Below are positions 1 to 64,000 of a stretch of 64,000 nucleotides of DNA, in pieces; within the stretch, counting starts at the first letter, position 1; each line of letters starts with the position of its first letter. The stretch comes from Candidatus Omnitrophota bacterium (GTDB lineage Bacteria > Omnitrophota > Gorgyraeia > Gygaellales > Profunditerraquicolaceae). The stretch lies in contig JBAZEH010000002.1 of NCBI GenBank assembly GCA_041653955.1, positions 24,380 through 88,379 of the forward strand, written 5' to 3'. The notes beneath the pieces are model-generated. The model did no database searches, was not told the origin of the DNA, and saw only the letters and a program-made list of their open reading frames with translations. The position numbers and the translations under genes were made by a program.

Positions 1-1381
1 ATCATCCGCCGTAACCATACGCGTCTTTAATGAGAAGCGTAATATACCGGCTATTGTAAAAGAGGCCCTTGCCCTTAAGCCCGGGTTGATCGGGTTCTCT
101 TGTTATATTTGGAATATCAGAAAAATACTGGATATATGCCGCAGGCTTAAAAATATAGACCCACGCCTAAAGATAGTTTTAGGGGGGCCGGAAGTAAGCC
201 CGCGCGCGGAGGAGATACTGGCTAAAGAAGAAGCTGTTGATATGGTGGTAAGAGGCGAAGGGGAGGAGAGTTTCGCGCGATTGATACATATGGGTCCAAG
301 CCGCGTAAAAGGGGTATCCTTTCGCAAGGGTAAAAAGATAATCCATAATCCTGACAGGCCGTTATTACGCGATATCAATAAGATCCCTTCACCGTATCTT
401 GGCGGATTATTTGATCTCCAGGACAAGTCTATCGTAGATATCCCGTTAGAAACCACGCGCGGTTGCGCCTTTCGCTGCGGATACTGTTATTATCATAAGA
501 ATTTACCCACAGTCAGGTATTTTTCTTTGAGCCGGGTAGAGAAGGAGCTTCAGCTTATTCTCTCTAATGAGCCCCGCGAAGTATACCTGATGGACGCTAC
601 ATTTAACGCTAATCCCGAAAGGGCAAAGGAGATATTGAGGGTATTTATCCGCCATAACCGCAGGAGTAACCTGCACGTGGAGTTAAAAGCGGAATTAGTG
701 GATAGCGAGATGGCGTATCTTTTATCGGAGGCAAACGCCAATAATATAGAGATAGGTATCCAAAGCACAGACCCGAAGGCCCTGAGAGTGGTAAACAGGG
801 ATTTTAATAAGGAGAGGTTTAAAAAAGGTATACGCGCTTTAAATAAACAGGGGCTTTATTATGAGATACAGCTTATAGATCTCCTGCCTTACCAGGACTA
901 TAAAAGCCTGATGAGATCTCTGGATTGGCTTTATTCGCTTCATCCGGCGAAGGTGGTGATATTCCGCCTGGCTGTGCTTCCCGGCACTGCACTGCGGGAG
1001 AGGGCGGGAGATTTCGGGATAGAGTATGGCCGCCAGCCGCCTTATTACGCGTATAAAAGCAATAGCATGGATAGGAATGAAACAAAAAAGGTAGAAAGAT
1101 TATTTTATGCCATGGACCGGCTTTATGACAGCAGGGTTTTTCAGAAGACGCTTTATGCATTCAAGAGGAAGACGGGGGTGAAGATATCTGCGATATTAGA
1201 GGATTGGGTTGAATGGGAGGCGCGCTTTACAAGGCACCCGGAGGATTACCCGGAGTTTTTAAACAGGAAATCACCGGTCTTTCTGCAGTATCTTTGCCGT
1301 AAGCACCGTAAACCTTACCTTTATAAGGAACTTTTGCCGGGGTTACTTAAAACTCTGCCTCCTATGTTTTATCATAAATAG
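1..1381 (+). CDS. B12-binding domain radical SAM protein (5' partial; reading frame open to window start, TTG at 86 is only the first start-like codon)
   Basis: Frame 2 is open from nt 2 with no stop. Radical SAM cluster TRGCAFRCGYCYY (CxxxCxxC). The N-terminal cobalamin-binding-like region has the VLGGPE/VRGEGE pattern. Confidence 0.85.
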   Translation, partial: SSAVTIRVFNEKRNIPAIVKEALALKPGLIGFSCYIWNIRKILDICRRLKNIDPRLKIVLGGPEVSPRAEEILAKEEAVDMVVRGEGEESFARLIHMGPSRVKGVSFRKGKKIIHNPDRPLLRDINKIPSPYLGGLFDLQDKSIVDIPLETTRGCAFRCGYCYYHKNLPTVRYFSLSRVEKELQLILSNEPREVYLMDATFNANPERAKEILRVFIRHNRRSNLHVELKAELVDSEMAYLLSEANANNIEIGIQSTDPKALRVVNRDFNKERFKKGIRALNKQGLYYEIQLIDLLPYQDYKSLMRSLDWLYSLHPAKVVIFRLAVLPGTALRERAGDFGIEYGRQPPYYAYKSNSMDRNETKKVERLFYAMDRLYDSRVFQKTLYAFKRKTGVKISAILEDWVEWEARFTRHPEDYPEFLNRKSPVFLQYLCRKHRKPYLYKELLPGLLKTLPPMFYHK

Positions 1382-1458
1382 GTTGCATAAAGCTGTTCTT
1401 TGGAGTAAAGTATATTAAGTGAGTAGTGCCGTAAGCGTAATCCAGCGAAAGGAATATT

Positions 1459-1614
1459 TTGGCCAGAGAAAATTATTCGTATAAGAAATATCAGAAAGAA
1501 TTAGCCAGGAAGAAGAAGGCAGAGGAGAAGAGGCAGAAAAAGCTGGAGAAGAAAGCAGCGGAGGCCGCGCTCGAATCCGGGCAATCCCCCGATGACCAGG
1601 CTGTTTTGGAGTGA
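1459..1614 (+). CDS. hypothetical small Lys/Glu-rich protein (51 aa, TTG start)
   Basis: Hand translation gives LARENYSYKKYQKELARKKKAEEKRQKKLEKKAAEAALESGQSPDDQAVLE. AGGA lies 5 nt upstream. Stop TGA at 1612-1614, 4 nt before the palindromic element. Not in the ORF track (<60 aa). Confidence 0.3.
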   Translation: MARENYSYKKYQKELARKKKAEEKRQKKLEKKAAEAALESGQSPDDQAVLE

Positions 1615-1617
1615 GGT

Positions 1618-1703
1618 AACGCCCAAATCTATCGGATGATTTGGCGTAAACTGTTGTTTTAACGCCCAAATCTATCGGATGATTTGGCGTAAACTGCTGT
1701 TTA
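1618..1703. repeat. tandem 2 x 43-bp palindromic element (copies 41/43 identical), hairpin CCAAATC..GATTTGG
   Basis: Copy 1 (1618-1660) is aacgcccaaatctatcggatgatttggcgtaaactgttgtttt. Copy 2 (1661-1703) is aacgcccaaatctatcggatgatttggcgtaaactgctgttta. A related third copy lies at 38924-38953. Confidence 0.85.
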
Positions 1704-1712
1704 GGAGGTAAA

Positions 1713-1871
1713 ATGGAATATCAGAGTGGTGGATTTGGCGGGCCCAGGGAGATGCATAAGGCAGTATGTTCGGAATGCAAGAAAGAGTGTGAAGTCCCAT
1801 TCAAACCCAGGAATGACCGCCCGATATACTGCAGGGATTGTTATTCAAAGCGCAAGAACGAAGGGCGTTAA
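1713..1871 (+). CDS. small zinc-ribbon protein (52 aa, two CxxC pairs)
   Basis: RBS AGGAGG at 1703-1708, ATG at 1713. Translation MEYQSGGFGGPREMHKAVCSECKKECEVPFKPRNDRPIYCRDCYSKRKNEGR with CxxC..CxxC. Below the ORF-track length cutoff. Confidence 0.6.
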   Translation: MEYQSGGFGGPREMHKAVCSECKKECEVPFKPRNDRPIYCRDCYSKRKNEGR

Positions 1872-1890
1872 TTTTATAGCAGAAGCCTGA

Positions 1891-1933
1891 AAACCGCAAG
1901 GAAAGGGTATTTGGCCTTGCGGTTTTTTGTTTT
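1891..1933 (+). terminator. rho-independent terminator
   Basis: Stem aaaccgcaagg .. ccttgcggtttt followed by tttgtttt. Confidence 0.6.
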
Positions 1934-2016
1934 GCCGTTGCCCCTTGCCATAGCTATATGATATAATAAAACATTATCTATATAATGAGATTTTATACCG
2001 CAGCTTACAGGATAAG

Positions 2017-2730
2017 ATGATAAAGCAATCTATACAGTCGGTGTTTATATGGGTTGTCGGAGTTCTTCTGTTAGTAGTGTTGTTTCTGACTATGGCATTA
2101 CTTTCGGTGCTCCTTTATCCTTTTGACAGGAAACGTAAGATCGTGCACGCACAGTGTTTTTGGTGGGCGGACGCGGTAACGGCCCTGAACCCTTATTGGG
2201 ATGTAAAGGTGAGCGGGCTTGAGAATATAGACCACAAGAGAACATACGTTGCCGTTTCAAACCATCAGAGCCTCGCCGATATCGTGTTGATGTATAAGAC
2301 AAAAATGCAGTTTAAGTGGGTTGCCAAGGATAGCCTGTTTAGGGTGCCTTTGCTCGGATGGAATATGAGCCTTGCCAGGCATATCCGGCTCAGGCGCGGG
2401 AATCTTTCAAGTATCAGGAAGGTATACAGGGAAGCCGGTGAATGGCTGCGCAAGGGTATATCAGTCGTATTCTTTCCGGAAGGGACAAGGGGCAGTGAAG
2501 AAGGGACAGGGGAGTTCCAGAATGGGGCATTCAAGTTGGCGATAAGCAAAAAGGTCCCTATCCTGCCTATTGCGATCACGGGAACGGGAGATGCTATTCC
2601 AAAAGGAAGCTGGCGGTTTACGACCAGGATCTCATGCGCAATAAAGGTTTTACCTCCCATAGAGACCGCAGGATTTCTGCCGGGCGATTTCTCGCGCTTG
2701 CGCGATATGGCCAGGGAAAAATTATCGTAA
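2017..2730 (+). CDS. plsC: 1-acyl-sn-glycerol-3-phosphate acyltransferase
   Basis: NHQSLADI (HX4D acyltransferase motif), FFPEGTRG motif, N-terminal TM helix. Confidence 0.85.
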   Translation: MIKQSIQSVFIWVVGVLLLVVLFLTMALLSVLLYPFDRKRKIVHAQCFWWADAVTALNPYWDVKVSGLENIDHKRTYVAVSNHQSLADIVLMYKTKMQFKWVAKDSLFRVPLLGWNMSLARHIRLRRGNLSSIRKVYREAGEWLRKGISVVFFPEGTRGSEEGTGEFQNGAFKLAISKKVPILPIAITGTGDAIPKGSWRFTTRISCAIKVLPPIETAGFLPGDFSRLRDMAREKLS

Positions 2731-2737
2731 GATCAGT

Positions 2738-3337
2738 ATGAATATTTTTGTGGGTAACTTATCATTCAAGGCCGGTGAAGAGGACCTGAAGAACCTTTTT
2801 AAAAGTTTTGGCGCTGTTGATTCTGTCAGGATCGTGATGGAAAAAAAAGGTAAAAAATCCAGGGGGTTCGGGTTTGTCCAGATGCCTGATGAACAACAGG
2901 CCCTTGCTGCGATAAGCGCCCTGAACGGTAATGAGTTCATGGAGCGCCCCCTTAATGTCAGCCCGGCGCGCTCCAAGCCTGAAGTAGAGCGGGATAAAGG
3001 CGAAGCAAAAGAGCGCCATCTTAAAGCCGATACTAAAGGCCGTAAAGACCCCTGGTATAAGCCGGCTTTTGAGAAGAAAGCAGGAAGATATAAAACAGGG
3101 AGGCGTTCGCGGAGTTTTATGAAGCGGCGCGCCACAACGGGGATAGCCCAGGAGGCTTTGCCTGAGCCTAAGAGCGGGGAGAACCCTATGCGTTGGCGCA
3201 AAAAGCAGGATCAGCCTAAGCCATGGAAGAAGCGGGCAGGCGGTAAGCCCAATCCATTGCGCAGGAACAGGAGGCATTCGCGCCCGCGCCAATCCCTGGT
3301 CGAAAGCCGCAGGAAACCGGGCGGCTATAACAGATGA
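2738..3337 (+). CDS. RRM-domain RNA-binding protein with Arg/Lys-rich C-terminal tail
   Basis: RNP motifs IFVGNLSF (RNP2) and KSRGFGFVQM (RNP1). The basic tail is RRNRRHSRPRQ. Confidence 0.85.
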   Translation: MNIFVGNLSFKAGEEDLKNLFKSFGAVDSVRIVMEKKGKKSRGFGFVQMPDEQQALAAISALNGNEFMERPLNVSPARSKPEVERDKGEAKERHLKADTKGRKDPWYKPAFEKKAGRYKTGRRSRSFMKRRATTGIAQEALPEPKSGENPMRWRKKQDQPKPWKKRAGGKPNPLRRNRRHSRPRQSLVESRRKPGGYNR

Positions 3338-3582
3338 AGTTAAAATTGAACCTTTATCCGGTAGTCCCGGATATGGAAGAAAGGCTTATAGAGATCTTTC
3401 AGGAAGCGGTGGATAACCGCGCAAAGATGCTTGAGATCACTTATGGCGAAGCCGGAGATATTGTCAAGAAGCGCATACTGAATTTTCTGAATAAAAAAGA
3501 GGTCCGCCAGCTTTATTCCCGCTACGAGAAGACGGAAAAGGGGTGGGGGAGGATTTACGTGCATTTTCGCTGGAAAGATTGA
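3334..3582 (+). CDS. hypothetical protein (82 aa)
   Basis: ORF overlaps the RRM gene stop by 4 nt (coupled). No recognisable motif. Confidence 0.45.
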   Translation: MKLKLNLYPVVPDMEERLIEIFQEAVDNRAKMLEITYGEAGDIVKKRILNFLNKKEVRQLYSRYEKTEKGWGRIYVHFRWKD

Positions 3583-3596
3583 GCTTAACTTTTAGG

Positions 3597-3625
3597 TTGA
3601 CAAACCAGTATAAAGGGGGTATACT
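3597..3625 (+). promoter_or_regulatory. sigma70-like promoter TTGACA-17-TATACT (cold-shock leader module copy A)
   Basis: TTGACA at 3597-3602, TATACT at 3620-3625. Near-identical to the promoter at 36863-36890. Confidence 0.6.
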
Positions 3626-3661
3626 TATTTAACAATATAGGTAAAAGATTAGAAGATCGCA

Positions 3662-3705
3662 GGCCGGAAAAGGGCGATAAAGCTAACCTTTCCGGCTTTT
3701 TTCTT
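3662..3705 (+). terminator. leader hairpin + U-tract (attenuator/terminator) inside the 5' region of the zinc-finger/DEAD-box helicase operon
   Basis: ggccggaaaagg..acctttccggc followed by ttttttcttc. The 3' half CTAACCTTTCCGGCTTTTTT is shared with 36945-36964. Confidence 0.6.
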
Positions 3706-3734
3706 CTATGTTCTCTTTCATAAAGGAAACGGCC

Positions 3735-3881
3735 ATGCAAAAGGTAAAGACATCTCATAAGGGGAGGAAGTGCAGGTTTCCGCGCTGCAAGCAGATCTTA
3801 AGTATATATAACCATGAGGAGTATTGCCATATCCATCTGGGAGAGGTTGGGAATGGATATAAGCCTAAAATACATAAATAA
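3735..3881 (+). CDS. small zinc-finger protein (48 aa)
   Basis: Translation MQKVKTSHKGRKCRFPRCKQILSIYNHEEYCHIHLGEVGNGYKPKIHK with C-x4-C..C-H-x-H. Stop is 2 nt before the helicase ATG. Below the ORF-track cutoff. Confidence 0.5.
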   Translation: MQKVKTSHKGRKCRFPRCKQILSIYNHEEYCHIHLGEVGNGYKPKIHK

Positions 3882-3883
3882 CT

Positions 3884-5149
3884 ATGAGACATGAAACAGT
3901 GAATGTGAATAAAGTTAATGCGCCGCAGGCGCCTAATCAGGCCGGCCGGAGCTTTTACGGGCTTGGTATTGTTCCAAAGATACTGGATATCCTTGAGCGC
4001 ATCAAGTTCAAGGCGCCGACTCCGATCCAGTTCAAGGCTATCCCTCTTGCCATAGAAGGCAAGGATGTTATCGGCATAGCGCAGACCGGGACCGGAAAAA
4101 CACACTCTTTTGCCATACCTATGGTGCAGCGCCTCGTTAATATGAAGGGGGTAGGGCTGGTCCTTGCTCCTACGCGCGAGCTGGCCATACAGATAGAAGA
4201 GGCCTTTCAGGGGATAGCCCGTCCGTTCGGGATGAAGAGCGCCTGTCTTATAGGCGGGGCTCCTATGGAGGCGCAGGTGCAGGCGCTGCGCAAGAATCCG
4301 CGGATAGTTATAGCGACCCCCGGGAGGCTTATTGACCATATGAGCCAGTGGAATTTCATTCCCTCTGAAGTATGTATGCTGGTCCTTGATGAGGCAGACC
4401 GGATGCTTGATATGGGGTTTGCCCCGCAGATAACTAAAATACTAAAATTCCTGCCGAAAGAAAGGCAGACAATGCTGTTTTCCGCGACTATACCAAAAGA
4501 GATCATGCATATAGCCGCTACTTACATGAAGCTTCCGGTATCGGTTGAGATCGCTCCTTCCGGGACAACGGCTGAACGCGTGACCCAGGAATTATTTATC
4601 GTTAATAAAGAAGCCAAGCGCAGGCTCCTTGGAAAACTGCTGGCTCAATACCACGGGCCGGTACTTCTTTTTTCGCGGACAAAACATAACGCGCGTAAGA
4701 TCACTATGTCTATACGTGATATGGGGTATAGCTCCGCGGAGATACATTCTAACCGTTCTCTTAGCCAGCGCCGCGAAGCCCTGGATGGCTTTAAATCAGG
4801 CAGGTATAAGGTTCTCGTTGCAACCGATATAGCCGCAAGAGGCATAGATGTAGCAGGGATAGAGCTGGTTATTAATTATGATATACCCGAAGATGCCGAG
4901 AATTACGTGCATCGTATCGGCCGCACCGCGAGGGCAGGGCATAAGGGGCATGCGATATCTTTTGCCACCCCTGACCAGAGCCGCGATGTGAAGGATATTG
5001 AAAAGCTTATCCGTTCCACTCTCCCCGTGTCAAAACATCCCGAAGTCCCATCCGAAGAGTTCTCCGAATCAATGCAGGCGGCCCCCCGCTATAAAGGTAG
5101 AAGGCCGCAGCAAAACCAGAAACGATATAAGTTCCGCCCTCGCCGCTAA
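3884..5149 (+). CDS. DEAD-box ATP-dependent RNA helicase
   Basis: Q-motif region, AQTGTGKT (motif I), VLDEADRMLDMGF (DEAD), SAT, HRIGRTARAG (motif VI), basic C-terminal tail. Confidence 0.9.
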   Translation: MRHETVNVNKVNAPQAPNQAGRSFYGLGIVPKILDILERIKFKAPTPIQFKAIPLAIEGKDVIGIAQTGTGKTHSFAIPMVQRLVNMKGVGLVLAPTRELAIQIEEAFQGIARPFGMKSACLIGGAPMEAQVQALRKNPRIVIATPGRLIDHMSQWNFIPSEVCMLVLDEADRMLDMGFAPQITKILKFLPKERQTMLFSATIPKEIMHIAATYMKLPVSVEIAPSGTTAERVTQELFIVNKEAKRRLLGKLLAQYHGPVLLFSRTKHNARKITMSIRDMGYSSAEIHSNRSLSQRREALDGFKSGRYKVLVATDIAARGIDVAGIELVINYDIPEDAENYVHRIGRTARAGHKGHAISFATPDQSRDVKDIEKLIRSTLPVSKHPEVPSEEFSESMQAAPRYKGRRPQQNQKRYKFRPRR

Positions 5150-5272
5150 ACAACCAATTAAAAGCAGTGGCTGCCCCTGTTTATTTCTTGACAGGATAGG
5201 TATGTTGTGGTAGGTTATATCATATATATCATACTAATCATACTTATATGCTTTTAAATAAGGAGAGCCAGA

Positions 5273-5503
5273 ATGAAGAAGCCGCATATGCCTAAAATGT
5301 ACGGGACGGTCACCATAGGGGAGCGCGGACAGGTCGTTATCCCCGCGGAGGCCAGAAAGCAGTTTCGCCTGAAGGGCGGGGATAAGCTGATAGTGTTTGC
5401 CAACGGAGAAGGGCCAATAGCGCTGTTTCCCTCCGAGCATTTCACCCAGTTCCTGGAGCATACCGCTGAGATGCTCTCTAAAATAAAGAAGGGTAACGCC
5501 TGA
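5273..5503 (+). CDS. AbrB/MazE/SpoVT-family DNA-binding protein
   Basis: GERGQVVIPAEARKQF swapped-hairpin signature. No toxin partner adjacent. Confidence 0.6.
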   Translation: MKKPHMPKMYGTVTIGERGQVVIPAEARKQFRLKGGDKLIVFANGEGPIALFPSEHFTQFLEHTAEMLSKIKKGNA

Positions 5504-5511
5504 CAGGAGCT

Positions 5512-6774
5512 ATGAAGAGAAACGCCGCAATAATATTATTTTTCTTATTAAGTATTTGCCAGGGCAGGGTATCTGCCGAACAGGTGCTTACCTGGAAGGA
5601 TTGTATCAGAGAAGCGCAGAAAAACCACCCGGATCTGATCTCCGCCAAGGAACAGGTGAGCAGGTCAGTTTCCGGCAGGGAGATAACCAAGAGCAGCCTC
5701 CTGCCGCAGGTTACCGCGGATATAGGGGTAACCACCTCAAGGCCTGCCGGTAAATCCAAAAATACCAATACATATGACTATGGGGTAAGCGGTTCGCAGC
5801 TGCTATTTGACGGCACAAAGACCGGGCAGGAGTTAAGGGCTGCCTCGGAGGATATACAGGCAGCGAAAGAGAGTTATCGTTTTACTTCCTCGGATGTGCG
5901 GCTGCGCCTGCGTACTGCGTTCATAAATCTGCTTAAGGCGCAGGAGATGCTGAATGTGACGCAGGATATCTATGAGATAAGAAGAGGAAATGTGCAGCTG
6001 ATCAGTTTAAGGTATGAGTCGGGTTTAGAGCATAGAGGAGCGCTCCTGACAGCTGAGGCAAACCTCGCCCAGGCAAAACTTGAAATAGACAGGGCAAGAA
6101 GGGACCTTGAGGTAGCGCAATCTCAGCTTAATAAAGAATTAGGAAGGAGTGAATTTGTTCCTATGCGCGCGGAAGGTGATTTTGAGGTGAATATGGATAA
6201 AGATAAACCGGATTTTGCCGATATCGCTAAAGATAACCCTTCCGTAAAAAAGCTGTCTTTTTATAAGAATAGCGCGCTGTACGGGCTTAAGGGGGCGTAT
6301 GCTAATTTTGCCCCTACTATTACTGCCCGCTCTACGGCAGGCAGGACCGCTTCGCATTGGCCTCCGAAGAACAGCCGGTGGGACGCGGGCGTAAGTTTAT
6401 CCTGGCCGCTGTTTGAAGGCGGATTGAAGACCGCGCAGCTTGAACAGGCAAAGGCATTATATAAACAATATGAAGCTGATGAGAGGAGCGCAAGAGACGC
6501 GGTTATATATACCCTGGAGGATACCTGGGCAGCATTGCAGGATAATGTGGAGTCGGTAGGGGTGGAGGAAAAGTTCCTTCAGGCGACGCAGGTGCGTTCT
6601 AATATCGCCGAGGCGCAATATTCATTAGGGCTTATGCAGTTTGATAACTGGACGATAATAGAAGATGACCTTGTGCAAAGTAAAAAGAGCCTGTTGAATG
6701 CCCGGGCAAACGCGTTATACGCCGAGGCGAACTGGATACAGGCGAAAGGAGAGACCCTTGAATATGTTGACTAA
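5512..6774 (+). CDS. TolC-family outer membrane efflux protein
   Basis: Signal peptide, two-repeat coiled-coil/beta-barrel OEP architecture, followed by adaptor and MacB genes. Confidence 0.8.
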   Translation: MKRNAAIILFFLLSICQGRVSAEQVLTWKDCIREAQKNHPDLISAKEQVSRSVSGREITKSSLLPQVTADIGVTTSRPAGKSKNTNTYDYGVSGSQLLFDGTKTGQELRAASEDIQAAKESYRFTSSDVRLRLRTAFINLLKAQEMLNVTQDIYEIRRGNVQLISLRYESGLEHRGALLTAEANLAQAKLEIDRARRDLEVAQSQLNKELGRSEFVPMRAEGDFEVNMDKDKPDFADIAKDNPSVKKLSFYKNSALYGLKGAYANFAPTITARSTAGRTASHWPPKNSRWDAGVSLSWPLFEGGLKTAQLEQAKALYKQYEADERSARDAVIYTLEDTWAALQDNVESVGVEEKFLQATQVRSNIAEAQYSLGLMQFDNWTIIEDDLVQSKKSLLNARANALYAEANWIQAKGETLEYVD

Positions 6775-7714
6775 AAAGACCGGATTCGTGATCCTGCTTT
6801 TAGCCGCAGCCGCAGCCGCGTATCTTATTTTATTTTTTAAAGGGGAGAAAGGCCCCTATGAAGAGATGCGGGAGATAAAACCAGCAAGAGGGGCGATAAA
6901 GTCGGTGATATCAACTACCGGCACAATACTACCTAAGAACCGCCTTGAGATAAAACCTCCGGTGAACGGACGGGTAGAGGAGATGTTGGTTAAGGAGGGA
7001 GAAAAGATCAAGGTTGGCCAGATACTTGCCTGGATGAGCTCAACAGAAAGGGCGGCGCTGGTTGACGCGGCGCGGGGAAAGGGAGAGGAAGAGCTTAAAT
7101 ACTGGAAGGAGGCGTATAAGCCTATACCTCTTATCTCTCCTATTGACGGAGAAGTTATTGTGGCTACTACGCAGCCGGGACAAACCGTTATTACCGGCGA
7201 TGCCGTAGTAGTCCTGTCGGATCATCTGATCGCGCGCGCGCAGGTAGATGAGACCGATATAGGCAAGATAAAACTCAAACAGGAGGCAGTGATCACACTG
7301 GATGCCTATCCGGATAAAAAGGTTAATGGAAAGGTAGGGCATATCTATTATGAATCAGAGACGGTGAATAATGTTACGGTATATAAGGTAGATGTCATCC
7401 CGCAGGAGGAAGTGCTTTTCTTCCGCTCGGGGATGAATGCCATGATAGACTTTAAGGAAGATACCAGACCCGATTCCCTTTTGCTCCCGCAGGAAGCCGT
7501 GAGCAGGGATAAGGAGGGTAGTTGGGTGTTGTTAAAGAGAGGTAATAGCAGGGAACCTGAGAAGCGCGCGGTAAAGCTCGGGAATTCCGATGAGAATAAT
7601 GTAGAGATAATCTTTGGGTTGGATGATTCCGATACCGTGGTCGTCAAATCAACTGAATATAAATTGCCTACCGCGGCTACTTCTACAAATCCCTTTATGC
7701 CCAAAAGAAGATGA
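6764..7714 (+). CDS. macA: efflux periplasmic adaptor subunit (MacA/HlyD family)
   Basis: N-terminal TM (MLTKKTGFVILLLAAAAAAYL), then biotinyl/lipoyl-like and beta-barrel adaptor regions. Start taken at the ATG at 6764 rather than the track start 6698. Confidence 0.8.
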   Translation: MLTKKTGFVILLLAAAAAAYLILFFKGEKGPYEEMREIKPARGAIKSVISTTGTILPKNRLEIKPPVNGRVEEMLVKEGEKIKVGQILAWMSSTERAALVDAARGKGEEELKYWKEAYKPIPLISPIDGEVIVATTQPGQTVITGDAVVVLSDHLIARAQVDETDIGKIKLKQEAVITLDAYPDKKVNGKVGHIYYESETVNNVTVYKVDVIPQEEVLFFRSGMNAMIDFKEDTRPDSLLLPQEAVSRDKEGSWVLLKRGNSREPEKRAVKLGNSDENNVEIIFGLDDSDTVVVKSTEYKLPTAATSTNPFMPKRR

Positions 7715-9678
7715 TAGAGTTAAAAGATATACATAAGACATACCAGATGGGCAAGGTGGAAGTGAAAGCCCTGCAGGGGGTCACTTTATCCATTAAAGCC
7801 GGAGAGTTCGTAGCTATTATGGGCCCTTCGGGTTCCGGTAAATCCACCCTGATGCATATTATCGGGTTATTGGATAGCCCGGATAAAGGAGAATATTATT
7901 TATGCGGTAAACGCATGCATGATCTAAGTGAAGAGCAGTCAGCGCTCCTGCGTAACAGGCTTGTGGGGTTTATTTTTCAGCAGTTCCATCTCCTGCCGCG
8001 CATGAGCGCCCTTGAGAACGCGGAGCTGCCCCTTATATATGCCGGCAAGAGGCACCTTAAAGATAAGGCAGCGGAGAAGATACGCGAGGTAGGGTTAGCG
8101 CAGCGTAGTTCTCATCGTCCGAATGAGCTCTCGGGCGGTCAACAGCAAAGAGTGGCTATAGCCAGGGCCCTTGTAAATGAGCCGCTTATTATTATGGCGG
8201 ATGAGCCCACAGGTAACCTGGATTCAAAGAGCAAGGAAGAGATTGTCGGGGTATTGAAGGAGTTGAATAAAAAGGGTAAGACCGTTGTGGTAGTAACCCA
8301 TGAAAATGAGATAGCCGCCCACGCGCAGCGCGTCATTATGATGCGCGACGGTAAGATAGTTTCGGATAAATCCGGCAGCGCTATTGCTGCCTCGGAAAAA
8401 GATGAAGAGCAGGCAAAGGAGGCGTGCCGGAGTTTATCTGATTCCAGGCATAAGGTGGCAGGGGCAGAATTCAGGGATTTTGTTTTTCAGGCGCTTTCTG
8501 CGATGGTCTCTCATAAGGCGCGTTCTTTTCTTTCTATCCTGGGTATCCTTATAGGCGTGGCCGCGGTTATCGCTATGCTGGCCCTCGGGCAGGGCGCTAA
8601 GGAGTCTATCCAGGCGCAGCTCGCGTCATTAGGCTCTAATTTACTGATGATAAGGCCCGGTTCTTCGAGGGTACGCGGCGTCTCCCTTGAAGCAGGGGCA
8701 GTTACCAGGTTTACCTTCGCCGATGTGGCAGCGCTTGAGAAAATGACTGATTTTGTGCGCCGCATTACTCCTACCGTCAGAGGGAGGGCGCAGGTAGTTT
8801 ATGGGAACAGCAACTGGAACACGCAGGTAGAGGGGGCAGGCGCGGATTATGCGCAGATGCGTAATTCCGTTCCCGCGGTAGGCAGGTTTTTCACCGAAGA
8901 GGAAGTGAGGATGAGGGATAAGGTCGCGGTATTAGGCACGACCGTAGTAAAGGAACTTTTCGGGGACGCTAATCCGGTGGGCAGGACGATCAGGATAAAC
9001 CTGATAAATTTCAAAGTGATAGGGATACTGCCGGCAAAGGGCGCGAGCACCTTTCATGACCAGGATGATACTATGCTTATCCCCATAAGCACGGCTATGT
9101 ACCGCCTCCTCGGCAAGGATTATATAGACAGCATCTACGTAGAGGTAACGGATATCACCCGGATGCAGGAGGCAGAGGATGCCATTTCCCGGATGATCAT
9201 TAAGACGCACAGGTTAAGAAAAGATGAGCAGGATTCATTTATGATACGCAATATGGCTGATATAAAGGAAACGCTTGAGGCAACTACCAGGACAATGTCC
9301 ATACTCCTGGGTTGTATCGCCGCGATATCCCTTCTTGTCGGCGGAATAGGTATAATGAATATTATGCTTGTATCAGTTACTGAACGCACCCGAGAGATAG
9401 GCCTGCGTAAGGCGATAGGGGCCACAAACAGGGATATTATGCTGCAGTTTTTGGTTGAGGCAATACTTATGGCTACTATCGGAGGGGTGATCGGCATACT
9501 TTTAGGCAGTGGTGCCGCGGTCATGATAACGGTATTCGCCGGGTGGACAGTCAAGATAACCGCCGCTTCCATAATCCTTGCTACAGTATTTTCATTGGCC
9601 GTAGGAGTAGTATTCGGCCTGTGGCCGGCGCGCCAGGCAGCCCGCCTCGACCCCATAGAGGCATTAAGGTACGAATAA
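7711..9678 (+). CDS. macB: MacB-type ABC transporter (fused ATPase + FtsX permease)
   Basis: Walker A GPSGSGKST, signature LSGGQQQRVAIARAL, Walker B IIMADEPTGNLD, C-terminal 4-TM FtsX-like domain. Confidence 0.9.
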   Translation: MIELKDIHKTYQMGKVEVKALQGVTLSIKAGEFVAIMGPSGSGKSTLMHIIGLLDSPDKGEYYLCGKRMHDLSEEQSALLRNRLVGFIFQQFHLLPRMSALENAELPLIYAGKRHLKDKAAEKIREVGLAQRSSHRPNELSGGQQQRVAIARALVNEPLIIMADEPTGNLDSKSKEEIVGVLKELNKKGKTVVVVTHENEIAAHAQRVIMMRDGKIVSDKSGSAIAASEKDEEQAKEACRSLSDSRHKVAGAEFRDFVFQALSAMVSHKARSFLSILGILIGVAAVIAMLALGQGAKESIQAQLASLGSNLLMIRPGSSRVRGVSLEAGAVTRFTFADVAALEKMTDFVRRITPTVRGRAQVVYGNSNWNTQVEGAGADYAQMRNSVPAVGRFFTEEEVRMRDKVAVLGTTVVKELFGDANPVGRTIRINLINFKVIGILPAKGASTFHDQDDTMLIPISTAMYRLLGKDYIDSIYVEVTDITRMQEAEDAISRMIIKTHRLRKDEQDSFMIRNMADIKETLEATTRTMSILLGCIAAISLLVGGIGIMNIMLVSVTERTREIGLRKAIGATNRDIMLQFLVEAILMATIGGVIGILLGSGAAVMITVFAGWTVKITAASIILATVFSLAVGVVFGLWPARQAARLDPIEALRYE

Positions 9679-9683
9679 CCTTC

Positions 9684-9712
9684 TTGACCAGCCCTTCCAT
9701 CAGCAGTAAAAT
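9684..9712 (+). promoter_or_regulatory. promoter TTGACC-17-TAAAAT with GCAG just upstream of -10
   Basis: TTGACC at 9684-9689, cagcagTAAAAT at 9701-9712. Same architecture at 18589 and 38801. Confidence 0.6.
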
Positions 9713-9732
9713 AAATCACTATAAGGAGCCAT

Positions 9733-11751
9733 ATGAAACCATTCGGTATTAAGGTCCAGACCCGGCTTATATACTCCCTTCTTTTATTACTTTTTGTTTT
9801 TCTCTCCGTTTTTATCTCTTTCAGGATCATAGAGAGGAACGCGATAACCTTACTATTTGAGAATGATGCCTCTGAAAAGGAGCGCGTCTTTGATCAGCTC
9901 CTTCGGCTTAAAGGCGCTTCCCTTGAAGAGATAGCCTTTGATTATACCTATTGGGATGAGATGCTTGCGGCGGTATCCGGAAATGATAAGGCATGGGCTA
10001 ATATGAACTTATCCCTGGTAGCCCTTAACAATTATAATATTAACAGCATTTGGGTATATGATTCAGAAGGGGGAAGATTTTATTCTATAAATGACCTGGA
10101 TGATGATAAGCTTCCGGGGATAGAGTTTCCACAGGAGGTATTTAATCAGCTTCTTGAGAAACGTTTTGCCCACTTTTTTATAGATACTACATCCGGCCTG
10201 ATGGAGATGCGTGCAGCTACCATACACCCCAGCAAGGACGCCCAGAGGCAGAGCCGGCCGCAGGGATACTTTTTTTCCGGGCGCTTATGGACGGATAACT
10301 ATATTAAGGAGATATCGGAGCTTACGGATTCTACCATACAATTAAGGCAATGGTCCGCGGAGGCCGAAGGGCCTGAGAGCGGCCTTAAAAGAGGGGTAGT
10401 CATTTTCTTAAGAGACATTAAAGGATGGGACGGCAGGCCTTTTAAGCAGATGGTGGTTTCCCGGGCCTCGCGCGAGATCAGGGAGTTCAATGAAACATCA
10501 AAGAAATATTTCATATTCATTTTTATCCTGGCCGCGGCCCTGAGTTTTTTATCCGCATTTATGATCATCAAATGGGTGTCGCTTCCGCTGCATTCTATTT
10601 CGGCAGCGTTAAAGGCGGATGACCTGAAGTATATACAGAGATTAAGAAGGGATAAGACTGAATTCGGGGATATCACGCGGCTGATATTTGAATTCTCCAG
10701 GCAGAAGGAGGAATTACGCGCCATACTGGATAAATCCCCGTTTGGAGTTTACGTGGTAAATGATAAAGGGGACGTTGATTATGTAAACCCCGCAATGCTT
10801 GAGATATCCGGGGATACCGAAGAGCAGTTCAGGAGTATCTGTCTTCCTGACCTTCCCGCCTATAAAGAGTCCGGCCTTTGCGACGAAATAAGATCCGTGA
10901 TACGGGAGAGGAAGCCGTTTTACAGGAGGGCCGTCCCGTATACTTCCCCATTCAGCCATAAGGCGACGATAAGAAATATGAGCGGTATGCCGTTTGAAGA
11001 GGAGGGCACGGTCAAGGCGCTAATTTTCGTTGAAGATGTGACCGAGCGGGAGAACCTGGAGAGGATGAAGAGCTCGCTTATACATATGATAGTGCACGAC
11101 CTGAATAATCCCCTGGCGGGGATAATGGGGAATATAGAACTCATGAAGATGGAGATGAAAGACCGGCTTTCCGAAGACCAAAAGAACTATCTTTATTTTA
11201 TGGGTTATAGCGCCAGGCAGATGCGGGATATGGTCTCGGACCTTCTTGATATCAATAAGATGGAAGAGGGTAAATTTAACCTGAAGCTTGAAGATGTGGA
11301 ACTGAACAGTCTTTTTAGCGAGATAAGGGACGCTATGAAAGTTATCGCTAACAGTGATAATAAATCAATTATCACGGAGGTTGCCGCGGGCATGAAGGCG
11401 CGGGCTGACGGCGTGATCTTAAGGAGGATCATAAGCAACCTTATAGGTAATGCCCTAAAATTTACCCCTTCAGGTTCTGCCATAACGGCAGGAGTGCGTT
11501 ACAATGAGAGCCGCGGAGAATTCCTGTTCAGCGTTAAAGACCGGGGAGAGGGTATCCCCAGGGAATACCTGCCCCGTGTCTTTGATAAATTTGTGCAGGT
11601 TGACCCTGCCCAGGCAAAAGCCAGGAGGGGCAAGGGGCTCGGGCTTACTTTTTGCAAGATGGCGGTGGAGGCCCATGGCGGAAGGATATGGGCAGAGAGC
11701 GAAATGGGCGCGGGAAGCACTTTTTATTTTACTATCCCCGATAAAAAATAA
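9733..11751 (+). CDS. sensor histidine kinase (N-terminal sensor/TM, PAS, HisKA, HATPase_c)
   Basis: H-box HDLNNPLAGIMGNIELM. G-boxes in GLGLTFCKMAVEAHGGRIWAESEMGAGSTFYFTIP. No response regulator adjacent. Confidence 0.85.
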   Translation: MKPFGIKVQTRLIYSLLLLLFVFLSVFISFRIIERNAITLLFENDASEKERVFDQLLRLKGASLEEIAFDYTYWDEMLAAVSGNDKAWANMNLSLVALNNYNINSIWVYDSEGGRFYSINDLDDDKLPGIEFPQEVFNQLLEKRFAHFFIDTTSGLMEMRAATIHPSKDAQRQSRPQGYFFSGRLWTDNYIKEISELTDSTIQLRQWSAEAEGPESGLKRGVVIFLRDIKGWDGRPFKQMVVSRASREIREFNETSKKYFIFIFILAAALSFLSAFMIIKWVSLPLHSISAALKADDLKYIQRLRRDKTEFGDITRLIFEFSRQKEELRAILDKSPFGVYVVNDKGDVDYVNPAMLEISGDTEEQFRSICLPDLPAYKESGLCDEIRSVIRERKPFYRRAVPYTSPFSHKATIRNMSGMPFEEEGTVKALIFVEDVTERENLERMKSSLIHMIVHDLNNPLAGIMGNIELMKMEMKDRLSEDQKNYLYFMGYSARQMRDMVSDLLDINKMEEGKFNLKLEDVELNSLFSEIRDAMKVIANSDNKSIITEVAAGMKARADGVILRRIISNLIGNALKFTPSGSAITAGVRYNESRGEFLFSVKDRGEGIPREYLPRVFDKFVQVDPAQAKARRGKGLGLTFCKMAVEAHGGRIWAESEMGAGSTFYFTIPDKK

Positions 11752-11760
11752 TAATAAATC

Positions 11761-12159
11761 ATGAGCCGTTCATACATCAGGATAATAATCACCGCGCTGC
11801 TAATAATACTGGCTGTATATGTGAATATTATCGCCCTAAGGAGAATAAGCCATTACGCGTTGGAGGTATATTTTTACGATAAGCTCTCCGTGGCTTACGA
11901 TATCGGAGGGAGAAAGGGCCTGGAGAAGGAGATCGCCAGGATAAAAGCAACGGAAAAACAGCGGCTCGTGGCGAAGATGGCCGAGGAGTTAGAGGGGAAG
12001 ATCAGCCTTATCCCTGACCCGGCCCCTTTCATTGATAATTCTTTATCAGCGGGCAAGAACAGGATAAGGGCGCTGCGGAGCCTGCGCATTATTGCCATAC
12101 TATTGATCATGGGAATACTCCTGTTAAGGTTCCTTGTTAACCGTAAGCCGGGCAAATAA
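11761..12159 (+). CDS. hypothetical membrane protein (N- and C-terminal TM helices)
   Basis: ORF with hydrophobic termini, immediately downstream of the kinase. Confidence 0.45.
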   Translation: MSRSYIRIIITALLIILAVYVNIIALRRISHYALEVYFYDKLSVAYDIGGRKGLEKEIARIKATEKQRLVAKMAEELEGKISLIPDPAPFIDNSLSAGKNRIRALRSLRIIAILLIMGILLLRFLVNRKPGK

Positions 12160-12167
12160 TTTTTTTC

Positions 12168-12250
12168 TTGACTTTATATGCAAAATATATATAATAATAT
12201 GCAATATATATATAAAGATATGTATAAAGTATATAATCATATGCAAAAAG
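12168..12250 (+). promoter_or_regulatory. AT-rich promoter region with three ATATGCAA direct repeats (TTGACT-16-TATAAT)
   Basis: TTGACT at 12168-12173, TATAAT at 12190-12195. ATATGCAAAAT at 12175, ATATGCAATAT at 12197, ATATGCAAAAAG at 12239. Confidence 0.5.
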
Positions 12251-12274
12251 CATATAACATAAGGAGCGCTTAAG

Positions 12275-13819
12275 ATGAAGCTGCTTAGTAAAAATAAGAT
12301 CAGGCTGCTTAAGCTGTTTTATTCCCATCCCCGGGAGGAGCTTTATATACAGCAGATCGGGCGGCTTTTAGGCAAGAAGCCCGGGGTATTCCAGAGGGCA
12401 CTTGAGGACCTGAACAAGGAGAAGTTAGTTTTGAGTGAATACAAGGCGAATGCCAGGTTCTTTAGGATAAATACCGGGCATTCCATATATAATGAATTAA
12501 AGAGCATAATCTCTAAGTCGGCAAAGATATTGCTTTTGGTATTTTTATTCTGCGTTTCGGTCTTATACGCCGGGGAGAAGCCGTTTGACCTTAAAGGAGC
12601 GATATCCCTCGCCTTTAAGAATAATAAGGATATCCAGATGCAGGAGATGGAGGTAAGGGCGGCGCGCGCTAATATCATGGATGCCCGCAGCCGCTTCCTT
12701 CCTAAGATCAATATGGAAGGTTCATATATCCATAATGATAAGGTTTTCGCGGAGAATATATTTACCGGTTATCGCAATGATAACCAGATAGGCCTTACTC
12801 TCAACGAATCTATTTACAGTGGCGGAGCCAATATCGCTAGTTTCAGGCAGGCGGGTATCGGATTAAGGGCCCAGGAGGAGACCCTGCGCGCCAAGAAGCT
12901 GGATGTGGAGTTTGACGCTAAACGCCTCTATTACGGGCTCCTGCTTGCTTATGAGACCGAGCGTATTGCCAGCGAGGCCCTGGGCCAGGCCAGGGCGCAT
13001 TACGCGGACGTAAAACACAGATTTGACCAGGGAACATCTTCGCGCTTTGACCTTCTGCAATCCGGGGTGCAGGTGTCCCTGCTTGTGCCTGAACTGGTAA
13101 AGGCGAGCAGCGAGATAAAATTGATCCAGGCGGAATTAAATAAACTGTTGGGCTTAAAGATCGGCACGCCCATAGAGATAGAAGGAAGGCTATCTTATGC
13201 CATCTTTGATATTGAAGAGGGGGAGTTCCTTAAGACAGCTTATCTTAACAAACCGGAGATGACGCTGAAGGCCCTGGGGATAGATATTAATAAATGGGGT
13301 ATCCAGATGGCTAAATCCGGTTACCGTCCGCAGGTAGATATGCTGGGTAACTACTATTACCGTTCAAATAATACCGGGGATATGATCAATAGCAACCACA
13401 GGAACTGGAATATAGGGTTTAAGGTCAACATACCGATATTCGAAGGTTTTTCTACAAAGGCAAAGGTAGATGAGGCAAAGGCCCGTTATGCCCAGGCACT
13501 GCTGGATAAAGAGGACCTGAGCGATCAGATCGCAGTGGATGTGCGCCAGGCGTGCCTGAACCTGAAAGAATCCGAGGCAGTGATCAATTCACAGAAAGAC
13601 CATATAGATGAAGCCCGTGAGGCATTAAAGATAGCAGAGATAAGTTATGATGCCGGGGTAGGCACTAATCTTGATGTATTGGACGCGCAGGTCTCGCTTT
13701 CCAAGATACAGCAGAATCTTGCTTCAGCGACTTATGATTACCTTATGGCTGAGGCATATCTTAAGAGGAGCATGGGAGAGAGTTTCCTTAAGGAGGAGAA
13801 AGATGAAAAAAAGAGCTAA
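12275..13819 (+). CDS. TolC-family outer membrane protein with an unusual N-terminal ~85-aa winged-helix-like extension (possible gene fusion or mis-start)
   Basis: N-terminus LKLFYSHPREELYIQQIGRLLGKKPGVFQRALEDLNKEKLVLSEYKANARFFRIN looks wHTH-like. It is followed by a signal-peptide-like stretch KILLLVFLFCVSVLYAG and then OEP repeats. No in-frame ATG precedes the signal peptide. Confidence 0.7.
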   Translation: MKLLSKNKIRLLKLFYSHPREELYIQQIGRLLGKKPGVFQRALEDLNKEKLVLSEYKANARFFRINTGHSIYNELKSIISKSAKILLLVFLFCVSVLYAGEKPFDLKGAISLAFKNNKDIQMQEMEVRAARANIMDARSRFLPKINMEGSYIHNDKVFAENIFTGYRNDNQIGLTLNESIYSGGANIASFRQAGIGLRAQEETLRAKKLDVEFDAKRLYYGLLLAYETERIASEALGQARAHYADVKHRFDQGTSSRFDLLQSGVQVSLLVPELVKASSEIKLIQAELNKLLGLKIGTPIEIEGRLSYAIFDIEEGEFLKTAYLNKPEMTLKALGIDINKWGIQMAKSGYRPQVDMLGNYYYRSNNTGDMINSNHRNWNIGFKVNIPIFEGFSTKAKVDEAKARYAQALLDKEDLSDQIAVDVRQACLNLKESEAVINSQKDHIDEAREALKIAEISYDAGVGTNLDVLDAQVSLSKIQQNLASATYDYLMAEAYLKRSMGESFLKEEKDEKKS

Positions 13820-14642
13820 ATATGTCTTTATTATCCTGGCAGCTTTTATCGCCGGCATCTGGGCGGCGTCATTTATCATACAGAAAGAAAAAAGGGAGCA
13901 CCAGCGGCATATCAAGGTTTCCGGGAATATAGAGGGTGATGACGTGCGCTTATCTTTCAGGGTGAACGGTCAGATCACCGAGCTCCTTACCGATGAAGGA
14001 AGATCCATACGGCAGGGAGATATAGTGGCGCGCCTGAATACCGATGAATTGAGCAAGGAAAAAGCCAATGCCGAGGCAGCCCTTAAGGCGGCGCAATACC
14101 AGTATGAACTGTCTAAAGTTGATTATGAAAGGGCAGAGAAGCTCCTTAAGGCCGGGGCGCTCTCGGCGCAGCAGCGTGATACCGCTAAAACTAAATTTGA
14201 GTCTGACCGTTCGGATGTTGAACAGTTCAAGGCGCAGCTGGAATTGGCTGAAACACGGCTGGGATTTACGGAGTTAGCTTCGCCCCTTGACGGTTATATC
14301 CTTTTAAAGAGTTCCCTTGCCGGGGAGGTGATCCAGCCGGGGACCCCCGTATTTACCGCCGTAGACTTGCATAATATCTGGGTCACCGCTTATATTAATG
14401 AGACGGACCTGGGCAGGGTGAAGCTTAACCAGGAGGCCGAGGTCGCCACCGATACCTATCCCGGCAAGAAATATAAAGGCCGGGTCTCTTTTATCTCCGG
14501 AGAAGCGGAATTTACTCCTAAATTTATCCAGACGCAGGAGGAGAGAGTGAAACTGGTTTACCGGATAAAGGTAAAGGTGGAGAATGATGGTCTTGATCTA
14601 AAACCGGGGATGCCTGCCGATGCGTACATCTCTATAGAATAA
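13803..14642 (+). CDS. HlyD-family efflux adaptor subunit
   Basis: Start MKKRAKYVFIILAAFIAGIWAASFI (TM), coiled-coil hairpin, beta-barrel. Start set at the ATG at 13803 rather than the track start 13671. Confidence 0.8.
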   Translation: MKKRAKYVFIILAAFIAGIWAASFIIQKEKREHQRHIKVSGNIEGDDVRLSFRVNGQITELLTDEGRSIRQGDIVARLNTDELSKEKANAEAALKAAQYQYELSKVDYERAEKLLKAGALSAQQRDTAKTKFESDRSDVEQFKAQLELAETRLGFTELASPLDGYILLKSSLAGEVIQPGTPVFTAVDLHNIWVTAYINETDLGRVKLNQEAEVATDTYPGKKYKGRVSFISGEAEFTPKFIQTQEERVKLVYRIKVKVENDGLDLKPGMPADAYISIE

Positions 14643-14650
14643 ATATCCGT

Positions 14651-15391
14651 ATGGTGACCATAAAGACAGAAGGGCTTACCAAAAAATTCGCTGATCTTAC
14701 CGCGGTAGATAATCTTAACCTTGAGGTAAATGAAGGGGAGATATTCGGGCTCGTGGGCCCCGATGGAGCCGGGAAGACTACAACTATGCGCCTTTTGACC
14801 GGCATATTAAACCCTACTTCAGGCAAGGCGCGTGTTTGCGACAGGGATACCGTAAAAGAGTCGGAGATCTTGAAAGATTCAATTGCTTATATGTCCCAGC
14901 GTTTCGGGCTTTATGAAGAATTAAGTGTCATGGAAAATATCAATTTTTATGCCGATGTTTACGGCGTGGCAAAAGATAAACGAGGAGAGGCTGTTGACAG
15001 GCTCCTGGGTTTTTCGGGGCTGCTTCCTTTTAAACAGCGCTTCGCCGGCAAGCTATCCGGAGGGATGAAGCAGAAATTAGGCCTGGCCTGCGCGCTCATC
15101 CATACCCCCAAAGTACTTTTTCTGGATGAGCCCACCAATGGCGTTGACCCGGTATCCAGGAGGGATTTCTGGGATATACTTTACGACCTGCTTAAGGAAA
15201 AGGTAACTATTTTCTGTTCTACCTGTTATCTTGACGAGGCGGAACGCTGCGGCAGGGTAGGGATGTTGCATAAGGGAAAGTTGCTGCGTTGCGAATCCCC
15301 GGACACTATCAAAAAAGAATATAATGTCAAGACTCTGGAGGAGGCGCTTATCCAGATAATAAAGGAATATGATGGACAACAGCCAAAATGA
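14651..15391 (+). CDS. ABC transporter ATP-binding protein
   Basis: GPDGAGKTT, LSGGMKQKLGLACAL, LFLDEPTNGVD. Confidence 0.9.
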   Translation: MVTIKTEGLTKKFADLTAVDNLNLEVNEGEIFGLVGPDGAGKTTTMRLLTGILNPTSGKARVCDRDTVKESEILKDSIAYMSQRFGLYEELSVMENINFYADVYGVAKDKRGEAVDRLLGFSGLLPFKQRFAGKLSGGMKQKLGLACALIHTPKVLFLDEPTNGVDPVSRRDFWDILYDLLKEKVTIFCSTCYLDEAERCGRVGMLHKGKLLRCESPDTIKKEYNVKTLEEALIQIIKEYDGQQPK

Positions 15392-16334
15392 TATCGCGGT
15401 CAGCGTAGAGAAACTGGAGAAAAGGTTCGGGGATTTTGTCGCCGTAAACCGTATCGATTTTACGGTTCGAAGGGGGGAGATATTCGGGTTTCTCGGGCCT
15501 AACGGAGCGGGGAAATCCACCACTATAAGGATGCTCTGTGGTATTATCCCTCCGACTTCAGGGAATGGGCATGTGGGAGGTTACGATATCATCCGGGAGC
15601 AGCATAAGATCAAAGAGCATATAGGTTATATGTCGCAGAAATTCTCTTTGTATAATGACCTCACCGTAGCGGAAAATATAGATTTTTACAGCGGTTTATA
15701 CAAGATACCCGCCGCGGAGAAAAGGGAGCGTTTTAATGCGGTATTACGCGCGGCGGGGCTGGAAGGGATGGAGTCGAGCCTCACCGTTACCCTTGCCGGA
15801 GGATGGAAACAGCGCCTGGCTTTGGGGTGCGCGCTTTTGCATAAACCGAAGATAATATTCCTTGATGAGCCTACCTCCGGGGTAGACCCTATTACGCGGC
15901 AGAACTTTTGGGATACTATAAAAGGGCTCTCCGCCGAAGGGGTCACTGTCTTTGTTACCACCCATTATATGGATGAAGCGGAGAACTGTAACCGCATGGT
16001 CCTTATTTACCACGGCACTATCATAGCCCAGGGCACACCCCGGGAGATGAAGACTGAGGTGATGAAAAATGAAGTGCTTGAGATCGCGGTCCCTAATTCC
16101 CAGGGGTGGCTTGAGAAGGTGAAGGGTGCCCCTGGCGTAAATAAGGCGGCGCTATTCGGAGCGACGATCCACGCCGTAGTTAATGACAGCGCTATTGCCG
16201 CTACGCAGATAAAAGGGCTCCTTGATAAAGAGAACGCAGGCCCCTTTACCATAAATAAGATATCTCCGTCTCTGGAGGATGTGTTTGTTTGCGCTATAGA
16301 AAACTATGACCAGTCAACCCCTGAAAAGAATTAG
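15369..16334 (+). CDS. ABC transporter ATP-binding protein (second ATPase)
   Basis: GPNGAGKST, LAGGWKQRLALGCAL, IFLDEPTSGVD. Confidence 0.9.
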   Translation: MMDNSQNDIAVSVEKLEKRFGDFVAVNRIDFTVRRGEIFGFLGPNGAGKSTTIRMLCGIIPPTSGNGHVGGYDIIREQHKIKEHIGYMSQKFSLYNDLTVAENIDFYSGLYKIPAAEKRERFNAVLRAAGLEGMESSLTVTLAGGWKQRLALGCALLHKPKIIFLDEPTSGVDPITRQNFWDTIKGLSAEGVTVFVTTHYMDEAENCNRMVLIYHGTIIAQGTPREMKTEVMKNEVLEIAVPNSQGWLEKVKGAPGVNKAALFGATIHAVVNDSAIAATQIKGLLDKENAGPFTINKISPSLEDVFVCAIENYDQSTPEKN

Positions 16335-17445
16335 GGCGATAGCCTATAAGGAGTTTATCCAGATAAAGCGCGACCCCCGTTCGCTGGCCCTGGCCCTTTT
16401 TATCCCTGTTTTCCTGCTTTTTATTTTCGGATACGCCCTTTCGCTGGATATAGACCACGTGCGCACCGTTGTCTGGAACCAGGACCGCTCGCAGTTCTCC
16501 CGCGATTTTCTAATTAATTTCAATAATTCAAAATATTTTAATATAGTCAGGTATACCGATAATTACCGGGATATCGAGCATATGATAGACAGCGGAGAAG
16601 TGCTTATGGCCCTGGTTATCCCCAAGGATTTCTCCCGGTTGATCAGGTCGGGAAAGAGCGCGACAGTGCAATTACTGGTAGACGGAAGCGACGCCAATAC
16701 AGCTACTATAGCCATGGGTTATACGCGCTCCATCGTATCAAAATATAACGCTGACCTTCTGACTGATATGGTTGCCCGGCAGGGGGCCAAACCGTCCAGC
16801 TCCATTGATGCCCGCAGCCGGGTATGGTTCAATATGGGGCTTACCAGCACCTGGTTTATCATACCCGGGGTTATCGCGATGATCATTATGATCATCGCCG
16901 CGCTCCTTACTTCTATATGCGTGGCGCGGGAATGGGAGAGGGGGACGATGGAGCAGCTTATATCCACTCCGGTAAAGGCCCCCGAGTTGATCATCGGTAA
17001 ATTCATACCCTATTTTATCATCGGCATGTTTGACCTGACAGTGGGGTTGATCATGGCCCGCTTCCTGTTCGGGGTCCCTTTCAGGGGGAGCTATCTTCTT
17101 CTTTTCGCTTTAAGTTCGCTTTTTTTAACCGGTGCTTTATCGCAGGGGATACTGATCTCGGTAATAGCCAGGACGCAGTTGATGGCAAGCCAGATAGCTA
17201 CTCTCACGACGATGATACCGACCATACTTCTATCAGGGTTTATATACCCTATTTTCAATATGCCCAAATTCATACAGGTGATCACATATTTTATCCCGGC
17301 GCGCTACTATATCGTTATTTTAAGGGAATTGTTCTTAAAGGGGGGGACCATAAACGTTATGTGGGATGAAAGCGCGTTCCTTCTGGTATTCGCTTTTATG
17401 ATGCTCGGGTCAGCCGTAATAAGGTTCCGTAAAAAGGTGGCGTAA
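16306..17445 (+). CDS. ABC-2 family transporter permease
   Basis: Large N-terminal periplasmic loop followed by 5-6 TM helices, typical of the ABC-2/YhhJ type. Confidence 0.8.
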   Translation: MTSQPLKRIRAIAYKEFIQIKRDPRSLALALFIPVFLLFIFGYALSLDIDHVRTVVWNQDRSQFSRDFLINFNNSKYFNIVRYTDNYRDIEHMIDSGEVLMALVIPKDFSRLIRSGKSATVQLLVDGSDANTATIAMGYTRSIVSKYNADLLTDMVARQGAKPSSSIDARSRVWFNMGLTSTWFIIPGVIAMIIMIIAALLTSICVAREWERGTMEQLISTPVKAPELIIGKFIPYFIIGMFDLTVGLIMARFLFGVPFRGSYLLLFALSSLFLTGALSQGILISVIARTQLMASQIATLTTMIPTILLSGFIYPIFNMPKFIQVITYFIPARYYIVILRELFLKGGTINVMWDESAFLLVFAFMMLGSAVIRFRKKVA

Positions 17446-18572
17446 TGTTTGAACGGGCGATATCAGTATTGGTAAAAGAGTTTAAACAGATCTTCCGCGA
17501 TCCCAGGATGAAGACTATTATCTTTATCAGCCCCCTGATACAGATAATACTTTTTGGATACGCGGCGAATAAAGATATAACTTATGTCCCTGCGGCTGTC
17601 TATGACCGGGATAATACCGCGGAGAGCCGGGGGTTATTGCGCGATTTTACCTATTCCAAATATTTCGTCCCGGAGCATTATATATACAGCGACAGAGAGC
17701 AGGATGAGCTTTTGGATAAAGGCAGGGTCAGCGTCGTTATCCGTATTGACCGCGGTTTCGGAAGGGACCTGAAGGCGGGTAAAGATGCCTCGGTGCAGCT
17801 TGTTTTTGACGGGACTGATTCCAATACGGCAATGATCGTCATGGGGTATGCCAATACTATCGTCGGTAAATACCAGTATAAGTTAATGAAGGATAAGGCG
17901 GATGCGACCGGGAAGGTAAGCGCCGTGCCTGCGGTGGATTTGAGGGACCGGGCCTGGTTTAACGGCAACCTGATATCGCGTAACTATTATCTTCCGGGAG
18001 TCATCGCTACTATAGTCACTATGATGTCGCTGCTTTTGACGGCTATGGCAATAGTAAAAGAGAAAGAGATAGGCACTATGGAGCAGTTGATAGTGAGCCC
18101 GATAAGGCCGATAGAGCTTATCATAGGAAAACTTATGCCTTTTGGCGTGATCGCGCTTATCCAGATCACGCTTATCACCTTTTTAGGGGTGGTATGGTTC
18201 CGCGTCCCTTTAAAAGGAAACCTCCTTTTGCTGCTTTTTTCTACGTGCATATATTTATTTACCACCTTAGGGATAGGGCTCTTTATCTCTACCATCTCTT
18301 CGACCCAGCAGGAAGCGATGATGTCGGTATTCCTTTTTTATATGCCTACGATACTGTTGTCCGGATTCGCTTATCCCATAGCCAATATGCCCAAGGTTAT
18401 CCAGTATTTTACCTTTATTAACCCCTTGCGTTATTTCCTGGTGATCATCAGGGGGATATTCCTGAAGGGGGTAGGTATTGATATACTTTGGGTCCAGATG
18501 GTACCGTTGGCGTTCATGGGGATGCTCGTGATAACCTTAAGCGCGTTTAAGTTCCGAAGGAGCCTGGGATAG
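17445..18572 (+). CDS. ABC-2 family transporter permease (paralog)
   Basis: Same architecture. Homologous to the previous gene. Confidence 0.8.
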   Translation: MFERAISVLVKEFKQIFRDPRMKTIIFISPLIQIILFGYAANKDITYVPAAVYDRDNTAESRGLLRDFTYSKYFVPEHYIYSDREQDELLDKGRVSVVIRIDRGFGRDLKAGKDASVQLVFDGTDSNTAMIVMGYANTIVGKYQYKLMKDKADATGKVSAVPAVDLRDRAWFNGNLISRNYYLPGVIATIVTMMSLLLTAMAIVKEKEIGTMEQLIVSPIRPIELIIGKLMPFGVIALIQITLITFLGVVWFRVPLKGNLLLLLFSTCIYLFTTLGIGLFISTISSTQQEAMMSVFLFYMPTILLSGFAYPIANMPKVIQYFTFINPLRYFLVIIRGIFLKGVGIDILWVQMVPLAFMGMLVITLSAFKFRRSLG

Positions 18573-18588
18573 GAGCATTTTTTCATCA

Positions 18589-18617
18589 TTGACCTTGCCG
18601 TACAATAGCAGTAAAAT
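18589..18617 (+). promoter_or_regulatory. promoter TTGACC-17-TAAAAT (GCAG upstream of -10)
   Basis: TTGACC at 18589-18594, tagcagTAAAAT ends at 18617. Confidence 0.6.
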
Positions 18618-18657
18618 ATAAGAGTGCAGATCAAAGAAGGCTAAAAGGGAGGGATAT

Positions 18658-19053
18658 ATGAAGAGGGGGACCGCACGGGTCATTTTATTATCGGTTTTAT
18701 TCTGTTTGATCCTTTATCCGCTATATGCCCAGGAGGGGTGTCCCGTTAAAGGCGACCTCGCCGGCAGCCATGACGTGAATGATGATGGCGTAGCGGACGT
18801 GGTTTATTATGGCGACGGGAAATATATAACGAAAGCGGAAGCGGACACCAATTATGACGGCGCTTCGGATGTTGTGGTATATATGGAGGAAGGAAAATTC
18901 AAGTCAGCCGAGGCGGATACCGATTATGACGGCACGCACGATAAGAAATTCAACGATGCCGCGGAATTCAACAGCTGGCTGAACGCGAATAACCCGGACT
19001 TCAACGATAAGCTGAACAAGGATGACTGGCGGGTAGATATTCTTAAATTTTAG
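18658..19053 (+). CDS. secreted repeat protein with DxDxDG-type putative Ca-binding motifs
   Basis: Signal peptide. Repeats VNDDGVADVVYYGDG, DTNYDGASDVVVY and DTDYDGTHD. Confidence 0.6.
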   Translation: MKRGTARVILLSVLFCLILYPLYAQEGCPVKGDLAGSHDVNDDGVADVVYYGDGKYITKAEADTNYDGASDVVVYMEEGKFKSAEADTDYDGTHDKKFNDAAEFNSWLNANNPDFNDKLNKDDWRVDILKF

Positions 19054-19090
19054 GTTTTTTAATCAGGCGCGATAAGGGGCTTTGGGTGTA

Positions 19091-20221
19091 ATGCCGCAGG
19101 AAAAGATCAATTTTGATTATTCCGTACCGAATACTCTCCTTATCAAGATAAGCGGGGATTGGGTCATTTCATCGGAGCTCCCATCCGTAAACGAAATAGA
19201 AAAGGCCCTATCCGGGCGCGCAGGTATCACGCAATTATCGTTTGACCTTTCCGGTCTCACCAAATGGGACAGCGGGTTTGTTTCTTTTATCCTCCAGATA
19301 ATCAGGTATTCACAGAATAAAAATATCCATGTCTCCCGCGGGGGGCTCCCGCAGGGAGTAGAAAAGTTCCTCAAACTCGCCCTGAAAGCGAATGAGACGG
19401 AACCAATGCCTCCTCAAGCTGCGCGCCTTACTTTTCTGGCGATGGTCGGGGATAAGGCGATCAAGATAAGGGAGGGTGTGCTTTCCCTTCTTGATTTTTT
19501 GGGTGAGATAGCTTTTGCTTTTTGGAGATTCTTCAGGGGGAAGGCATATTTTTGCCGTGATGACTTTGTTTATATCGTGCAAAGGTGCGGCGTGGATGCC
19601 TTGCCTCTTGTTTCCCTGATAAGCATGCTGGTAGGGATTATCCTCGCGTTTGTGGGAGTTATACAACTTGAACTGTTCGGGGCGCAGATATTCATTGCCG
19701 ATATCGTGGGTATTGCCATGGTGCGCGTGATGGGGGCCGTGATGACAGGCATACTGCTTTCAGGCCGCACAGGAGCCTCTTTTGCTGCGGAATTGGGTAT
19801 TATGCAAACGAATGAAGAGGTAGACGCCTTAAGGACCCTGGGGGTCAACCCGGTTGAATACCTGGTTATGCCGCGTGTCCTGGCGTTGATCATCATGATG
19901 CCTCTTTTGACGATATATGCCGACCTTATGGGTATAATAGGAGGGTTTGCCGTAAGCACGGGCTTTTTGGGTATAAATCCGGTAGAATATTTAAACCACA
20001 CCAAGGATGCCGTGACCTTGAACAATTTATGGATAGGGATCACGCATGGCCTTGTGTTCGGGATTATTATTTCGGTAGCCGGGTGCCTGCGCGGCATCAG
20101 GTGCGGGAGGAGTGCCGCAGGGGTAGGAGAGGCGACCACTTCGGCGGTAGTATCCGCGATCACGGGTATTGTGATCGCGACAGCGATAATCACATTTATC
20201 TGTCAGGTATTAAGGGTATAG
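19091..20221 (+). CDS. mlaE: MlaE-family ABC permease with N-terminal STAS (MlaB-like) domain
   Basis: N-terminal ~110 aa are STAS-like. The C-terminus is the conserved MlaE permease core (5 TM). The track start is TTG at 19082; first ATG at 19091. Confidence 0.75.
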   Translation: MPQEKINFDYSVPNTLLIKISGDWVISSELPSVNEIEKALSGRAGITQLSFDLSGLTKWDSGFVSFILQIIRYSQNKNIHVSRGGLPQGVEKFLKLALKANETEPMPPQAARLTFLAMVGDKAIKIREGVLSLLDFLGEIAFAFWRFFRGKAYFCRDDFVYIVQRCGVDALPLVSLISMLVGIILAFVGVIQLELFGAQIFIADIVGIAMVRVMGAVMTGILLSGRTGASFAAELGIMQTNEEVDALRTLGVNPVEYLVMPRVLALIIMMPLLTIYADLMGIIGGFAVSTGFLGINPVEYLNHTKDAVTLNNLWIGITHGLVFGIIISVAGCLRGIRCGRSAAGVGEATTSAVVSAITGIVIATAIITFICQVLRV

Positions 20222-20224
20222 GAT

Positions 20225-20998
20225 ATGGCGCAGATCCCAGGGCCTATTATTGAAGTCCGCGATCTTAAACTGGCCTACGATAACTATGTCGTAATGCGCG
20301 GCCTGAACTTTAAGATTTTTAAAGGGAATATTTTTATTGTCATGGGAGGAAGCGGTTGCGGTAAGAGTACCCTGCTTAAGGCCCTTATCGGATTAAATGC
20401 CCCACAGAAAGGCAAGGTTTTATATAATGGCGCTGACTTCTGGGCCGCGGATGATGCGGGGCAGGAAGCGATCATGCGGCGTTTCGGGATCCTTTATCAG
20501 GGAGGGGCATTGTGGAGTTCGCTGACATTGGGTGAGAATGTGGCGCTTCCCTTACAGCTTTATTCAGGCCTCTCTGCGGGACAGATACGGGAGGTTGCGG
20601 CATTGAAACTTTCGCTGGTTGGCCTTGGAGGGTATGAAGAACTTTATCCTTCCGAGATAAGCGGAGGGATGCGTAAGAGGGCCGGCCTGGCGCGGGCGAT
20701 CGCGCTTGATCCGGATATAATATTTTTTGATGAACCTTCGGCTGGGCTTGACCCCGTGAATGCGCGGGCCCTTGATGACTTAATACTGGAGCTGCGCGAT
20801 ACGCTGGGGGCTACCATAGTAGTAGTCACGCACGAACTCGCCAGCATATTCGCGATAGGGGATAACTCCATATTCCTTGACGCGGAAACTAAAACAATGA
20901 TAGCGGAAGGCAACCCAAAAGAACTGTTAGCCAATTCAGATAACCCCAAGGTCATTCAGTTTTTAACCAGGGGAGAGAAGCAAGGAGCCGGAAAATGA
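20225..20998 (+). CDS. mlaF: MlaF-family ABC ATP-binding protein
   Basis: GGSGCGKSTL, ISGGMRKRAGLARAI, IFFDEPSAGLD. Confidence 0.85.
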   Translation: MAQIPGPIIEVRDLKLAYDNYVVMRGLNFKIFKGNIFIVMGGSGCGKSTLLKALIGLNAPQKGKVLYNGADFWAADDAGQEAIMRRFGILYQGGALWSSLTLGENVALPLQLYSGLSAGQIREVAALKLSLVGLGGYEELYPSEISGGMRKRAGLARAIALDPDIIFFDEPSAGLDPVNARALDDLILELRDTLGATIVVVTHELASIFAIGDNSIFLDAETKTMIAEGNPKELLANSDNPKVIQFLTRGEKQGAGK

Positions 20999-21699
20999 GC
21001 AAGAGAGCGAATAAGACCTCGATAGGCGTTTTTGTGGTGGGCGCGGTAGTTTTGCTGGTGATAGCCATACTGGTATTCGGTTCGGGGGACCTGTTCAAAC
21101 ATTCGGATAAATATGTCCTTTTTTTTGATGGTTCGGTAAAGGGGCTCTCCGAGGGCGCTCCGGTAATATTCCGGGGGGTTAAGATAGGCAATGTCAAGGA
21201 TATCAGCCTGCTTTATGACCCGGGCACAAAGAAGGTGTTGATACCCGTTATAGTGGATGTAGAGCTTTCGCGCGTAAAGGGTGCTCCGGAGAAGCGCGGT
21301 TACGCCGATTACAACATATTAGTAAAGCAGGGTTTAAGGGCTAAGCTGGAAATACAGAATTTTATAACCGGACAACTTATGTTATCCCTGGATTTTTATC
21401 CGGACAGGGAGGAGAAGGTGTACGGCCTTATCAAGGAGTACCCTGAGCTGCCGGCATTGCCGATATCCCCGGATATATTTGAGTTGATGAATGATATCCC
21501 CGTAAAAGAGATCTCTTCTAACCTGGAGAAGATGACTTCGGGGGTAAGCAAGCTGATAAATTCAGAGGGCTTTTACGGGCTCAAGACGCTTTTACAGGAG
21601 TTAACTATGACTGCGCGCTCCATAAGGTTCCTGACCGAATATCTTGAAGAGCATCCTGAAGCATTCTTAAAAGGAAAACCGAGAGCAAAAGGAGAGTAA
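20995..21699 (+). CDS. mlaD: MlaD-family MCE-domain protein
   Basis: N-terminal TM followed by an MCE domain. Confidence 0.75.
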   Translation: MSKRANKTSIGVFVVGAVVLLVIAILVFGSGDLFKHSDKYVLFFDGSVKGLSEGAPVIFRGVKIGNVKDISLLYDPGTKKVLIPVIVDVELSRVKGAPEKRGYADYNILVKQGLRAKLEIQNFITGQLMLSLDFYPDREEKVYGLIKEYPELPALPISPDIFELMNDIPVKEISSNLEKMTSGVSKLINSEGFYGLKTLLQELTMTARSIRFLTEYLEEHPEAFLKGKPRAKGE

Positions 21700-21700
21700 G

Positions 21701-22327
21701 ATGAGAAATATTATCTGCCTGTCCCTTATTTTATTTCTAAGCGGGTGTGTATCCATCCCGAACAGCCCCAAATCTAAATTTTACACGCTTAAAGCAGTGA
21801 GCCCGGATAATACCGGTGAGCAGATCAGCCTTTCGCCAGGGATGATACTGGGCGTGGGGCCGGTCACGGTACCCCAATACCTGAACCGTCCGCAGATGGT
21901 AACCCAGGATAAAGACGGTATGCTTAAATTCTCCGAGTTTGACCGTTGGGGAGAGCCATTGGAGCTGGCGTTGACGCGCCTGCTTGCTACCAACCTGTCA
22001 ACAATCGCAGCAGAAGGAAATATTGAGGTATATCCATGGAACCCGGTTATCCCGGTGAACTATCAGGTGTTCGCCGATATAGTAAGGATGGAGAGCCAAC
22101 TAAACGGTGATATGCTCCTGGTATTGCAGTGGTCTATTATTGATGCGCAGGCGAATAGGATGGTATTTACGAAAAGGTTTGAGTCCAGGAAACCGATCAG
22201 CCCCAATAACTATTCGGGGATGGTTGAGGTATTGAGCGCTTCATTTGCGTCTTTCAGCAGAGAGGTTGCAGAGGAAGTTTCTAAGCTCGCAGTGCAAACG
22301 AAAAAGGCAAACAATGACACAAACTAG
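21701..22327 (+). CDS. ABC-type transport auxiliary lipoprotein (PqiC/YmbA-like)
   Basis: Lipobox LSGCVS. DRWGEPLE region typical of the family. Confidence 0.65.
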   Translation: MRNIICLSLILFLSGCVSIPNSPKSKFYTLKAVSPDNTGEQISLSPGMILGVGPVTVPQYLNRPQMVTQDKDGMLKFSEFDRWGEPLELALTRLLATNLSTIAAEGNIEVYPWNPVIPVNYQVFADIVRMESQLNGDMLLVLQWSIIDAQANRMVFTKRFESRKPISPNNYSGMVEVLSASFASFSREVAEEVSKLAVQTKKANNDTN

Positions 22328-23228
22328 CGCGGAAATGAATAGGCGGCAGATATACGCAACAAGGGTCTCCATGTTTGGCGCGCTGGCGATCTTTTTTATT
22401 TCCGCAGGCGCGGGGCTTGCCTTAGACTCCATAACATTGCTGCTGGATGCCTCTGCCAGCCTGGTGATATTGGCCGTGGCATTTTTCATGCATACTTCCA
22501 TAAAGAAATTACAGTCTCCTCCTGACAGGTTCTTTAATTTTGGTTACGGAAAATACGAGCCTTTGACCCTTATAGCGCAAGGCGTATTGATAATTACTAC
22601 CTGCCTGATCAGCATAAAGTTCGCCCTGCAGGATATAATACACGCTGATAACGTAGAGGATTACGGGATAGCCGTAATAGCCACTTTCTTAGCAGGCATA
22701 ATAGGGATATTCGTCACCACGTATATTAAGCGCAGCGCCAGGCTCACTCATTCTCAGATACTGGATACCGCGGGGATGCACTGGCTTGCCGATACGCTTA
22801 TGTCTTTTGGGGTTTGCGCGGGGTTCGCCTTAGGGTTTATCCTGCAGGAGCTCGGTTATTACAGGATAACCCCTTATGTAGACCCGGTAATGGCTATAGT
22901 GCTCGCGCTTATCCTTATCCGGATGCCTATACGGATCATCATGCGTAATGGCCTTGAGCTTCTGGACGCCGTGCCTCCGGGAGATATTCATAAGAAAGTG
23001 GTTGAGGTAGCCCAGGGGCATAAACCGAAATCATTCGGTATCCATCGCCTCAGGACCAGGAAGGCGGGGGAGAGGGTGTTCGCGGATATATGTTTTATCG
23101 TAAAAGAGGACCTCACCGTAGCGCAGGTGCAGGAGTTGGCTGATAATTTTGAGCGCGACCTGAAGGAGCTTTTACCGGTTTCCGACGTGGTGGTATATTT
23201 CAAGCCGCGTCCGGGAGCCGGTAAATAG
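22314..23228 (+). CDS. cation diffusion facilitator (CDF) family transporter
   Basis: Six TM helices and a C-terminal cytoplasmic domain. Start at the ATG at 22314 (MTQTS...), overlapping the upstream stop. Confidence 0.7.
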   Translation: MTQTSAEMNRRQIYATRVSMFGALAIFFISAGAGLALDSITLLLDASASLVILAVAFFMHTSIKKLQSPPDRFFNFGYGKYEPLTLIAQGVLIITTCLISIKFALQDIIHADNVEDYGIAVIATFLAGIIGIFVTTYIKRSARLTHSQILDTAGMHWLADTLMSFGVCAGFALGFILQELGYYRITPYVDPVMAIVLALILIRMPIRIIMRNGLELLDAVPPGDIHKKVVEVAQGHKPKSFGIHRLRTRKAGERVFADICFIVKEDLTVAQVQELADNFERDLKELLPVSDVVVYFKPRPGAGK

Positions 23229-23242
23229 AAATATAAAAACAA

Positions 23243-23378
23243 TTGACGGACCGTTGTTTTGGGTGTATAAAAATACCAGGGAATAGATTTGGGTTTGGGA
23301 GCTAAAGAAGCTTCCAAAGGCTATTGGATGGTCGGGCCGCCATCTGTGATAATACAGGATGGCGGTCTTTTATTTTTT
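23243..23378 (+). ncRNA. candidate small RNA / leader: promoter TTGACG-17-TATAAA followed ~65 nt later by a strong intrinsic terminator
   Basis: TTGACG at 23243-23248 and TATAAA at 23266-23271. Terminator stem ccgccatc..gatggcgg at 23337-23365 plus tcttttatttttt. Confidence 0.3.
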
Positions 23379-23401
23379 AGTACAGAAAAAAGGAGGCGCT
23401 T

Positions 23402-24400
23402 ATGTCCTTTGATAATGTCCCCAGCCCCGATGAGATAATTGACGTAGGTAAAAAGAAGTTAGGCGATGCCTGGAAATATATCCCCTGGTTTATAGGTATA
23501 TTTCTGCTTTTAGGGGCCGCCAGGGGCATGATATATTCTATAGGCCCGGATGAGGTCGGCGTGATACAGCGTTTCGGCAAGTATGCGGGGTTAAGTTCTC
23601 CCGGGCTGCACGCCAAGATACCTTTCGGCATAGATAAGGTAACCCCTATAAAAGTAGAGAAGGTCTTTAAGGAGGAATTCGGCTTTAAGACCATGCAGGC
23701 GGGAGTAAGGAGCAGGTATGGCCGGGGGGATTATCTTGATGAATCCCTGATGCTTACGGGAGACCTGAATATACTGGATGTGCGCTGGATAGTGCAGTTT
23801 CGGATAAAGGATGCAGTAAAATTGATGTTTGCCACGCGTAACCCCCTCAATAATATCCGCGATATATCGGAAGTGGTTATGCGGCGTTTTGTGGGGGATT
23901 ATTCCGTGGATGAAGTATTGACCGTAAAAAGAGAGGAGATAGATGACCTCTCTCAGCAGGAGATACAGAGGATACTGGACAGCTATAATGTGGGGGTCCA
24001 GATAGTTACCGTTAAGCTGCTGGATGTAAACCCGGCGGAGAAGGTAAAGCCGGCATTCAACGAAGTCAATGAGGCCAAGCAGGAGAAGGAGAAGATGATC
24101 AACCAGGCCTGGGAGGCATATAATAAAGTGATCCCCAAGGCCCGCGGCACCGCGGAAAAGACTATCCGCGAAGCGGAAGGCTATGCCATTGATAAGGTGA
24201 ACCGCGCGAAAGGGGAATCCGAGCGTTTCCTTGCCACGCTGAAGGAGTATAAAAAGGCGCCGGAGATAACAAAAAAAAGGATGTATCTGGAGACTATGGC
24301 GGAGGTCCTGCCTGAAGCAAGGGAGAAATATATTATCGATAAAGAGCAGGGCTCTATCCTGCCTCTTTTGGATATAAATAAGAAGGGGGGTGAGCGCTGA
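23402..24400 (+). CDS. hflK: FtsH protease modulator HflK (SPFH/band-7)
   Basis: N-terminal TM, SPFH domain, pairing with the hflC gene that follows. Confidence 0.85.
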   Translation: MSFDNVPSPDEIIDVGKKKLGDAWKYIPWFIGIFLLLGAARGMIYSIGPDEVGVIQRFGKYAGLSSPGLHAKIPFGIDKVTPIKVEKVFKEEFGFKTMQAGVRSRYGRGDYLDESLMLTGDLNILDVRWIVQFRIKDAVKLMFATRNPLNNIRDISEVVMRRFVGDYSVDEVLTVKREEIDDLSQQEIQRILDSYNVGVQIVTVKLLDVNPAEKVKPAFNEVNEAKQEKEKMINQAWEAYNKVIPKARGTAEKTIREAEGYAIDKVNRAKGESERFLATLKEYKKAPEITKKRMYLETMAEVLPEAREKYIIDKEQGSILPLLDINKKGGER

Positions 24401-25362
24401 TGAAGAACGGGGCATTCGGGACTATTTTAGGGGTTATTATTGCGATAGCAGCCGTTGTTTTTCTCGCTTTTATCACCGGGGCGGTATATATCGTGAATGA
24501 AACACAGCAGGTTGTGATCACCCAGTTCGGCAAGCCTGTAGGAGAGCCCGTTACTTCGGCGGGCCTGCATTTCAAGACCCCGTTGATCCAGCAGGCGCAT
24601 TATTTTGAGAAGAGGTTATTGGATTGGGACGGGGACCCGAACCAGATACCGACCAAGGATAAAAAATATATCTGGGTGGATACGATCGCGCGCTGGACAA
24701 TAGTGGACGCGCTTAAGTTTCTGCAGTCGGTAGGCAATGAGATGGGCGTCCAGGGAAGGTTAGACGATATAATAAATTCCGCGACCAGAGACGCGGTCAC
24801 CAGCCATCTTCTGGTTGAAGCGGTCCGTAATTCAAACCGTATCCTTGAATCTGGCTCGGAGGGCGGCGAAGACGTGATCGTTACGGATGAGGCGCTGGAG
24901 CGTATCGGGGTGGGAAGGCAGATGCTGGAAAGTTTTATTCTTGAGAAGTCTAATGTGCTCGCGCCGCAATACGGCATAGAGATCAGGGACGTGCGCATAA
25001 AGAGGATAAATTACGTGGAGGACGTGCGTAATAAGGTATATGACCGCATGATCGCCGAAAGGAAACGCGCGGCGGAAAAATACCGCTCTGAAGGCCAGGG
25101 GAAGTCCGCTGAGATAGAAGGCCAGGTAGCCAAGGAGTTAAAAGAGATCACTTCGGAGGCGTACCGCCAGGCGCAGGTGATCACTGGCAAGGCAGATGCC
25201 GAGGCAGTTTCTATTTACGCTAATGCGTATAACCAGGACGAACAGTTTTATTCTTTCCTGAAAACCCTGGAGACCTATAAGGAAACGATTGATGATAAGT
25301 CAACCGTGATACTGACTACGGACAGCGATTATTATAGATACCTGAAGTCGCTGGATAAGTGA
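24400..25362 (+). CDS. hflC: FtsH protease modulator HflC
   Basis: SPFH domain, coupled to hflK (ATGA overlap). Confidence 0.85.
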   Translation: MKNGAFGTILGVIIAIAAVVFLAFITGAVYIVNETQQVVITQFGKPVGEPVTSAGLHFKTPLIQQAHYFEKRLLDWDGDPNQIPTKDKKYIWVDTIARWTIVDALKFLQSVGNEMGVQGRLDDIINSATRDAVTSHLLVEAVRNSNRILESGSEGGEDVIVTDEALERIGVGRQMLESFILEKSNVLAPQYGIEIRDVRIKRINYVEDVRNKVYDRMIAERKRAAEKYRSEGQGKSAEIEGQVAKELKEITSEAYRQAQVITGKADAEAVSIYANAYNQDEQFYSFLKTLETYKETIDDKSTVILTTDSDYYRYLKSLDK

Positions 25363-25410
25363 GTTGCCGGCAAGGCAATAGATAGCAGTTAACCATATAA
25401 TTTATTAATA

Positions 25411-25453
25411 TAGGGCTCTCTTCATTATGAGGAGGGCCCTATTTGCATTTTTT
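25411..25453 (+). terminator. rho-independent terminator after hflC
   Basis: tagggctctc..gagggcccta followed by tttgcatttttt. Confidence 0.6.
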
Positions 25454-25490
25454 AATACTACGCAAGCAGGCCATATCGCGGAGATAGCGC

Positions 25491-25519
25491 TTGCCATAAT
25501 ATGCCGGCAGCAGTATAAT
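25491..25519 (+). promoter_or_regulatory. promoter TTGCCA-17-TATAAT (gcagcag upstream of -10)
   Basis: TTGCCA at 25491-25496, ggcagcagTATAAT ends at 25519. Confidence 0.6.
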
Positions 25520-25547
25520 TCTATCTTGGGAAAAAGGAGGGGGCCCG

Positions 25548-25952
25548 ATGGATAAGCTTTACCAGGATACGGAGAAAAGGCAGACCGAACGCATAGATGT
25601 AAACTTCGTGGTGATATATAATGTTAATTCACCTCTATCGGTGCGGATGATGGTGGGGAACCAGGAGGTCGTGGCAATAGCCGTAAATCTTTCCGAAGGC
25701 GGTATAGCCATATCCACGAACTATGAACTTCCGGTCTCAACCCTCGTAAAAATAAGATTCATACTTTTGAATGAAAAATCCCCTGTTATCTCGGAGCGCA
25801 TGAAATCAATAGAAGTTACCGGGGATGTGCGCCATAGTTTTCTTAACCAGAAGAATGTTTATCAGATAGGGATCTCTTTTATTGATTTAGCCGATTCCGA
25901 ACGCCAGTTTATCGCCGGTTTTATTAAATTAGAGAAGCGCTCGCGGCAATAG
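25548..25952 (+). CDS. PilZ-domain (c-di-GMP binding) protein
   Basis: RQTERID (RxxxR) and NLSEGG (D/NxSxGG) motifs. Confidence 0.8.
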   Translation: MDKLYQDTEKRQTERIDVNFVVIYNVNSPLSVRMMVGNQEVVAIAVNLSEGGIAISTNYELPVSTLVKIRFILLNEKSPVISERMKSIEVTGDVRHSFLNQKNVYQIGISFIDLADSERQFIAGFIKLEKRSRQ

Positions 25953-26963
25953 ATGGAAAAGGTAAGATACGAAGTAGACCCGCATAACCGGTTAGTCAGT
26001 TTTAAAGCCGGAAAAGGCGCTACGCCCTCTTTGTTCAGGCAGGTCCTGGACGGAGAATTCAAACCCGGTAAGAATAATAACTTAACTTACCATATCAAAG
26101 CCCCCCTTAACTACGGTATCAAAACCCCATATCAGGTAAGGTTAAAAGGCATCTGGTCGCTGGATAAGGACCATAACCTGGTTTTTACGCTTGATGGATC
26201 AGGGAGGCAGGCTTCAGGGGAGCGACTGATCATCCGCGCGGATATGATAAGCGCGGAAAAGAATTCCCTTTTATTCGCGGTTACTACCATGAGGAATGGC
26301 CCTGTTCCGTCAGCGTATATCCTTAAGCTTGAGGGCGCCTGGCAGGCGGATGAGCGTAATCGTATTATCTTCAAAGCAGAGAGGGAGAACAATAGAAGCG
26401 ATATCCTCACCTTTGACGGGATATGGGAGATAGATAAACGGTATCAGATATCTTATAAATATGAGAAGAAGAACCTCGCGCGCAAGACAAAGCGCGCCCA
26501 TACTATTTCTTTTAAAGGTTCATGGAGCATAAAAGATAAAGCGAAGATAGCCTATATTATGGATATGGCTACCGGTTCGGTGATGAATTTCAAGGCAAGT
26601 GCCGGTATATTCAGGGGTAATTATATAAAATATGAGGTGGGCATAGGGCGGTTGCGTAAAGGAAGGCCGGCGAGAAGGGCGATAGTGCTTTTTGGGAGCT
26701 GGAAGATAAAGAAGGGCGCCGGGCTGGTCTTTGAGGTAGAGCGCGGCAGGAGGGGGATCCAGGATATTTCATTCGGGGCCGAGGTCCGCGTTACGCCCAG
26801 GGATACGCTTTTATTCCGCCTTAAAGACGGGGCAAACAGGAAGCTGGGAGCGGAGTTGGAACTGACGCGCAGGATCAGCGGGCTGGACGGGGAATCATAT
26901 ATACGCATGCTTAAATCAGGCAGAGAATATTCAATGTTGGCAGGCGCGGGATTGAGGTGGTAA
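25953..26963 (+). CDS. hypothetical protein with five internal repeats, translationally coupled to the PilZ gene
   Basis: Repeats LKGIWSLDKDHNLVFTL, LEGAWQADERNRIIFKA, FDGIWEIDKRYQISYKY, FKGSWSIKDKAKIAYIM and LFGSWKIKKGAGLVFEV. The PilZ stop is immediately followed by this ATG. Confidence 0.6.
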   Translation: MEKVRYEVDPHNRLVSFKAGKGATPSLFRQVLDGEFKPGKNNNLTYHIKAPLNYGIKTPYQVRLKGIWSLDKDHNLVFTLDGSGRQASGERLIIRADMISAEKNSLLFAVTTMRNGPVPSAYILKLEGAWQADERNRIIFKAERENNRSDILTFDGIWEIDKRYQISYKYEKKNLARKTKRAHTISFKGSWSIKDKAKIAYIMDMATGSVMNFKASAGIFRGNYIKYEVGIGRLRKGRPARRAIVLFGSWKIKKGAGLVFEVERGRRGIQDISFGAEVRVTPRDTLLFRLKDGANRKLGAELELTRRISGLDGESYIRMLKSGREYSMLAGAGLRW

Positions 26964-26969
26964 AATATT

Positions 26970-27104
26970 ATGGCAGAGTGGCGTCCGGCAATAGAATGCC
27001 CTAAATGCGGCAGCGCTGATACGCGTTTCATAGAGCCTCATTACGAGATGTCGGTATACGAGTGTAATATATGCGGTTGCCGCTTTGAAACAGAGGATGA
27101 TTGA
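26970..27104 (+). CDS. small zinc-ribbon protein (44 aa)
   Basis: Translation [44 protein letters not shown] with CxxC..CxxC. Below the ORF-track cutoff. Overlaps the msrBA start region. Confidence 0.45.
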
Positions 27105-28149
27105 TATATTTAAGCGGCTGATATATATATCGCTAACCTTATTTTTTATTATCTTTATTATCTCGGCTCCGGCCGCGGAGGTGGAAAATATGAACGAGCC
27201 TGAGAAGACAGGGAAGATAAACATTTATAATGCGCGTACCGGGAAGATAGAGGAAGTAGAAAAGGTTTATAAGACCGATGAAGAATGGAAGAAGATGCTT
27301 ACACCTGAGCAGTTCAAGATCATGCGCCGCAAAGGGACTGAACCGCCGGCAACGGGTAAGTGTGATCTTCCAAAAAAGGGCGGGATATACCAGTGCGCGG
27401 GTTGCGGCACCGATCTTTTCGGTGTAACCGCTAAATTTGAATCCGGCAGCGGATGGCCGAGTTTCTGGGAGCCGGTTTCGCAGTTGAATATAAGGATAGA
27501 GGCAGATGATAGTTTCGGGATGCGCAGGATCGAGGCGCTTTGCGCCCGTTGCGGCGCGCACCTGGGCCATATTTTTGATGACGGGCCCCCGCCTACAGGG
27601 AAGCGTTACTGTATAAACTCGGCAGCGCTTAAATTGATCATGGTTGATAAGATATATAAGGAAAAGACAGAGAAGGCGGTTTTTGCCGCAGGTTGTTTCT
27701 GGGGTGTGGAGTCGGCATTCAGGCAGGTAAAAGGAGTAGTCAGCGTGACTTCTGGATTTACCGGAGGCCGCACTAAGGACCCTACTTATGAGCAGGTCTC
27801 AACCGGCAAGACCGGACACGCGGAGGCTGTAGAAGTTGAATATGACCCGGCAACGCTCTCTTACGAACAGCTTCTTGGTTTATTCTGGAATATCCATGAT
27901 CCTACTACGCCCAACAGGCAGGGCCCGGATATAGGAAACCAGTATCGCTCTGCGATATTCTATTATACGCCAGAACAGGAGAAGGCAGCGCGTTTATCCA
28001 GGGAAAAACTGGAGGGGTCAGGCAGATATAAGGGGCATATAACGACAGAGATAACTCCAGCCGGTGATTTTTACAAGGCAGATGAGTATCATCAGCGTTA
28101 TTATGAGAAGCGCGGGTTGAAGCCCGGGTGTATCTTTCCTTTTGAATAG
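27085..28149 (+). CDS. msrAB: bifunctional methionine sulfoxide reductase MsrB-MsrA with signal peptide
   Basis: N-terminal signal peptide. MsrB zinc/catalytic CxxC pairs and RYCINSAAL. MsrA GCFWGVE. The start may be the ATG at 27097. Confidence 0.85.
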
Positions 28150-28176
28150 TCCGCGCGGATAAAAACGGAGGGGAAA

Positions 28177-28302
28177 ATGAAAGTGCAGAAGACAGGTGAA
28201 AGGTACAGGTGCAGCGTATGCGGCAATGAAGTAACGGTAACGAAGGTAGGGGGCGGGGAACTGGTGTGCTGCGAGAAACCGATGGAGAAGATGGAAGGAT
28301 AA
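28177..28302 (+). CDS. desulforedoxin (41 aa)
   Basis: Translation MKVQKTGERYRCSVCGNEVTVTKVGGGELVCCEKPMEKMEG with CxxC..CC desulforedoxin signature. Below the ORF-track cutoff. Confidence 0.7.
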   Translation: MKVQKTGERYRCSVCGNEVTVTKVGGGELVCCEKPMEKMEG

Positions 28303-28325
28303 ACAACAGCAGGAGGGTATTTATC

Positions 28326-28904
28326 ATGGCTAAGTCGATAAAGGGGACAAAGACCGAGAAAAATCTGCTCGTGGCTTTTGCCGGGGAGTCTCAAGCGAGG
28401 AACAGGTATACTTATTTTTCCAGCGCAGCGAAGAAGGAGGGCTACGAACAGATAGCCGCTATTTTTGCCGAGACAGCCGATAATGAAAAAGAACACGCTA
28501 AGGTATTTTTTAAATACCTTGAAGGCGGCGACGTAGAGATAACCGCGAGTTATCCCGCGGGCATGATCAGGGACACAAAGAGCAACCTCGAGGAAGCCGC
28601 GGCCGGTGAAAATATGGAGTGGACAACGCTTTATTCAGATTTCGGAAAGACAGCTAAAGACGAAGGGTTTCTTGAAATAGCGCGCTCTTTTGAGCATATA
28701 GCAAAAGTCGAGAGTTTTCATGAGTCAAGATACAGGAGGCTTATCAATAATATATCTAACGGAGAAGTATTCAAAAAGAAATCAGCGGTAAGGTGGCATT
28801 GCATAAATTGCGGTTATGTGTTTGAAGGAGATATCGCTCCCAGAGAGTGCCCTGCCTGCAGGCACCCGCAGTCATTCTATGAGCTTCTGGCGGAGAATTA
28901 TTAA
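28326..28904 (+). CDS. rubrerythrin
   Basis: Ferritin-like di-iron E..EXXH motifs. C-terminal rubredoxin-like CINCG..CPAC. Start at the ATG at 28326 rather than the track start 28266. Confidence 0.85.
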   Translation: MAKSIKGTKTEKNLLVAFAGESQARNRYTYFSSAAKKEGYEQIAAIFAETADNEKEHAKVFFKYLEGGDVEITASYPAGMIRDTKSNLEEAAAGENMEWTTLYSDFGKTAKDEGFLEIARSFEHIAKVESFHESRYRRLINNISNGEVFKKKSAVRWHCINCGYVFEGDIAPRECPACRHPQSFYELLAENY

Positions 28905-29755
28905 TAGCCGCGGGCCTTGGCTATTGTTCTTAAGCGGCAGATTACTTCTTTTATGGTCTTATCCGGGGTAGAGGCGCCGCCGGTAATACCCACGCTTTTG
29001 ATTCCCGGGAACCACGAACGTTTCAAGCCTTCTTTTGACCTTATCCAGTAGCTGTTTTTATTGATCGACTTAGATATCTCATATAACCTTTTGGTGTTGG
29101 CGCTCGTCTTGGAACCTACGATGAGCATTATTTCATTCTTAAGGGGCATACTTTTTATCTCTTTTTGCTTAAGGCGCGTGGGCCTGCATACGGTATTAAA
29201 AAATTTAAGGTCCGGTACGGTTCTTTTTAATGCCCGCACTATTTTAAATACCTTATCTATATTCTGGGTTGATTGCACGACCACGCAGGCCTTCTTTGTT
29301 TTTTTAAGCGCCCTGAAAGGTATATTTTTTATAGCGTCTATGACTATGGCCTTTCCCTCCAGTTGCCCGGCAATACCGCGGACCTCATCATGTCTTTTGT
29401 CGCCGATGATAATGATTTTACGGCCTGACTTTTCCATATTCGCGGCTATCCTGTGTATCTCTTTTACCATGGGGCATGTGGCGTCTATTATTTTATATCC
29501 GAGCCTCTCGGCTCTTTTTACCGTATCCAGGCTTGCCCCGTGCGCGCGCAGTATAAGGGCCCTGCCTTTTCCTTCATCAAGGCGCCGTATCTTTTGAATC
29601 CCGGAGCGGTGTATGTCGCGGACTACATCTTCATTATGGACTATATCACCGAGCATGCAGGCGTTTTTCTTTTCTGCCGCCGTGCGTATGGCGATATTTA
29701 TCGCCCGCCTTACCCCGAAACAGAACCCCGCGGACTTAGCCAGGTTTATTCTCAT
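28901..29755 (-). CDS. ispH: 4-hydroxy-3-methylbut-2-enyl diphosphate reductase
   Basis: N-terminus MRINLAKSAGFCFGVRRAI. Conserved Cys for the 4Fe-4S cluster. Confidence 0.85.
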   Translation of the reverse strand: MRINLAKSAGFCFGVRRAINIAIRTAAEKKNACMLGDIVHNEDVVRDIHRSGIQKIRRLDEGKGRALILRAHGASLDTVKRAERLGYKIIDATCPMVKEIHRIAANMEKSGRKIIIIGDKRHDEVRGIAGQLEGKAIVIDAIKNIPFRALKKTKKACVVVQSTQNIDKVFKIVRALKRTVPDLKFFNTVCRPTRLKQKEIKSMPLKNEIMLIVGSKTSANTKRLYEISKSINKNSYWIRSKEGLKRSWFPGIKSVGITGGASTPDKTIKEVICRLRTIAKARGY

Positions 29756-30612
29756 AGATATTCCTTTTTTATAAGGGCCCGCGCGGCTATAAAGGTTTTT
29801 CTCATCCCGCTTACATGCGCCTTTCCGGAAAAGATATCGTAATCTTTATTCTCTATATCTTTTAATATCCTTTCATAAAATTCTTTCATCAGCCCTGAAA
29901 CATACCTGCAGGAGGGTTTTTTTATCATCTTTATGCCGGGAGAAGAGCGCGAGTAATATTCACGCGCCCTTTTTATCTGCATCTTTAACATCTCGCGGAA
30001 ACCTTCATTGAGATTCTCTTTTTTCAGGTCTTCTTCAGAGATGCCGTAGCGGGCCAGTTCTTCCTGGGGTATATATATCCTGTCTCTTTTAAGGTCTTCC
30101 TTTATATCTCTTATGATATTGGTTAGTTGCATGGCTATCCCCAGGTCCAGGGCGTATGTCTCGGCATCATCATTATCGTAACCGAAGATCTTTAACATGA
30201 CCAGCCCTACTACACCGGCGACCTTGTAGCAGTAGTCGTAAAGTTCACTGAAATCAGCGTAACGGGTTTTCGTTATGTCCAGGCGCATCCCGTCAATGAG
30301 CGCATGGAAGTAATTGAGGGAGATATTGTATTTTCTGACTGTATGCCTGAAGGCAAAAAATAGATCATTTTGCAGCTGCGCATCCGTATACACGGCGTAT
30401 ATGTTATTCTTCAATTTCTCCAGGTCTTCCGAGACGGAAGAAGAGTAGCTGTCTAAAGTTTCATCGCTTATCCTGCATACGGAGTAGATCGAATACGCGG
30501 CATAACGTATCTCTTTAGGCAGGAATAGGGAGGCAAAATAGAAGTTGCCGGCAGAACGCCTGGTTATGTTTGCGGCTTCCCTGAATCCGGACATTATCTC
30601 ATGTTTATTCAT
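29752..30612 (-). CDS. squalene/phytoene synthase family protein
   Basis: Trans-isoprenyl diphosphate synthase head-to-head fold. YCYKVAGVVGLVM and Asp-rich regions. Confidence 0.75.
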   Translation of the reverse strand: MNKHEIMSGFREAANITRRSAGNFYFASLFLPKEIRYAAYSIYSVCRISDETLDSYSSSVSEDLEKLKNNIYAVYTDAQLQNDLFFAFRHTVRKYNISLNYFHALIDGMRLDITKTRYADFSELYDYCYKVAGVVGLVMLKIFGYDNDDAETYALDLGIAMQLTNIIRDIKEDLKRDRIYIPQEELARYGISEEDLKKENLNEGFREMLKMQIKRAREYYSRSSPGIKMIKKPSCRYVSGLMKEFYERILKDIENKDYDIFSGKAHVSGMRKTFIAARALIKKEYL

Positions 30613-30613
30613 A

Positions 30614-31654
30614 TTATATCTTAAGCACCTGCCTGGAATAATCCGCGATACACTTCTTATATTCGGGGCGCATTCTGGTTGAGGAATTTATAGCGAGGGC
30701 CTTATCAAGCAGGATGTTGATCTCTTCCCTGGCGAAATCCGGGGTCCCGGATCCTTTTAATATCCGGCGTATGGCTGACAGGTCTTTTAACCCCGCGGTA
30801 TCCTTAGACAGTATCTTTCTTATGGCGAGTTTCCCTTTTTTATCAGCGTGATTATAGGCATGCCATATAAGTATGGTTTTTTTGGATTCTTTCAGGTCGG
30901 TGAGGATGGATTTGCCTATTACCCTGGATGAAGAAAAGATGCCTATCATATCATCTTTTATCTGGAAGGCCCTGCCGAGGGATATCCCGAATTCATATAA
31001 TTTATCTGTTTCTTCTTTTTTTGCGCCTGCCAGGGTAGCGCCTATTGTCAGGGGAGCGGCAAAGGTATAATTAGAGGTTTTCAGGTCATATATTTTATAT
31101 ATATCATTCCTGGTTATCCTGGCGATATCCTTTGCCCCGGCCAGCAGTTCGATGAACTCTCCGCTCCCGGTGAGGAAGGCCGCTTCTACCAGTTTTTTAA
31201 GGGCTGATTCCTTACGCAGAAGTTCCTCTTTTACCGAGAGGAAGGAGTGTATCGCCATCGCGTAGAGTACGTCGCCTAATACTATTGCCAGGTCTTCCCC
31301 GGTAAATTTGATATTCTTATATTCCGCCAGGGAGTGGTTTAGCATTGCGTGCATGGATGGTTTACCGCGGCGGGTAGAGGATCTATCGATAATATCGTCG
31401 TGCACGAGCATGAAGTCGTGCAGAAGCTCCAGGGATACCGCGGCCCTATAGAGGCCTTTCGGAGCTTTTCTGGCGTAACCCATATACCCCATGATGAAAA
31501 GGATAGGGCGCACGCGCTTGCCTTCACGCGATACAAACTCTTTTATATTATCGTAAAGGAGGGGAGAGATCTTCCGCAGGGAGTGCTTATTTCTTATATC
31601 CGCCGCGTATCCTTTAAGTTCGTTATTAACCTTCTTTTTTATTTTCAAAAACAT
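30614..31654 (-). CDS. polyprenyl (geranylgeranyl) diphosphate synthase
   Basis: FARM LVHDDIIDRSSTRRG and SARM KDDMIG motifs. Confidence 0.8.
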   Translation of the reverse strand: MFLKIKKKVNNELKGYAADIRNKHSLRKISPLLYDNIKEFVSREGKRVRPILFIMGYMGYARKAPKGLYRAAVSLELLHDFMLVHDDIIDRSSTRRGKPSMHAMLNHSLAEYKNIKFTGEDLAIVLGDVLYAMAIHSFLSVKEELLRKESALKKLVEAAFLTGSGEFIELLAGAKDIARITRNDIYKIYDLKTSNYTFAAPLTIGATLAGAKKEETDKLYEFGISLGRAFQIKDDMIGIFSSSRVIGKSILTDLKESKKTILIWHAYNHADKKGKLAIRKILSKDTAGLKDLSAIRRILKGSGTPDFAREEINILLDKALAINSSTRMRPEYKKCIADYSRQVLKI

Positions 31655-31700
31655 ATATTTATGATAGCATAAAGCAGAGTTATTTCAATTCAATTAAAAG

Positions 31701-32591
31701 ATGATAAAGGACCTTTTAAGAGCGTTAAGGCTGCCTTTTATAGTTGCCGGCGTCATTCCTTTTGTCTTTGGTTCTTTGATAGAAAGGTGCAATTTTAATC
31801 TTCCTGCTTTTATCTTTGGGTTGTTTGCCGTATCCTGCACCCATCTTAGCGCGAACTTGATAAACGATTACTCCGATGCCGAAAGCGGTGTGGACGCCAT
31901 AGACGCGAGATTCTTTGGCTTTTTCGGCGGTTCTAAACTTATACAGGAGGGGGTTTTATCCGGGAGGTCTTATTTCGCCATGGCGGTATTGTTCGGTTTT
32001 ATCGCTCTTTTTTCGGTTATATCCCTGGCATTCCTGTTGAACGGAGCCGCGGTATTGGCATATTTCACGGCGATAATCCTGTTGAGCTGGGCTTATTCCG
32101 TGAAACCTTTGCAGCTGGCTTATCGGGGCCTGGGGGAGATAGTTGTTTTTATCCTTTTTGGCCCGGTCCCGTTAATGGGGGGTTATTATATCCAGAGCGG
32201 GATATTCCCGGATATAAGGAGTTTTATGCTTTCACTTCCTTTCGGATTTCTTACTGCCGCTATACTTTTGGCGAATGAGGCCCCTGATGTTAGCGAAGAC
32301 AGGAGGGCGGGTAAGAGGACGTGGGCTGTGCTTGCGGGAGGGAAGAATGTTTTTATTCTTTATTCCGTGTTGACCGTTTTGGGTTTTGCCTCGGTGTTTT
32401 TGAATATATCCATAGGTTATCTCGGTATTAAAGCGCTGCCAGCCATCTTTTTTATTGTTCCCGCGCTCAAGGCAGCAGGTATATTGAGGCGCGATTACCG
32501 GAATAAGGAGAAAATGATTGTTTCTTCAAGGCTTGCTATCGGCACGCAGGCCTTTGCCGGCATATCCCTGGTTATAAGTTTGCTGATATGA
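31701..32591 (+). CDS. UbiA-family aromatic prenyltransferase (MenA/UbiA-like)
   Basis: NDYSDAESGVD (NDxxDxxxD), multi-TM. Confidence 0.75.
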   Translation: MIKDLLRALRLPFIVAGVIPFVFGSLIERCNFNLPAFIFGLFAVSCTHLSANLINDYSDAESGVDAIDARFFGFFGGSKLIQEGVLSGRSYFAMAVLFGFIALFSVISLAFLLNGAAVLAYFTAIILLSWAYSVKPLQLAYRGLGEIVVFILFGPVPLMGGYYIQSGIFPDIRSFMLSLPFGFLTAAILLANEAPDVSEDRRAGKRTWAVLAGGKNVFILYSVLTVLGFASVFLNISIGYLGIKALPAIFFIVPALKAAGILRRDYRNKEKMIVSSRLAIGTQAFAGISLVISLLI

Positions 32592-33715
32592 AAAAAGCCG
32601 TTATTATAGGAGGCGGGTTCGCCGGATTGAGCGCGGCAAAAAGGTTCTTTGCGCAAAAGGGCGCCCTGTCGGTTACTCTTATAGACAGAAAACCGACATT
32701 TGATTTCCTCCCGGCCTTACCGGATATCATCGGGAGGAATATAGCCCCCGCGTACCTGAAAGCGGATATAAAAGCGATCTCGCGCAGGTTAGGTTTTGAT
32801 TTTATAAATGAAGAAGTCATTGGCGTGGATCTGGCACAGAACAAAGTAAATACTGTTTCTTCGGGCGTGTATTATGATTATCTTTTGATCTCAAGCGGCA
32901 GCCAGACCAACTTTTACGGTAATGCCGCGATAGAGAAGAATGCTTATCTTCTTGACAGGGTGGACGATGCCGCGAAGATAGCGCGGGCGGTAAAGGAAAA
33001 TGGCTTTACTGATTTTGTGGTTTGCGGAGGCGGTTATACGGGGATAGAGTTAGCCACTAATCTAAAAAAACTTTTGAATAGATTATGGCGTACTGATAAG
33101 GTAGTGATAGTAGAGCGGCAGCCGGATATATTGGGGCCCCTTCCGCAGTGGATGAAGGATTACGCGCGGGATAACCTGCGCAGGCTGGATATAGAGATCC
33201 TGGCTGCAACTACGGTAGAGCATATAAATGGACGTGAGATCATGCTCTCGGGAGGCAGGGGATTTGATAACGCGATGCTTATCTGGGCCGCCGGGGTAAA
33301 GAGCGGTGATTTTATCCGGAAAATGGACCTGGAGAAGAACCCGCAGGGCAGGCTAAAAGTTGATGAATATTTAAGGATAAACAGGAATTGTTACGCGGCT
33401 GGAGATGCCGCGTTGTTTTCTTACCGGGGCGGTACCTTAAGGATGGCGGTCCAGTTTTCCATAATGGAAGGTCTTATCGCGGCGGTGAATATCTTGCGGG
33501 ATGCGCGGGGGATGAAACCCGCGGCGTACCTCCCGGTTGACCTGGGTTATGTGATACCTATGGCTAATGATCTTTCCTGCGGAAGTATTTTGGGTATGGA
33601 CCTTAAAGGCAGGATACCTACGGCGCTGCATTATTTTATGTGCCTTTACCGTTCTTACGGATGGAATAACAAGGCAGGTTTTGCCAAAGACCTGTTAAGA
33701 GGAGGTGGGAGATGA
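32588..33715 (+). CDS. NAD(P)/FAD-dependent oxidoreductase (type II NADH:quinone oxidoreductase-like)
   Basis: GGGFAG dinucleotide fold. A second Rossmann motif VVCGGGYTGIE. Confidence 0.7.
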   Translation: MKKAVIIGGGFAGLSAAKRFFAQKGALSVTLIDRKPTFDFLPALPDIIGRNIAPAYLKADIKAISRRLGFDFINEEVIGVDLAQNKVNTVSSGVYYDYLLISSGSQTNFYGNAAIEKNAYLLDRVDDAAKIARAVKENGFTDFVVCGGGYTGIELATNLKKLLNRLWRTDKVVIVERQPDILGPLPQWMKDYARDNLRRLDIEILAATTVEHINGREIMLSGGRGFDNAMLIWAAGVKSGDFIRKMDLEKNPQGRLKVDEYLRINRNCYAAGDAALFSYRGGTLRMAVQFSIMEGLIAAVNILRDARGMKPAAYLPVDLGYVIPMANDLSCGSILGMDLKGRIPTALHYFMCLYRSYGWNNKAGFAKDLLRGGGR

Positions 33716-34104
33716 CGGATCTGGCGGTATTCATCTTAAGGCTCGCGATAGGAGTGGTTTTCTCCGGCCACGGGCTTCAGAAAGCTTTTGGGCTTTTTGG
33801 AGGTCCGGGTATCAACGCATTCTCCGGTATGCTTTCGGGCTTAGGTTTTGCCCCGGCTTTATTGTGGGCTTACGCGGTAGCATACATTGAATTGATCGCG
33901 GGCGTCTTTCTGATAGCCGGGCTGTTCACGCGCGTATCTTCGCTGCTGCTTATAATTATCATGGTTGTGGCCGCGGTCAAAGTCCATCTGCGAAACGGTT
34001 TTTTTCTGCAGAACGGAGGATTTGAATATATATTCGTGTTGACCTGCGCGCTGCTTGCCATATTGATCAACGGAGCGGGGAGTTTCAGTTTTTCTAAAAA
34101 GTAA
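33712..34104 (+). CDS. DoxX-family membrane protein
   Basis: Four TM helices. LRLAIGVVFSGHGLQKAFG typical of DoxX. Confidence 0.65.
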   Translation: MTDLAVFILRLAIGVVFSGHGLQKAFGLFGGPGINAFSGMLSGLGFAPALLWAYAVAYIELIAGVFLIAGLFTRVSSLLLIIIMVVAAVKVHLRNGFFLQNGGFEYIFVLTCALLAILINGAGSFSFSKK

Positions 34105-34119
34105 GAAAGGAGAACGGAA

Positions 34120-34308
34120 ATGGCGAACAATAAAGAAGTATGTGTGGGTGGTGTAATATTCTCTACCGCGGGGATATTGCTGCTTTTGGGCGCGGCGTTT
34201 GATATCCTGCCTGTTTCCGATAATCTGGCGATATTCCTCGGAATCGCCTGTTTTATCATCGCAGGCGCCATAAAAAAGATCATGAAGGGCGGAAGCTGCT
34301 GCAAATAG
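34120..34308 (+). CDS. small membrane protein (2 TM, C-terminal CCK)
   Basis: ORF of 62 aa, hydrophobic. Confidence 0.35.
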   Translation: MANNKEVCVGGVIFSTAGILLLLGAAFDILPVSDNLAIFLGIACFIIAGAIKKIMKGGSCCK

Positions 34309-34313
34309 AATAA

Positions 34314-36035
34314 ATGGATGAACATAATATTCTGATTTTTCTTATCCAGGTAGTCATCCTGCTTGGGTTTGCCAGGATGCTTGGGGAGTTGTTCCGTATC
34401 TGGAAACAGCCCGCGCTCACCGCGGAGATAATGGTCGGAGTGATATTCGGCCCTACTATCCTGGGCCGCTTTTTCCCTTCGGTGAGCCGGTACATATTCC
34501 CCGCCGAACCCCTGCAGGCAGCCATGCTTGAAACGATCGCGTGGCTGGGAGTATTCTTTTTTCTCCTGGAGATGGGGCTGGAGCTGGATTTTTCAAGCGC
34601 CTGGAGGCAGAGGGGAAATGCATTAAAGATCGCGCTGTCGGATATAATCATCCCGATGGCAATTGCTTTTATTCCCGCTTTTTTTATCCCGTCTCATTAC
34701 CTGGTTGACCCTGATCAGAGGCTGATATTCGCGTTCTTTATTGCTACTGTAATGACAATAAGCGCTTTGCCTATCGCGGCCCGCGCCCTGCGCGACCTGG
34801 ATATCTATAAGACCGACCTGGGTTTTCTTATCATGTCGGCACTTTCCGTAAATGATATTATCGGATGGCTGATCTTTACATTGATCCTGGGGTTTTTTAC
34901 TCAAATGGATATACAGGTATCCAGGGTGATCATTATACTGTTGTCCACGCTGGGTTTCACCGTATTCTGCCTTACGGTAGGGAGGCGCTGGGCAGATATT
35001 GTTGTTACCAGGATAAAAGAGAAGAATATCCCGGAGCCGGCCGGCTCACTTACCTTCATCTGCATACTGGGTTTTCTTTGCGGGGCCATAACGCAGAAAA
35101 TAGGCATACACGCCTTATTCGGTTTCTTCGTAGCCGGGGTCATGGTCGGCGGGGCTAAGGCCCTTCCTGAGAGGACGCGCCACGTTATCTCGCAGATGGT
35201 TTATGCCATATTTGTCCCTCTTTTCTTTGCCAGCATAGGCCTGCGCGTAGATTTCGTGAAGAATTTTGATATTTTTATTGTTTTGATCCTGATCGTTATC
35301 GGTATATTCGGAAGGTTCATAGGCGCATGGATAGGGGTCAACTTGAGCAGCGTTTCGCGCGTGAACCGGCTTACCATAGCAATAGCGCATACGCCCGGGG
35401 GGTCAATGGAGATAGTCGTGGGTATCCTGGCGCTGCAGTATAACCTGATCACTGAACCGATATTCGTGGGTATTGTTTTTAGCGCCGTATTCTCTTCGGT
35501 CATACTCGGGCCATGGCTAAGGCACGCCGTTTTAAAGCGTGAAGAGATAAATATAATGGAATTTTCCCGGACCCATAATATCATCGCGAATATGAAGTCA
35601 ACCGAACGTAACGCAGCAATGCAGGAACTTTGTTCGCTGGTAGCCGAGCAGGGGAATACGCCGCATCCTGAAGCCTTATATAGGGCTGTCGCGGCAAGAG
35701 AGAATACTATGGGCACGGCGATAGAGGAGGGGATCGCCCTTCCGCATGCGCGCATCCCGCGCCTGGTCAAACCCGTTATCGCTCTCGGGATATCTGAAGC
35801 CGGGATAGAGTGGGATTCACCTGACGGCAAGCCAACGCACCTTATCTTTTTGATCCTTACCCCCAGGGAGGATGATTGGATCCAGGTGCAGATATTGCGC
35901 ATTATATCCAAGGCCATGAGCAGCAAAAAAATAAGGGACGCGTTTTTATCCGCCGGGGAGCGCCATAATATCTGGCATATACTACAGCAGGTATTTACCC
36001 CGCATCAGATAGTAAGAAAAAAGGAGCGGCGCTGA
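34314..36035 (+). CDS. cation:proton antiporter (CPA family) fused to a C-terminal PTS EIIA(Ntr)-type domain
   Basis: About 12 TM helices of the Na_H_Exchanger type. C-terminal EIIA type-2 fold with GIALPHARIP (phosphorylatable His). Confidence 0.75.
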   Translation: MDEHNILIFLIQVVILLGFARMLGELFRIWKQPALTAEIMVGVIFGPTILGRFFPSVSRYIFPAEPLQAAMLETIAWLGVFFFLLEMGLELDFSSAWRQRGNALKIALSDIIIPMAIAFIPAFFIPSHYLVDPDQRLIFAFFIATVMTISALPIAARALRDLDIYKTDLGFLIMSALSVNDIIGWLIFTLILGFFTQMDIQVSRVIIILLSTLGFTVFCLTVGRRWADIVVTRIKEKNIPEPAGSLTFICILGFLCGAITQKIGIHALFGFFVAGVMVGGAKALPERTRHVISQMVYAIFVPLFFASIGLRVDFVKNFDIFIVLILIVIGIFGRFIGAWIGVNLSSVSRVNRLTIAIAHTPGGSMEIVVGILALQYNLITEPIFVGIVFSAVFSSVILGPWLRHAVLKREEINIMEFSRTHNIIANMKSTERNAAMQELCSLVAEQGNTPHPEALYRAVAARENTMGTAIEEGIALPHARIPRLVKPVIALGISEAGIEWDSPDGKPTHLIFLILTPREDDWIQVQILRIISKAMSSKKIRDAFLSAGERHNIWHILQQVFTPHQIVRKKERR

Positions 36036-36175
36036 TATTTTACCTTGACATAACCTGTTTTATAGAGGTAATATAAGATACAAATAAGTATCCCGTAACG
36101 GAACAGGGAAAGCAACCGAAGATAAGACAACTTTACGGGTTGTCTTTTTTGTTTTTGAGAGGGCGGTAAAAAAAT

Positions 36176-36838
36176 ATGTGTCCGGAAAGCGCTTTGGGTA
36201 ACCTGGATCACGGCACGCACCTGTGCAGTATTTACAGGGATAAAAATGAGCAGCTATCGTCCGTACTCTCTTATATAAAAGGCGGGCTGTTTAGGGGAGA
36301 TAAGATCATCAGCATCCTGACCGAGGGTACCAGGAGCATATTCGTTAAGACCCTTTCGGATCTTGGGCTGGAATTAGAAAAGTGCAGAGAATGGGGGCAG
36401 TTCATCTTTATTGACGATAAAGAGTTCTATCTGGGCCAGGGCTGCTTTGACCCTGACAGGATAATACAGATGGTAACGCAGGAGCAGAATAACGCGGCAA
36501 TGTCTGGTTATAAGGGGGTAAGAGGGATAGCTGAAATGGATTGTTTCCTTTCCAGGGCCCCTGGGACAGAGAAGTTGATAGAGTATGAATCAAACCTGAA
36601 TTATTTCTTCCCGGGAAGCAGGCTTACATCCATATGCCATTACAGGGAGGACCTTTTTGATGAGGATACCCTGTTGGGGGTTTTATATACCCATCCTAAG
36701 GCGATAATTTACGGCAAACTGTATGATAACCATTATTATATACCCCCAGAGCAGTTCCCGGCGCGCCTAAAAGACGGCTCTATACCCGGCACATACAGGT
36801 TATTAAGGGACACATTAATTGCGCAGGGTCCTTTATGA
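36176..36838 (+). CDS. MEDS-domain protein (standalone sensory domain)
   Basis: HLCSIYRDKNEQL near the N-terminus and ICHYREDLFDEDTLLGVLYTHP near the C-terminus resemble MEDS conserved blocks. Confidence 0.5.
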   Translation: MCPESALGNLDHGTHLCSIYRDKNEQLSSVLSYIKGGLFRGDKIISILTEGTRSIFVKTLSDLGLELEKCREWGQFIFIDDKEFYLGQGCFDPDRIIQMVTQEQNNAAMSGYKGVRGIAEMDCFLSRAPGTEKLIEYESNLNYFFPGSRLTSICHYREDLFDEDTLLGVLYTHPKAIIYGKLYDNHYYIPPEQFPARLKDGSIPGTYRLLRDTLIAQGPL

Positions 36839-36862
36839 GGGGCGGCAGGCATATTATTTTGA

Positions 36863-36890
36863 TTGACAAATCCAAAAAAGGTGGTATACT
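36863..36890 (+). promoter_or_regulatory. sigma70-like promoter TTGACA-16-TATACT (cold-shock leader module copy B)
   Basis: TTGACA at 36863-36868, TATACT at 36885-36890. Confidence 0.6.
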
Positions 36891-36924
36891 AACGTTGGTA
36901 GTAAATAAGAGATTAGAAAGTCTA

Positions 36925-36964
36925 GGGCCGGGAGGTTTAGATATCTAACCTTTCGGCTTTTTTT
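36925..36964 (+). terminator. leader hairpin + U-tract (attenuator) in the cspA 5' UTR
   Basis: gggccgggagg..aacctttcggc followed by ttttttt. The 3' half is shared with copy A. Confidence 0.6.
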
Positions 36965-37012
36965 GTTTCTGTCGTTATTTACTATAATTCGAAAGAAAGG
37001 AGGAAGTAAATA

Positions 37013-37213
37013 ATGGCAAGAGGAAAAGTAAAGTGGTTCTCAAACCAGAAAGGCTACGGCTTTATCACTCCCGAGTCGGGCAATGATGTATTTGTGCATC
37101 ATAGCGCGATACAAGGCGAGGGTTACAAGTCCTTAGACGAAGGGCAGGAAGTCGAATTCGAGGTGGAGCAGGGCCCTAAAGGTGAACAAGCTACTAAAGT
37201 AGTGAAGTTATAA
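37013..37213 (+). CDS. cspA: cold-shock protein (CspA family)
   Basis: RNP1 KGYGFI, RNP2 VFVHH. 66 aa. Confidence 0.9.
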
Positions 37214-37228
37214 CCTTGAAAAAAAGAA

Positions 37229-37266
37229 CAAACCCGGTCCCATTCAGGGGCCGGGTTTGTTTTTAA
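37229..37266 (+). terminator. rho-independent terminator
   Basis: aaacccggtccc..ggggccgggttt followed by gttttt. Confidence 0.7.
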
Positions 37267-37281
37267 CAGAAGGAGGAGCAG

Positions 37282-37488
37282 ATGCACACAGGCAAGATAA
37301 AGAAGTTAGTGCGTGACAGGGGGTTCGGGTTTATCAGCGATACGGACGGAAGGGAAGTATTCTTTCATCAGTCAAGCCTTCTGGATACAAAATTTGATAT
37401 TCTTAACGAAGAGCAGGCGGTAGAGTTTGAGATAGAGGATTCACCTAAGGGCCCGCGCGCCATCAATGTGCGTATCGCTCAAAAATAA
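37282..37488 (+). CDS. cold-shock domain protein (second Csp paralog)
   Basis: RGFGFI and VFFH motifs. 68 aa. Confidence 0.85.
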   Translation: MHTGKIKKLVRDRGFGFISDTDGREVFFHQSSLLDTKFDILNEEQAVEFEIEDSPKGPRAINVRIAQK

Positions 37489-37511
37489 CGGTATATTAAC
37501 CGTCTAAAATA

Positions 37512-38798
37512 ATGAAAGTAATACTTATAGAACCGGCCGCAGCAGAGGCTAACGTATACAGTAAGTTATGCATGCCTCTTATGGGGCCGGTCTATCTGGG
37601 GACCATACTTAAGAACAGGGGGCATGAGGTCAGTATATATAATGAAGATATGTATACGCCCGATTATTCCAGGCTGGACGCGGATATAATAGGTATCTCT
37701 ATACTTACTTCTACCGCCAGGCGCGGATATGAGATAGCCGGGATGTTCCCGAAAGAGAAGGTGATCATAGGCGGGGTTCATGCCAGCCTTTTGCCCGATG
37801 AGGCGCTTCAATTTGCCAGGCAGGTAGTGGTAGGAGAAGCGGAAGAGGTTATCGCAGATGTAGTAGAAGGCAGGAATAGGGAGCCGATCGTGCAGGGTAC
37901 CCGGCCGCAGGACCTGGATAGCCTGCCTTATCCGGATTTCTCCCTGATAAAAGGTTATAAGGCATCCCCCATAGTCATGCCTATATCTACTTCAAGGGGC
38001 TGCCCTTTTGATTGTATTTTCTGTTCCGTGACAAAGATGTTTGGCCGTGAATACAGGTTCCGCAGCGCGGGAAATGTCATGGGAGAGATAGAATCAAGGA
38101 ACGCGAGGTCTTTTTTCTTTTGCGACGATAATTTTACCGCGCACCCGGAACGCACGCGTGCGCTGCTTGGACTCATGCTGGAACGCAAGGTCCCAAGCTG
38201 GAGCTGTCAGGTGCGCTGCGATGCGGCAAAGGATGATGAACTCCTGGACCTTATGGCGCGCGCCGGATGTTCCGTAGTATGCGTGGGTTTTGAATCCATT
38301 AACCAGAAGACCCTGCAGGCGTATAAGAAGAAACAGAGTGTGGATGATATAATAAAATCTATCCGTTCCTTCCGCAGGAAGAAACTCAGGATACACGGGA
38401 TGTTCGTCCTGGGAGGGGATGATGACAATGAAAAGACCGTATGGGATACCCTTAAGTTCGCAGTAAAAGAGAAGATAGATACCATTCAGATGATGATCCT
38501 TACGCCCGTGCCGGGGACGAAGCTGCATGAAGAGTTGACGAAAGATGACCGCATCCTTAGCCACGATTGGAGCCTGTATGACGGCCAACATGTCGTTTTT
38601 AAACCGAAGTTGATATCGGCTAAGCAGCTGCAGATGAACGTGGTCAGGGCGTATATCAGGTTTTACTCTCTTTCCAAGTCATTATCCCTGCTCATAAGGA
38701 TGCGTTTTCGTAACGCGATGTTCCGTTTCATAGGATACAGGATCATCCACGAATGGGTCCGGCATAACCATAAGATGCACTGGCTGCTTCAGATTTGA
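37512..38798 (+). CDS. B12-binding domain radical SAM protein
   Basis: N-terminal cobalamin-binding-like domain. TSRGCPFDCIFCS (CxxxCxxC). Confidence 0.85.
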   Translation: MKVILIEPAAAEANVYSKLCMPLMGPVYLGTILKNRGHEVSIYNEDMYTPDYSRLDADIIGISILTSTARRGYEIAGMFPKEKVIIGGVHASLLPDEALQFARQVVVGEAEEVIADVVEGRNREPIVQGTRPQDLDSLPYPDFSLIKGYKASPIVMPISTSRGCPFDCIFCSVTKMFGREYRFRSAGNVMGEIESRNARSFFFCDDNFTAHPERTRALLGLMLERKVPSWSCQVRCDAAKDDELLDLMARAGCSVVCVGFESINQKTLQAYKKKQSVDDIIKSIRSFRRKKLRIHGMFVLGGDDDNEKTVWDTLKFAVKEKIDTIQMMILTPVPGTKLHEELTKDDRILSHDWSLYDGQHVVFKPKLISAKQLQMNVVRAYIRFYSLSKSLSLLIRMRFRNAMFRFIGYRIIHEWVRHNHKMHWLLQI

Positions 38799-38800
38799 CC

Positions 38801-38829
38801 TTGACCATTAAGCCATCCGGCAGTAAAAT
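38801..38829 (+). promoter_or_regulatory. promoter TTGACC-17-TAAAAT (GCAG upstream of -10)
   Basis: TTGACC at 38801-38806 (a second TTGACC at 38795), ccggcagTAAAAT ends at 38829. Confidence 0.6.
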
Positions 38830-38855
38830 ACTTTATAACTGCGGGAGGATGGCTG

Positions 38856-38948
38856 ATGTTAAAAAAAGAAATAATTATCTTGGCAACTCTTCAATATAGG
38901 GAGGGTTGCCTTTTTATTGGAATAACGCCCAAACCTATCTGATAGTTT
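38856..38948 (+). CDS. possible 30-aa upstream ORF terminating inside the palindromic element
   Basis: GGAGGA then 7 nt then ATG at 38856. Translation MLKKEIIILATLQYREGCLFIGITPKPI. Stop TGA lies in the loop ctatcTGAtag. Confidence 0.2.
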
Positions 38949-38953
38949 GGTGT
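38924..38953 (+). promoter_or_regulatory. third copy of the palindromic element (aacgcccaaacctatctgatagtttggtgt), 23 nt upstream of an ATG
   Basis: Aligns with 1618-1647. The stem change T>C is compensated by A>G (CCAAAC/GTTTGG). Followed by CTGTTG and AGGAGG as in copy 2. Confidence 0.7.
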
Positions 38954-38976
38954 GCCTGTTGGGCAAGGAGGATGGT

Positions 38977-39315
38977 ATGCGACTTGAAGAATTAAAAGGG
39001 AAACTCGTGCTTTTTAAGTTTGCCGATGAGATAAGAGGGGATCTTTCTCTTTTTCAGATCTACAAGGATGAGATGTGGGCAGTGGTCACGGGTATTGACG
39101 ACGTGGGCATCTGGATAGAGAACCCATCCTATGAACTCGGGGTATGGTGGAATGATAAGGGCGAGCTGGTCCCCCCGGCTAAACAGGTAAAAGAGAAAGT
39201 AAAGACAGATATACTTATCGCCTGGCGTTATATCAAAGGGCTGATGAACGTTGAAGATGACCGTTTCCAGAGGGTAAAGAGCGAGAGCCTGCCGGGATTC
39301 CAGGCCTATAAATAG
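38977..39315 (+). CDS. hypothetical protein (112 aa)
   Basis: AAGGAGG then 6 nt then ATG at 38977 (MRLEELKGKL...). The track start at 38947 is a TTG inside the element. Confidence 0.5.
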   Translation: MRLEELKGKLVLFKFADEIRGDLSLFQIYKDEMWAVVTGIDDVGIWIENPSYELGVWWNDKGELVPPAKQVKEKVKTDILIAWRYIKGLMNVEDDRFQRVKSESLPGFQAYK

Positions 39316-39327
39316 GATAAAACCGAT

Positions 39328-40158
39328 ATGACAATAAGGCTGCTGGTCCTTATACTAATATTAATAGCGATACTGGTTTTTGCCCTTAAATATATCGAGG
39401 CCTGGGGGATATTTTTCCCTACGAAGGATATCGGCTGGTATCCTTCGGACGTGAATATGCCGTTTGAGGATATATATGCCAAGACAAAGGATGGCGCGAC
39501 GGTGAACGGCTGGTTTATCCCGCGTGAAGGCGCCAGGTATACCTTATTATTCTTTCACGGGAATGCCGGGAATATACAGCATAGGCTGGATAAAATGCTC
39601 ATGCTTTGGGAGTCAGGCTTAAATATATTCATTATTGATTACAGGGGTTTCGGTAAAAGCGAAGGCAGGATGACTGAAGAAGGTTTTTATATTGACGCGG
39701 ATACTGCCTATGGATACCTGGTGAAGACACGCGGTATAAAACCGGAAGAGATAATTATATACGGTGAGTCACTGGGGACCGCGGTAGCGGTAGACCTGGC
39801 TTCGAGGGCTAGGGCCGCGGGCGTGATACTGGAAGGGGCCTTTTCTAACGGGCGGGATATGGCAAAAAAGATATATCCGTTTTTTCCCGGGTTCATTTTT
39901 TCAAACAAATTCAATTCCCTAAAAAAGATAAAAGCGTCAGCTATGCCTAAATTATTTATTCATAGCGTGGATGACGAAATAGTGCCTTTTGCTTTCGCCA
40001 GGAAGCTTTATCAGGCTGCCCCCGGTCCCAAGGAATTCGCAGAGTTAAGCGGGGGGCATAATACCTGTTTTATGGATTCCAGGGAGAAGTATATCTCTTC
40101 TATAACCGGATTTATAAGGAGGATTCATGAAGGTAAGGATATATTACCATCATACTGA
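39328..40158 (+). CDS. alpha/beta hydrolase (membrane-anchored)
   Basis: HGNAGN (oxyanion region), GESLGT (GxSxG), N-terminal TM. Confidence 0.75.
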   Translation: MTIRLLVLILILIAILVFALKYIEAWGIFFPTKDIGWYPSDVNMPFEDIYAKTKDGATVNGWFIPREGARYTLLFFHGNAGNIQHRLDKMLMLWESGLNIFIIDYRGFGKSEGRMTEEGFYIDADTAYGYLVKTRGIKPEEIIIYGESLGTAVAVDLASRARAAGVILEGAFSNGRDMAKKIYPFFPGFIFSNKFNSLKKIKASAMPKLFIHSVDDEIVPFAFARKLYQAAPGPKEFAELSGGHNTCFMDSREKYISSITGFIRRIHEGKDILPSY

Positions 40159-40519
40159 TTGCGGTAAGGTAGTTTATTACGGGAAATACCTTGAGTTCCT
40201 TGAGGAGGCGCGCACGGAGTATTTTGACGAGAGAGGGTTACTCCTGAAGGAACTGGAGAAGCAGGGAGTATATTTTGTGGTCGCACGGCAGGAGATAGAC
40301 TATAAATACCCGGCTTTTTACGGGGATATTCTTACTATTAAAACTACGGTTTCCGGTATTTCTTCCGTGAAGGCCGTATTTGAATGCGAGATCACTAATC
40401 AGGATAACAAGGTAATCTCCACGGCGAAAACAATCCTTGTCTGCGTAAGCCGCGAACTAAAACCGCAGGCTATGCCGCAGGAACTACGCGAGAAACTTTC
40501 GGATAAAGGCAATAAATAA
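40127..40519 (+). CDS. YbgC/4HBT-family acyl-CoA thioesterase (hot-dog fold)
   Basis: HHTDCGKVVYYGKYLEFLEEARTEY typical YbgC N-terminus. Confidence 0.75.
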   Translation: MKVRIYYHHTDCGKVVYYGKYLEFLEEARTEYFDERGLLLKELEKQGVYFVVARQEIDYKYPAFYGDILTIKTTVSGISSVKAVFECEITNQDNKVISTAKTILVCVSRELKPQAMPQELREKLSDKGNK

Positions 40520-41223
40520 TGCGAATAACCTTAAAGGCTGCACTATTATTTATTTTTTTGTTTAGCGCTGTATCGGCGGCCATGGGCGATACGCTTTATC
40601 TTAAGAACGGACGCAAGATAAAGGGGGTTATCCAGCGGGACACGCCTGAATATGTGGATTTGGGAGTCGGCTCTGGTTCTGTTAGGTTTTACCGCGCGGA
40701 GATAGAGCGTATAGAGTTTTCGTCAGAGGAGCAAAACCGCGGATTAGAGAAGAATTGGGAGATAGAGCGCTTAAGGAAAGAGGAGAGGCTGGCTGAACAC
40801 CGGAGATTGGAAAAAGAGATTGAAGATGCCATGCCCAAAGAGGCCGAGGTCCGCAGCAAAGACGGGCATCTCTTTGTCAATGCATTATTGAATAGGAAGA
40901 CGACCGCCAGGTTTCTGGTAGATACCGGCGCTTCTATGATTGTGGTTTCCGCGCAGATAGCGAAAAAACTGAATGTAGATATAAAAGGCAATGATGCCAG
41001 CGAGATAAATATAACGCTGGCGGATGGCAGGGAGATATCAGGCAGGTACTTTAAGCTGGATACTATAAGCGTAGGCGAGGCCGTTGCAGAGGATATTGAC
41101 GCGGCAGTCATCTTGCAGGAGGATGCCTTTACGGATTTTGACGGGGTCCTCGGTATGTCATTCCTTAAATTATTCAAGTTTTCCATAGACCCGCAGGGAA
41201 ATAAGTTTATCCTGAACAAATAA
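40519..41223 (+). CDS. retropepsin-like (clan AA) aspartic protease with N-terminal signal/TM
   Basis: FLVDTGASMIVVS (DTGA active site). Confidence 0.7.
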   Translation: MRITLKAALLFIFLFSAVSAAMGDTLYLKNGRKIKGVIQRDTPEYVDLGVGSGSVRFYRAEIERIEFSSEEQNRGLEKNWEIERLRKEERLAEHRRLEKEIEDAMPKEAEVRSKDGHLFVNALLNRKTTARFLVDTGASMIVVSAQIAKKLNVDIKGNDASEINITLADGREISGRYFKLDTISVGEAVAEDIDAAVILQEDAFTDFDGVLGMSFLKLFKFSIDPQGNKFILNK

Positions 41224-41236
41224 TATTTATATTTGA

Positions 41237-41506
41237 ATGCGTAACGATAAAGCCTTCAAGTCATTTGTATTCTTAAGCGGCAGCGGGTGCATGCTGCCTT
41301 TTCTGATGATATTCAATCTTTTTTTTGGGTGGATATTCCTGAGGCCTGCCCATTGGCTCATCGTTGAGAGTATATTAGTCCTGTTTTTTGTGGTCAACGG
41401 CTTGATAATGACGCGCAGGGTAATCTCTGCTCCCGGGGAGGAGGATGACGTTATAGATGTAGAGGCGAAAGTCGTGGATGAAAAGCGAAAGATAGGAAGC
41501 AGCTAA
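41237..41506 (+). CDS. small membrane protein (2 TM)
   Basis: ORF of 89 aa, hydrophobic core. Terminator-like hairpin accttg-tt-caaggt + T8 follows at about 41548-41572. Confidence 0.35.
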   Translation: MRNDKAFKSFVFLSGSGCMLPFLMIFNLFFGWIFLRPAHWLIVESILVLFFVVNGLIMTRRVISAPGEEDDVIDVEAKVVDEKRKIGSS

Positions 41507-41600
41507 CCTTTTATTTGACTTTTTACGTATTTATGTTAGCATACACCTTGTTCAAGGTCGTTTTTTTTGAATAATGATATCTAAAAGGAGGAACGGTTAA

Positions 41601-43766
41601 ATGTCGGCAGTCAATTTTTTATGGTTAGCCCCTGTAGGTTCAATAATAGCACTTTTGTTCGCCTGGTACCTCGCGGCTTCTATCATGAAGAAAGGCGAAG
41701 GCAATGATAAGATGCGCGAGATAGCACAGGCAGTGCGGGTGGGCTCAAGGGCGTATTTAAAGAGGCAGTATTTAGGCGTATCTATATTTTTTCTGGTAGT
41801 ATTCTGCGTCCTTATGGTCCTGGCCATAAATAAATACCTGGTTATATTTGTTCCGTTCGCATTCCTCACCGGCGGCCTCTTCTCCGGCCTGGCTGGTTTT
41901 ATCGGTATGTCTATAGCTACCCAGGCGTCATCCCGTACCACTAATGAAGCAATGAAGGGTTTAAATTGCGGGCTGCGGGTGGCGTTTAATAGCGGCGCGG
42001 TCATGGGTATGGTGGTCGTGGGGTTAGGGCTCCTGGACCTGTCTATATGGTATTTTTTCTTAAATGCTTATTACGGAAGCTATAGTATCCCCGCGTGGAT
42101 ACCGCAATGGTTGTCTCCGTACCTTACATGGGCCTTTCAGGCGCACCCGTTACCTATCGGGACAGATAAGATCACCGCTATTACTTCCACGATGCTTTGT
42201 TTTGGTATGGGCGCCAGTTCGCAGGCGTTATTTGCCCGCGTGGGCGGAGGCATATTCACCAAGGCTGCGGATGTCGGCGCGGATTTAGTCGGTAAAGTTG
42301 AAGCGGGCATTCCCGAGGATGACCCGCGTAACCCCGCGGTTATCGCGGATAATGTGGGCGATAATGTAGGAGACGTGGCGGGTATGGGCGCGGACCTTTA
42401 TGAGTCTTACGTGGGTTCTATCGTGGCTACCGCGGCTTTAGGCGTGGCTGCGGGTTTGGGGGTTTCCGGGGTTACTGTTCCTATGGTAATGGCCGCGGTA
42501 GGGGTGGTGGCTTCCATTGTCGGGACATTCTTTGTCAGGTGCAGGGAAGAGTCTACTCAAAAGATATTATTGGTGGCGTTAAGAAAGGGGATATTTGTCA
42601 GCGCCGGATTAGTGGCCCTGATATCTTATTTCCTGGTTAAATATACTCTCGGTATTGAGCATATGGGAGTTTACTGGTCGGTATTATCGGGTTTGATCGC
42701 CGGAGTATTAATAGGATTATCTACCGAATATTTTACCTCAAGCCATTTTAAACCCACGCGGTCAATAGCCGAGGCGTCTTTAACCGGGCCCGCGACCGTT
42801 ATTATCGGGGGTATATCGGTAGGGATGATGTCAACGGCGATACCGGTGATCGTAATAGGCGTCGCGATATTATTGAGCTATTTTCTTTCGGGCGGCGCCG
42901 CTAATCCTAACGCCGGACTTTACGGAGTGGGGATTTCCGCGGTAGGCATGCTTTCTACCCTTGGAATAACACTGGCTACCGATGCCTATGGCCCGGTTGC
43001 TGATAATGCCGGAGGTAACGCGCAGATGGCGGGCCTTGATCCTGAGGTAAGGAAAAGGACGGATGCCCTGGATTCATTGGGCAATACTACCGCCGCTACG
43101 GGCAAAGGTTTTGCTATAGGTTCCGCGGCCTTGACCGCGCTTGCTTTAATAGCCGCTTATCGCGACCAGGTATCTTTATACGGGAAAGAGCTTAGCTTAA
43201 ACCTCATGCAGCCGAGTGTGCTGGTGGGCTTATTTATTGGGGCTATGCTGCCTTTCGCGTTCTGTTCTATGACGATGAGCGCGGTAGGGAGGGCGGCAGG
43301 AAAGATCGTAGTAGAAGTGCGTAGGCAGTTCAAGGAGATACTCGGGTTGATGGAAGGCAAGGCTAAGCCGGATTATGCGCGTTGCGTGACCATAGCCACT
43401 TCAGCGGCGCAGAAAGAGATGATCATCCCATCGCTCATGGCGATAATAGCTCCTATTGCCGTAGGGCTATTAGTCGGTGTAGAAGCTGTGGCAGGGCTTT
43501 TGACCGGAGCGACCGTAACAGGGTTTGCGTTGGCGGTAATGATGGCGAATTCCGGCGGCGCCTGGGATAATGCCAAGAAATATATAGAGGAAGGCCATTA
43601 CGGAGGGAAAGGTTCTCCCGCGCATAAGGCAGGGGTTGTCGGCGATACGGTAGGGGATCCTTTTAAAGATACCTCCGGCCCAAGCCTGAATATACTCATC
43701 AAGCTTATGTCCATGGTTTCGATAGTTTTCGCATCCTTCGTCATCTCCAACTCTTTCTTCAAATAG
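41601..43766 (+). CDS. hppA: membrane-bound proton-translocating pyrophosphatase
   Basis: [28 protein letters not shown], about 16 TM helices. Confidence 0.9.
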
Positions 43767-43823
43767 GGACACCTTTTCTGCCAATCGAGGGACACCCTTT
43801 TAGCCAAAGCTAAGGGTGTCCCT
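43765..43823. repeat. left inverted repeat with internal REP hairpin; overlaps the hppA stop codon
   Basis: agggacaccttttctgccaatcgagggacacccttttagccaaagctaagggtgtccct. Confidence 0.8.
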
Positions 43824-43830
43824 TTTCTTT

Positions 43831-44313
43831 TCAGGTTGAGTCGACAAGATCCAAAAGCTTGCTTTTGTTTCCTAAAGTCCTATTTCTATAACTGCTCCAG
43901 ATATATTCCATTGGCGACTGAGTTAATCCTTTCCTGACCGGATTCATTTCTACATAGTACACGCACTCTAGAAAATAATCATCTTTTTGTATAATCATAC
44001 TCTTGAATCTGCCTTGCCAAAGATGACCTACTTTTCTGTATTTCTTATTAAACCATGTAGTGTATGTTTGGGTTATACCTTGCATGAGGATAGGAAGATT
44101 CTCGGGTTGTTTGGGTTGTAATATTAAATGAATGTGATTGGGCATAAGGCAATAGCAGAATAATTTGAAAAGATATTTTTTCTTATAATGTTTTAACAAT
44201 TGTAAATACTTAGCAAAATCAGAATCCTCCAGAAATATTCTTTCTCTTTGATTCCCCCTGTTAACAACGTGATAGCATACATTATTTAACAGAATTCTTG
44301 CTCCTCGTGGCAT
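43831..44313 (-). CDS. RAYT / IS200-like Y1 (HUH) transposase
   Basis: HUH motif [15 protein letters not shown] and [12 protein letters not shown] (Tyr region) typical of TnpA_REP. RBS aaaaggaggt upstream. Confidence 0.75.
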
Positions 44314-44394
44314 TTATACCACCTCCTTTTAAATAAATAGACGTACTTAATTGCATTTTCTAACAACAAATTTTTACTCTTAATTTTACTCTTA

Positions 44395-44453
44395 AGGGAC
44401 ACCCTTAGCTTTGGCTAAAAGGGTGTCCCTCGATTGGCAGAAAGGGTGTCCCT
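44395..44453. repeat. right inverted repeat with internal REP hairpin
   Basis: agggacacccttagctttggctaaaagggtgtccctcgattggcagaaagggtgtccct. Confidence 0.8.
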
Positions 44454-44497
44454 AAAATAGTTATTTTTGTTGGGTTTTGTGGTATAATAAGCCCGTT

Positions 44498-45100
44498 ATG
44501 GATGATATTGAGTTTGTCCGCAGGTGTGTTAAAGGGGACAAGCGTTCGTGGGATGCGTTTGTAGAGCGGTACGCGTCCTTAATATACAATTATATTCATA
44601 GCACCCTCAAGATAAAAGGCCATACCTTTTCGCAGGAAAATATCAACGACCTCTTCCAAGAGATAATCCTTTCCTTATTCAAAGATAATTTCAGGAAATT
44701 AAGCACTTTTAAGGGCAGGAACGGCTGTAGCTTAGCCAGCTGGCTAAGGCAGGTGACTGTCAATTTTACTATTGACCACCTGCGCAGATTAAAACCCGCG
44801 CTTTCTCTTAATAATGATATAGGAGATAACTTAAGTTTCGCGGATATGCTGGTTTCTGATTCTCCGCCTGTAACCGATACCTTGAATCAGGAGGAAAGGC
44901 TTATGCACCTGAAGGATTGCATTGAAAGGCTCGGGATTAATGATAAGTATTTCCTGGAGCTGCATATTTATAGGGGGCTGAGTATAGAAGAGTTGAGGGT
45001 ATTCTTAAAAGTTTCACGCGCGGCTGCCGATATGCGTAAATCCCGTATTGTTGAGCGGTTGAAGGAGTGTTTCAGAAAAAAAGGGCTTATTTTACGTTAG
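44498..45100 (+). CDS. ECF-type RNA polymerase sigma factor (sigma-70 regions 2 and 4)
   Basis: Region 2 starts at about FVERYASLIYNYIH. Region 4 HTH LSIEELRVFLKVSRAAADMRKSR. An extended -10 TGgTATAAT at 44480-44488 lies just upstream of the ATG. Confidence 0.75.
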   Translation: MDDIEFVRRCVKGDKRSWDAFVERYASLIYNYIHSTLKIKGHTFSQENINDLFQEIILSLFKDNFRKLSTFKGRNGCSLASWLRQVTVNFTIDHLRRLKPALSLNNDIGDNLSFADMLVSDSPPVTDTLNQEERLMHLKDCIERLGINDKYFLELHIYRGLSIEELRVFLKVSRAAADMRKSRIVERLKECFRKKGLILR

Positions 45101-45143
45101 ATTTCCGGAGCAGTTGCGTCTATTGTAGAGGGAAGGAAGTGAG

Positions 45144-45851
45144 ATGACGCAGGAAAGATTGGAAGAATTAATAAGGGCGGTGTATAGAAGATGGAAAGAG
45201 GCGCAAGGCCCGGCGCAGGATCCGCATCCGGATGAGGAGGCCTGGGTTTCTTTTCTTGAAGGAAAGCTGGGGGCAAAAGATGAGGCGCGCGTAAAAAAGC
45301 ACCTGGTAGCCTGCCAGGGCTGCTCTGAGGTTCTGGCTGTGCTGGCCCGGTTGAGACAGGTACCCGGGGAAACGCCGCCTAAAGCGCTGATAGAATACGC
45401 CAAAAGCCTGGTCGCAGCGCAAGATATAAATTCCGCCGCGCAGATAGTCATTATGCTCAAGGAGAAGGCAATGGAGGTATTGTCCATTACCGGGGATATC
45501 CTTATAGGCAGGGAGTTTATCCCTGCGCCTGTGTTGCGCAGCCGCCGGATAAAAGAATTTAAGGATGAGATCACCGTCTTAAAGGATTTTAAAGATATAA
45601 GAGTAGAGGTAAGAATAGAGAGGAAGGGAGCTCATCTATTTGATATGTTCGTATATGTTAAAGATAAACAGGCTAATCGCGTAATCAGGGACCTTAGGGT
45701 CACCCTCCTTAAAGACGATTTAGAGCTTGAATCCTACCTCACATCTTCAGACAAGGTAACTTTTGAGCACGTGCTGGCCGGTAAATATAATATTGAGATA
45801 TCGAATATTGACGACAAGATCGCTTCAGTATTGCTGGACATAAGAAAATAA
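45144..45851 (+). CDS. zinc-finger (ZAS-type) anti-sigma factor, cytoplasmic
   Basis: HLVACQGCSEVL (H-x3-C-x2-C). Position directly after the ECF sigma gene. No TM. Confidence 0.65.
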   Translation: MTQERLEELIRAVYRRWKEAQGPAQDPHPDEEAWVSFLEGKLGAKDEARVKKHLVACQGCSEVLAVLARLRQVPGETPPKALIEYAKSLVAAQDINSAAQIVIMLKEKAMEVLSITGDILIGREFIPAPVLRSRRIKEFKDEITVLKDFKDIRVEVRIERKGAHLFDMFVYVKDKQANRVIRDLRVTLLKDDLELESYLTSSDKVTFEHVLAGKYNIEISNIDDKIASVLLDIRK

Positions 45852-45856
45852 TAAGG

Positions 45857-48058
45857 ATGGAAGAAGCGGATACTTTGGTCTTGGAGATATTAAGGCAGGA
45901 CGGCGCGCTTGCGATGAGTATCATGGAAGGCGATGGGCTCGTCCAGACCGTAAAACACTACAGCAGCCTCACCGTATCATTCTCCGAAATAAATAAGATA
46001 TGCCGGGAAGTGATGTCTATAGTCAGCAGGGCCAGCAGGAAAGGCGCCCTGCTTTCTGATTATACGGATAACATTAAAAGGGCGGGGCAGATGCTATGGG
46101 ACCATCTGTTGACGCGCCAAGTCAAGGGTAAGCTGGCCTCGACAATGATCAAAGACCTCATTCTTTCCATAGACGAAGAGTTGATTAATATCCCGTGGGA
46201 ACTGCTTTATGACGGACAAGATTTTTTATGCTTAAAATTCAATCTGGGGAGGTTAGTCAGGACTAAAGAGCCGGTCGTAGTTAAGGCATACCGCAGCTTA
46301 AAGAGCGCCCCAAGGATGTTGATATTGGCTGACCCTACAGGAGACCTGAGGTCTGCCTACCTTGAAGGGCTGTATATAAAGAACCAGTTTGAACGCAAGA
46401 GGGGCCAGATAGGGGTAGATTTTAAATCCACCCGTATCGACGCGCTATATGTAAAGAAGAACTTGCGCGATTACGATATAGTGCATTTTGCCGGCCACTG
46501 CGAATATGACGAGGGTGATCCGCGGAATAGCGGATGGATCCTGAATGACGGAAGGTTCACTACGGCAGAAGTGCTCGCTTTAGGTGAAAGCCTTTCTTTT
46601 CCGAGCCTGATATTCTCTAATGCCTGTTATTCGGCAAAGGCCGCAGCCGGTACGGCAGAGGAGGATTACCACGAAAAAAACTATAGCCTCGCATCCGCGT
46701 TCCTGTTTTCCGGGGTCAGGCATTATATCGGCACTATATGGAAAGTGGAAGACCCCGTAAGCCTTTTCTTTGCCAAAGAATTCTACGCGCATCTGGTCAA
46801 AGGCGATTCTGTAGGCGAATGCATTCGCCTCTCACGCCTGAAGTTGATAAAGGAGTATGGTATCGGTGCCATATTATGGGCAAGTTACCTTCTTTACGGG
46901 GACCCTAATTTCGTATTGTTCAGGCGCAAGCCGCGTGCCGTGCCGTTTAAATTCAGGAGGGATATCTCTTCGTATAAGAGGGGGCTGGCAGGAGTTCTCA
47001 TTGCGCTTTTTGCCATATCCGCGGTTTTATTCCTGCATATCTGGTTGCCTGCGAGGAACCCTACGGCCATCTTTTCACTAATGAGATCCAGGAGATTATT
47101 CCTTAAAGGCGATAATCGGGAGGTTATCTCCATCTGCAGCGGGATCATAGAGAAAGAGCCTTCTTTCCTCGCGGTTTATCCGTTGATCGCGGATACGTAC
47201 GAGAGGCTGGGAGATAGGGGCAGCGCTTTGAGGTATTATTTTGATTACGCCCTTGCCAGCGAAAAGAAGAGGGATAAAAGGCATCTATCATCGGCTTATA
47301 TCGGTATCGCGTGGTGTTATCATCAACAAGGGGTACGCCAGGAGGCCCTTGATTTTTATAATAAGGCGGTCGCGTTAAGCAGGCAGACACGCGACAAATT
47401 GAATGAGGCTTCCGCCCTAAGAAAACTAGCGGTCTGGCATATAGATAAGGAGGATTACGATAAGGCGCTTGAGTTGCTGACAAAAAGCTCAGAGATCAAC
47501 CGTGAAAGAAAAGGCTCAAAAGAGCACGCTTACAATCTTGCCTGCGATTATTTTGATATGGGCCTGGTTTTTGCCAATAAGGATGATTATCCCGCGGCTA
47601 AGGAGTTTTATCATAAGAGCCGTGTTATATTCGAGAAGCTTAACCTGAGGAACGAATTAAGCGACTGTTATTTCAACATAGGAGAGATATGCTTTTTTGA
47701 GAAAGAATACCATAAGGCCCTTGATTATTATATGCGGGGGCTGAAGATAGAAGAATCGCAGGGGAACAGGCCGGGCCTGGCGAGCGGTTATAATATGATA
47801 GGCGAATTATACGCGCAGATGAACAACTTTGATGAGGCCGAAAGGTTCTTTGACCGTTCGATAATTATCTCCAGAAAAATAAATGCGCGCCCGGAATTGG
47901 CGTCCGCGTGCTATAATATGGGTATTCTTTATAAAAATAAAGGCAAGAAAAATAAGGCGCGGGATTACCTGAGGCAGGCGCAGGAGATATACCGGTTGAC
48001 GGATATATCCTGTTACGAGGAGATAAAAGAGGAGCTTATAAGCCTGGATAGCATATAG
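45857..48058 (+). CDS. CHAT-domain (caspase-like) protein with central TM helix and C-terminal TPR repeats
   Basis: Caspase-like His/Cys dyad in HFAGHCEYDEGD and IFSNACYS. TM GLAGVLIALFAISAVLFLHIWL. Six or more TPR-like repeats. Start 6 nt after the anti-sigma stop. Confidence 0.8.
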   Translation: MEEADTLVLEILRQDGALAMSIMEGDGLVQTVKHYSSLTVSFSEINKICREVMSIVSRASRKGALLSDYTDNIKRAGQMLWDHLLTRQVKGKLASTMIKDLILSIDEELINIPWELLYDGQDFLCLKFNLGRLVRTKEPVVVKAYRSLKSAPRMLILADPTGDLRSAYLEGLYIKNQFERKRGQIGVDFKSTRIDALYVKKNLRDYDIVHFAGHCEYDEGDPRNSGWILNDGRFTTAEVLALGESLSFPSLIFSNACYSAKAAAGTAEEDYHEKNYSLASAFLFSGVRHYIGTIWKVEDPVSLFFAKEFYAHLVKGDSVGECIRLSRLKLIKEYGIGAILWASYLLYGDPNFVLFRRKPRAVPFKFRRDISSYKRGLAGVLIALFAISAVLFLHIWLPARNPTAIFSLMRSRRLFLKGDNREVISICSGIIEKEPSFLAVYPLIADTYERLGDRGSALRYYFDYALASEKKRDKRHLSSAYIGIAWCYHQQGVRQEALDFYNKAVALSRQTRDKLNEASALRKLAVWHIDKEDYDKALELLTKSSEINRERKGSKEHAYNLACDYFDMGLVFANKDDYPAAKEFYHKSRVIFEKLNLRNELSDCYFNIGEICFFEKEYHKALDYYMRGLKIEESQGNRPGLASGYNMIGELYAQMNNFDEAERFFDRSIIISRKINARPELASACYNMGILYKNKGKKNKARDYLRQAQEIYRLTDISCYEEIKEELISLDSI

Positions 48059-48067
48059 GAGATTACT

Positions 48068-48631
48068 ATGAGGTATGTATCGCTGTTGATCGCGGTTTTA
48101 TTTTTATTGAATATCGCAGGCTGCTCTATTCCTGTGTCTTCAACCAGAAGCTCTTTATGCAGCTTTACGAAAGAGGAGAAGAGAAGTAAAAGTATGTTTA
48201 TGGCGAAGAGCGCGGTTACCGTTAAGGATTTCCGCGAGAACGAGGCATACGAGGAAGACATGGAAGGCCTTAAAGAAGATGTAGAGGAGTATATCTTGCT
48301 GCATCCTGAATTGAGCGAACAGGTAAAAAATGACTTGCGCCAGATAAAGGTAACGCGGGGGATGGGGGAAGAGGAAGTACTTTTATTATTAGGTAAACCG
48401 GATAAGATGATGCGGTCCGCGGCTAAAGGTAAATACGGGGCTTCGCAGGTGTGGATATATAAGATAAACAAGATACGGGCGTTCACCATATTCATCTTTC
48501 CGGTATTTTTCCCCCATGAAGCGTATTACCTGTATTTTAGAGATGGCGCCCTGGCTGAGATAGAAAGACATTCCCTTAAACAGACTGTCCAGCAGGGTAA
48601 AGATTCAATACCGGGAGAGAGAAGGAATTGA
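48068..48631 (+). CDS. hypothetical lipoprotein
   Basis: Lipobox LLNIAGCS. Confidence 0.5.
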   Translation: MRYVSLLIAVLFLLNIAGCSIPVSSTRSSLCSFTKEEKRSKSMFMAKSAVTVKDFRENEAYEEDMEGLKEDVEEYILLHPELSEQVKNDLRQIKVTRGMGEEEVLLLLGKPDKMMRSAAKGKYGASQVWIYKINKIRAFTIFIFPVFFPHEAYYLYFRDGALAEIERHSLKQTVQQGKDSIPGERRN

Positions 48632-48653
48632 TACCGTGAGCCGGGAGGATAAT

Positions 48654-49061
48654 ATGAAAGTAATACCGATCATCTGCCTGGCAGCGCTTCTTCTGCTATC
48701 GGCGGGAGATGTTTATGCCCAGAATCAATCACCGCAGCCCGAAGAGCAGGATGCTGTGATTGAGGCTACAGCCGGAGAATATTTTACTATCAATCTTGAG
48801 TCTAATCAGGTGCTGGGATTGAAATGGCGGCTCGCCAAGCCCATTGATCCGGATATGGTTAAACTCATAAACGTAAAGTTCCAACGGGCCACCGCCAGGA
48901 TATTGGCCATACCCGGAGAAGAGACCTGGAGATTCAGGGCAATGAAATCAGGTACGACGATTATACATTTAAAGTACACAAGCTCCTCTAATAGAAACGC
49001 CCCGCCCAAACAGGAGAAGATATTTACGATAAACGTAAAAGAACCTCCTAAATCAAAATAA
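48654..49061 (+). CDS. hypothetical secreted protein
   Basis: GGGAGGA RBS, ATG at 48654, signal peptide MKVIPIICLAALLLLSAGDVYA. Confidence 0.5.
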   Translation: MKVIPIICLAALLLLSAGDVYAQNQSPQPEEQDAVIEATAGEYFTINLESNQVLGLKWRLAKPIDPDMVKLINVKFQRATARILAIPGEETWRFRAMKSGTTIIHLKYTSSSNRNAPPKQEKIFTINVKEPPKSK

Positions 49062-49144
49062 AGGCCCAGGAACAACCCCCTGTATAAAAAATACCGTTAG
49101 ATCGGGCTTCTTCTTTCGTCTATTGTTCTTGAAAGGAGGAGTAA

Positions 49145-50704
49145 ATGAAAAAATATATTGTGTTTGGGGCAATAGCGGTTTTCTTTTGTTTTTGTGTGGG
49201 GTTTGAATGTTTGGCAGAGGAGTTGTCATGGCAGAATATCAGCAGGGAGAATATGGATTTGAGGGCACTCCTGGTGGATGCGGATAATCCGGCTAATATT
49301 TATATAGGGGCGTCCGGCAGGATTCTAAAAACAGCCGATAGCGGGGATATCTGGAGGAATGCGCTCTCGGTAAAAGGAGGAGACCCGCGCATAAACTTCT
49401 TATCTTTTGATTATGGCCGTAAAGATCATTTATACGCCGCTACGGGAAACGGGTTGTTTTATAGCCTCAACCGGGGAGACACCTGGAAGAGGATATTTAG
49501 AGGGAAGGATTATCTTGAGAGTGAGTGCACCTGCGTGGCAGTTTTACCGGGCATTATTTACCTTGGGACGAAAGGAGGGTTGTTTACCAGCCAGAACAGG
49601 GGCCGCAGCTGGCGTAAGGAACCGGGAGAATTAGGCAGCAGCCCGATCGCGGCTTTAGCGTCTGATTCAGGAGGGCCCGCGTATATCTATGCCGCTACTA
49701 CGAACAGCGTATTCATAAATAAACACCGCGGCGGGGCATGGGAGAAGGCTATTATCGGAGGGTTGTCCAGAAGAGATACTATTGAAACAGAAGGGGGAGA
49801 TGAATATAGCGATGAAGAGGAGTTATCTTCCGGCATAAGGCATATTGCCATTGACCCTCGTAATCCGGATTGCCTTTACGCCGCTACATCCGAGGGCATA
49901 TATAAAAGTTGCGACCGGGGGCGTGCCTGGGAGGCATTTGCGTCTTACGGGTTGCTTAATAAAGAAACAAGTTTTATCCTTTTTTCCGGCAGGGGGAGCC
50001 TTTATGCTATTAGCAGGGGAGGGATATTTGAGTATGGAGGGGGCCGCTGGCAAGAGTTATCGATCGGCCTGGCTGCGGAAAAGATAAGGTTTTTGGCTTC
50101 GGATAAACATAATAATTTATACGCCGCCTGCGATAGAGGGTTATTTAAGACAATACGGACCGGCTATATCCCCGCGGAAGGTACAATCTCATTATATTAT
50201 GAAGGTGAGCCCGGGATCCGGGATATCCAGAAGGCGGCTATTCAATACGCGGAGGTGGGCGCGAATAAGATAAAAGAGTGGAGAAGGCGCGCGGCCAGGA
50301 AGGGGATATTGCCGCGGCTTACCGTTGGATTAGACAGAAGCGCCACGGATCTCTGGCATTGGGAATCCGGCTCAAGCACAAAGGTTGAGGATGATATATT
50401 AAGGAAAGGGCGCGATGTTATAGAATGGGATATAACTTTAAGCTGGGATCTAAGCGAGCTTATATGGAGCAGCGAGCAAACTTCAATAGATGCGCGCTCG
50501 CGGCTGATGGTGCAGTTGCGCGAAGATATACTGGATGAGGTGACGAAATTATACTTTGAACGCATAAGGGTAAAGGTGGAGCTGGATAGCCTGTCTATTG
50601 AAGATAGAAAGAAGAGATTTGACAGGGAACTTAAATTGAAAGAGCTTACCGCCTCTCTTGACGGGCTTACAGGAGGATATTTTTCATCACGCATTATAGA
50701 CTAA
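49145..50704 (+). CDS. secreted beta-propeller-like protein (BNR/Ycf48-like repeats) with C-terminal coiled region
   Basis: Signal peptide. Repeated SxDxGxxW-like motifs: ADSGDIWRN, NRGDTWKRI, NRGRSWRKE, HRGGAWEKA, DRGRAWEAF. Confidence 0.6.
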   Translation: MKKYIVFGAIAVFFCFCVGFECLAEELSWQNISRENMDLRALLVDADNPANIYIGASGRILKTADSGDIWRNALSVKGGDPRINFLSFDYGRKDHLYAATGNGLFYSLNRGDTWKRIFRGKDYLESECTCVAVLPGIIYLGTKGGLFTSQNRGRSWRKEPGELGSSPIAALASDSGGPAYIYAATTNSVFINKHRGGAWEKAIIGGLSRRDTIETEGGDEYSDEEELSSGIRHIAIDPRNPDCLYAATSEGIYKSCDRGRAWEAFASYGLLNKETSFILFSGRGSLYAISRGGIFEYGGGRWQELSIGLAAEKIRFLASDKHNNLYAACDRGLFKTIRTGYIPAEGTISLYYEGEPGIRDIQKAAIQYAEVGANKIKEWRRRAARKGILPRLTVGLDRSATDLWHWESGSSTKVEDDILRKGRDVIEWDITLSWDLSELIWSSEQTSIDARSRLMVQLREDILDEVTKLYFERIRVKVELDSLSIEDRKKRFDRELKLKELTASLDGLTGGYFSSRIID

Positions 50705-50721
50705 GAACCGGGATACTTCTT

Positions 50722-50744
50722 GCTTTGGCTTAAGGAGTGTCCCT
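50722..50744. repeat. degenerate solo REP-like half-site related to the RAYT flanking repeats
   Basis: gctttggcttaaggagtgtccct versus agctttggctaaaagggtgtccct in IR-R. Confidence 0.4.
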
Positions 50745-50825
50745 TGAATATGGTTGAATTACGCGGCCCGATAGTCTATAATAGGTTATTAAATAACCCC
50801 AAAGGTAAGAAAGGAGCGGTAAGCT

Positions 50826-51752
50826 ATGTACAGTGATGATATAAAGCATATAATAGAGAATATTGAAAAAGTCATTGTCGGTAAGACCGAAACGGTGAAG
50901 CTTTTGCTTGTCGGGCTCCTTACCAAGGGGCATATTTTAATAGAAGATGTGCCCGGACTTGGAAAAACAACTCTTGCCCTTGCCCTTGCCAAATCAATAA
51001 GCGCTGATTTTAAGAGGATACAGTTTACTCCCGACCTTCTCCCTTCGGATGTATCCGGAGGTTTTGTCTATAGCCCCAAGACAGGGGAATTTGATTTTAA
51101 GAAGGGGCCGGTTTTTACGAATATACTTTTAGCCGATGAGATCAACAGGACTACCCCCCGGACGCAGTCGGCGCTGCTTGAATGCATGCAGGAGTATAAT
51201 GTCTCTTTGGACGGGAAGACATTCGCCCTGCCCAATCCCTTCATAGTGGTCGCTACCCAGAATCCCATAGAATATCAGGGGACCTACCCTTTGCCTGAAG
51301 CCCAGATAGACAGGTTCTCAATGAAGATAAGCATGGGGTATCTGCGCGCCGAGGAGGAAGTGAAGGTTATATCGGGGCAAAAGGTGCAGCATCCTATTGA
51401 AGGCCTGCAGCCGGCGATGACGCTTGAGAAAGTTTTACAACTGCAGGAAGAAGTAAAGAAGGTCCAGGTTTCGGCTAACGTTATGGATTATATCGTGAAA
51501 CTCGTTTCCGGTACCCGCAACAGAGAAGAGGTAAAATTAGGAGCCAGCCCCCGCGCCTCTATCGCTCTTATGAAGGCAAGTTCAGCGTGGGCCCTGCTTG
51601 AAGGAAGGGATTACGTTATCCCGGAAGACGTGGTGAACCTTCTTCCCTGGGTATTGAAGCACAGGATAATATTACAGCCTAAAGCGTTGATCGCCGGCAA
51701 AAGCCCGGAATCTGTGGTTTCTGATCTCTTAAAAGTCACTCCCATCCCTTAA
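50826..51752 (+). CDS. MoxR-family AAA+ ATPase
   Basis: Walker A GLGKTT, Walker B LLADEINR, sensor regions. Confidence 0.85.
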   Translation: MYSDDIKHIIENIEKVIVGKTETVKLLLVGLLTKGHILIEDVPGLGKTTLALALAKSISADFKRIQFTPDLLPSDVSGGFVYSPKTGEFDFKKGPVFTNILLADEINRTTPRTQSALLECMQEYNVSLDGKTFALPNPFIVVATQNPIEYQGTYPLPEAQIDRFSMKISMGYLRAEEEVKVISGQKVQHPIEGLQPAMTLEKVLQLQEEVKKVQVSANVMDYIVKLVSGTRNREEVKLGASPRASIALMKASSAWALLEGRDYVIPEDVVNLLPWVLKHRIILQPKALIAGKSPESVVSDLLKVTPIP

Positions 51753-51761
51753 AAAGCGGAT

Positions 51762-52997
51762 ATGCTTAAGATATACCTTAAAAGGTGGCTCTTCCTTTTT
51801 ATCCTCATTATATCCAACCTGCTTATAGCGCTTCGCACATCATTGAATTTCTTTTTCATGTTTTTCTGGTTCCTGGTTTCCCTGGTATTTATCAGCCTGG
51901 GGTGGATTGCCATAGAATATTTCGGGATAAGCCTCTTTTTGTCAAGAAGGACCACTACCAAGCTGGAAGAAGATGATATAGTAGAAATAGAGACTGTAAT
52001 TAAGAATAAAAGTTTACTGCCGTTATTTAATTTTATCCTGGAGGACCATCTTACCTGCGCTGCTACCGGGGAAAAGAGGCATAGATCTTTGTTAGAGTAT
52101 GTCGCGCCCCGTTCAACGGTTACCTTGAACTACCGCTGCCAGTGCCCGAAAAGGGGCAGGTATGAAATAGGCCCTTTTGATATTTATCTTTTTGACCCAT
52201 GGGGCCTCTTTTTTATAAAGAAGACGTTCTTTGTGTATTCCGAGTTATACGTATATCCGCGTACTTTCAATATACCCAAATTTCCCGCCTTGGCGAAAGG
52301 GACCGCTCCCTGGTACGGGATAGAGACCAGCCGCGTAAGCGGTGATGACCATGAATTTTATGGTATCAGGGAATATAAGCCGGGAGACCCGATAAAAAGG
52401 ATACACTGGTTCTCCAGCGCCCGCCAGAACAAACTGATAGTTAAGCAGTTCCAGCACCAGGTATTTTTCAGGGCGACCGTCATCTTTAACCTTAACAAAG
52501 ACAGGAACTATGGGGAAGGAAAGGACAGCGTAGCGGAATACATCATCAAGATAGCCGCTTCCGTAGTTAAATATTTTATTGACCGTAACGTCTCCGTGGA
52601 ACTCATAGCGCATATAGGGGAAACGGTCCATATTCCTTTTAATAAGGGGCCGGAGCACCTTGAGGATATCTTCAGGCTTCTGACCATAGCCGAGGCGGAG
52701 AGCAGGGTCGGGCTGGATGAGTTATTCCAGGAATTCGCACCTTATATACCTAATGATTCCAGCTTGATCGCGATAGTGCCGGATGAAGACTGGGAGTTTT
52801 TATCCGCGATGTTATCATTGAGAGTCAGGAATGTTTCGCTGATACCGCTGATATTGAACTCTTCTTCGTTCCTGCGCCCTTCCCAGATAGACAGGGACAG
52901 GGGGCCTTCGCAGATAAAATCTTCGCAGGCGTTTGACGCCGCGCCCATATTCTTCTCTCGCGGCGATAACCTGGGGCAGGTTTTTCTTAAATATTAA
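51762..52997 (+). CDS. DUF58-family protein (MoxR partner), N-terminal TM
   Basis: Position after MoxR. Conserved DUF58 region DHEFYGIREYKPGDPIKRIHW. Confidence 0.7.
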   Translation: MLKIYLKRWLFLFILIISNLLIALRTSLNFFFMFFWFLVSLVFISLGWIAIEYFGISLFLSRRTTTKLEEDDIVEIETVIKNKSLLPLFNFILEDHLTCAATGEKRHRSLLEYVAPRSTVTLNYRCQCPKRGRYEIGPFDIYLFDPWGLFFIKKTFFVYSELYVYPRTFNIPKFPALAKGTAPWYGIETSRVSGDDHEFYGIREYKPGDPIKRIHWFSSARQNKLIVKQFQHQVFFRATVIFNLNKDRNYGEGKDSVAEYIIKIAASVVKYFIDRNVSVELIAHIGETVHIPFNKGPEHLEDIFRLLTIAEAESRVGLDELFQEFAPYIPNDSSLIAIVPDEDWEFLSAMLSLRVRNVSLIPLILNSSSFLRPSQIDRDRGPSQIKSSQAFDAAPIFFSRGDNLGQVFLKY

Positions 52998-55685
52998 ATG
53001 AAAGAAAAAGACCGTTATCTGTTACCGGAGATATTATTTACCTTTCTTCTTATAGAGTCGGTGATCCTTCTCTTCGGAGAGATCATCCATCCTTACGGCG
53101 CGTACCTCTCTCTTGGGTTGATGGGCGGTTTTGCTATCAGCTGGTTTATACGTAATATGCATGTCCCCCTGACCAGGATTAGCGTGAATATCGCTATCCT
53201 GGGGGTTTTCGCCTGGATAGTATATTCGCTGGTAAACTCATCTTTTCTTTATAGAGAGATCATCGCCATATTTATACGAGGGCTGTTTATTATAGAGATC
53301 ATCTTAAGCCTTAATATCCGCTATGCCTCCTTCCTTACATATATCCAGGTCTTAAGCGTCCCTTTATTTATGTGTTTTCCCATATTTGTCAGTGATTACA
53401 ATGAAGGGCATATAGTATTAGTTTTATCTTATATTATTTTCTGGATAATAATACTGAAGATAAAATTCTACGCGTTTGTCAAGGTGCATGAAGAAAAAAG
53501 GATCGGCAGGTACGCGCACCTGTTTGTTTTCGCGTTGATCCTTTTAATTATTTTATCTCTGGCCTGGTTTCTTTTTAAACGCACTGCGCTAAGCGGGATC
53601 GAAAAAGGGGGAGTGCTTTTTGAGGAACACATAGGATCGCAGGCGCAGGGCGATCTGCTGGAGAAGGAGTATTACAGCCTTCAGGACCAGATACAGAAAG
53701 AGATATCGGATATGATACCCGGCCTTGATTTTCAGGAAGACAGGCAGGAGACTCTCACGCTGCTTAGTTTGCTGATAAAGGAATCTCCGACTATTGCCGA
53801 GGTCCGCAAGGCAAGGCTTGGGCTTATCAGCCGCCTGAGGGAGCCGGGGCCAGGATTAGAGAAGGCAAAAGGCGAAGAGATAACCGATGCCATACAGAAA
53901 TACGTAGAAAAAAAGATCCGGTTTAATATGAAAAGGACCACTGATAATATAGCGGATAACCTTAAAAAGAATAGATTCAACCTGGCGGATATATTCTCTG
54001 TTTCGGAGAAGATGAACAAGATGCAAAATGCCAAATCAAGGGAAGAGATAAGAAAATATGCCGGGGAGATGAAGGATATTATTAACGCCTCTTCCGCGGG
54101 GGACCAGCCTAAGAGAGAGTTGTGTAAACTCATAGAGAAACTTAAAGATTGGAAAACATTTGATACCTATCGCAATAAGGCGGACGCTTTGGATAAAAGA
54201 GCCGATACTATGGATGAACGGCCAGGGGAAGAGTTAAGAGACCTGCTTTCACAGATCGGGAATGCGGAGCGTTCTTCAGAGTTAAAAGAAACGGAAAAGA
54301 ACGCGGAGAAGTTCAAGGGAGGGCTTTCGCTTAAAGATAAAGACGCATCCGATAAGGCAAGTGAGCTCCTGGGCCTTAAGTCGGATATGGCGCTATCCGA
54401 TAAGGCCGGGCTGCTCAAAGATGAGATAAAAGACCTTAAGATACCAGATGATTCCCGTCAGGAACTGGAAGAGCGGGTAGAAGGCATTAGAGACGCGGAT
54501 GGTCATCGCAAGTTTTCCGAAGAATTATCGGGATACCAGGACAAGATAGATGAAAACAGGGTGGATATCCCGGCGGAAACGGAGGAGTTGTTAGATATAA
54601 AAGCCCACCTTCTTTTTAACGCCAAGAAAGAGGATATCAGGGGGGAACTTCAAAAAAGCAATCTGCCTGATAAGGGGGAGCGTTTTATGGGAGACCTGGA
54701 AAAGCTTGAGGAAGCCGAAGAGATAGACAAGCTGGTTTCAGATACCGATAAATTAAAGGGGCAGATAAGAGAGATGTCGGAACAGGGGCTTATTTCAAAG
54801 TTATCCACAGACAAGCTGATACGGGATATGGGCGAGATCGCAGAGATATTGTTATCTAAATTGAAGGCAGGCGAGATCTCCAAAGAAGGCAGGAAGGGGC
54901 GGGATAGGCGCATGAGCGCCGATTACCGCGATGAGCTTATCAGGTCTATTGAAGAATCTTCTTTGGATACGGATAAAAAAGAAACCTTAAAACAGCTCGC
55001 GCAGGCATTGGATAACGCGCAAAATATTTCTCAGCTTGAAAGTGTAAGGGAGATGACGGATAAGGAGCTTAAAGAATTACCCTCGGAGAAAACAAAGAGG
55101 GATGATATTGAGAAGATCAGGGGATCCTTTGAGAGTTCCTTTAAAACGAAGAGTATATTTATGACTGAAGAGAATCTTGCCGCTTTGAGAGAAAAAACGA
55201 ACGAGTTGCGCGAAATTAATCCCCAGGCGGCGGAAAAGATCGAGGCGGAATTAATGAAAATAAGGGATAGCCGTACCGCCGAAGAATTGAAGAAGCGCGT
55301 AGACGGATTTAAGGAACTCATGGATTCCCGGGAGCAGGAGTTGAAGGAACAGGTAAAGGAGCAAAAGAAAGAGGAGGGGGATCCGCAGATATATATCCTG
55401 CCTGTTAACCCGGTTATGCCCCCGGGTTCTTCGCTTACTTTAGCGGCGGTAGCCGTTTATAATAAGACATTTATCAAGGCGCTCGTTCCGGAAGCCAAAT
55501 GGTTTTCTTCCCAGCCGCATATCGCCTGGGTGGATAATTCGGGCACGATACACACTATGGCGAAAGGAAGCACGCAAATATACGCCAGATACGGCGGCAA
55601 AGAAAGCCAAAAGGTGCAAGTTACGGTTGTAGATAGTATAGACGAACAAATAAGCAAGGCAGTAGAGAGGGCACTTGTAAGATAA
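52998..55685 (+). CDS. large membrane protein: N-terminal multi-TM domain, long K/E-rich coiled-coil, C-terminal Big_2 Ig-like domain
   Basis: Seven or more hydrophobic helices in the first 200 aa. About 550 aa of charged repeats. The C-terminus KGSTQIYARYGGKESQKVQVTVVD is Big_2-like. Confidence 0.6.
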   Translation: MKEKDRYLLPEILFTFLLIESVILLFGEIIHPYGAYLSLGLMGGFAISWFIRNMHVPLTRISVNIAILGVFAWIVYSLVNSSFLYREIIAIFIRGLFIIEIILSLNIRYASFLTYIQVLSVPLFMCFPIFVSDYNEGHIVLVLSYIIFWIIILKIKFYAFVKVHEEKRIGRYAHLFVFALILLIILSLAWFLFKRTALSGIEKGGVLFEEHIGSQAQGDLLEKEYYSLQDQIQKEISDMIPGLDFQEDRQETLTLLSLLIKESPTIAEVRKARLGLISRLREPGPGLEKAKGEEITDAIQKYVEKKIRFNMKRTTDNIADNLKKNRFNLADIFSVSEKMNKMQNAKSREEIRKYAGEMKDIINASSAGDQPKRELCKLIEKLKDWKTFDTYRNKADALDKRADTMDERPGEELRDLLSQIGNAERSSELKETEKNAEKFKGGLSLKDKDASDKASELLGLKSDMALSDKAGLLKDEIKDLKIPDDSRQELEERVEGIRDADGHRKFSEELSGYQDKIDENRVDIPAETEELLDIKAHLLFNAKKEDIRGELQKSNLPDKGERFMGDLEKLEEAEEIDKLVSDTDKLKGQIREMSEQGLISKLSTDKLIRDMGEIAEILLSKLKAGEISKEGRKGRDRRMSADYRDELIRSIEESSLDTDKKETLKQLAQALDNAQNISQLESVREMTDKELKELPSEKTKRDDIEKIRGSFESSFKTKSIFMTEENLAALREKTNELREINPQAAEKIEAELMKIRDSRTAEELKKRVDGFKELMDSREQELKEQVKEQKKEEGDPQIYILPVNPVMPPGSSLTLAAVAVYNKTFIKALVPEAKWFSSQPHIAWVDNSGTIHTMAKGSTQIYARYGGKESQKVQVTVVDSIDEQISKAVERALVR

Positions 55686-57862
55686 TGCGGTATAGAAGAG
55701 CAGGGATAAGTTTTTTTATTTTGTGTTTTTCATTTTTTTTGTTATCGCGGTATGCTTTGTGCGGTTATGCCGCCACGGAATACCGTGAAATAAATACCCC
55801 TGAAGGCAAGGTTATCACCGGGTTAGACAGGGAGAATGCCTTAAGTAAGTTTGGCCCGCCTGAACGCGCGAGCGAAGACCTTTGGAATTATACCATCCCG
55901 GAGAATTTTTTTATTTCATTCTCCAGCCATACCTTTTCCACGCTTCATCTTTATCCGCGCCGCCCAAACGGCTCCGTTGGGGTCCCCCTGGAGTTTAAGG
56001 TGCTGGGTTATCAGTCGGATACCCAGATAAAAGATATTACCCAATACGCCAGATTACTAATAAATAAGCCGAAGGATTTTATTTTTAAGGGGCCTGGCGT
56101 TATCATTCCTAAGAAGACCGGAGAATACCAGATATTAGCCGAATATAACGGTATTTTCAGTAATCCTTCTTATCTGGCCATAGAAGAATCTTCGGGGCCC
56201 CGGAAAGAAAAGGTGGTAAGCATAAACATATTGCCTTACAAGCCCGTTATCCCTTATAAAGGGCGCCAGGAATTTGTGGCGCTGGCCGTATTCCAGGATC
56301 ATATGGGCAGATACCATATAAAGGATATAAGCGCCAGGGCGGATTGGCATATCTCACAGGATAAAGAGGTGCTTAAAAATAGAGACAACACAATTTTCGC
56401 CGTATCCCCGGGAGAGGCGGACGTATTATGCAGATATATGAACTCGCAGAGTTATCCGCAGGAAGTCTCCGTGTCGCAGCAGCCCGGGCTGGCTAACCAG
56501 GCCTTAAAGCATATTACACTGCTTCCGGACCTGCTTTTGTCCGCCTCCGGAGAGAAAATAAAACTCAGGGTATTCGGAAGCTACAGGGATAACAGGGTAG
56601 AAGAAATAACGGGTAAAGTAAGGTGGGAGACCAGCAACAAAAATATATTGAGCCCGATAAAAGACGGGGAGTCCCTGGCGAATTCGGCAGGTATTACCGA
56701 AGTATACGCGATCTTAGACGGTATCAAGAGCTCTCCGGCAAAGATCATTATTGCCGACAGGCAGGGCAGCGCGGTACCCCCCGAGTTTACGGAAGGCAAA
56801 ATTGAACCGGATAAACTGGTAAGTGATATACGCCGCGAAACGAATAAGTTGCAGGAGGAGCTATCCGCGGAAGAGAAGAGGCTAGCCTTTATAAAAATAA
56901 CACCTGATACTTTGGAGGTCCCGCTTGGCGAGAGCGCGCAGATGGAGGCCCTGGGGATATATAGCGATAAATCCCGGGAGGATTTGACGAACCTGGGAGA
57001 ATGGTTGAGTTCAGATAACGGTATTGTTAAGGTTCTCGGAGGCAAGGTCAGCACCTTTTCGCAGGGGGAGGCGACGGTATATTTGAAATTCAGGGATGTG
57101 AAGAGTTTGCCGGCAGCTGTTAAGGTGGGAGGGGCTAAGTTGCTTTCTATAATATTATCTCCGCAGGATTTGAAGATATCCATGAGGCAGAGGCCCCTCA
57201 TCAAGGCGGAGGGCTATTTCAGCGATTCATCGCGTAAGGATATAAGTTCCCTGGTTACCTGGGAATTTACCAGGGCGGGGATAATTAAGATAAAAGAAGG
57301 AAAGGTGATCCCTCTTAAGTTCGGCAGCAGCGGGATAACGGCAGAATATTCGGGGATAAAGAGCCTGCAGGCGAACATCTCGGTTATCATCACTATGGGA
57401 TGGATAATATATATGTTCGCAAGATGGGCCATTTTCTTATTGCTGGGGATATTTGCGATATTCGCAGCCTTTTATGCCCTGACCGAAGAGAAAAAAAGTG
57501 AAATGAAAAATTGCTTAGATGATGATCCGCGCGAGTTCATGGTAAAACTCTACGGGAATACGGAGAGCATCCTGGGATTCTTTGGTTTAAGGCGCAGGGA
57601 ATGGATGACGCCTCTTCATTATGCCGGTAAGGTCCAGGATAAATATTCCATAGAGAATGATATTTTTTCCAAACTTACCGTTAAATTCGAAGAAGCTAAA
57701 TACAGCCTCCACTCTATTTCCCGCTCCGATGCCTCTTGCGCTCTAAATGACTACAATAATTTTATCAAGGCGGTCCTCGCGCGGCACAATAAGCTGTCAC
57801 TGTTTTTAAGATACTGCACAGCTATTTTTAACCGCAAACCCCTCTTCATCCCCAACAGATAA
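55685..57862 (+). CDS. secreted/membrane protein with multiple Big_2 Ig-like domains, TM helix and C-terminal DUF4129-like domain
   Basis: Signal peptide. Repeated Ig-like modules (AEYNGI, AEYSGI ends). TM WAIFLLLGIFAIFAAFYAL. TPLHYAG region. Confidence 0.6.
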   Translation: MRYRRAGISFFILCFSFFLLSRYALCGYAATEYREINTPEGKVITGLDRENALSKFGPPERASEDLWNYTIPENFFISFSSHTFSTLHLYPRRPNGSVGVPLEFKVLGYQSDTQIKDITQYARLLINKPKDFIFKGPGVIIPKKTGEYQILAEYNGIFSNPSYLAIEESSGPRKEKVVSINILPYKPVIPYKGRQEFVALAVFQDHMGRYHIKDISARADWHISQDKEVLKNRDNTIFAVSPGEADVLCRYMNSQSYPQEVSVSQQPGLANQALKHITLLPDLLLSASGEKIKLRVFGSYRDNRVEEITGKVRWETSNKNILSPIKDGESLANSAGITEVYAILDGIKSSPAKIIIADRQGSAVPPEFTEGKIEPDKLVSDIRRETNKLQEELSAEEKRLAFIKITPDTLEVPLGESAQMEALGIYSDKSREDLTNLGEWLSSDNGIVKVLGGKVSTFSQGEATVYLKFRDVKSLPAAVKVGGAKLLSIILSPQDLKISMRQRPLIKAEGYFSDSSRKDISSLVTWEFTRAGIIKIKEGKVIPLKFGSSGITAEYSGIKSLQANISVIITMGWIIYMFARWAIFLLLGIFAIFAAFYALTEEKKSEMKNCLDDDPREFMVKLYGNTESILGFFGLRRREWMTPLHYAGKVQDKYSIENDIFSKLTVKFEEAKYSLHSISRSDASCALNDYNNFIKAVLARHNKLSLFLRYCTAIFNRKPLFIPNR

Positions 57863-57976
57863 TCAAAAACAGCTGTTCATACCATAAATCTCTTGCAATT
57901 GAATTATATTTATGATAATTTATAACCCTATTCCCTAACATCTTATATAACCCCTTATTCACAAAACGCGAGAGAT

Positions 57977-58297
57977 ATGGCTATATTACATCTGACGGAC
58001 GGAACTTTCAAAAGTGAGGTCCTTGATTCCGACCTCCCGGTGCTGGTGGATTTCTGGGCGACCTGGTGCGGCCCCTGCAGGATGATCGCTCCTATTGTCG
58101 AGGAACTGGCCGAAGAATACAAGGACAGGTTGAAGATAGGCAAGATAGATATAGACGATAACCCTAAAACCCCCACGCGTTACGGGGTGATGTCCATACC
58201 CACGCTCATGTTCTTTAAGCAGGGCCAGGTCGCCGGGCAACTAGTAGGGGCCTTAAGCAGGTCCGAGCTGAAGAAGAAGATCGAAGAAAACCTTTAA
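57977..58297 (+). CDS. trxA: thioredoxin
   Basis: WCGPC active site. Confidence 0.9.
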   Translation: MAILHLTDGTFKSEVLDSDLPVLVDFWATWCGPCRMIAPIVEELAEEYKDRLKIGKIDIDDNPKTPTRYGVMSIPTLMFFKQGQVAGQLVGALSRSELKKKIEENL

Positions 58298-59388
58298 TGA
58301 AAAGGATATTTATAGCGGCCACTAAGCAGAATGACGGGAAGACTACTGTGGCGCTTGGCCTGATCTTCAATTTTCAGAAGAAGTTCAGGAATATCGGCTT
58401 TATTAAACCGGTAGGGCAAAGATACCTGGAAGAAGCGGGCTTTAAGGTGGACGAGGACTCGGTACTGATAGAGGGTTCACTTAAGCTGTGCGGTATAAAT
58501 TGCCGGCTCAAGGATATGAGCCCCGTAGCCGTAGAAAAAGGCTTTACCGAGAAATATATAAATGCCCCGGACCCCAGGCCTATTACCAAGCAGATCAGGG
58601 ATTCATTCAAGAGGGTGGCCTTTAAGAAGGACCTGGTGATCATTGAAGGGACAGGCCACGCCGGGGTAGGGTCGATCTTTGACCACTCTAATGCCGTAGT
58701 AGCGAGGCGTTTGCGCTCAAAGGTGGTGCTTATCTCATCCGGAGGGATAGGCAGGCCTATAGATGAGATCGTGCTGAATAAGGCGCTCTTTGAAAAGGAG
58801 GGGGTTAAGGTCCTGGGCGTGATCGTGAATAAGGTGATGCCCGAGAAATTCGGCAAGATAAGCCGCCTTATAAAGAAAGGATTAAAAAGAAAGGGTATTG
58901 AGTTGCTGGGGGTTATCCCTTATACCCCTTCTCTTTCGCATCCTACGATAAGGCAGCTGCTGGAGGAGACTGATTACTCCCTGTTATATCCTTCAAGCGA
59001 TGAATCTTTGGATAGCCATGTCTCCAAAATAGTAGTGGGGGCGATGCAGCCAAAAGACGCGGTAAAGTATATCACCGACCACAGCCTGGTGATCACTCCC
59101 GGAGACCGCGAGGATATAATAAGGCTTACCCTGGACCTTTACGCCAAAGGGTGTAAGGCCGCGGGGATAGTTTTGACCGGGGATTTCGTGACAGGAGAGG
59201 AATTCATAAAACAGGCAAAAGACGCCGGTATACCCGTATTATTAGCCAAGCCGGATACCTATACTACCGTTTCCCAGATACACGGCTTGACCGTTAAGAT
59301 CAGGCCGGCCGATAAAGAGAAGATAGAGATAGCAAAAGGATTAATACATAACTACGTAGATATGAATAAAATCATCAAGGGGATGTAA
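58297..59388 (+). CDS. Pta N-terminal-like protein (P-loop CobQ/MinD-type domain + DRTGG domain), separate from the catalytic Pta
   Basis: ATKQNDGKTTVALGL P-loop. C-terminal DRTGG-like region PGDREDI..VLTGDF. Confidence 0.65.
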   Translation: MKRIFIAATKQNDGKTTVALGLIFNFQKKFRNIGFIKPVGQRYLEEAGFKVDEDSVLIEGSLKLCGINCRLKDMSPVAVEKGFTEKYINAPDPRPITKQIRDSFKRVAFKKDLVIIEGTGHAGVGSIFDHSNAVVARRLRSKVVLISSGGIGRPIDEIVLNKALFEKEGVKVLGVIVNKVMPEKFGKISRLIKKGLKRKGIELLGVIPYTPSLSHPTIRQLLEETDYSLLYPSSDESLDSHVSKIVVGAMQPKDAVKYITDHSLVITPGDREDIIRLTLDLYAKGCKAAGIVLTGDFVTGEEFIKQAKDAGIPVLLAKPDTYTTVSQIHGLTVKIRPADKEKIEIAKGLIHNYVDMNKIIKGM

Positions 59389-59389
59389 A

Positions 59390-60319
59390 ATGGATATTGT
59401 ATCTAAGATCAGGGCTCGCGCAAAAACAAATATAAAGACAATAGTTTTGCCGGAATTTGAAGATGAACGCGTGAGGGATGCCGCGAAATTCATTGAAAAG
59501 GAGGGGATCGCCAGGGTCGTATTGTTGGATAGCGGTAAGATAGATAAGAAAAAGCAGGAAGAGTACGCGAACCAATATTATGAGCTGCGTAAGGCAAAAG
59601 GCATCAGCCCGCAAGACGCCGCGAAGGTACTTGAAGACTCTCTTTATTACGCCGCGATGATGACGCGTTCTGGTGAAGCGGACGGATTTGTCGCCGGGGC
59701 AAGCCACACTACTCCCGATGTGGCAAGGGCGGCAATGCAGTGCCTGGGGGTGAATGACAGGATAAATATCGCCTCAAGCTGTTTTGTCATGGGTGTCCCG
59801 GATTCAAAATACGGAGAAGAGGGCGCGTTCATATTCGCTGATTGCGGCATAGTCCCCGATCCGAATCCGCGCCAGTTAGCATGCATAGCCATATCTAATG
59901 CCGAGTTGGCCGGAAAAGTACTGGGCATACCGCCGAGAGTGGCGCTATTGAGCTACTCCACAAAAGGCTCCGCGAAAGGCAGGGTAGTCAACAGGGTGAT
60001 CGAGGCCCTTGAGATAGCAAAACAGATGCAGCCCGGCCTGTTGATCGACGGAGAACTGCAGGTAGATGCCGCTATAGTGCCTGAAGTCGCAAATATAAAA
60101 TATCCGGGCAGCCTGCTTAAGGGCAGGGCTAATGTCCTGATATTCCCGAATCTGGAGGCAGGGAATATAGGGTATAAACTTGTGCAAAGGTTAGCCGGGG
60201 CGCGGGCGATCGGGCCCATAATCGTAGGCTTGAACAAGCCATGCAGCGACCTTTCGCGCGGCTGCGTGGTTGAGGATATAATAGATTGCGTGGCGGTGAC
60301 CGCCATAAGGGCTCAATAA
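59390..60319 (+). CDS. pta: phosphate acetyltransferase (PTA_PTB catalytic domain)
   Basis: Phosphate acetyl/butyryl transferase fold. Followed by ackA. Confidence 0.8.
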   Translation: MDIVSKIRARAKTNIKTIVLPEFEDERVRDAAKFIEKEGIARVVLLDSGKIDKKKQEEYANQYYELRKAKGISPQDAAKVLEDSLYYAAMMTRSGEADGFVAGASHTTPDVARAAMQCLGVNDRINIASSCFVMGVPDSKYGEEGAFIFADCGIVPDPNPRQLACIAISNAELAGKVLGIPPRVALLSYSTKGSAKGRVVNRVIEALEIAKQMQPGLLIDGELQVDAAIVPEVANIKYPGSLLKGRANVLIFPNLEAGNIGYKLVQRLAGARAIGPIIVGLNKPCSDLSRGCVVEDIIDCVAVTAIRAQ

Positions 60320-61371
60320 TGAATATACTCGTCATAAACAGCGGAAGCTCTTCAATAAAATACACGCTCTTTGATATGCCGGCGGAAAAGTGCCTGATGC
60401 ACGGAGTGATCGAGCATATAGCGGAGAAGGGGTCAAAGATAAAGGACCATTATGAGGGGCTTAAAATAGTTTTAGGAAGGGTCAAACGCGTAGACCTGGT
60501 GGGCCACAGGGTGGTGCACGGAGCGGAGAAGTTCAAAAAACCTATCTTGATCAATCCATCCGTGATCCGCAAGATAAGGGATTGTTCGCGCCTGGCGCCT
60601 TTGCATAATCCGGCTAACCTCGCGGGGATAATGGCGTGCAAGAAACTGCTGCCCGGAGTAAGGCAGACGGCGGTATTTGACACCGCGTTTCATCAGACCC
60701 TCCCCGATTACGCTTATGTATATGGGCTGCCTTACTCGTATTACAAAAGATTCGGCATAAGGAAGTATGGTTTTCACGGCACGAGCCATGAATATGTCGC
60801 CCATGAGGCGGCCCGGCGCCTTGGCAGGCCCGGAGGGGGGCTTAAGCTGATCACCTGTCATTTGGGCAACGGCTGCAGTATTGCCGCCGTAGACAGGGGC
60901 AGGTCAATTGATACGAGTATGGGTTTTACGCCTTTAGAAGGGCTGGTTATGGGTACCCGCTGCGGCGATATTGATCCTGCGCTGGTCACCTATATAATGC
61001 AAAGAGAGAAATTAGATATAGCCCAGATAGAGGCTATTTTGAATAAGTCCAGCGGCCTTAAGGGAGTATCCGGAGTAAGTAATGATATGCGGGTATTGGA
61101 AGCCAGGGCCAGGACCAGAGACGGGCGCGCGAAATTAGCGGTGGATATCTTTATTTACCGCATAAAGAAATATATCGGGGCCTATACCGCGGTAATGTCA
61201 GGCTGCGACTGCCTCGTATTCACCGGGGGGATAGGGGAGAATCAGAAGAGGGTCAGGGATGAGATATGCAAAGGGCTTTTTTCGCACTTGAGAAAGAAAC
61301 CCAGGATAATGGTCATCCCTACCAATGAAGAGCTGATGATCGCCCGCAAGAGCTGTAAACTGGTAAGATGA
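60319..61371 (+). CDS. ackA: acetate kinase
   Basis: N-terminus [19 protein letters not shown] and HLGNG motifs. Start at the ATG at 60319 overlapping the pta stop (taATG). Confidence 0.85.
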
Positions 61372-61381
61372 GGAGCTAACA

Positions 61382-61732
61382 ATGCAAAGGACAATCTTAA
61401 AATCAAAAATACATTCCGCTAACGTAACAGAGGCGAACCTTTATTATGAGGGGAGCATCACCATAGATGTTTCCCTTATGGAGAAGGTGGATATCCTGCC
61501 TCATGAGAGGGTAGAGGTGCTTAATCTTAACAACGGGCAGCGCCTGGAAACTTACGCTATTGAAGGCGAGAGAGGCTCGGGAGTGGTCTGCCTTAACGGG
61601 CCTGCTGCGCGCGGCGCCTGCCCGGGAGACAAAGTGATCATTCTCGCCTACGCCATAGTTGAAGATAAAGATGCCAAAACGATAAAGCCAAAGGTGATCA
61701 GGGTTGACGGAAAAAACCATGTTAAAGATTAG
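61382..61732 (+). CDS. panD: aspartate 1-decarboxylase
   Basis: [29 protein letters not shown] (self-processing G-S site). Confidence 0.85.
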
Positions 61733-62255
61733 GGTTTTCGGAGAACCTATACTTAGAAGTAAGGCGAAAGCGGTCAAGGAGGCGACCTCTGAATGCCGTG
61801 ATATATTAAGCGCTATGGCGCAATTGATGTACGCGGAGTCAGGTATCGGCCTGGCCGCGCCACAGGCGGGGATCAACGCCTCTATGATAGTGGTGGATAT
61901 GGGCACCGGGCTTTATAAACTATTGAACCCGAGGATAACCAGGAAGGAAGGCTTCCAGGTAACGGGGGAGGGGTGCCTTAGTGTCCCGGGTATATGCGTA
62001 AAGGTCAGGCGCGCTAATAAAGTTACACTTAAGGCAGAAGATGAATACTTCAAGCCTGTTACCATAGAGGCTGAAGGGCTGCTGGCGTGCGTATTCCAGC
62101 ATGAGATAGACCATTTGCATGGTAAGCTTATTGTTGATTATGCCCCGTTATTCCAGAGGCTAAAGATAAAAAACAAGCTGAAAAAGCTGGAGAAGAGGTC
62201 GCAAGATGAAAGAGTGCCCGAATCAAAAGGAAAACCTGGAAAATTGCAATTGTAG
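61719..62255 (+). CDS. def: peptide deformylase
   Basis: [19 protein letters not shown] motifs. Confidence 0.85.
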
Positions 62256-62403
62256 TTATGAACCCTGTTCGCGCAAAGGGTTATGCTGCGCATGCGTGCT
62301 ATACCACCGCAAGAACGGCGAAATACCCGCCTGTTTCTTTACTTCCGCAGAGGAAAAGAGCTATGACCGCTCGATCAGTAATTTTATCCGGGCTCAAAGA
62401 TGA
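62206..62403 (+). CDS. hypothetical Cys-rich small protein (65 aa, 8 Cys)
   Basis: C-x5-C-x-C-x4-C..CC-x-C pattern. Overlaps the def 3' end by 50 nt in another frame. Confidence 0.35.
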
Positions 62404-63266
62404 AAAATAAACTGCCTTCCTGGTTTAAACAGGAGATACCCGATGCCGCGGTGCGCGGCAGGATACAGATGTTCTCCGAATTTAATGTCAATACCGTGTG
62501 CAGCCTGGCAAAGTGCCCTAATTTAAGCGCGTGTTTTAAGGACCTCAAATTTACCTTTATGATATTAGGGGATACCTGCACCAGGGGCTGCAGGTTTTGC
62601 GGTATAAATAAAAAAGAAAAAGAACCCCTGCCCCTGGATGAAAATGAACCTGACCGCCTTAGCCAGATAGCCAGGGTGCTTAAATTGAAGTTCATAGTTA
62701 TTACTTCCGTTACCCGGGATGATCTTGTTGACGGGGGAGCGGCGCAGTTTGTCAGGAGTATAAAATTGTTGCATGGCATAAGTAAAGATATCAAAATAGA
62801 GGCGCTGGTACCGGATTTTTCCGGCAGCGGCGCCGCCATTAAGGCCGTAGTGGAAGCAGGGCCATCCATATTCGCGCATAATATTGAAACAGTTAAGCGG
62901 CTATATGGGAGATTAAGGCCGGGAGCGGATTATGATAGGTCCTTGGGGGTTTTGAGTAAAGCCAGAGAGGTCAGCCCTTCCCTTGTGACTAAGTCTTCAC
63001 TTATCCTGGGAATGGGAGAAACAGAAGATGAAGTGATATACGCTATGCAGGATCTTAGGCAGAGCGGATGCGATATCCTTACTTTAGGGCAATATTTGGC
63101 CCCTTCAGAAAAACATTTTCCGGTTGAGGAGTTTATCGGTATTGAGCAGTTTGAGAATTACCGCCGCACCGGCAAGCAGTTAGGTTTTAAAGCGGTATTA
63201 TCAGGGCCAAAGGTACGCAGTTCTTATAAGGCAGAGGAGGTTTTTAATGAGCTCAACTACCTATGA
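62400..63266 (+). CDS. lipA: lipoyl synthase
   Basis: CPNLSAC (auxiliary cluster) and CTRGCRFC (radical SAM). Confidence 0.9.
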
Positions 63267-64000
63267 CCTGGTCATAATAGGGGCGGGCCCGGCCGGCCTG
63301 ACTGCCGCGCTTTACTCCGGGCGTTCACGGTTAAATACGCTTTTATTGGAGAAGATGGGCCCGGGAGGCAGGATACTGCTTACGGAGACAATAGAGAATT
63401 TTCCCGGTTTCAGGGGAGGAGTAAATACCTCTGAGTTGATACAGCGCATGCAGGAGCAGGTTACGGATTTAGGGGTGAAGATAGTATTAGAACAGGCAGA
63501 TGAGATAGACCTGAAGGCGATGAGCGTAAAGGCGGGCTCCGGTTTTTATTCGGCAGGCGCCATAATAATCGCTACGGGGGCGCATCCGCGCAGCCTTGGG
63601 GTACCCGGGGAGGAGAAGTTAACCGGCAGGGGCGTTTCTTATTGCGCTACATGCGATGCCCCATTATACAGGGGGAAGGAAGTCGTTATAGCAGGCGGAG
63701 GGAACGCCATGGCGGAGGAGGCTCTTTATTTGACGCGTTTTGCCGATTCAGTCACTATTATCCACAGGAGGGATGAATTACGCGCCTCACCTATATTGCA
63801 GGAGAAGCTCAAGGAGAACAATAAGATCCATTTCAAGTTGAGCAGCGTGATTACAGGCATAGAAGGCGGGATGAGGGTTGAGGGGGTAAAAATAAGAGAC
63901 CTTAAGAGTCAGAGCGATGAGATATCGCGCTGCGACGGTGTTTTTGTTTATATAGGTTATATCCCGGATACGGGATTTCTAAAAGATAAATTGCAATTGG
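63247..64000 (+). CDS. trxB: thioredoxin-disulfide reductase (3' partial)
   Basis: N-terminus [23 protein letters not shown]. Redox-active CATCDA. Runs off the window end. Confidence 0.85.
   Translation, partial: MSSTTYDLVIIGAGPAGLTAALYSGRSRLNTLLLEKMGPGGRILLTETIENFPGFRGGVNTSELIQRMQEQVTDLGVKIVLEQADEIDLKAMSVKAGSGFYSAGAIIIATGAHPRSLGVPGEEKLTGRGVSYCATCDAPLYRGKEVVIAGGGNAMAEEALYLTRFADSVTIIHRRDELRASPILQEKLKENNKIHFKLSSVITGIEGGMRVEGVKIRDLKSQSDEISRCDGVFVYIGYIPDTGFLKDKLQL

Follow-up and report, generated by a model that had tools for sequence, protein, structure and literature searches.

A CHAT-TM-TPR membrane protein encoded beside an ECF sigma/anti-sigma pair in Omnitrophota: a candidate protease-controlled sigma switch

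Genes and features of the locus

The locus belongs to a Candidatus Omnitrophota bacterium (GCA_041653955.1, contig JBAZEH010000002.1), and the window, that is, the whole stretch of DNA analysed, is 64,000 nt long. The list of open reading frames and the profile searches place six ORFs exactly at the coordinates and in the order given by the preliminary description, with the expected domains (Table 1). Genes for an ECF sigma factor, a soluble ZAS-type anti-sigma factor and a single-pass CHAT-TM-TPR membrane protein are best explained as a three-gene signalling unit. Three genes for secreted proteins follow.

Table 1. Features of the locus, with window coordinates
Feature	Position	Strand	Evidence or remark
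Left inverted-repeat arm, 61 nt, REP-like hairpin (GGGACACC...GGGTGTCCC)	43764..43824		bounds RAYT cassette
RAYT-like Y1 (IS200-type) transposase gene, 160 aa	43831..44313	-	Pfam Y1_Tnp 8e-16
ECF-type promoter motif 5' of RAYT gene	44336..44364	-	exact match
Right inverted-repeat arm, 61 nt, REP-like hairpin	44394..44454		98% complementary to left arm
Housekeeping-type extended -10 (TGgTATAAT) of sigma gene	44480..44488	+	conserved position across species
ECF (group 4) sigma factor, 200 aa	44498..45100	+	TIGR02937, Sigma70_r2
ECF-type promoter motif 5' of anti-sigma gene	45096..45124	+	motif at 69/79 anti-sigma genes
Soluble ZAS-type anti-sigma factor, 235 aa	45144..45851	+	HxxxCxxC motif, ortholog alignment
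Cytoplasmic (predicted) N-terminal region and CHAT caspase-like module, aa 1-365	45857..46951	+	PF12770
Single transmembrane helix, aa 377-399	46985..47053	+	27/27 orthologs, positive-inside bias
Predicted extracytoplasmic TPR domain, aa ~440-733, putative sensor	47174..48058	+	TPR_12 3e-33
Lipoprotein, 187 aa, lipobox IAGC	48068..48631	+	no family match
Secreted chagasin-family (I42) cysteine-peptidase inhibitor	48636..49061	+	Inhibitor_I42 1.8e-15; likely start ATG 48654
ECF-type promoter motif 5' of beta-propeller gene	49096..49124	+	motif at 49/57 such genes
Secreted BNR/Ycf48-like beta-propeller protein, 519 aa	49145..50704	+	profile matches

The RAYT/REP insertion described earlier on the 5' side of the block was found as such. 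Its Y1_Tnp gene (PF01797, 58.7 bits against a cutoff of 23; HUH motif as HIHLIL) lies between inverted arms with hairpins, arranged like the REP-type palindromes of a RAYT. The three secreted-protein genes are all present, but only the beta-propeller gene is both widely conserved nearby and preceded by a sigma-type promoter. The C-terminal region of its product (~180 aa) matches no family. The lipoprotein gene is present in few loci only and the chagasin-like inhibitor gene in the window and three loci; both are sporadic passengers. The inhibitor, previously listed as a small secreted protein, does have a signal-peptide-like N-terminus, but it is not anonymous, as PF09394 matches at 57.4 bits against a gathering score of 27.2.

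The three proteins and their conservation

The sigma factor matches the ECF model TIGR02937 over aa 17-191 (61.1 bits, cutoff 42.9) and Sigma70_r2 (29.1 bits, cutoff 24), and with the superfamily model above its cutoff the product fits the ECF (group 4) sigma-70 class. An upstream TTG at 44477 was rejected as the start codon in favour of ATG 44498, because a conserved promoter occupies the interval. Of 72 species, 63 have a TATAAT that begins 11-15 nt 5' of the sigma start codon. Since the extended -10 ends 9 nt before the ATG, the sigma mRNA is probably leaderless.

The anti-sigma factor has no transmembrane segment (maximum 19-aa Kyte-Doolittle mean 1.1), which agrees with its earlier description as a soluble HxxxCxxC protein. 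The motif reads H53-x3-C57-x2-C60, and none of these three residues, nor H28, varies among 60 orthologs. In distant homologs Cys takes the place of H28, as would fit a residue that binds metal, and the four residues are candidate zinc ligands. The profile check proposed earlier confirmed CHAT, TPR and Sigma70_r2, but Pfam zf-HC2 stayed below its gathering score in the window protein (19.7 against 22.2 bits). Some orthologs carry a prior PF13490 annotation. Profile comparison gave weak matches to the N-terminal domain of DdvA and to RsiW. The protein consists of an N-terminal helical anti-sigma domain, a linker (aa 111-140) and a C-terminal all-beta domain. Conservation is highest in the linker (0.85), followed by the beta-domain (0.80) and the sigma-binding domain (0.65), and P127 and R132 of the linker are invariant even at ~30% overall identity. 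The AF2 model has a mean pLDDT of 56, with the linker at low confidence.

The CHAT gene starts 5 nt after the anti-sigma stop codon. The predicted N-terminal CHAT domain, single TM helix and TPR repeats were all recovered: PF12770 matches aa 75-349 (2e-30; 106.6 bits against a gathering score of 24), and TPR_12 covers the repeats. Conservation of the catalytic dyad had been set beforehand as a refuting test. H214 (FAGHCEY, codon 46496-46498) and C257 (SNAC, codon 46625-46627) are invariant in 27 close orthologs and likewise in distant relatives, and they align with the dyad region of Csx29. The invariant dyad is counted for a predicted protease competence of the CHAT domain. A single TM helix lies at ~aa 377-399 in all 27 orthologs, with 5-9 K/R residues before it and 2-5 after it; the N-terminus is acidic and has no signal peptide. 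Because of this positive-inside bias and the missing signal peptide, the CHAT domain is predicted to be cytoplasmic and the TPR domain to lie outside, the topology proposed earlier. In distant relatives the TM helix (aa 368-398) follows directly after the CHAT module, and relatives bear CsgG/LpoB-like C-terminal domains beyond the helix. As far as is known, domains of this kind are periplasmic. The TPR domain holds seven Cys, which is unusual for a periplasmic domain yet compatible with one. In the AF2 model aa 400-730 are all helical repeats with pLDDT above 90; the CHAT core (aa 126-299) is below 50. The juxtamembrane stretch (aa 351-376) is the most basic and least conserved part of the protein.

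The N-terminal region and CHAT module are 35-60% identical over ~360 aa to at least 150 listed representatives, and 765 representatives match them at E<=1e-30. In most of the representatives sampled, the CHAT module is followed by a TM helix and by TPR or CsgG-like domains. None of 150 representatives fuses an anti-sigma domain to CHAT, and the pairing is therefore without Rosetta-stone support.

Synteny of the sigma/anti-sigma pair with the CHAT gene was the second refuting test set beforehand, and like the dyad it held up. The three genes lie next to one another at 78 of the 79 Omnitrophota species loci that were informative, with varying outer flanks, and the CHAT protein is carried by at least 228 species genomes. 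Across these, the module is near-universal, single-copy-like and 50-73% identical, and its chromosomal position is fixed beside housekeeping genes (H+-PPase, MoxR/DUF58). The triad is also found in distant relatives with 38-47% identity in the CHAT module, namely at loci L085 (Ca. Gygaella; CHAT protein of 1251 aa), L086 and L089, and in the rearranged order CHAT-sigma-anti-sigma at L087. At L088 the CHAT gene has an anti-sigma homolog as its neighbour, and a transposase-like gene stands at the expected place of the sigma gene. The small proteins of the distant loci are homologous, since the anti-sigma HMM matches them at E-values of 1e-46, 6e-47, 5e-42, 3.5e-37 and 4e-9. No sigma/anti-sigma pair was found beside the CHASE2-CHAT gene at the one locus examined (L090). 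In the gene contexts covered so far, the sigma/anti-sigma association belongs to one clade of the CHAT family.

Promoter motif, proposed switch and alternative explanations

A conserved ECF-type promoter motif, GTTAGA-N15-CGTCTATT, is new here. It has 129 strict matches in 1.2 Mb against ~0.6 in shuffles, and the spacer is 15 nt in 126 of the 129. The motif precedes the RAYT gene in 8 of 8 cases, in addition to the anti-sigma and beta-propeller genes (69/79 and 49/57); it was found upstream of sigma, CHAT, PPase and MoxR genes in 0 cases each. The window contains three exact matches, all within the sigma/anti-sigma/CHAT locus. At the anti-sigma gene, the TAG that ends the sigma gene (45098-45100) falls within GTTAGA (45096-45101), and CGTCTATT lies at 45117-45124; the overlap with the stop codon recurs in differing reading frames, and the median distance from the -10 element to the start of anti-sigma genes is 20 nt. 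The beta-propeller promoter has GTTAGA at 49096-49101 and CGTCTATT at 49117-49124. On the minus strand, the RAYT promoter reads GTTAGA (44364-44359) and CGTCTA (44343-44338), then TT; its -10 ends 24 nt 5' of ATG 44313, with a GGAGGTGG Shine-Dalgarno in between. The motif is retained at the distant loci L085, L086 (as a variant) and L087. From this co-location and co-conservation, we infer that the sigma factor of this locus reads the motif. In its own locus the bipartite promoter is located where the sigma gene ends, and the gene that it precedes is the anti-sigma gene, not the sigma gene. Many ECF promoters typically have an 'AAC' core in the -35 element, and its lack in this motif is counted against the proposed switch. 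Motif and conservation together make the secreted beta-propeller protein the predicted conserved output of the regulon, and the RAYT gene probably belongs to it as well.

In the proposed switch, the sigma gene would be transcribed constitutively from its housekeeping extended -10, as the conserved promoter position suggests, into a leaderless or nearly leaderless mRNA. The N-terminal ZAS domain of the anti-sigma factor, judged by its motif and gene context, would keep sigma inactive. An external signal would act through the TPR domain and activate the CHAT domain in the cytoplasm, most plausibly through the kind of induced oligomerisation that activates other caspase-like enzymes. The CHAT domain would then cut the anti-sigma factor in its conserved, predicted-flexible linker, by analogy with Csx29-Csx30-CASP-sigma, at a candidate site near the invariant P127...R132 and possibly after R132. 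The N-terminal fragment would be lost, and the freed sigma would read GTTAGA-N15-CGTCTATT promoters. These would drive the anti-sigma/CHAT operon, a negative feedback resetting the switch, as well as the secreted beta-propeller gene and, where present, the RAYT gene. That the three genes are kept together, along with a promoter motif of their own, suggests that the protease activates sigma by cutting its inhibitor, and the probability of the whole chain is put at about 0.5. The preliminary interpretation is partly supported: the genes present, the topology and the suggested link in function stood up to the tests, and anti-sigma cleavage is a step proposed by analogy.

It is rather doubtful that the sigma/anti-sigma pair is instead a self-contained redox or thiol sensor, responding, like RsrA, when the zinc site of the ZAS domain is oxidised, with the CHAT-TM-TPR protein as a co-transcribed regulon member or effector that has other cytoplasmic substrates. 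The putative zinc ligands are invariant and an extra Cys36 is near-invariant in anti-sigma orthologs, as such a sensor would have them, but in the window copy this residue is Ser. The CHAT gene stands 3' of a sigma-type promoter like a target, and the conserved adjacency is also compatible with a co-expressed effector instead of a regulator; ECF operons often hold conserved non-regulatory third genes. However, at L087 the CHAT gene is located 5' of the sigma gene, outside the sigma-type promoter, and is still adjacent. In addition, the anti-sigma linker and beta-domain are conserved above the ZAS domain, which points to a conserved protein partner.

A CHAT target other than the anti-sigma factor is unlikely, whether the domain cleaves itself near the membrane, cleaves sigma or serves as a non-catalytic membrane scaffold that draws in the sigma/anti-sigma complex and frees sigma by partner switching. 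There are precedents: DdvA is proposed to cut its own linker (PMC11506125), and PCaspase cuts a sigma factor directly (10.1101/2023.06.23.546230). The poorly conserved, basic juxtamembrane stretch would suit self-cleavage, but a self-released cytoplasmic CHAT domain still needs a downstream substrate. The invariant dyad speaks against a purely non-catalytic role, and it is the anti-sigma factor, not sigma, that has a conserved linker with an invariant Arg and apparent flexibility.

An anti-phage defence or abortive-infection system like Craspase, SAVED-CHAT or the DdvA-controlled islands is highly improbable: the CHAT/(anti-)sigma modules known so far are linked to defence, L085 has a ThsB_TIR gene 0.7 kb 5' of sigma and a NERD/helicase gene is near at L087, but PADLOC-DB v2 gave only weak generic matches for the seven proteins (TPR 2.4e-10, the PDC candidate models PDC-S39 3.2e-5 and PDC-M01B 0.0014, BovA 0.0049), the window has no Cas-sized ORF or CRISPR array, the predicted conserved output, a beta-propeller protein, is secreted, and a near-universal module fixed beside housekeeping genes is unlike patchy islands with fast turnover.

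Comparison with known systems

The preliminary description knew of no CHAT protease serving an ECF sigma/anti-sigma pair, a statement outdated by two systems. In type III-E CRISPR (Cas7-11, Csx29, Csx30 and the RpoE-like CASP-sigma), Csx29 (TPR-CHAT) cleaves Csx30, the inhibitor of the ECF-like CASP-sigma (PMC10028731). As in the present locus, a CHAT and TPR gene stands beside genes for an ECF-like sigma and a soluble inhibitor, and Csx30, like the anti-sigma factor, is built of an N-terminal part for sigma binding and a C-terminal part. Cutting the inhibitor sets sigma free to act, as is proposed here, and the sigma activates genes of its own locus, as the motif suggests here. In contrast, the protease here is a membrane-anchored CHAT-TM-TPR protein and Csx29 a soluble NTD-TPR-CHAT protein; the presumed trigger is extracytoplasmic rather than RNA; and the inhibitor is of the ZAS type rather than Csx30. 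The window contains no Cas7-11, crRNA or CRISPR array and no ORF above 895 aa. Type III-E identity was rejected, as the NCBIfam models for Csx29 (NF041237) and the III-E sigma (NF041236) scored 15.9 against 300 and 32.8 against 100.

In Myxococcus xanthus, DdvA is an anti-sigma factor with its own TPR-CHAT domain (PMC11506125). DdvA/DdvS shares with the present locus an ECF sigma and a cytoplasmic ZAS-type domain (zinc, CHCC/HCC), a TPR and CHAT module in which the His/Cys dyad is conserved, one TM helix and CHAT proteolysis as the proposed activating step (PMC11506125, PMC6061681). DdvA, however, is one polypeptide (ZAS-TM-scaffold-TPR-CHAT) with a periplasmic CHAT domain and release through RseP intramembrane proteolysis, whereas two genes are found here, the order is CHAT-TM-TPR, the CHAT domain is predicted to be cytoplasmic and only the TPR domain would be outside. 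Since the anti-sigma factor is separate and soluble and the CHAT domain cytoplasmic, no intramembrane step would be required. A DdvA-type single-chain anti-sigma was ruled out by the separate genes, the side of the CHAT domain and the lack of fusions noted above. DdvA-like proteins are reported only in Myxococcota and one Comamonas (PMC11506125).

CalpL-CalpT-CalpS and SAVED-CHAT/PCaspase/PCc-sigma, both linked to type III CRISPR, also place a dedicated signal-activated protease beside a sigma factor. The soluble anti-sigma CalpT, or sigma itself, is cut after ligand-induced oligomerisation of the protease; unlike here, a SAVED domain senses a cyclic oligoadenylate as the signal, CalpL is a Lon-like and not a CHAT protease, and the proteases are soluble and in defence loci, not membrane-spanning (10.1101/2023.06.23.546230). 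In DegS/RseP-RseA and PrsW/RasP-RsiW, an envelope signal likewise leads to anti-sigma proteolysis and release of an ECF sigma, with the anti-sigma gene beside the sigma gene (see also PMC10028731, PMC11506125). The classical anti-sigma factor is itself a membrane-spanning protein, and serine proteases or metalloproteases cut it first outside the membrane and then inside it. In the present locus the protease would span the membrane and the substrate would be cytoplasmic. CHASE2-CHAT, cyclase-CHAT-TPR and HetF-like proteins share the N-terminal region and CHAT module with the protein of this locus. Set beside these systems, the locus stands apart as a split, transmembrane variant of CHAT/sigma control that is not tied to CRISPR, in which the protease would act by cleaving a separate anti-sigma factor.

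Gene content and conservation of the locus

The six genes of the locus, which comes from a Candidatus Omnitrophota MAG, lie exactly where the preliminary description placed them, and HMM searches returned the CHAT, TPR and sigma domains it had expected, whereas the Pfam zf-HC2 match of the anti-sigma falls just under threshold (19.7 bits vs 22.2). The first gene encodes a sigma factor of the ECF superfamily (TIGR02937, 61.1 bits vs a cutoff of 42.9) that also exceeds the gathering score of Sigma70_r2. The anti-sigma is a 235-amino-acid protein without a hydrophobic segment, which carries H53-x3-C57-x2-C60. The CHAT gene starts 5 nt past the anti-sigma gene and encodes a 733-aa protein composed of a CHAT domain (PF12770, 2e-30, aa 75-349), a single hydrophobic helix (aa 377-399) and TPR repeats over about 300 aa. 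NCBI and JGI records contain an identical protein, encoded on an 89.9-kb contig. Downstream of it are encoded a lipoprotein without a family match, a small secreted protein and a secreted BNR/Ycf48-like beta-propeller protein, the C-terminal ~180 aa of which are uncharacterised. The small protein had been recognised as secreted, but its identity as a chagasin-type I42 cysteine-peptidase inhibitor (1.8e-15) had been missed; its gene was found only in the window and in three related loci (L006, L008, and L014). A role as regulator of the CHAT protease was considered and rejected, since a secreted inhibitor is unlikely to act on a cytoplasmic CHAT domain, I42 inhibitors target papain-like (clan CA) enzymes and the gene is present in four loci only.

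Features of the locus and its surroundings (positions in the window, except the last two rows)
Feature	Position	Strand
nhaA-I riboswitch-type RNA	23291-23345	+
Retropepsin-like protease gene	40519-41223	+
RAYT cassette	43764-44454	
RAYT gene	43831-44313	-
Promoter motif, RAYT copy	44364-44338	-
TGgTATAAT box of the sigma gene	44480-44488	
ECF sigma gene	44498-45100	
Promoter motif, anti-sigma copy	45096	
Anti-sigma gene	45144-45851	
CHAT gene	45857-48058	
Lipoprotein gene	48068-48631	
I42 inhibitor gene	48636-49061	
Promoter motif, beta-propeller copy	49096	
Beta-propeller gene	49145-50704	
Bat/MoxR-like operon	50826-57862	
Inserted two-component genes	L001:10890-13184	
CHASE2-CHAT locus	L090:8691-13700	

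The surroundings contain further genes. A secreted retropepsin-like aspartyl protease (gag-asp_proteas / Asp_protease_2, 1e-18) is encoded upstream of the H+-PPase gene, and this position is kept in the related loci L004 and L006. After the locus, a Bat/MoxR-like operon encodes a MoxR AAA+ ATPase, a DUF58 protein and large TM/coiled-coil proteins (895 and 725 aa); these genes are kept 3' of the beta-propeller gene in some loci. Of the Rfam families, only the nhaA-I riboswitch-type RNA (RF03057, 53.3 bits vs a gathering score of 37) passes its threshold within the 64-kb window.

The presumed catalytic dyad, H214 (FAGHCEY) and C257 (SNAC), is invariant in 27 orthologs of 54-73% identity and in five distant sigma-linked relatives of about 38-43% identity. 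Scanning one genome per species yielded 228 species with a relative, of which the best 80 were fetched, and every window protein was compared by tblastn with these 80 loci and four further loci. In 78 loci the CHAT gene is directly preceded by the sigma and anti-sigma genes. Of the six exceptions, five are contig ends, and the sixth (L033) has a gap too short for a full anti-sigma gene. Loss of the dyad and loss of synteny, which the preliminary description had named as evidence against its proposal, were not found. The outer flanks vary by locus (H+-PPase or none, MoxR/DUF58 or none, an inserted histidine kinase, glycosyltransferases), and general co-linearity therefore does not suffice to explain the conserved triad.

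When only the CHAT module (aa 1-370) was used as the query of an exhaustive search, 765 50%-identity representatives reached E<=1e-30. The best 150 of these are 35-64% identical, nearly all over almost the whole module, and are 229-1908 aa in length; the architectures sampled include cyclase-CHAT-TPR-CsgG/LpoB-like, CHASE2-CHAT and CHAT-long TPR. Many family members carry N-terminal extensions of 210-260 aa, roughly as long as the anti-sigma, but an anti-sigma-CHAT fusion was rejected: Pfam identifies an adenylate/guanylate cyclase domain, and the anti-sigma HMM matched none of the 150 representatives.

Gene context was read for six representatives (L085-L090). In L085 (Ca. Gygaella obscura), the sigma gene is followed by a gene for 219 aa and a CHAT gene for 1251 aa, and in L086 by genes for 240 aa, a 131-aa TM protein and CHAT. 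The order is rearranged in L087, where CHAT precedes the sigma gene and a 244-aa gene, and in L088 a transposase-like gene takes the sigma's place before a 262-aa gene and CHAT. L089 has sigma, 275 aa, CHAT with a CsgG-like C-terminus and a TPR-CsgG protein, while L090 encodes a CHASE2-CHAT protein with no sigma nearby. HxxxCxxC is present in each of the five small proteins of L085-L089, each of which also matches the HMM of the Omnitrophota anti-sigmas (E 1e-46 to 4e-9), and a TM segment directly follows the CHAT module in every relative examined. The triad linkage is therefore ancient and outlasts gene rearrangement. It is a property of one clade and is not general to CHAT proteins. The three genes very probably form one functional unit.

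A putative promoter and its regulon

The region 5' of the beta-propeller gene was the first in which a bipartite motif, GTTAGAT(T)-N-CGTCTATT, was seen. Its strict pattern, GTTAGA-N14-16-CGTC[T/A]A, has 129 matches in 1.2 Mb of related loci, vs about 0.6 in shuffled sequence; 126 of them have a 15-nt spacer (GTTAGA-N15-CGTCTATT), and two T's 3' of CGTCTA are invariant in 123 sites although the pattern did not demand them. On the coding strand within 300 nt upstream, the motif precedes 69 of 79 anti-sigma genes (median of 20 nt from -10 to start codon), 49 of 57 beta-propeller genes and all eight RAYT genes. Within the same distance it is absent from sigma (0/72), CHAT (0/81), PPase (0/39), MoxR (0/8), lipoprotein (0/7) and chagasin (0/4) genes. 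The window holds exactly three exact copies, all within the locus, and two-mismatch matches occur at chance level. The -35-like box overlaps the sigma stop codon, or elsewhere the last sense codons in frames that differ by locus, and it is therefore conserved as DNA and not as protein. The motif recurs at the sigma/anti-sigma junction of the distant relatives L085 and L087, and as GTTAGT in L086, and further copies follow 3' of these operons. Because of its fixed spacer, strand specificity, CGTC-type -10, distance of about 20 nt to start codons and the adjoining ECF sigma, the motif is best read as the promoter of the locus's own sigma. The motif and the minimal regulon it defines are new, and with such a cognate promoter the regulon could be computed for any Omnitrophota genome.

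Upstream of the sigma gene, the RAYT-like Y1 transposase gene lies between 61-nt inverted arms (98% complementary), each with a REP-like hairpin (GGGACACC/GGGTGTCC), and has its own exact copy of the sigma-type promoter. One lineage (L001) has an insertion immediately 3' of the sigma-type promoter, before the beta-propeller gene, that encodes a GAF-PAS histidine kinase and a response regulator, and the two-component system is therefore placed under the same promoter. In eight other loci (L004, L007, L014, L024, L027, L036, L041, and L054), an insert of 40-80 nt between this promoter and the beta-propeller start codon holds a GC-rich hairpin, e.g. CACCTGGCGC...GCGCCAGTG, which may represent a REP insertion or a regulatory element of the 5'-UTR. 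The L090 locus (CHASE2-CHAT / TPR-CHAT / TPS-ShlB / DUF928) carries a similar bipartite motif, TG[C/T]AAGAT-N14-C(G)TC[T/A]ATT, in five copies that precede successive genes. This suggests control of genes around other CHAT-family loci by a related ECF-type sigma encoded elsewhere.

Expression of the sigma gene itself appears to be different. An ECF autoregulatory promoter was sought there and rejected, as a sigma-70-type extended -10 stands in its place. In 63 of 72 species the first base of a TATAAT box, often in the extended TGn form, lies 11-15 nt ahead of the sigma start codon; in the window the box ends 9 nt before the ATG. A box this near leaves no room for a Shine-Dalgarno sequence, and transcription would be expected to start at or beside the ATG, which implies a leaderless, probably constitutive mRNA made by the housekeeping sigma and lacking ECF-type autoregulation. 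The sigma would then drive its own inhibitor and protease (negative feedback and reset) together with the output genes. Positive autoregulation is usual for ECF sigmas, and the circuit that we infer differs from it.

Predicted topology and proposed protease gating

In all 27 orthologs, the CHAT protein has an acidic N-terminus, no signal peptide and one TM helix, with 5-9 K/R residues before the helix and 2-5 after it. This charge bias and the missing signal peptide predict a cytoplasmic CHAT domain and a TPR domain outside. The latter placement fits relatives whose C-terminal parts include CsgG/LpoB-like domains, which are periplasmic.

AF2 gave a pLDDT of 56 for the anti-sigma and below 50 for the CHAT core, values too low to support a fold comparison or an interpretation of the active-site pocket. 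The low-confidence anti-sigma model has six helices to about aa 113, a low-confidence stretch at aa 108-139 and an all-beta C-terminal domain; its first four helices resemble an anti-sigma domain at the level of secondary structure only. Conservation is highest in the linker (0.85), followed by the beta-domain (0.80) and the sigma-binding part (0.65). In the N-terminal half and linker, H53, C57, C60, G117, P127 and R132 persist at about 30% identity, and a handful of beta-domain residues are likewise invariant. H28, 25 residues before H53, a ChrR-like spacing, is Cys in distant homologs, as would be expected of a metal ligand. The anti-sigma profile has weak matches to the ZAS domain of DdvA (E 0.2) and to that of RsiW (E 0.4).

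The switch sketched in the preliminary description is the best-supported model. Linkage, dyad, predicted topology, conserved linker and promoter motif speak for it, whereas its sigma binding, signal, substrate and cut site we infer. The external TPR domain would sense a signal and activate the cytoplasmic CHAT domain, plausibly by induced oligomerisation. The CHAT domain would then cut the soluble anti-sigma in its conserved linker, with the invariant Arg132 as candidate P1 residue, and the sigma would be freed. Several clan CD peptidases cut after Arg. Cleavage of the anti-sigma by CHAT is given even odds. The full reading is more tentative, with a probability of roughly 40%. It holds that a transmembrane caspase-like "receptor protease" (cytoplasmic CHAT, extracytoplasmic TPR/CsgG-like sensor) passes an envelope signal on to a soluble ZAS anti-sigma, which it cuts at an invariant linker containing an Arg, without intramembrane proteolysis, an undescribed form of ECF sigma control; that hundreds of Omnitrophota species and related lineages have this system as a core regulator fixed in the chromosome; and that its promoter code also wires in a REP-associated transposase. 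If so, the classical logic of envelope stress would be inverted, because the membrane-spanning sensor would be the protease and the soluble cytoplasmic anti-sigma its substrate.

The interest of the system rests on its phylum-wide conservation, this inverted proteolysis logic and a new promoter code that makes the hypothesis directly testable. Omnitrophota are almost entirely uncultured and their regulation is little known, and the module is an apparently fixed, conserved regulator there. It could be tested in a heterologous host from four parts (sigma, anti-sigma, CHAT domain and reporter), and would, if the model is true, offer synthetic biology a natural compact protease-gated sigma switch.

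Comparison with known CHAT-linked sigma systems

The preliminary description was aware of no CHAT control of an ECF sigma/anti-sigma pair, but Csx29-Csx30-CASP-sigma and DdvA precede it. In type III-E CRISPR, the ECF-like CASP-sigma is bound and inhibited by Csx30, and the TPR-CHAT protein Csx29 cleaves this inhibitor (PMC10028731). DdvA is described as the only characterised anti-sigma with TPR-CHAT, occurring in Myxococcota and one Comamonas (PMC11506125). CalpL/CalpT/CalpS and SAVED-CHAT/PCaspase/PCc-sigma are additional protease-to-(anti-)sigma modules (10.1101/2023.06.23.546230). A full-text search of openly accessible papers found neither a description of the module in Omnitrophota nor, apart from DdvA and type III-E, any CHAT-linked ECF group.

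Membership of a defence system was rejected, PADLOC being negative. Specific kinship of the sigma with the type III-E CASP-sigma was also rejected: the generic SigW and BldN models match it better than the NCBIfam model does (32.8 bits), and the latter match therefore reflects only general ECF similarity. Type III-E Craspase comes with Cas genes and a CRISPR array, whereas the window locus has neither, and the Csx29 and III-E sigma models score far under their cutoffs on the window proteins. DdvA is a ZAS-TPR-CHAT fusion, whereas the Omnitrophota module is split and reversed in domain order, with a CHAT domain predicted to be cytoplasmic. By these sequence comparisons, the Omnitrophota system belongs to none of the type III-E, DdvA, CalpL/T/S and SAVED-CHAT modules. 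The known CHAT-sigma links all come from phage-defence loci (type III CRISPR, DdvA), in which the protease either senses a nucleic-acid signal in the cytoplasm or is periplasmic and fused to the anti-sigma. The Omnitrophota module would share their working principle, in which a dedicated CHAT protease gates a sigma of the ECF type, and differs as a split, transmembrane variant in an apparently housekeeping context.
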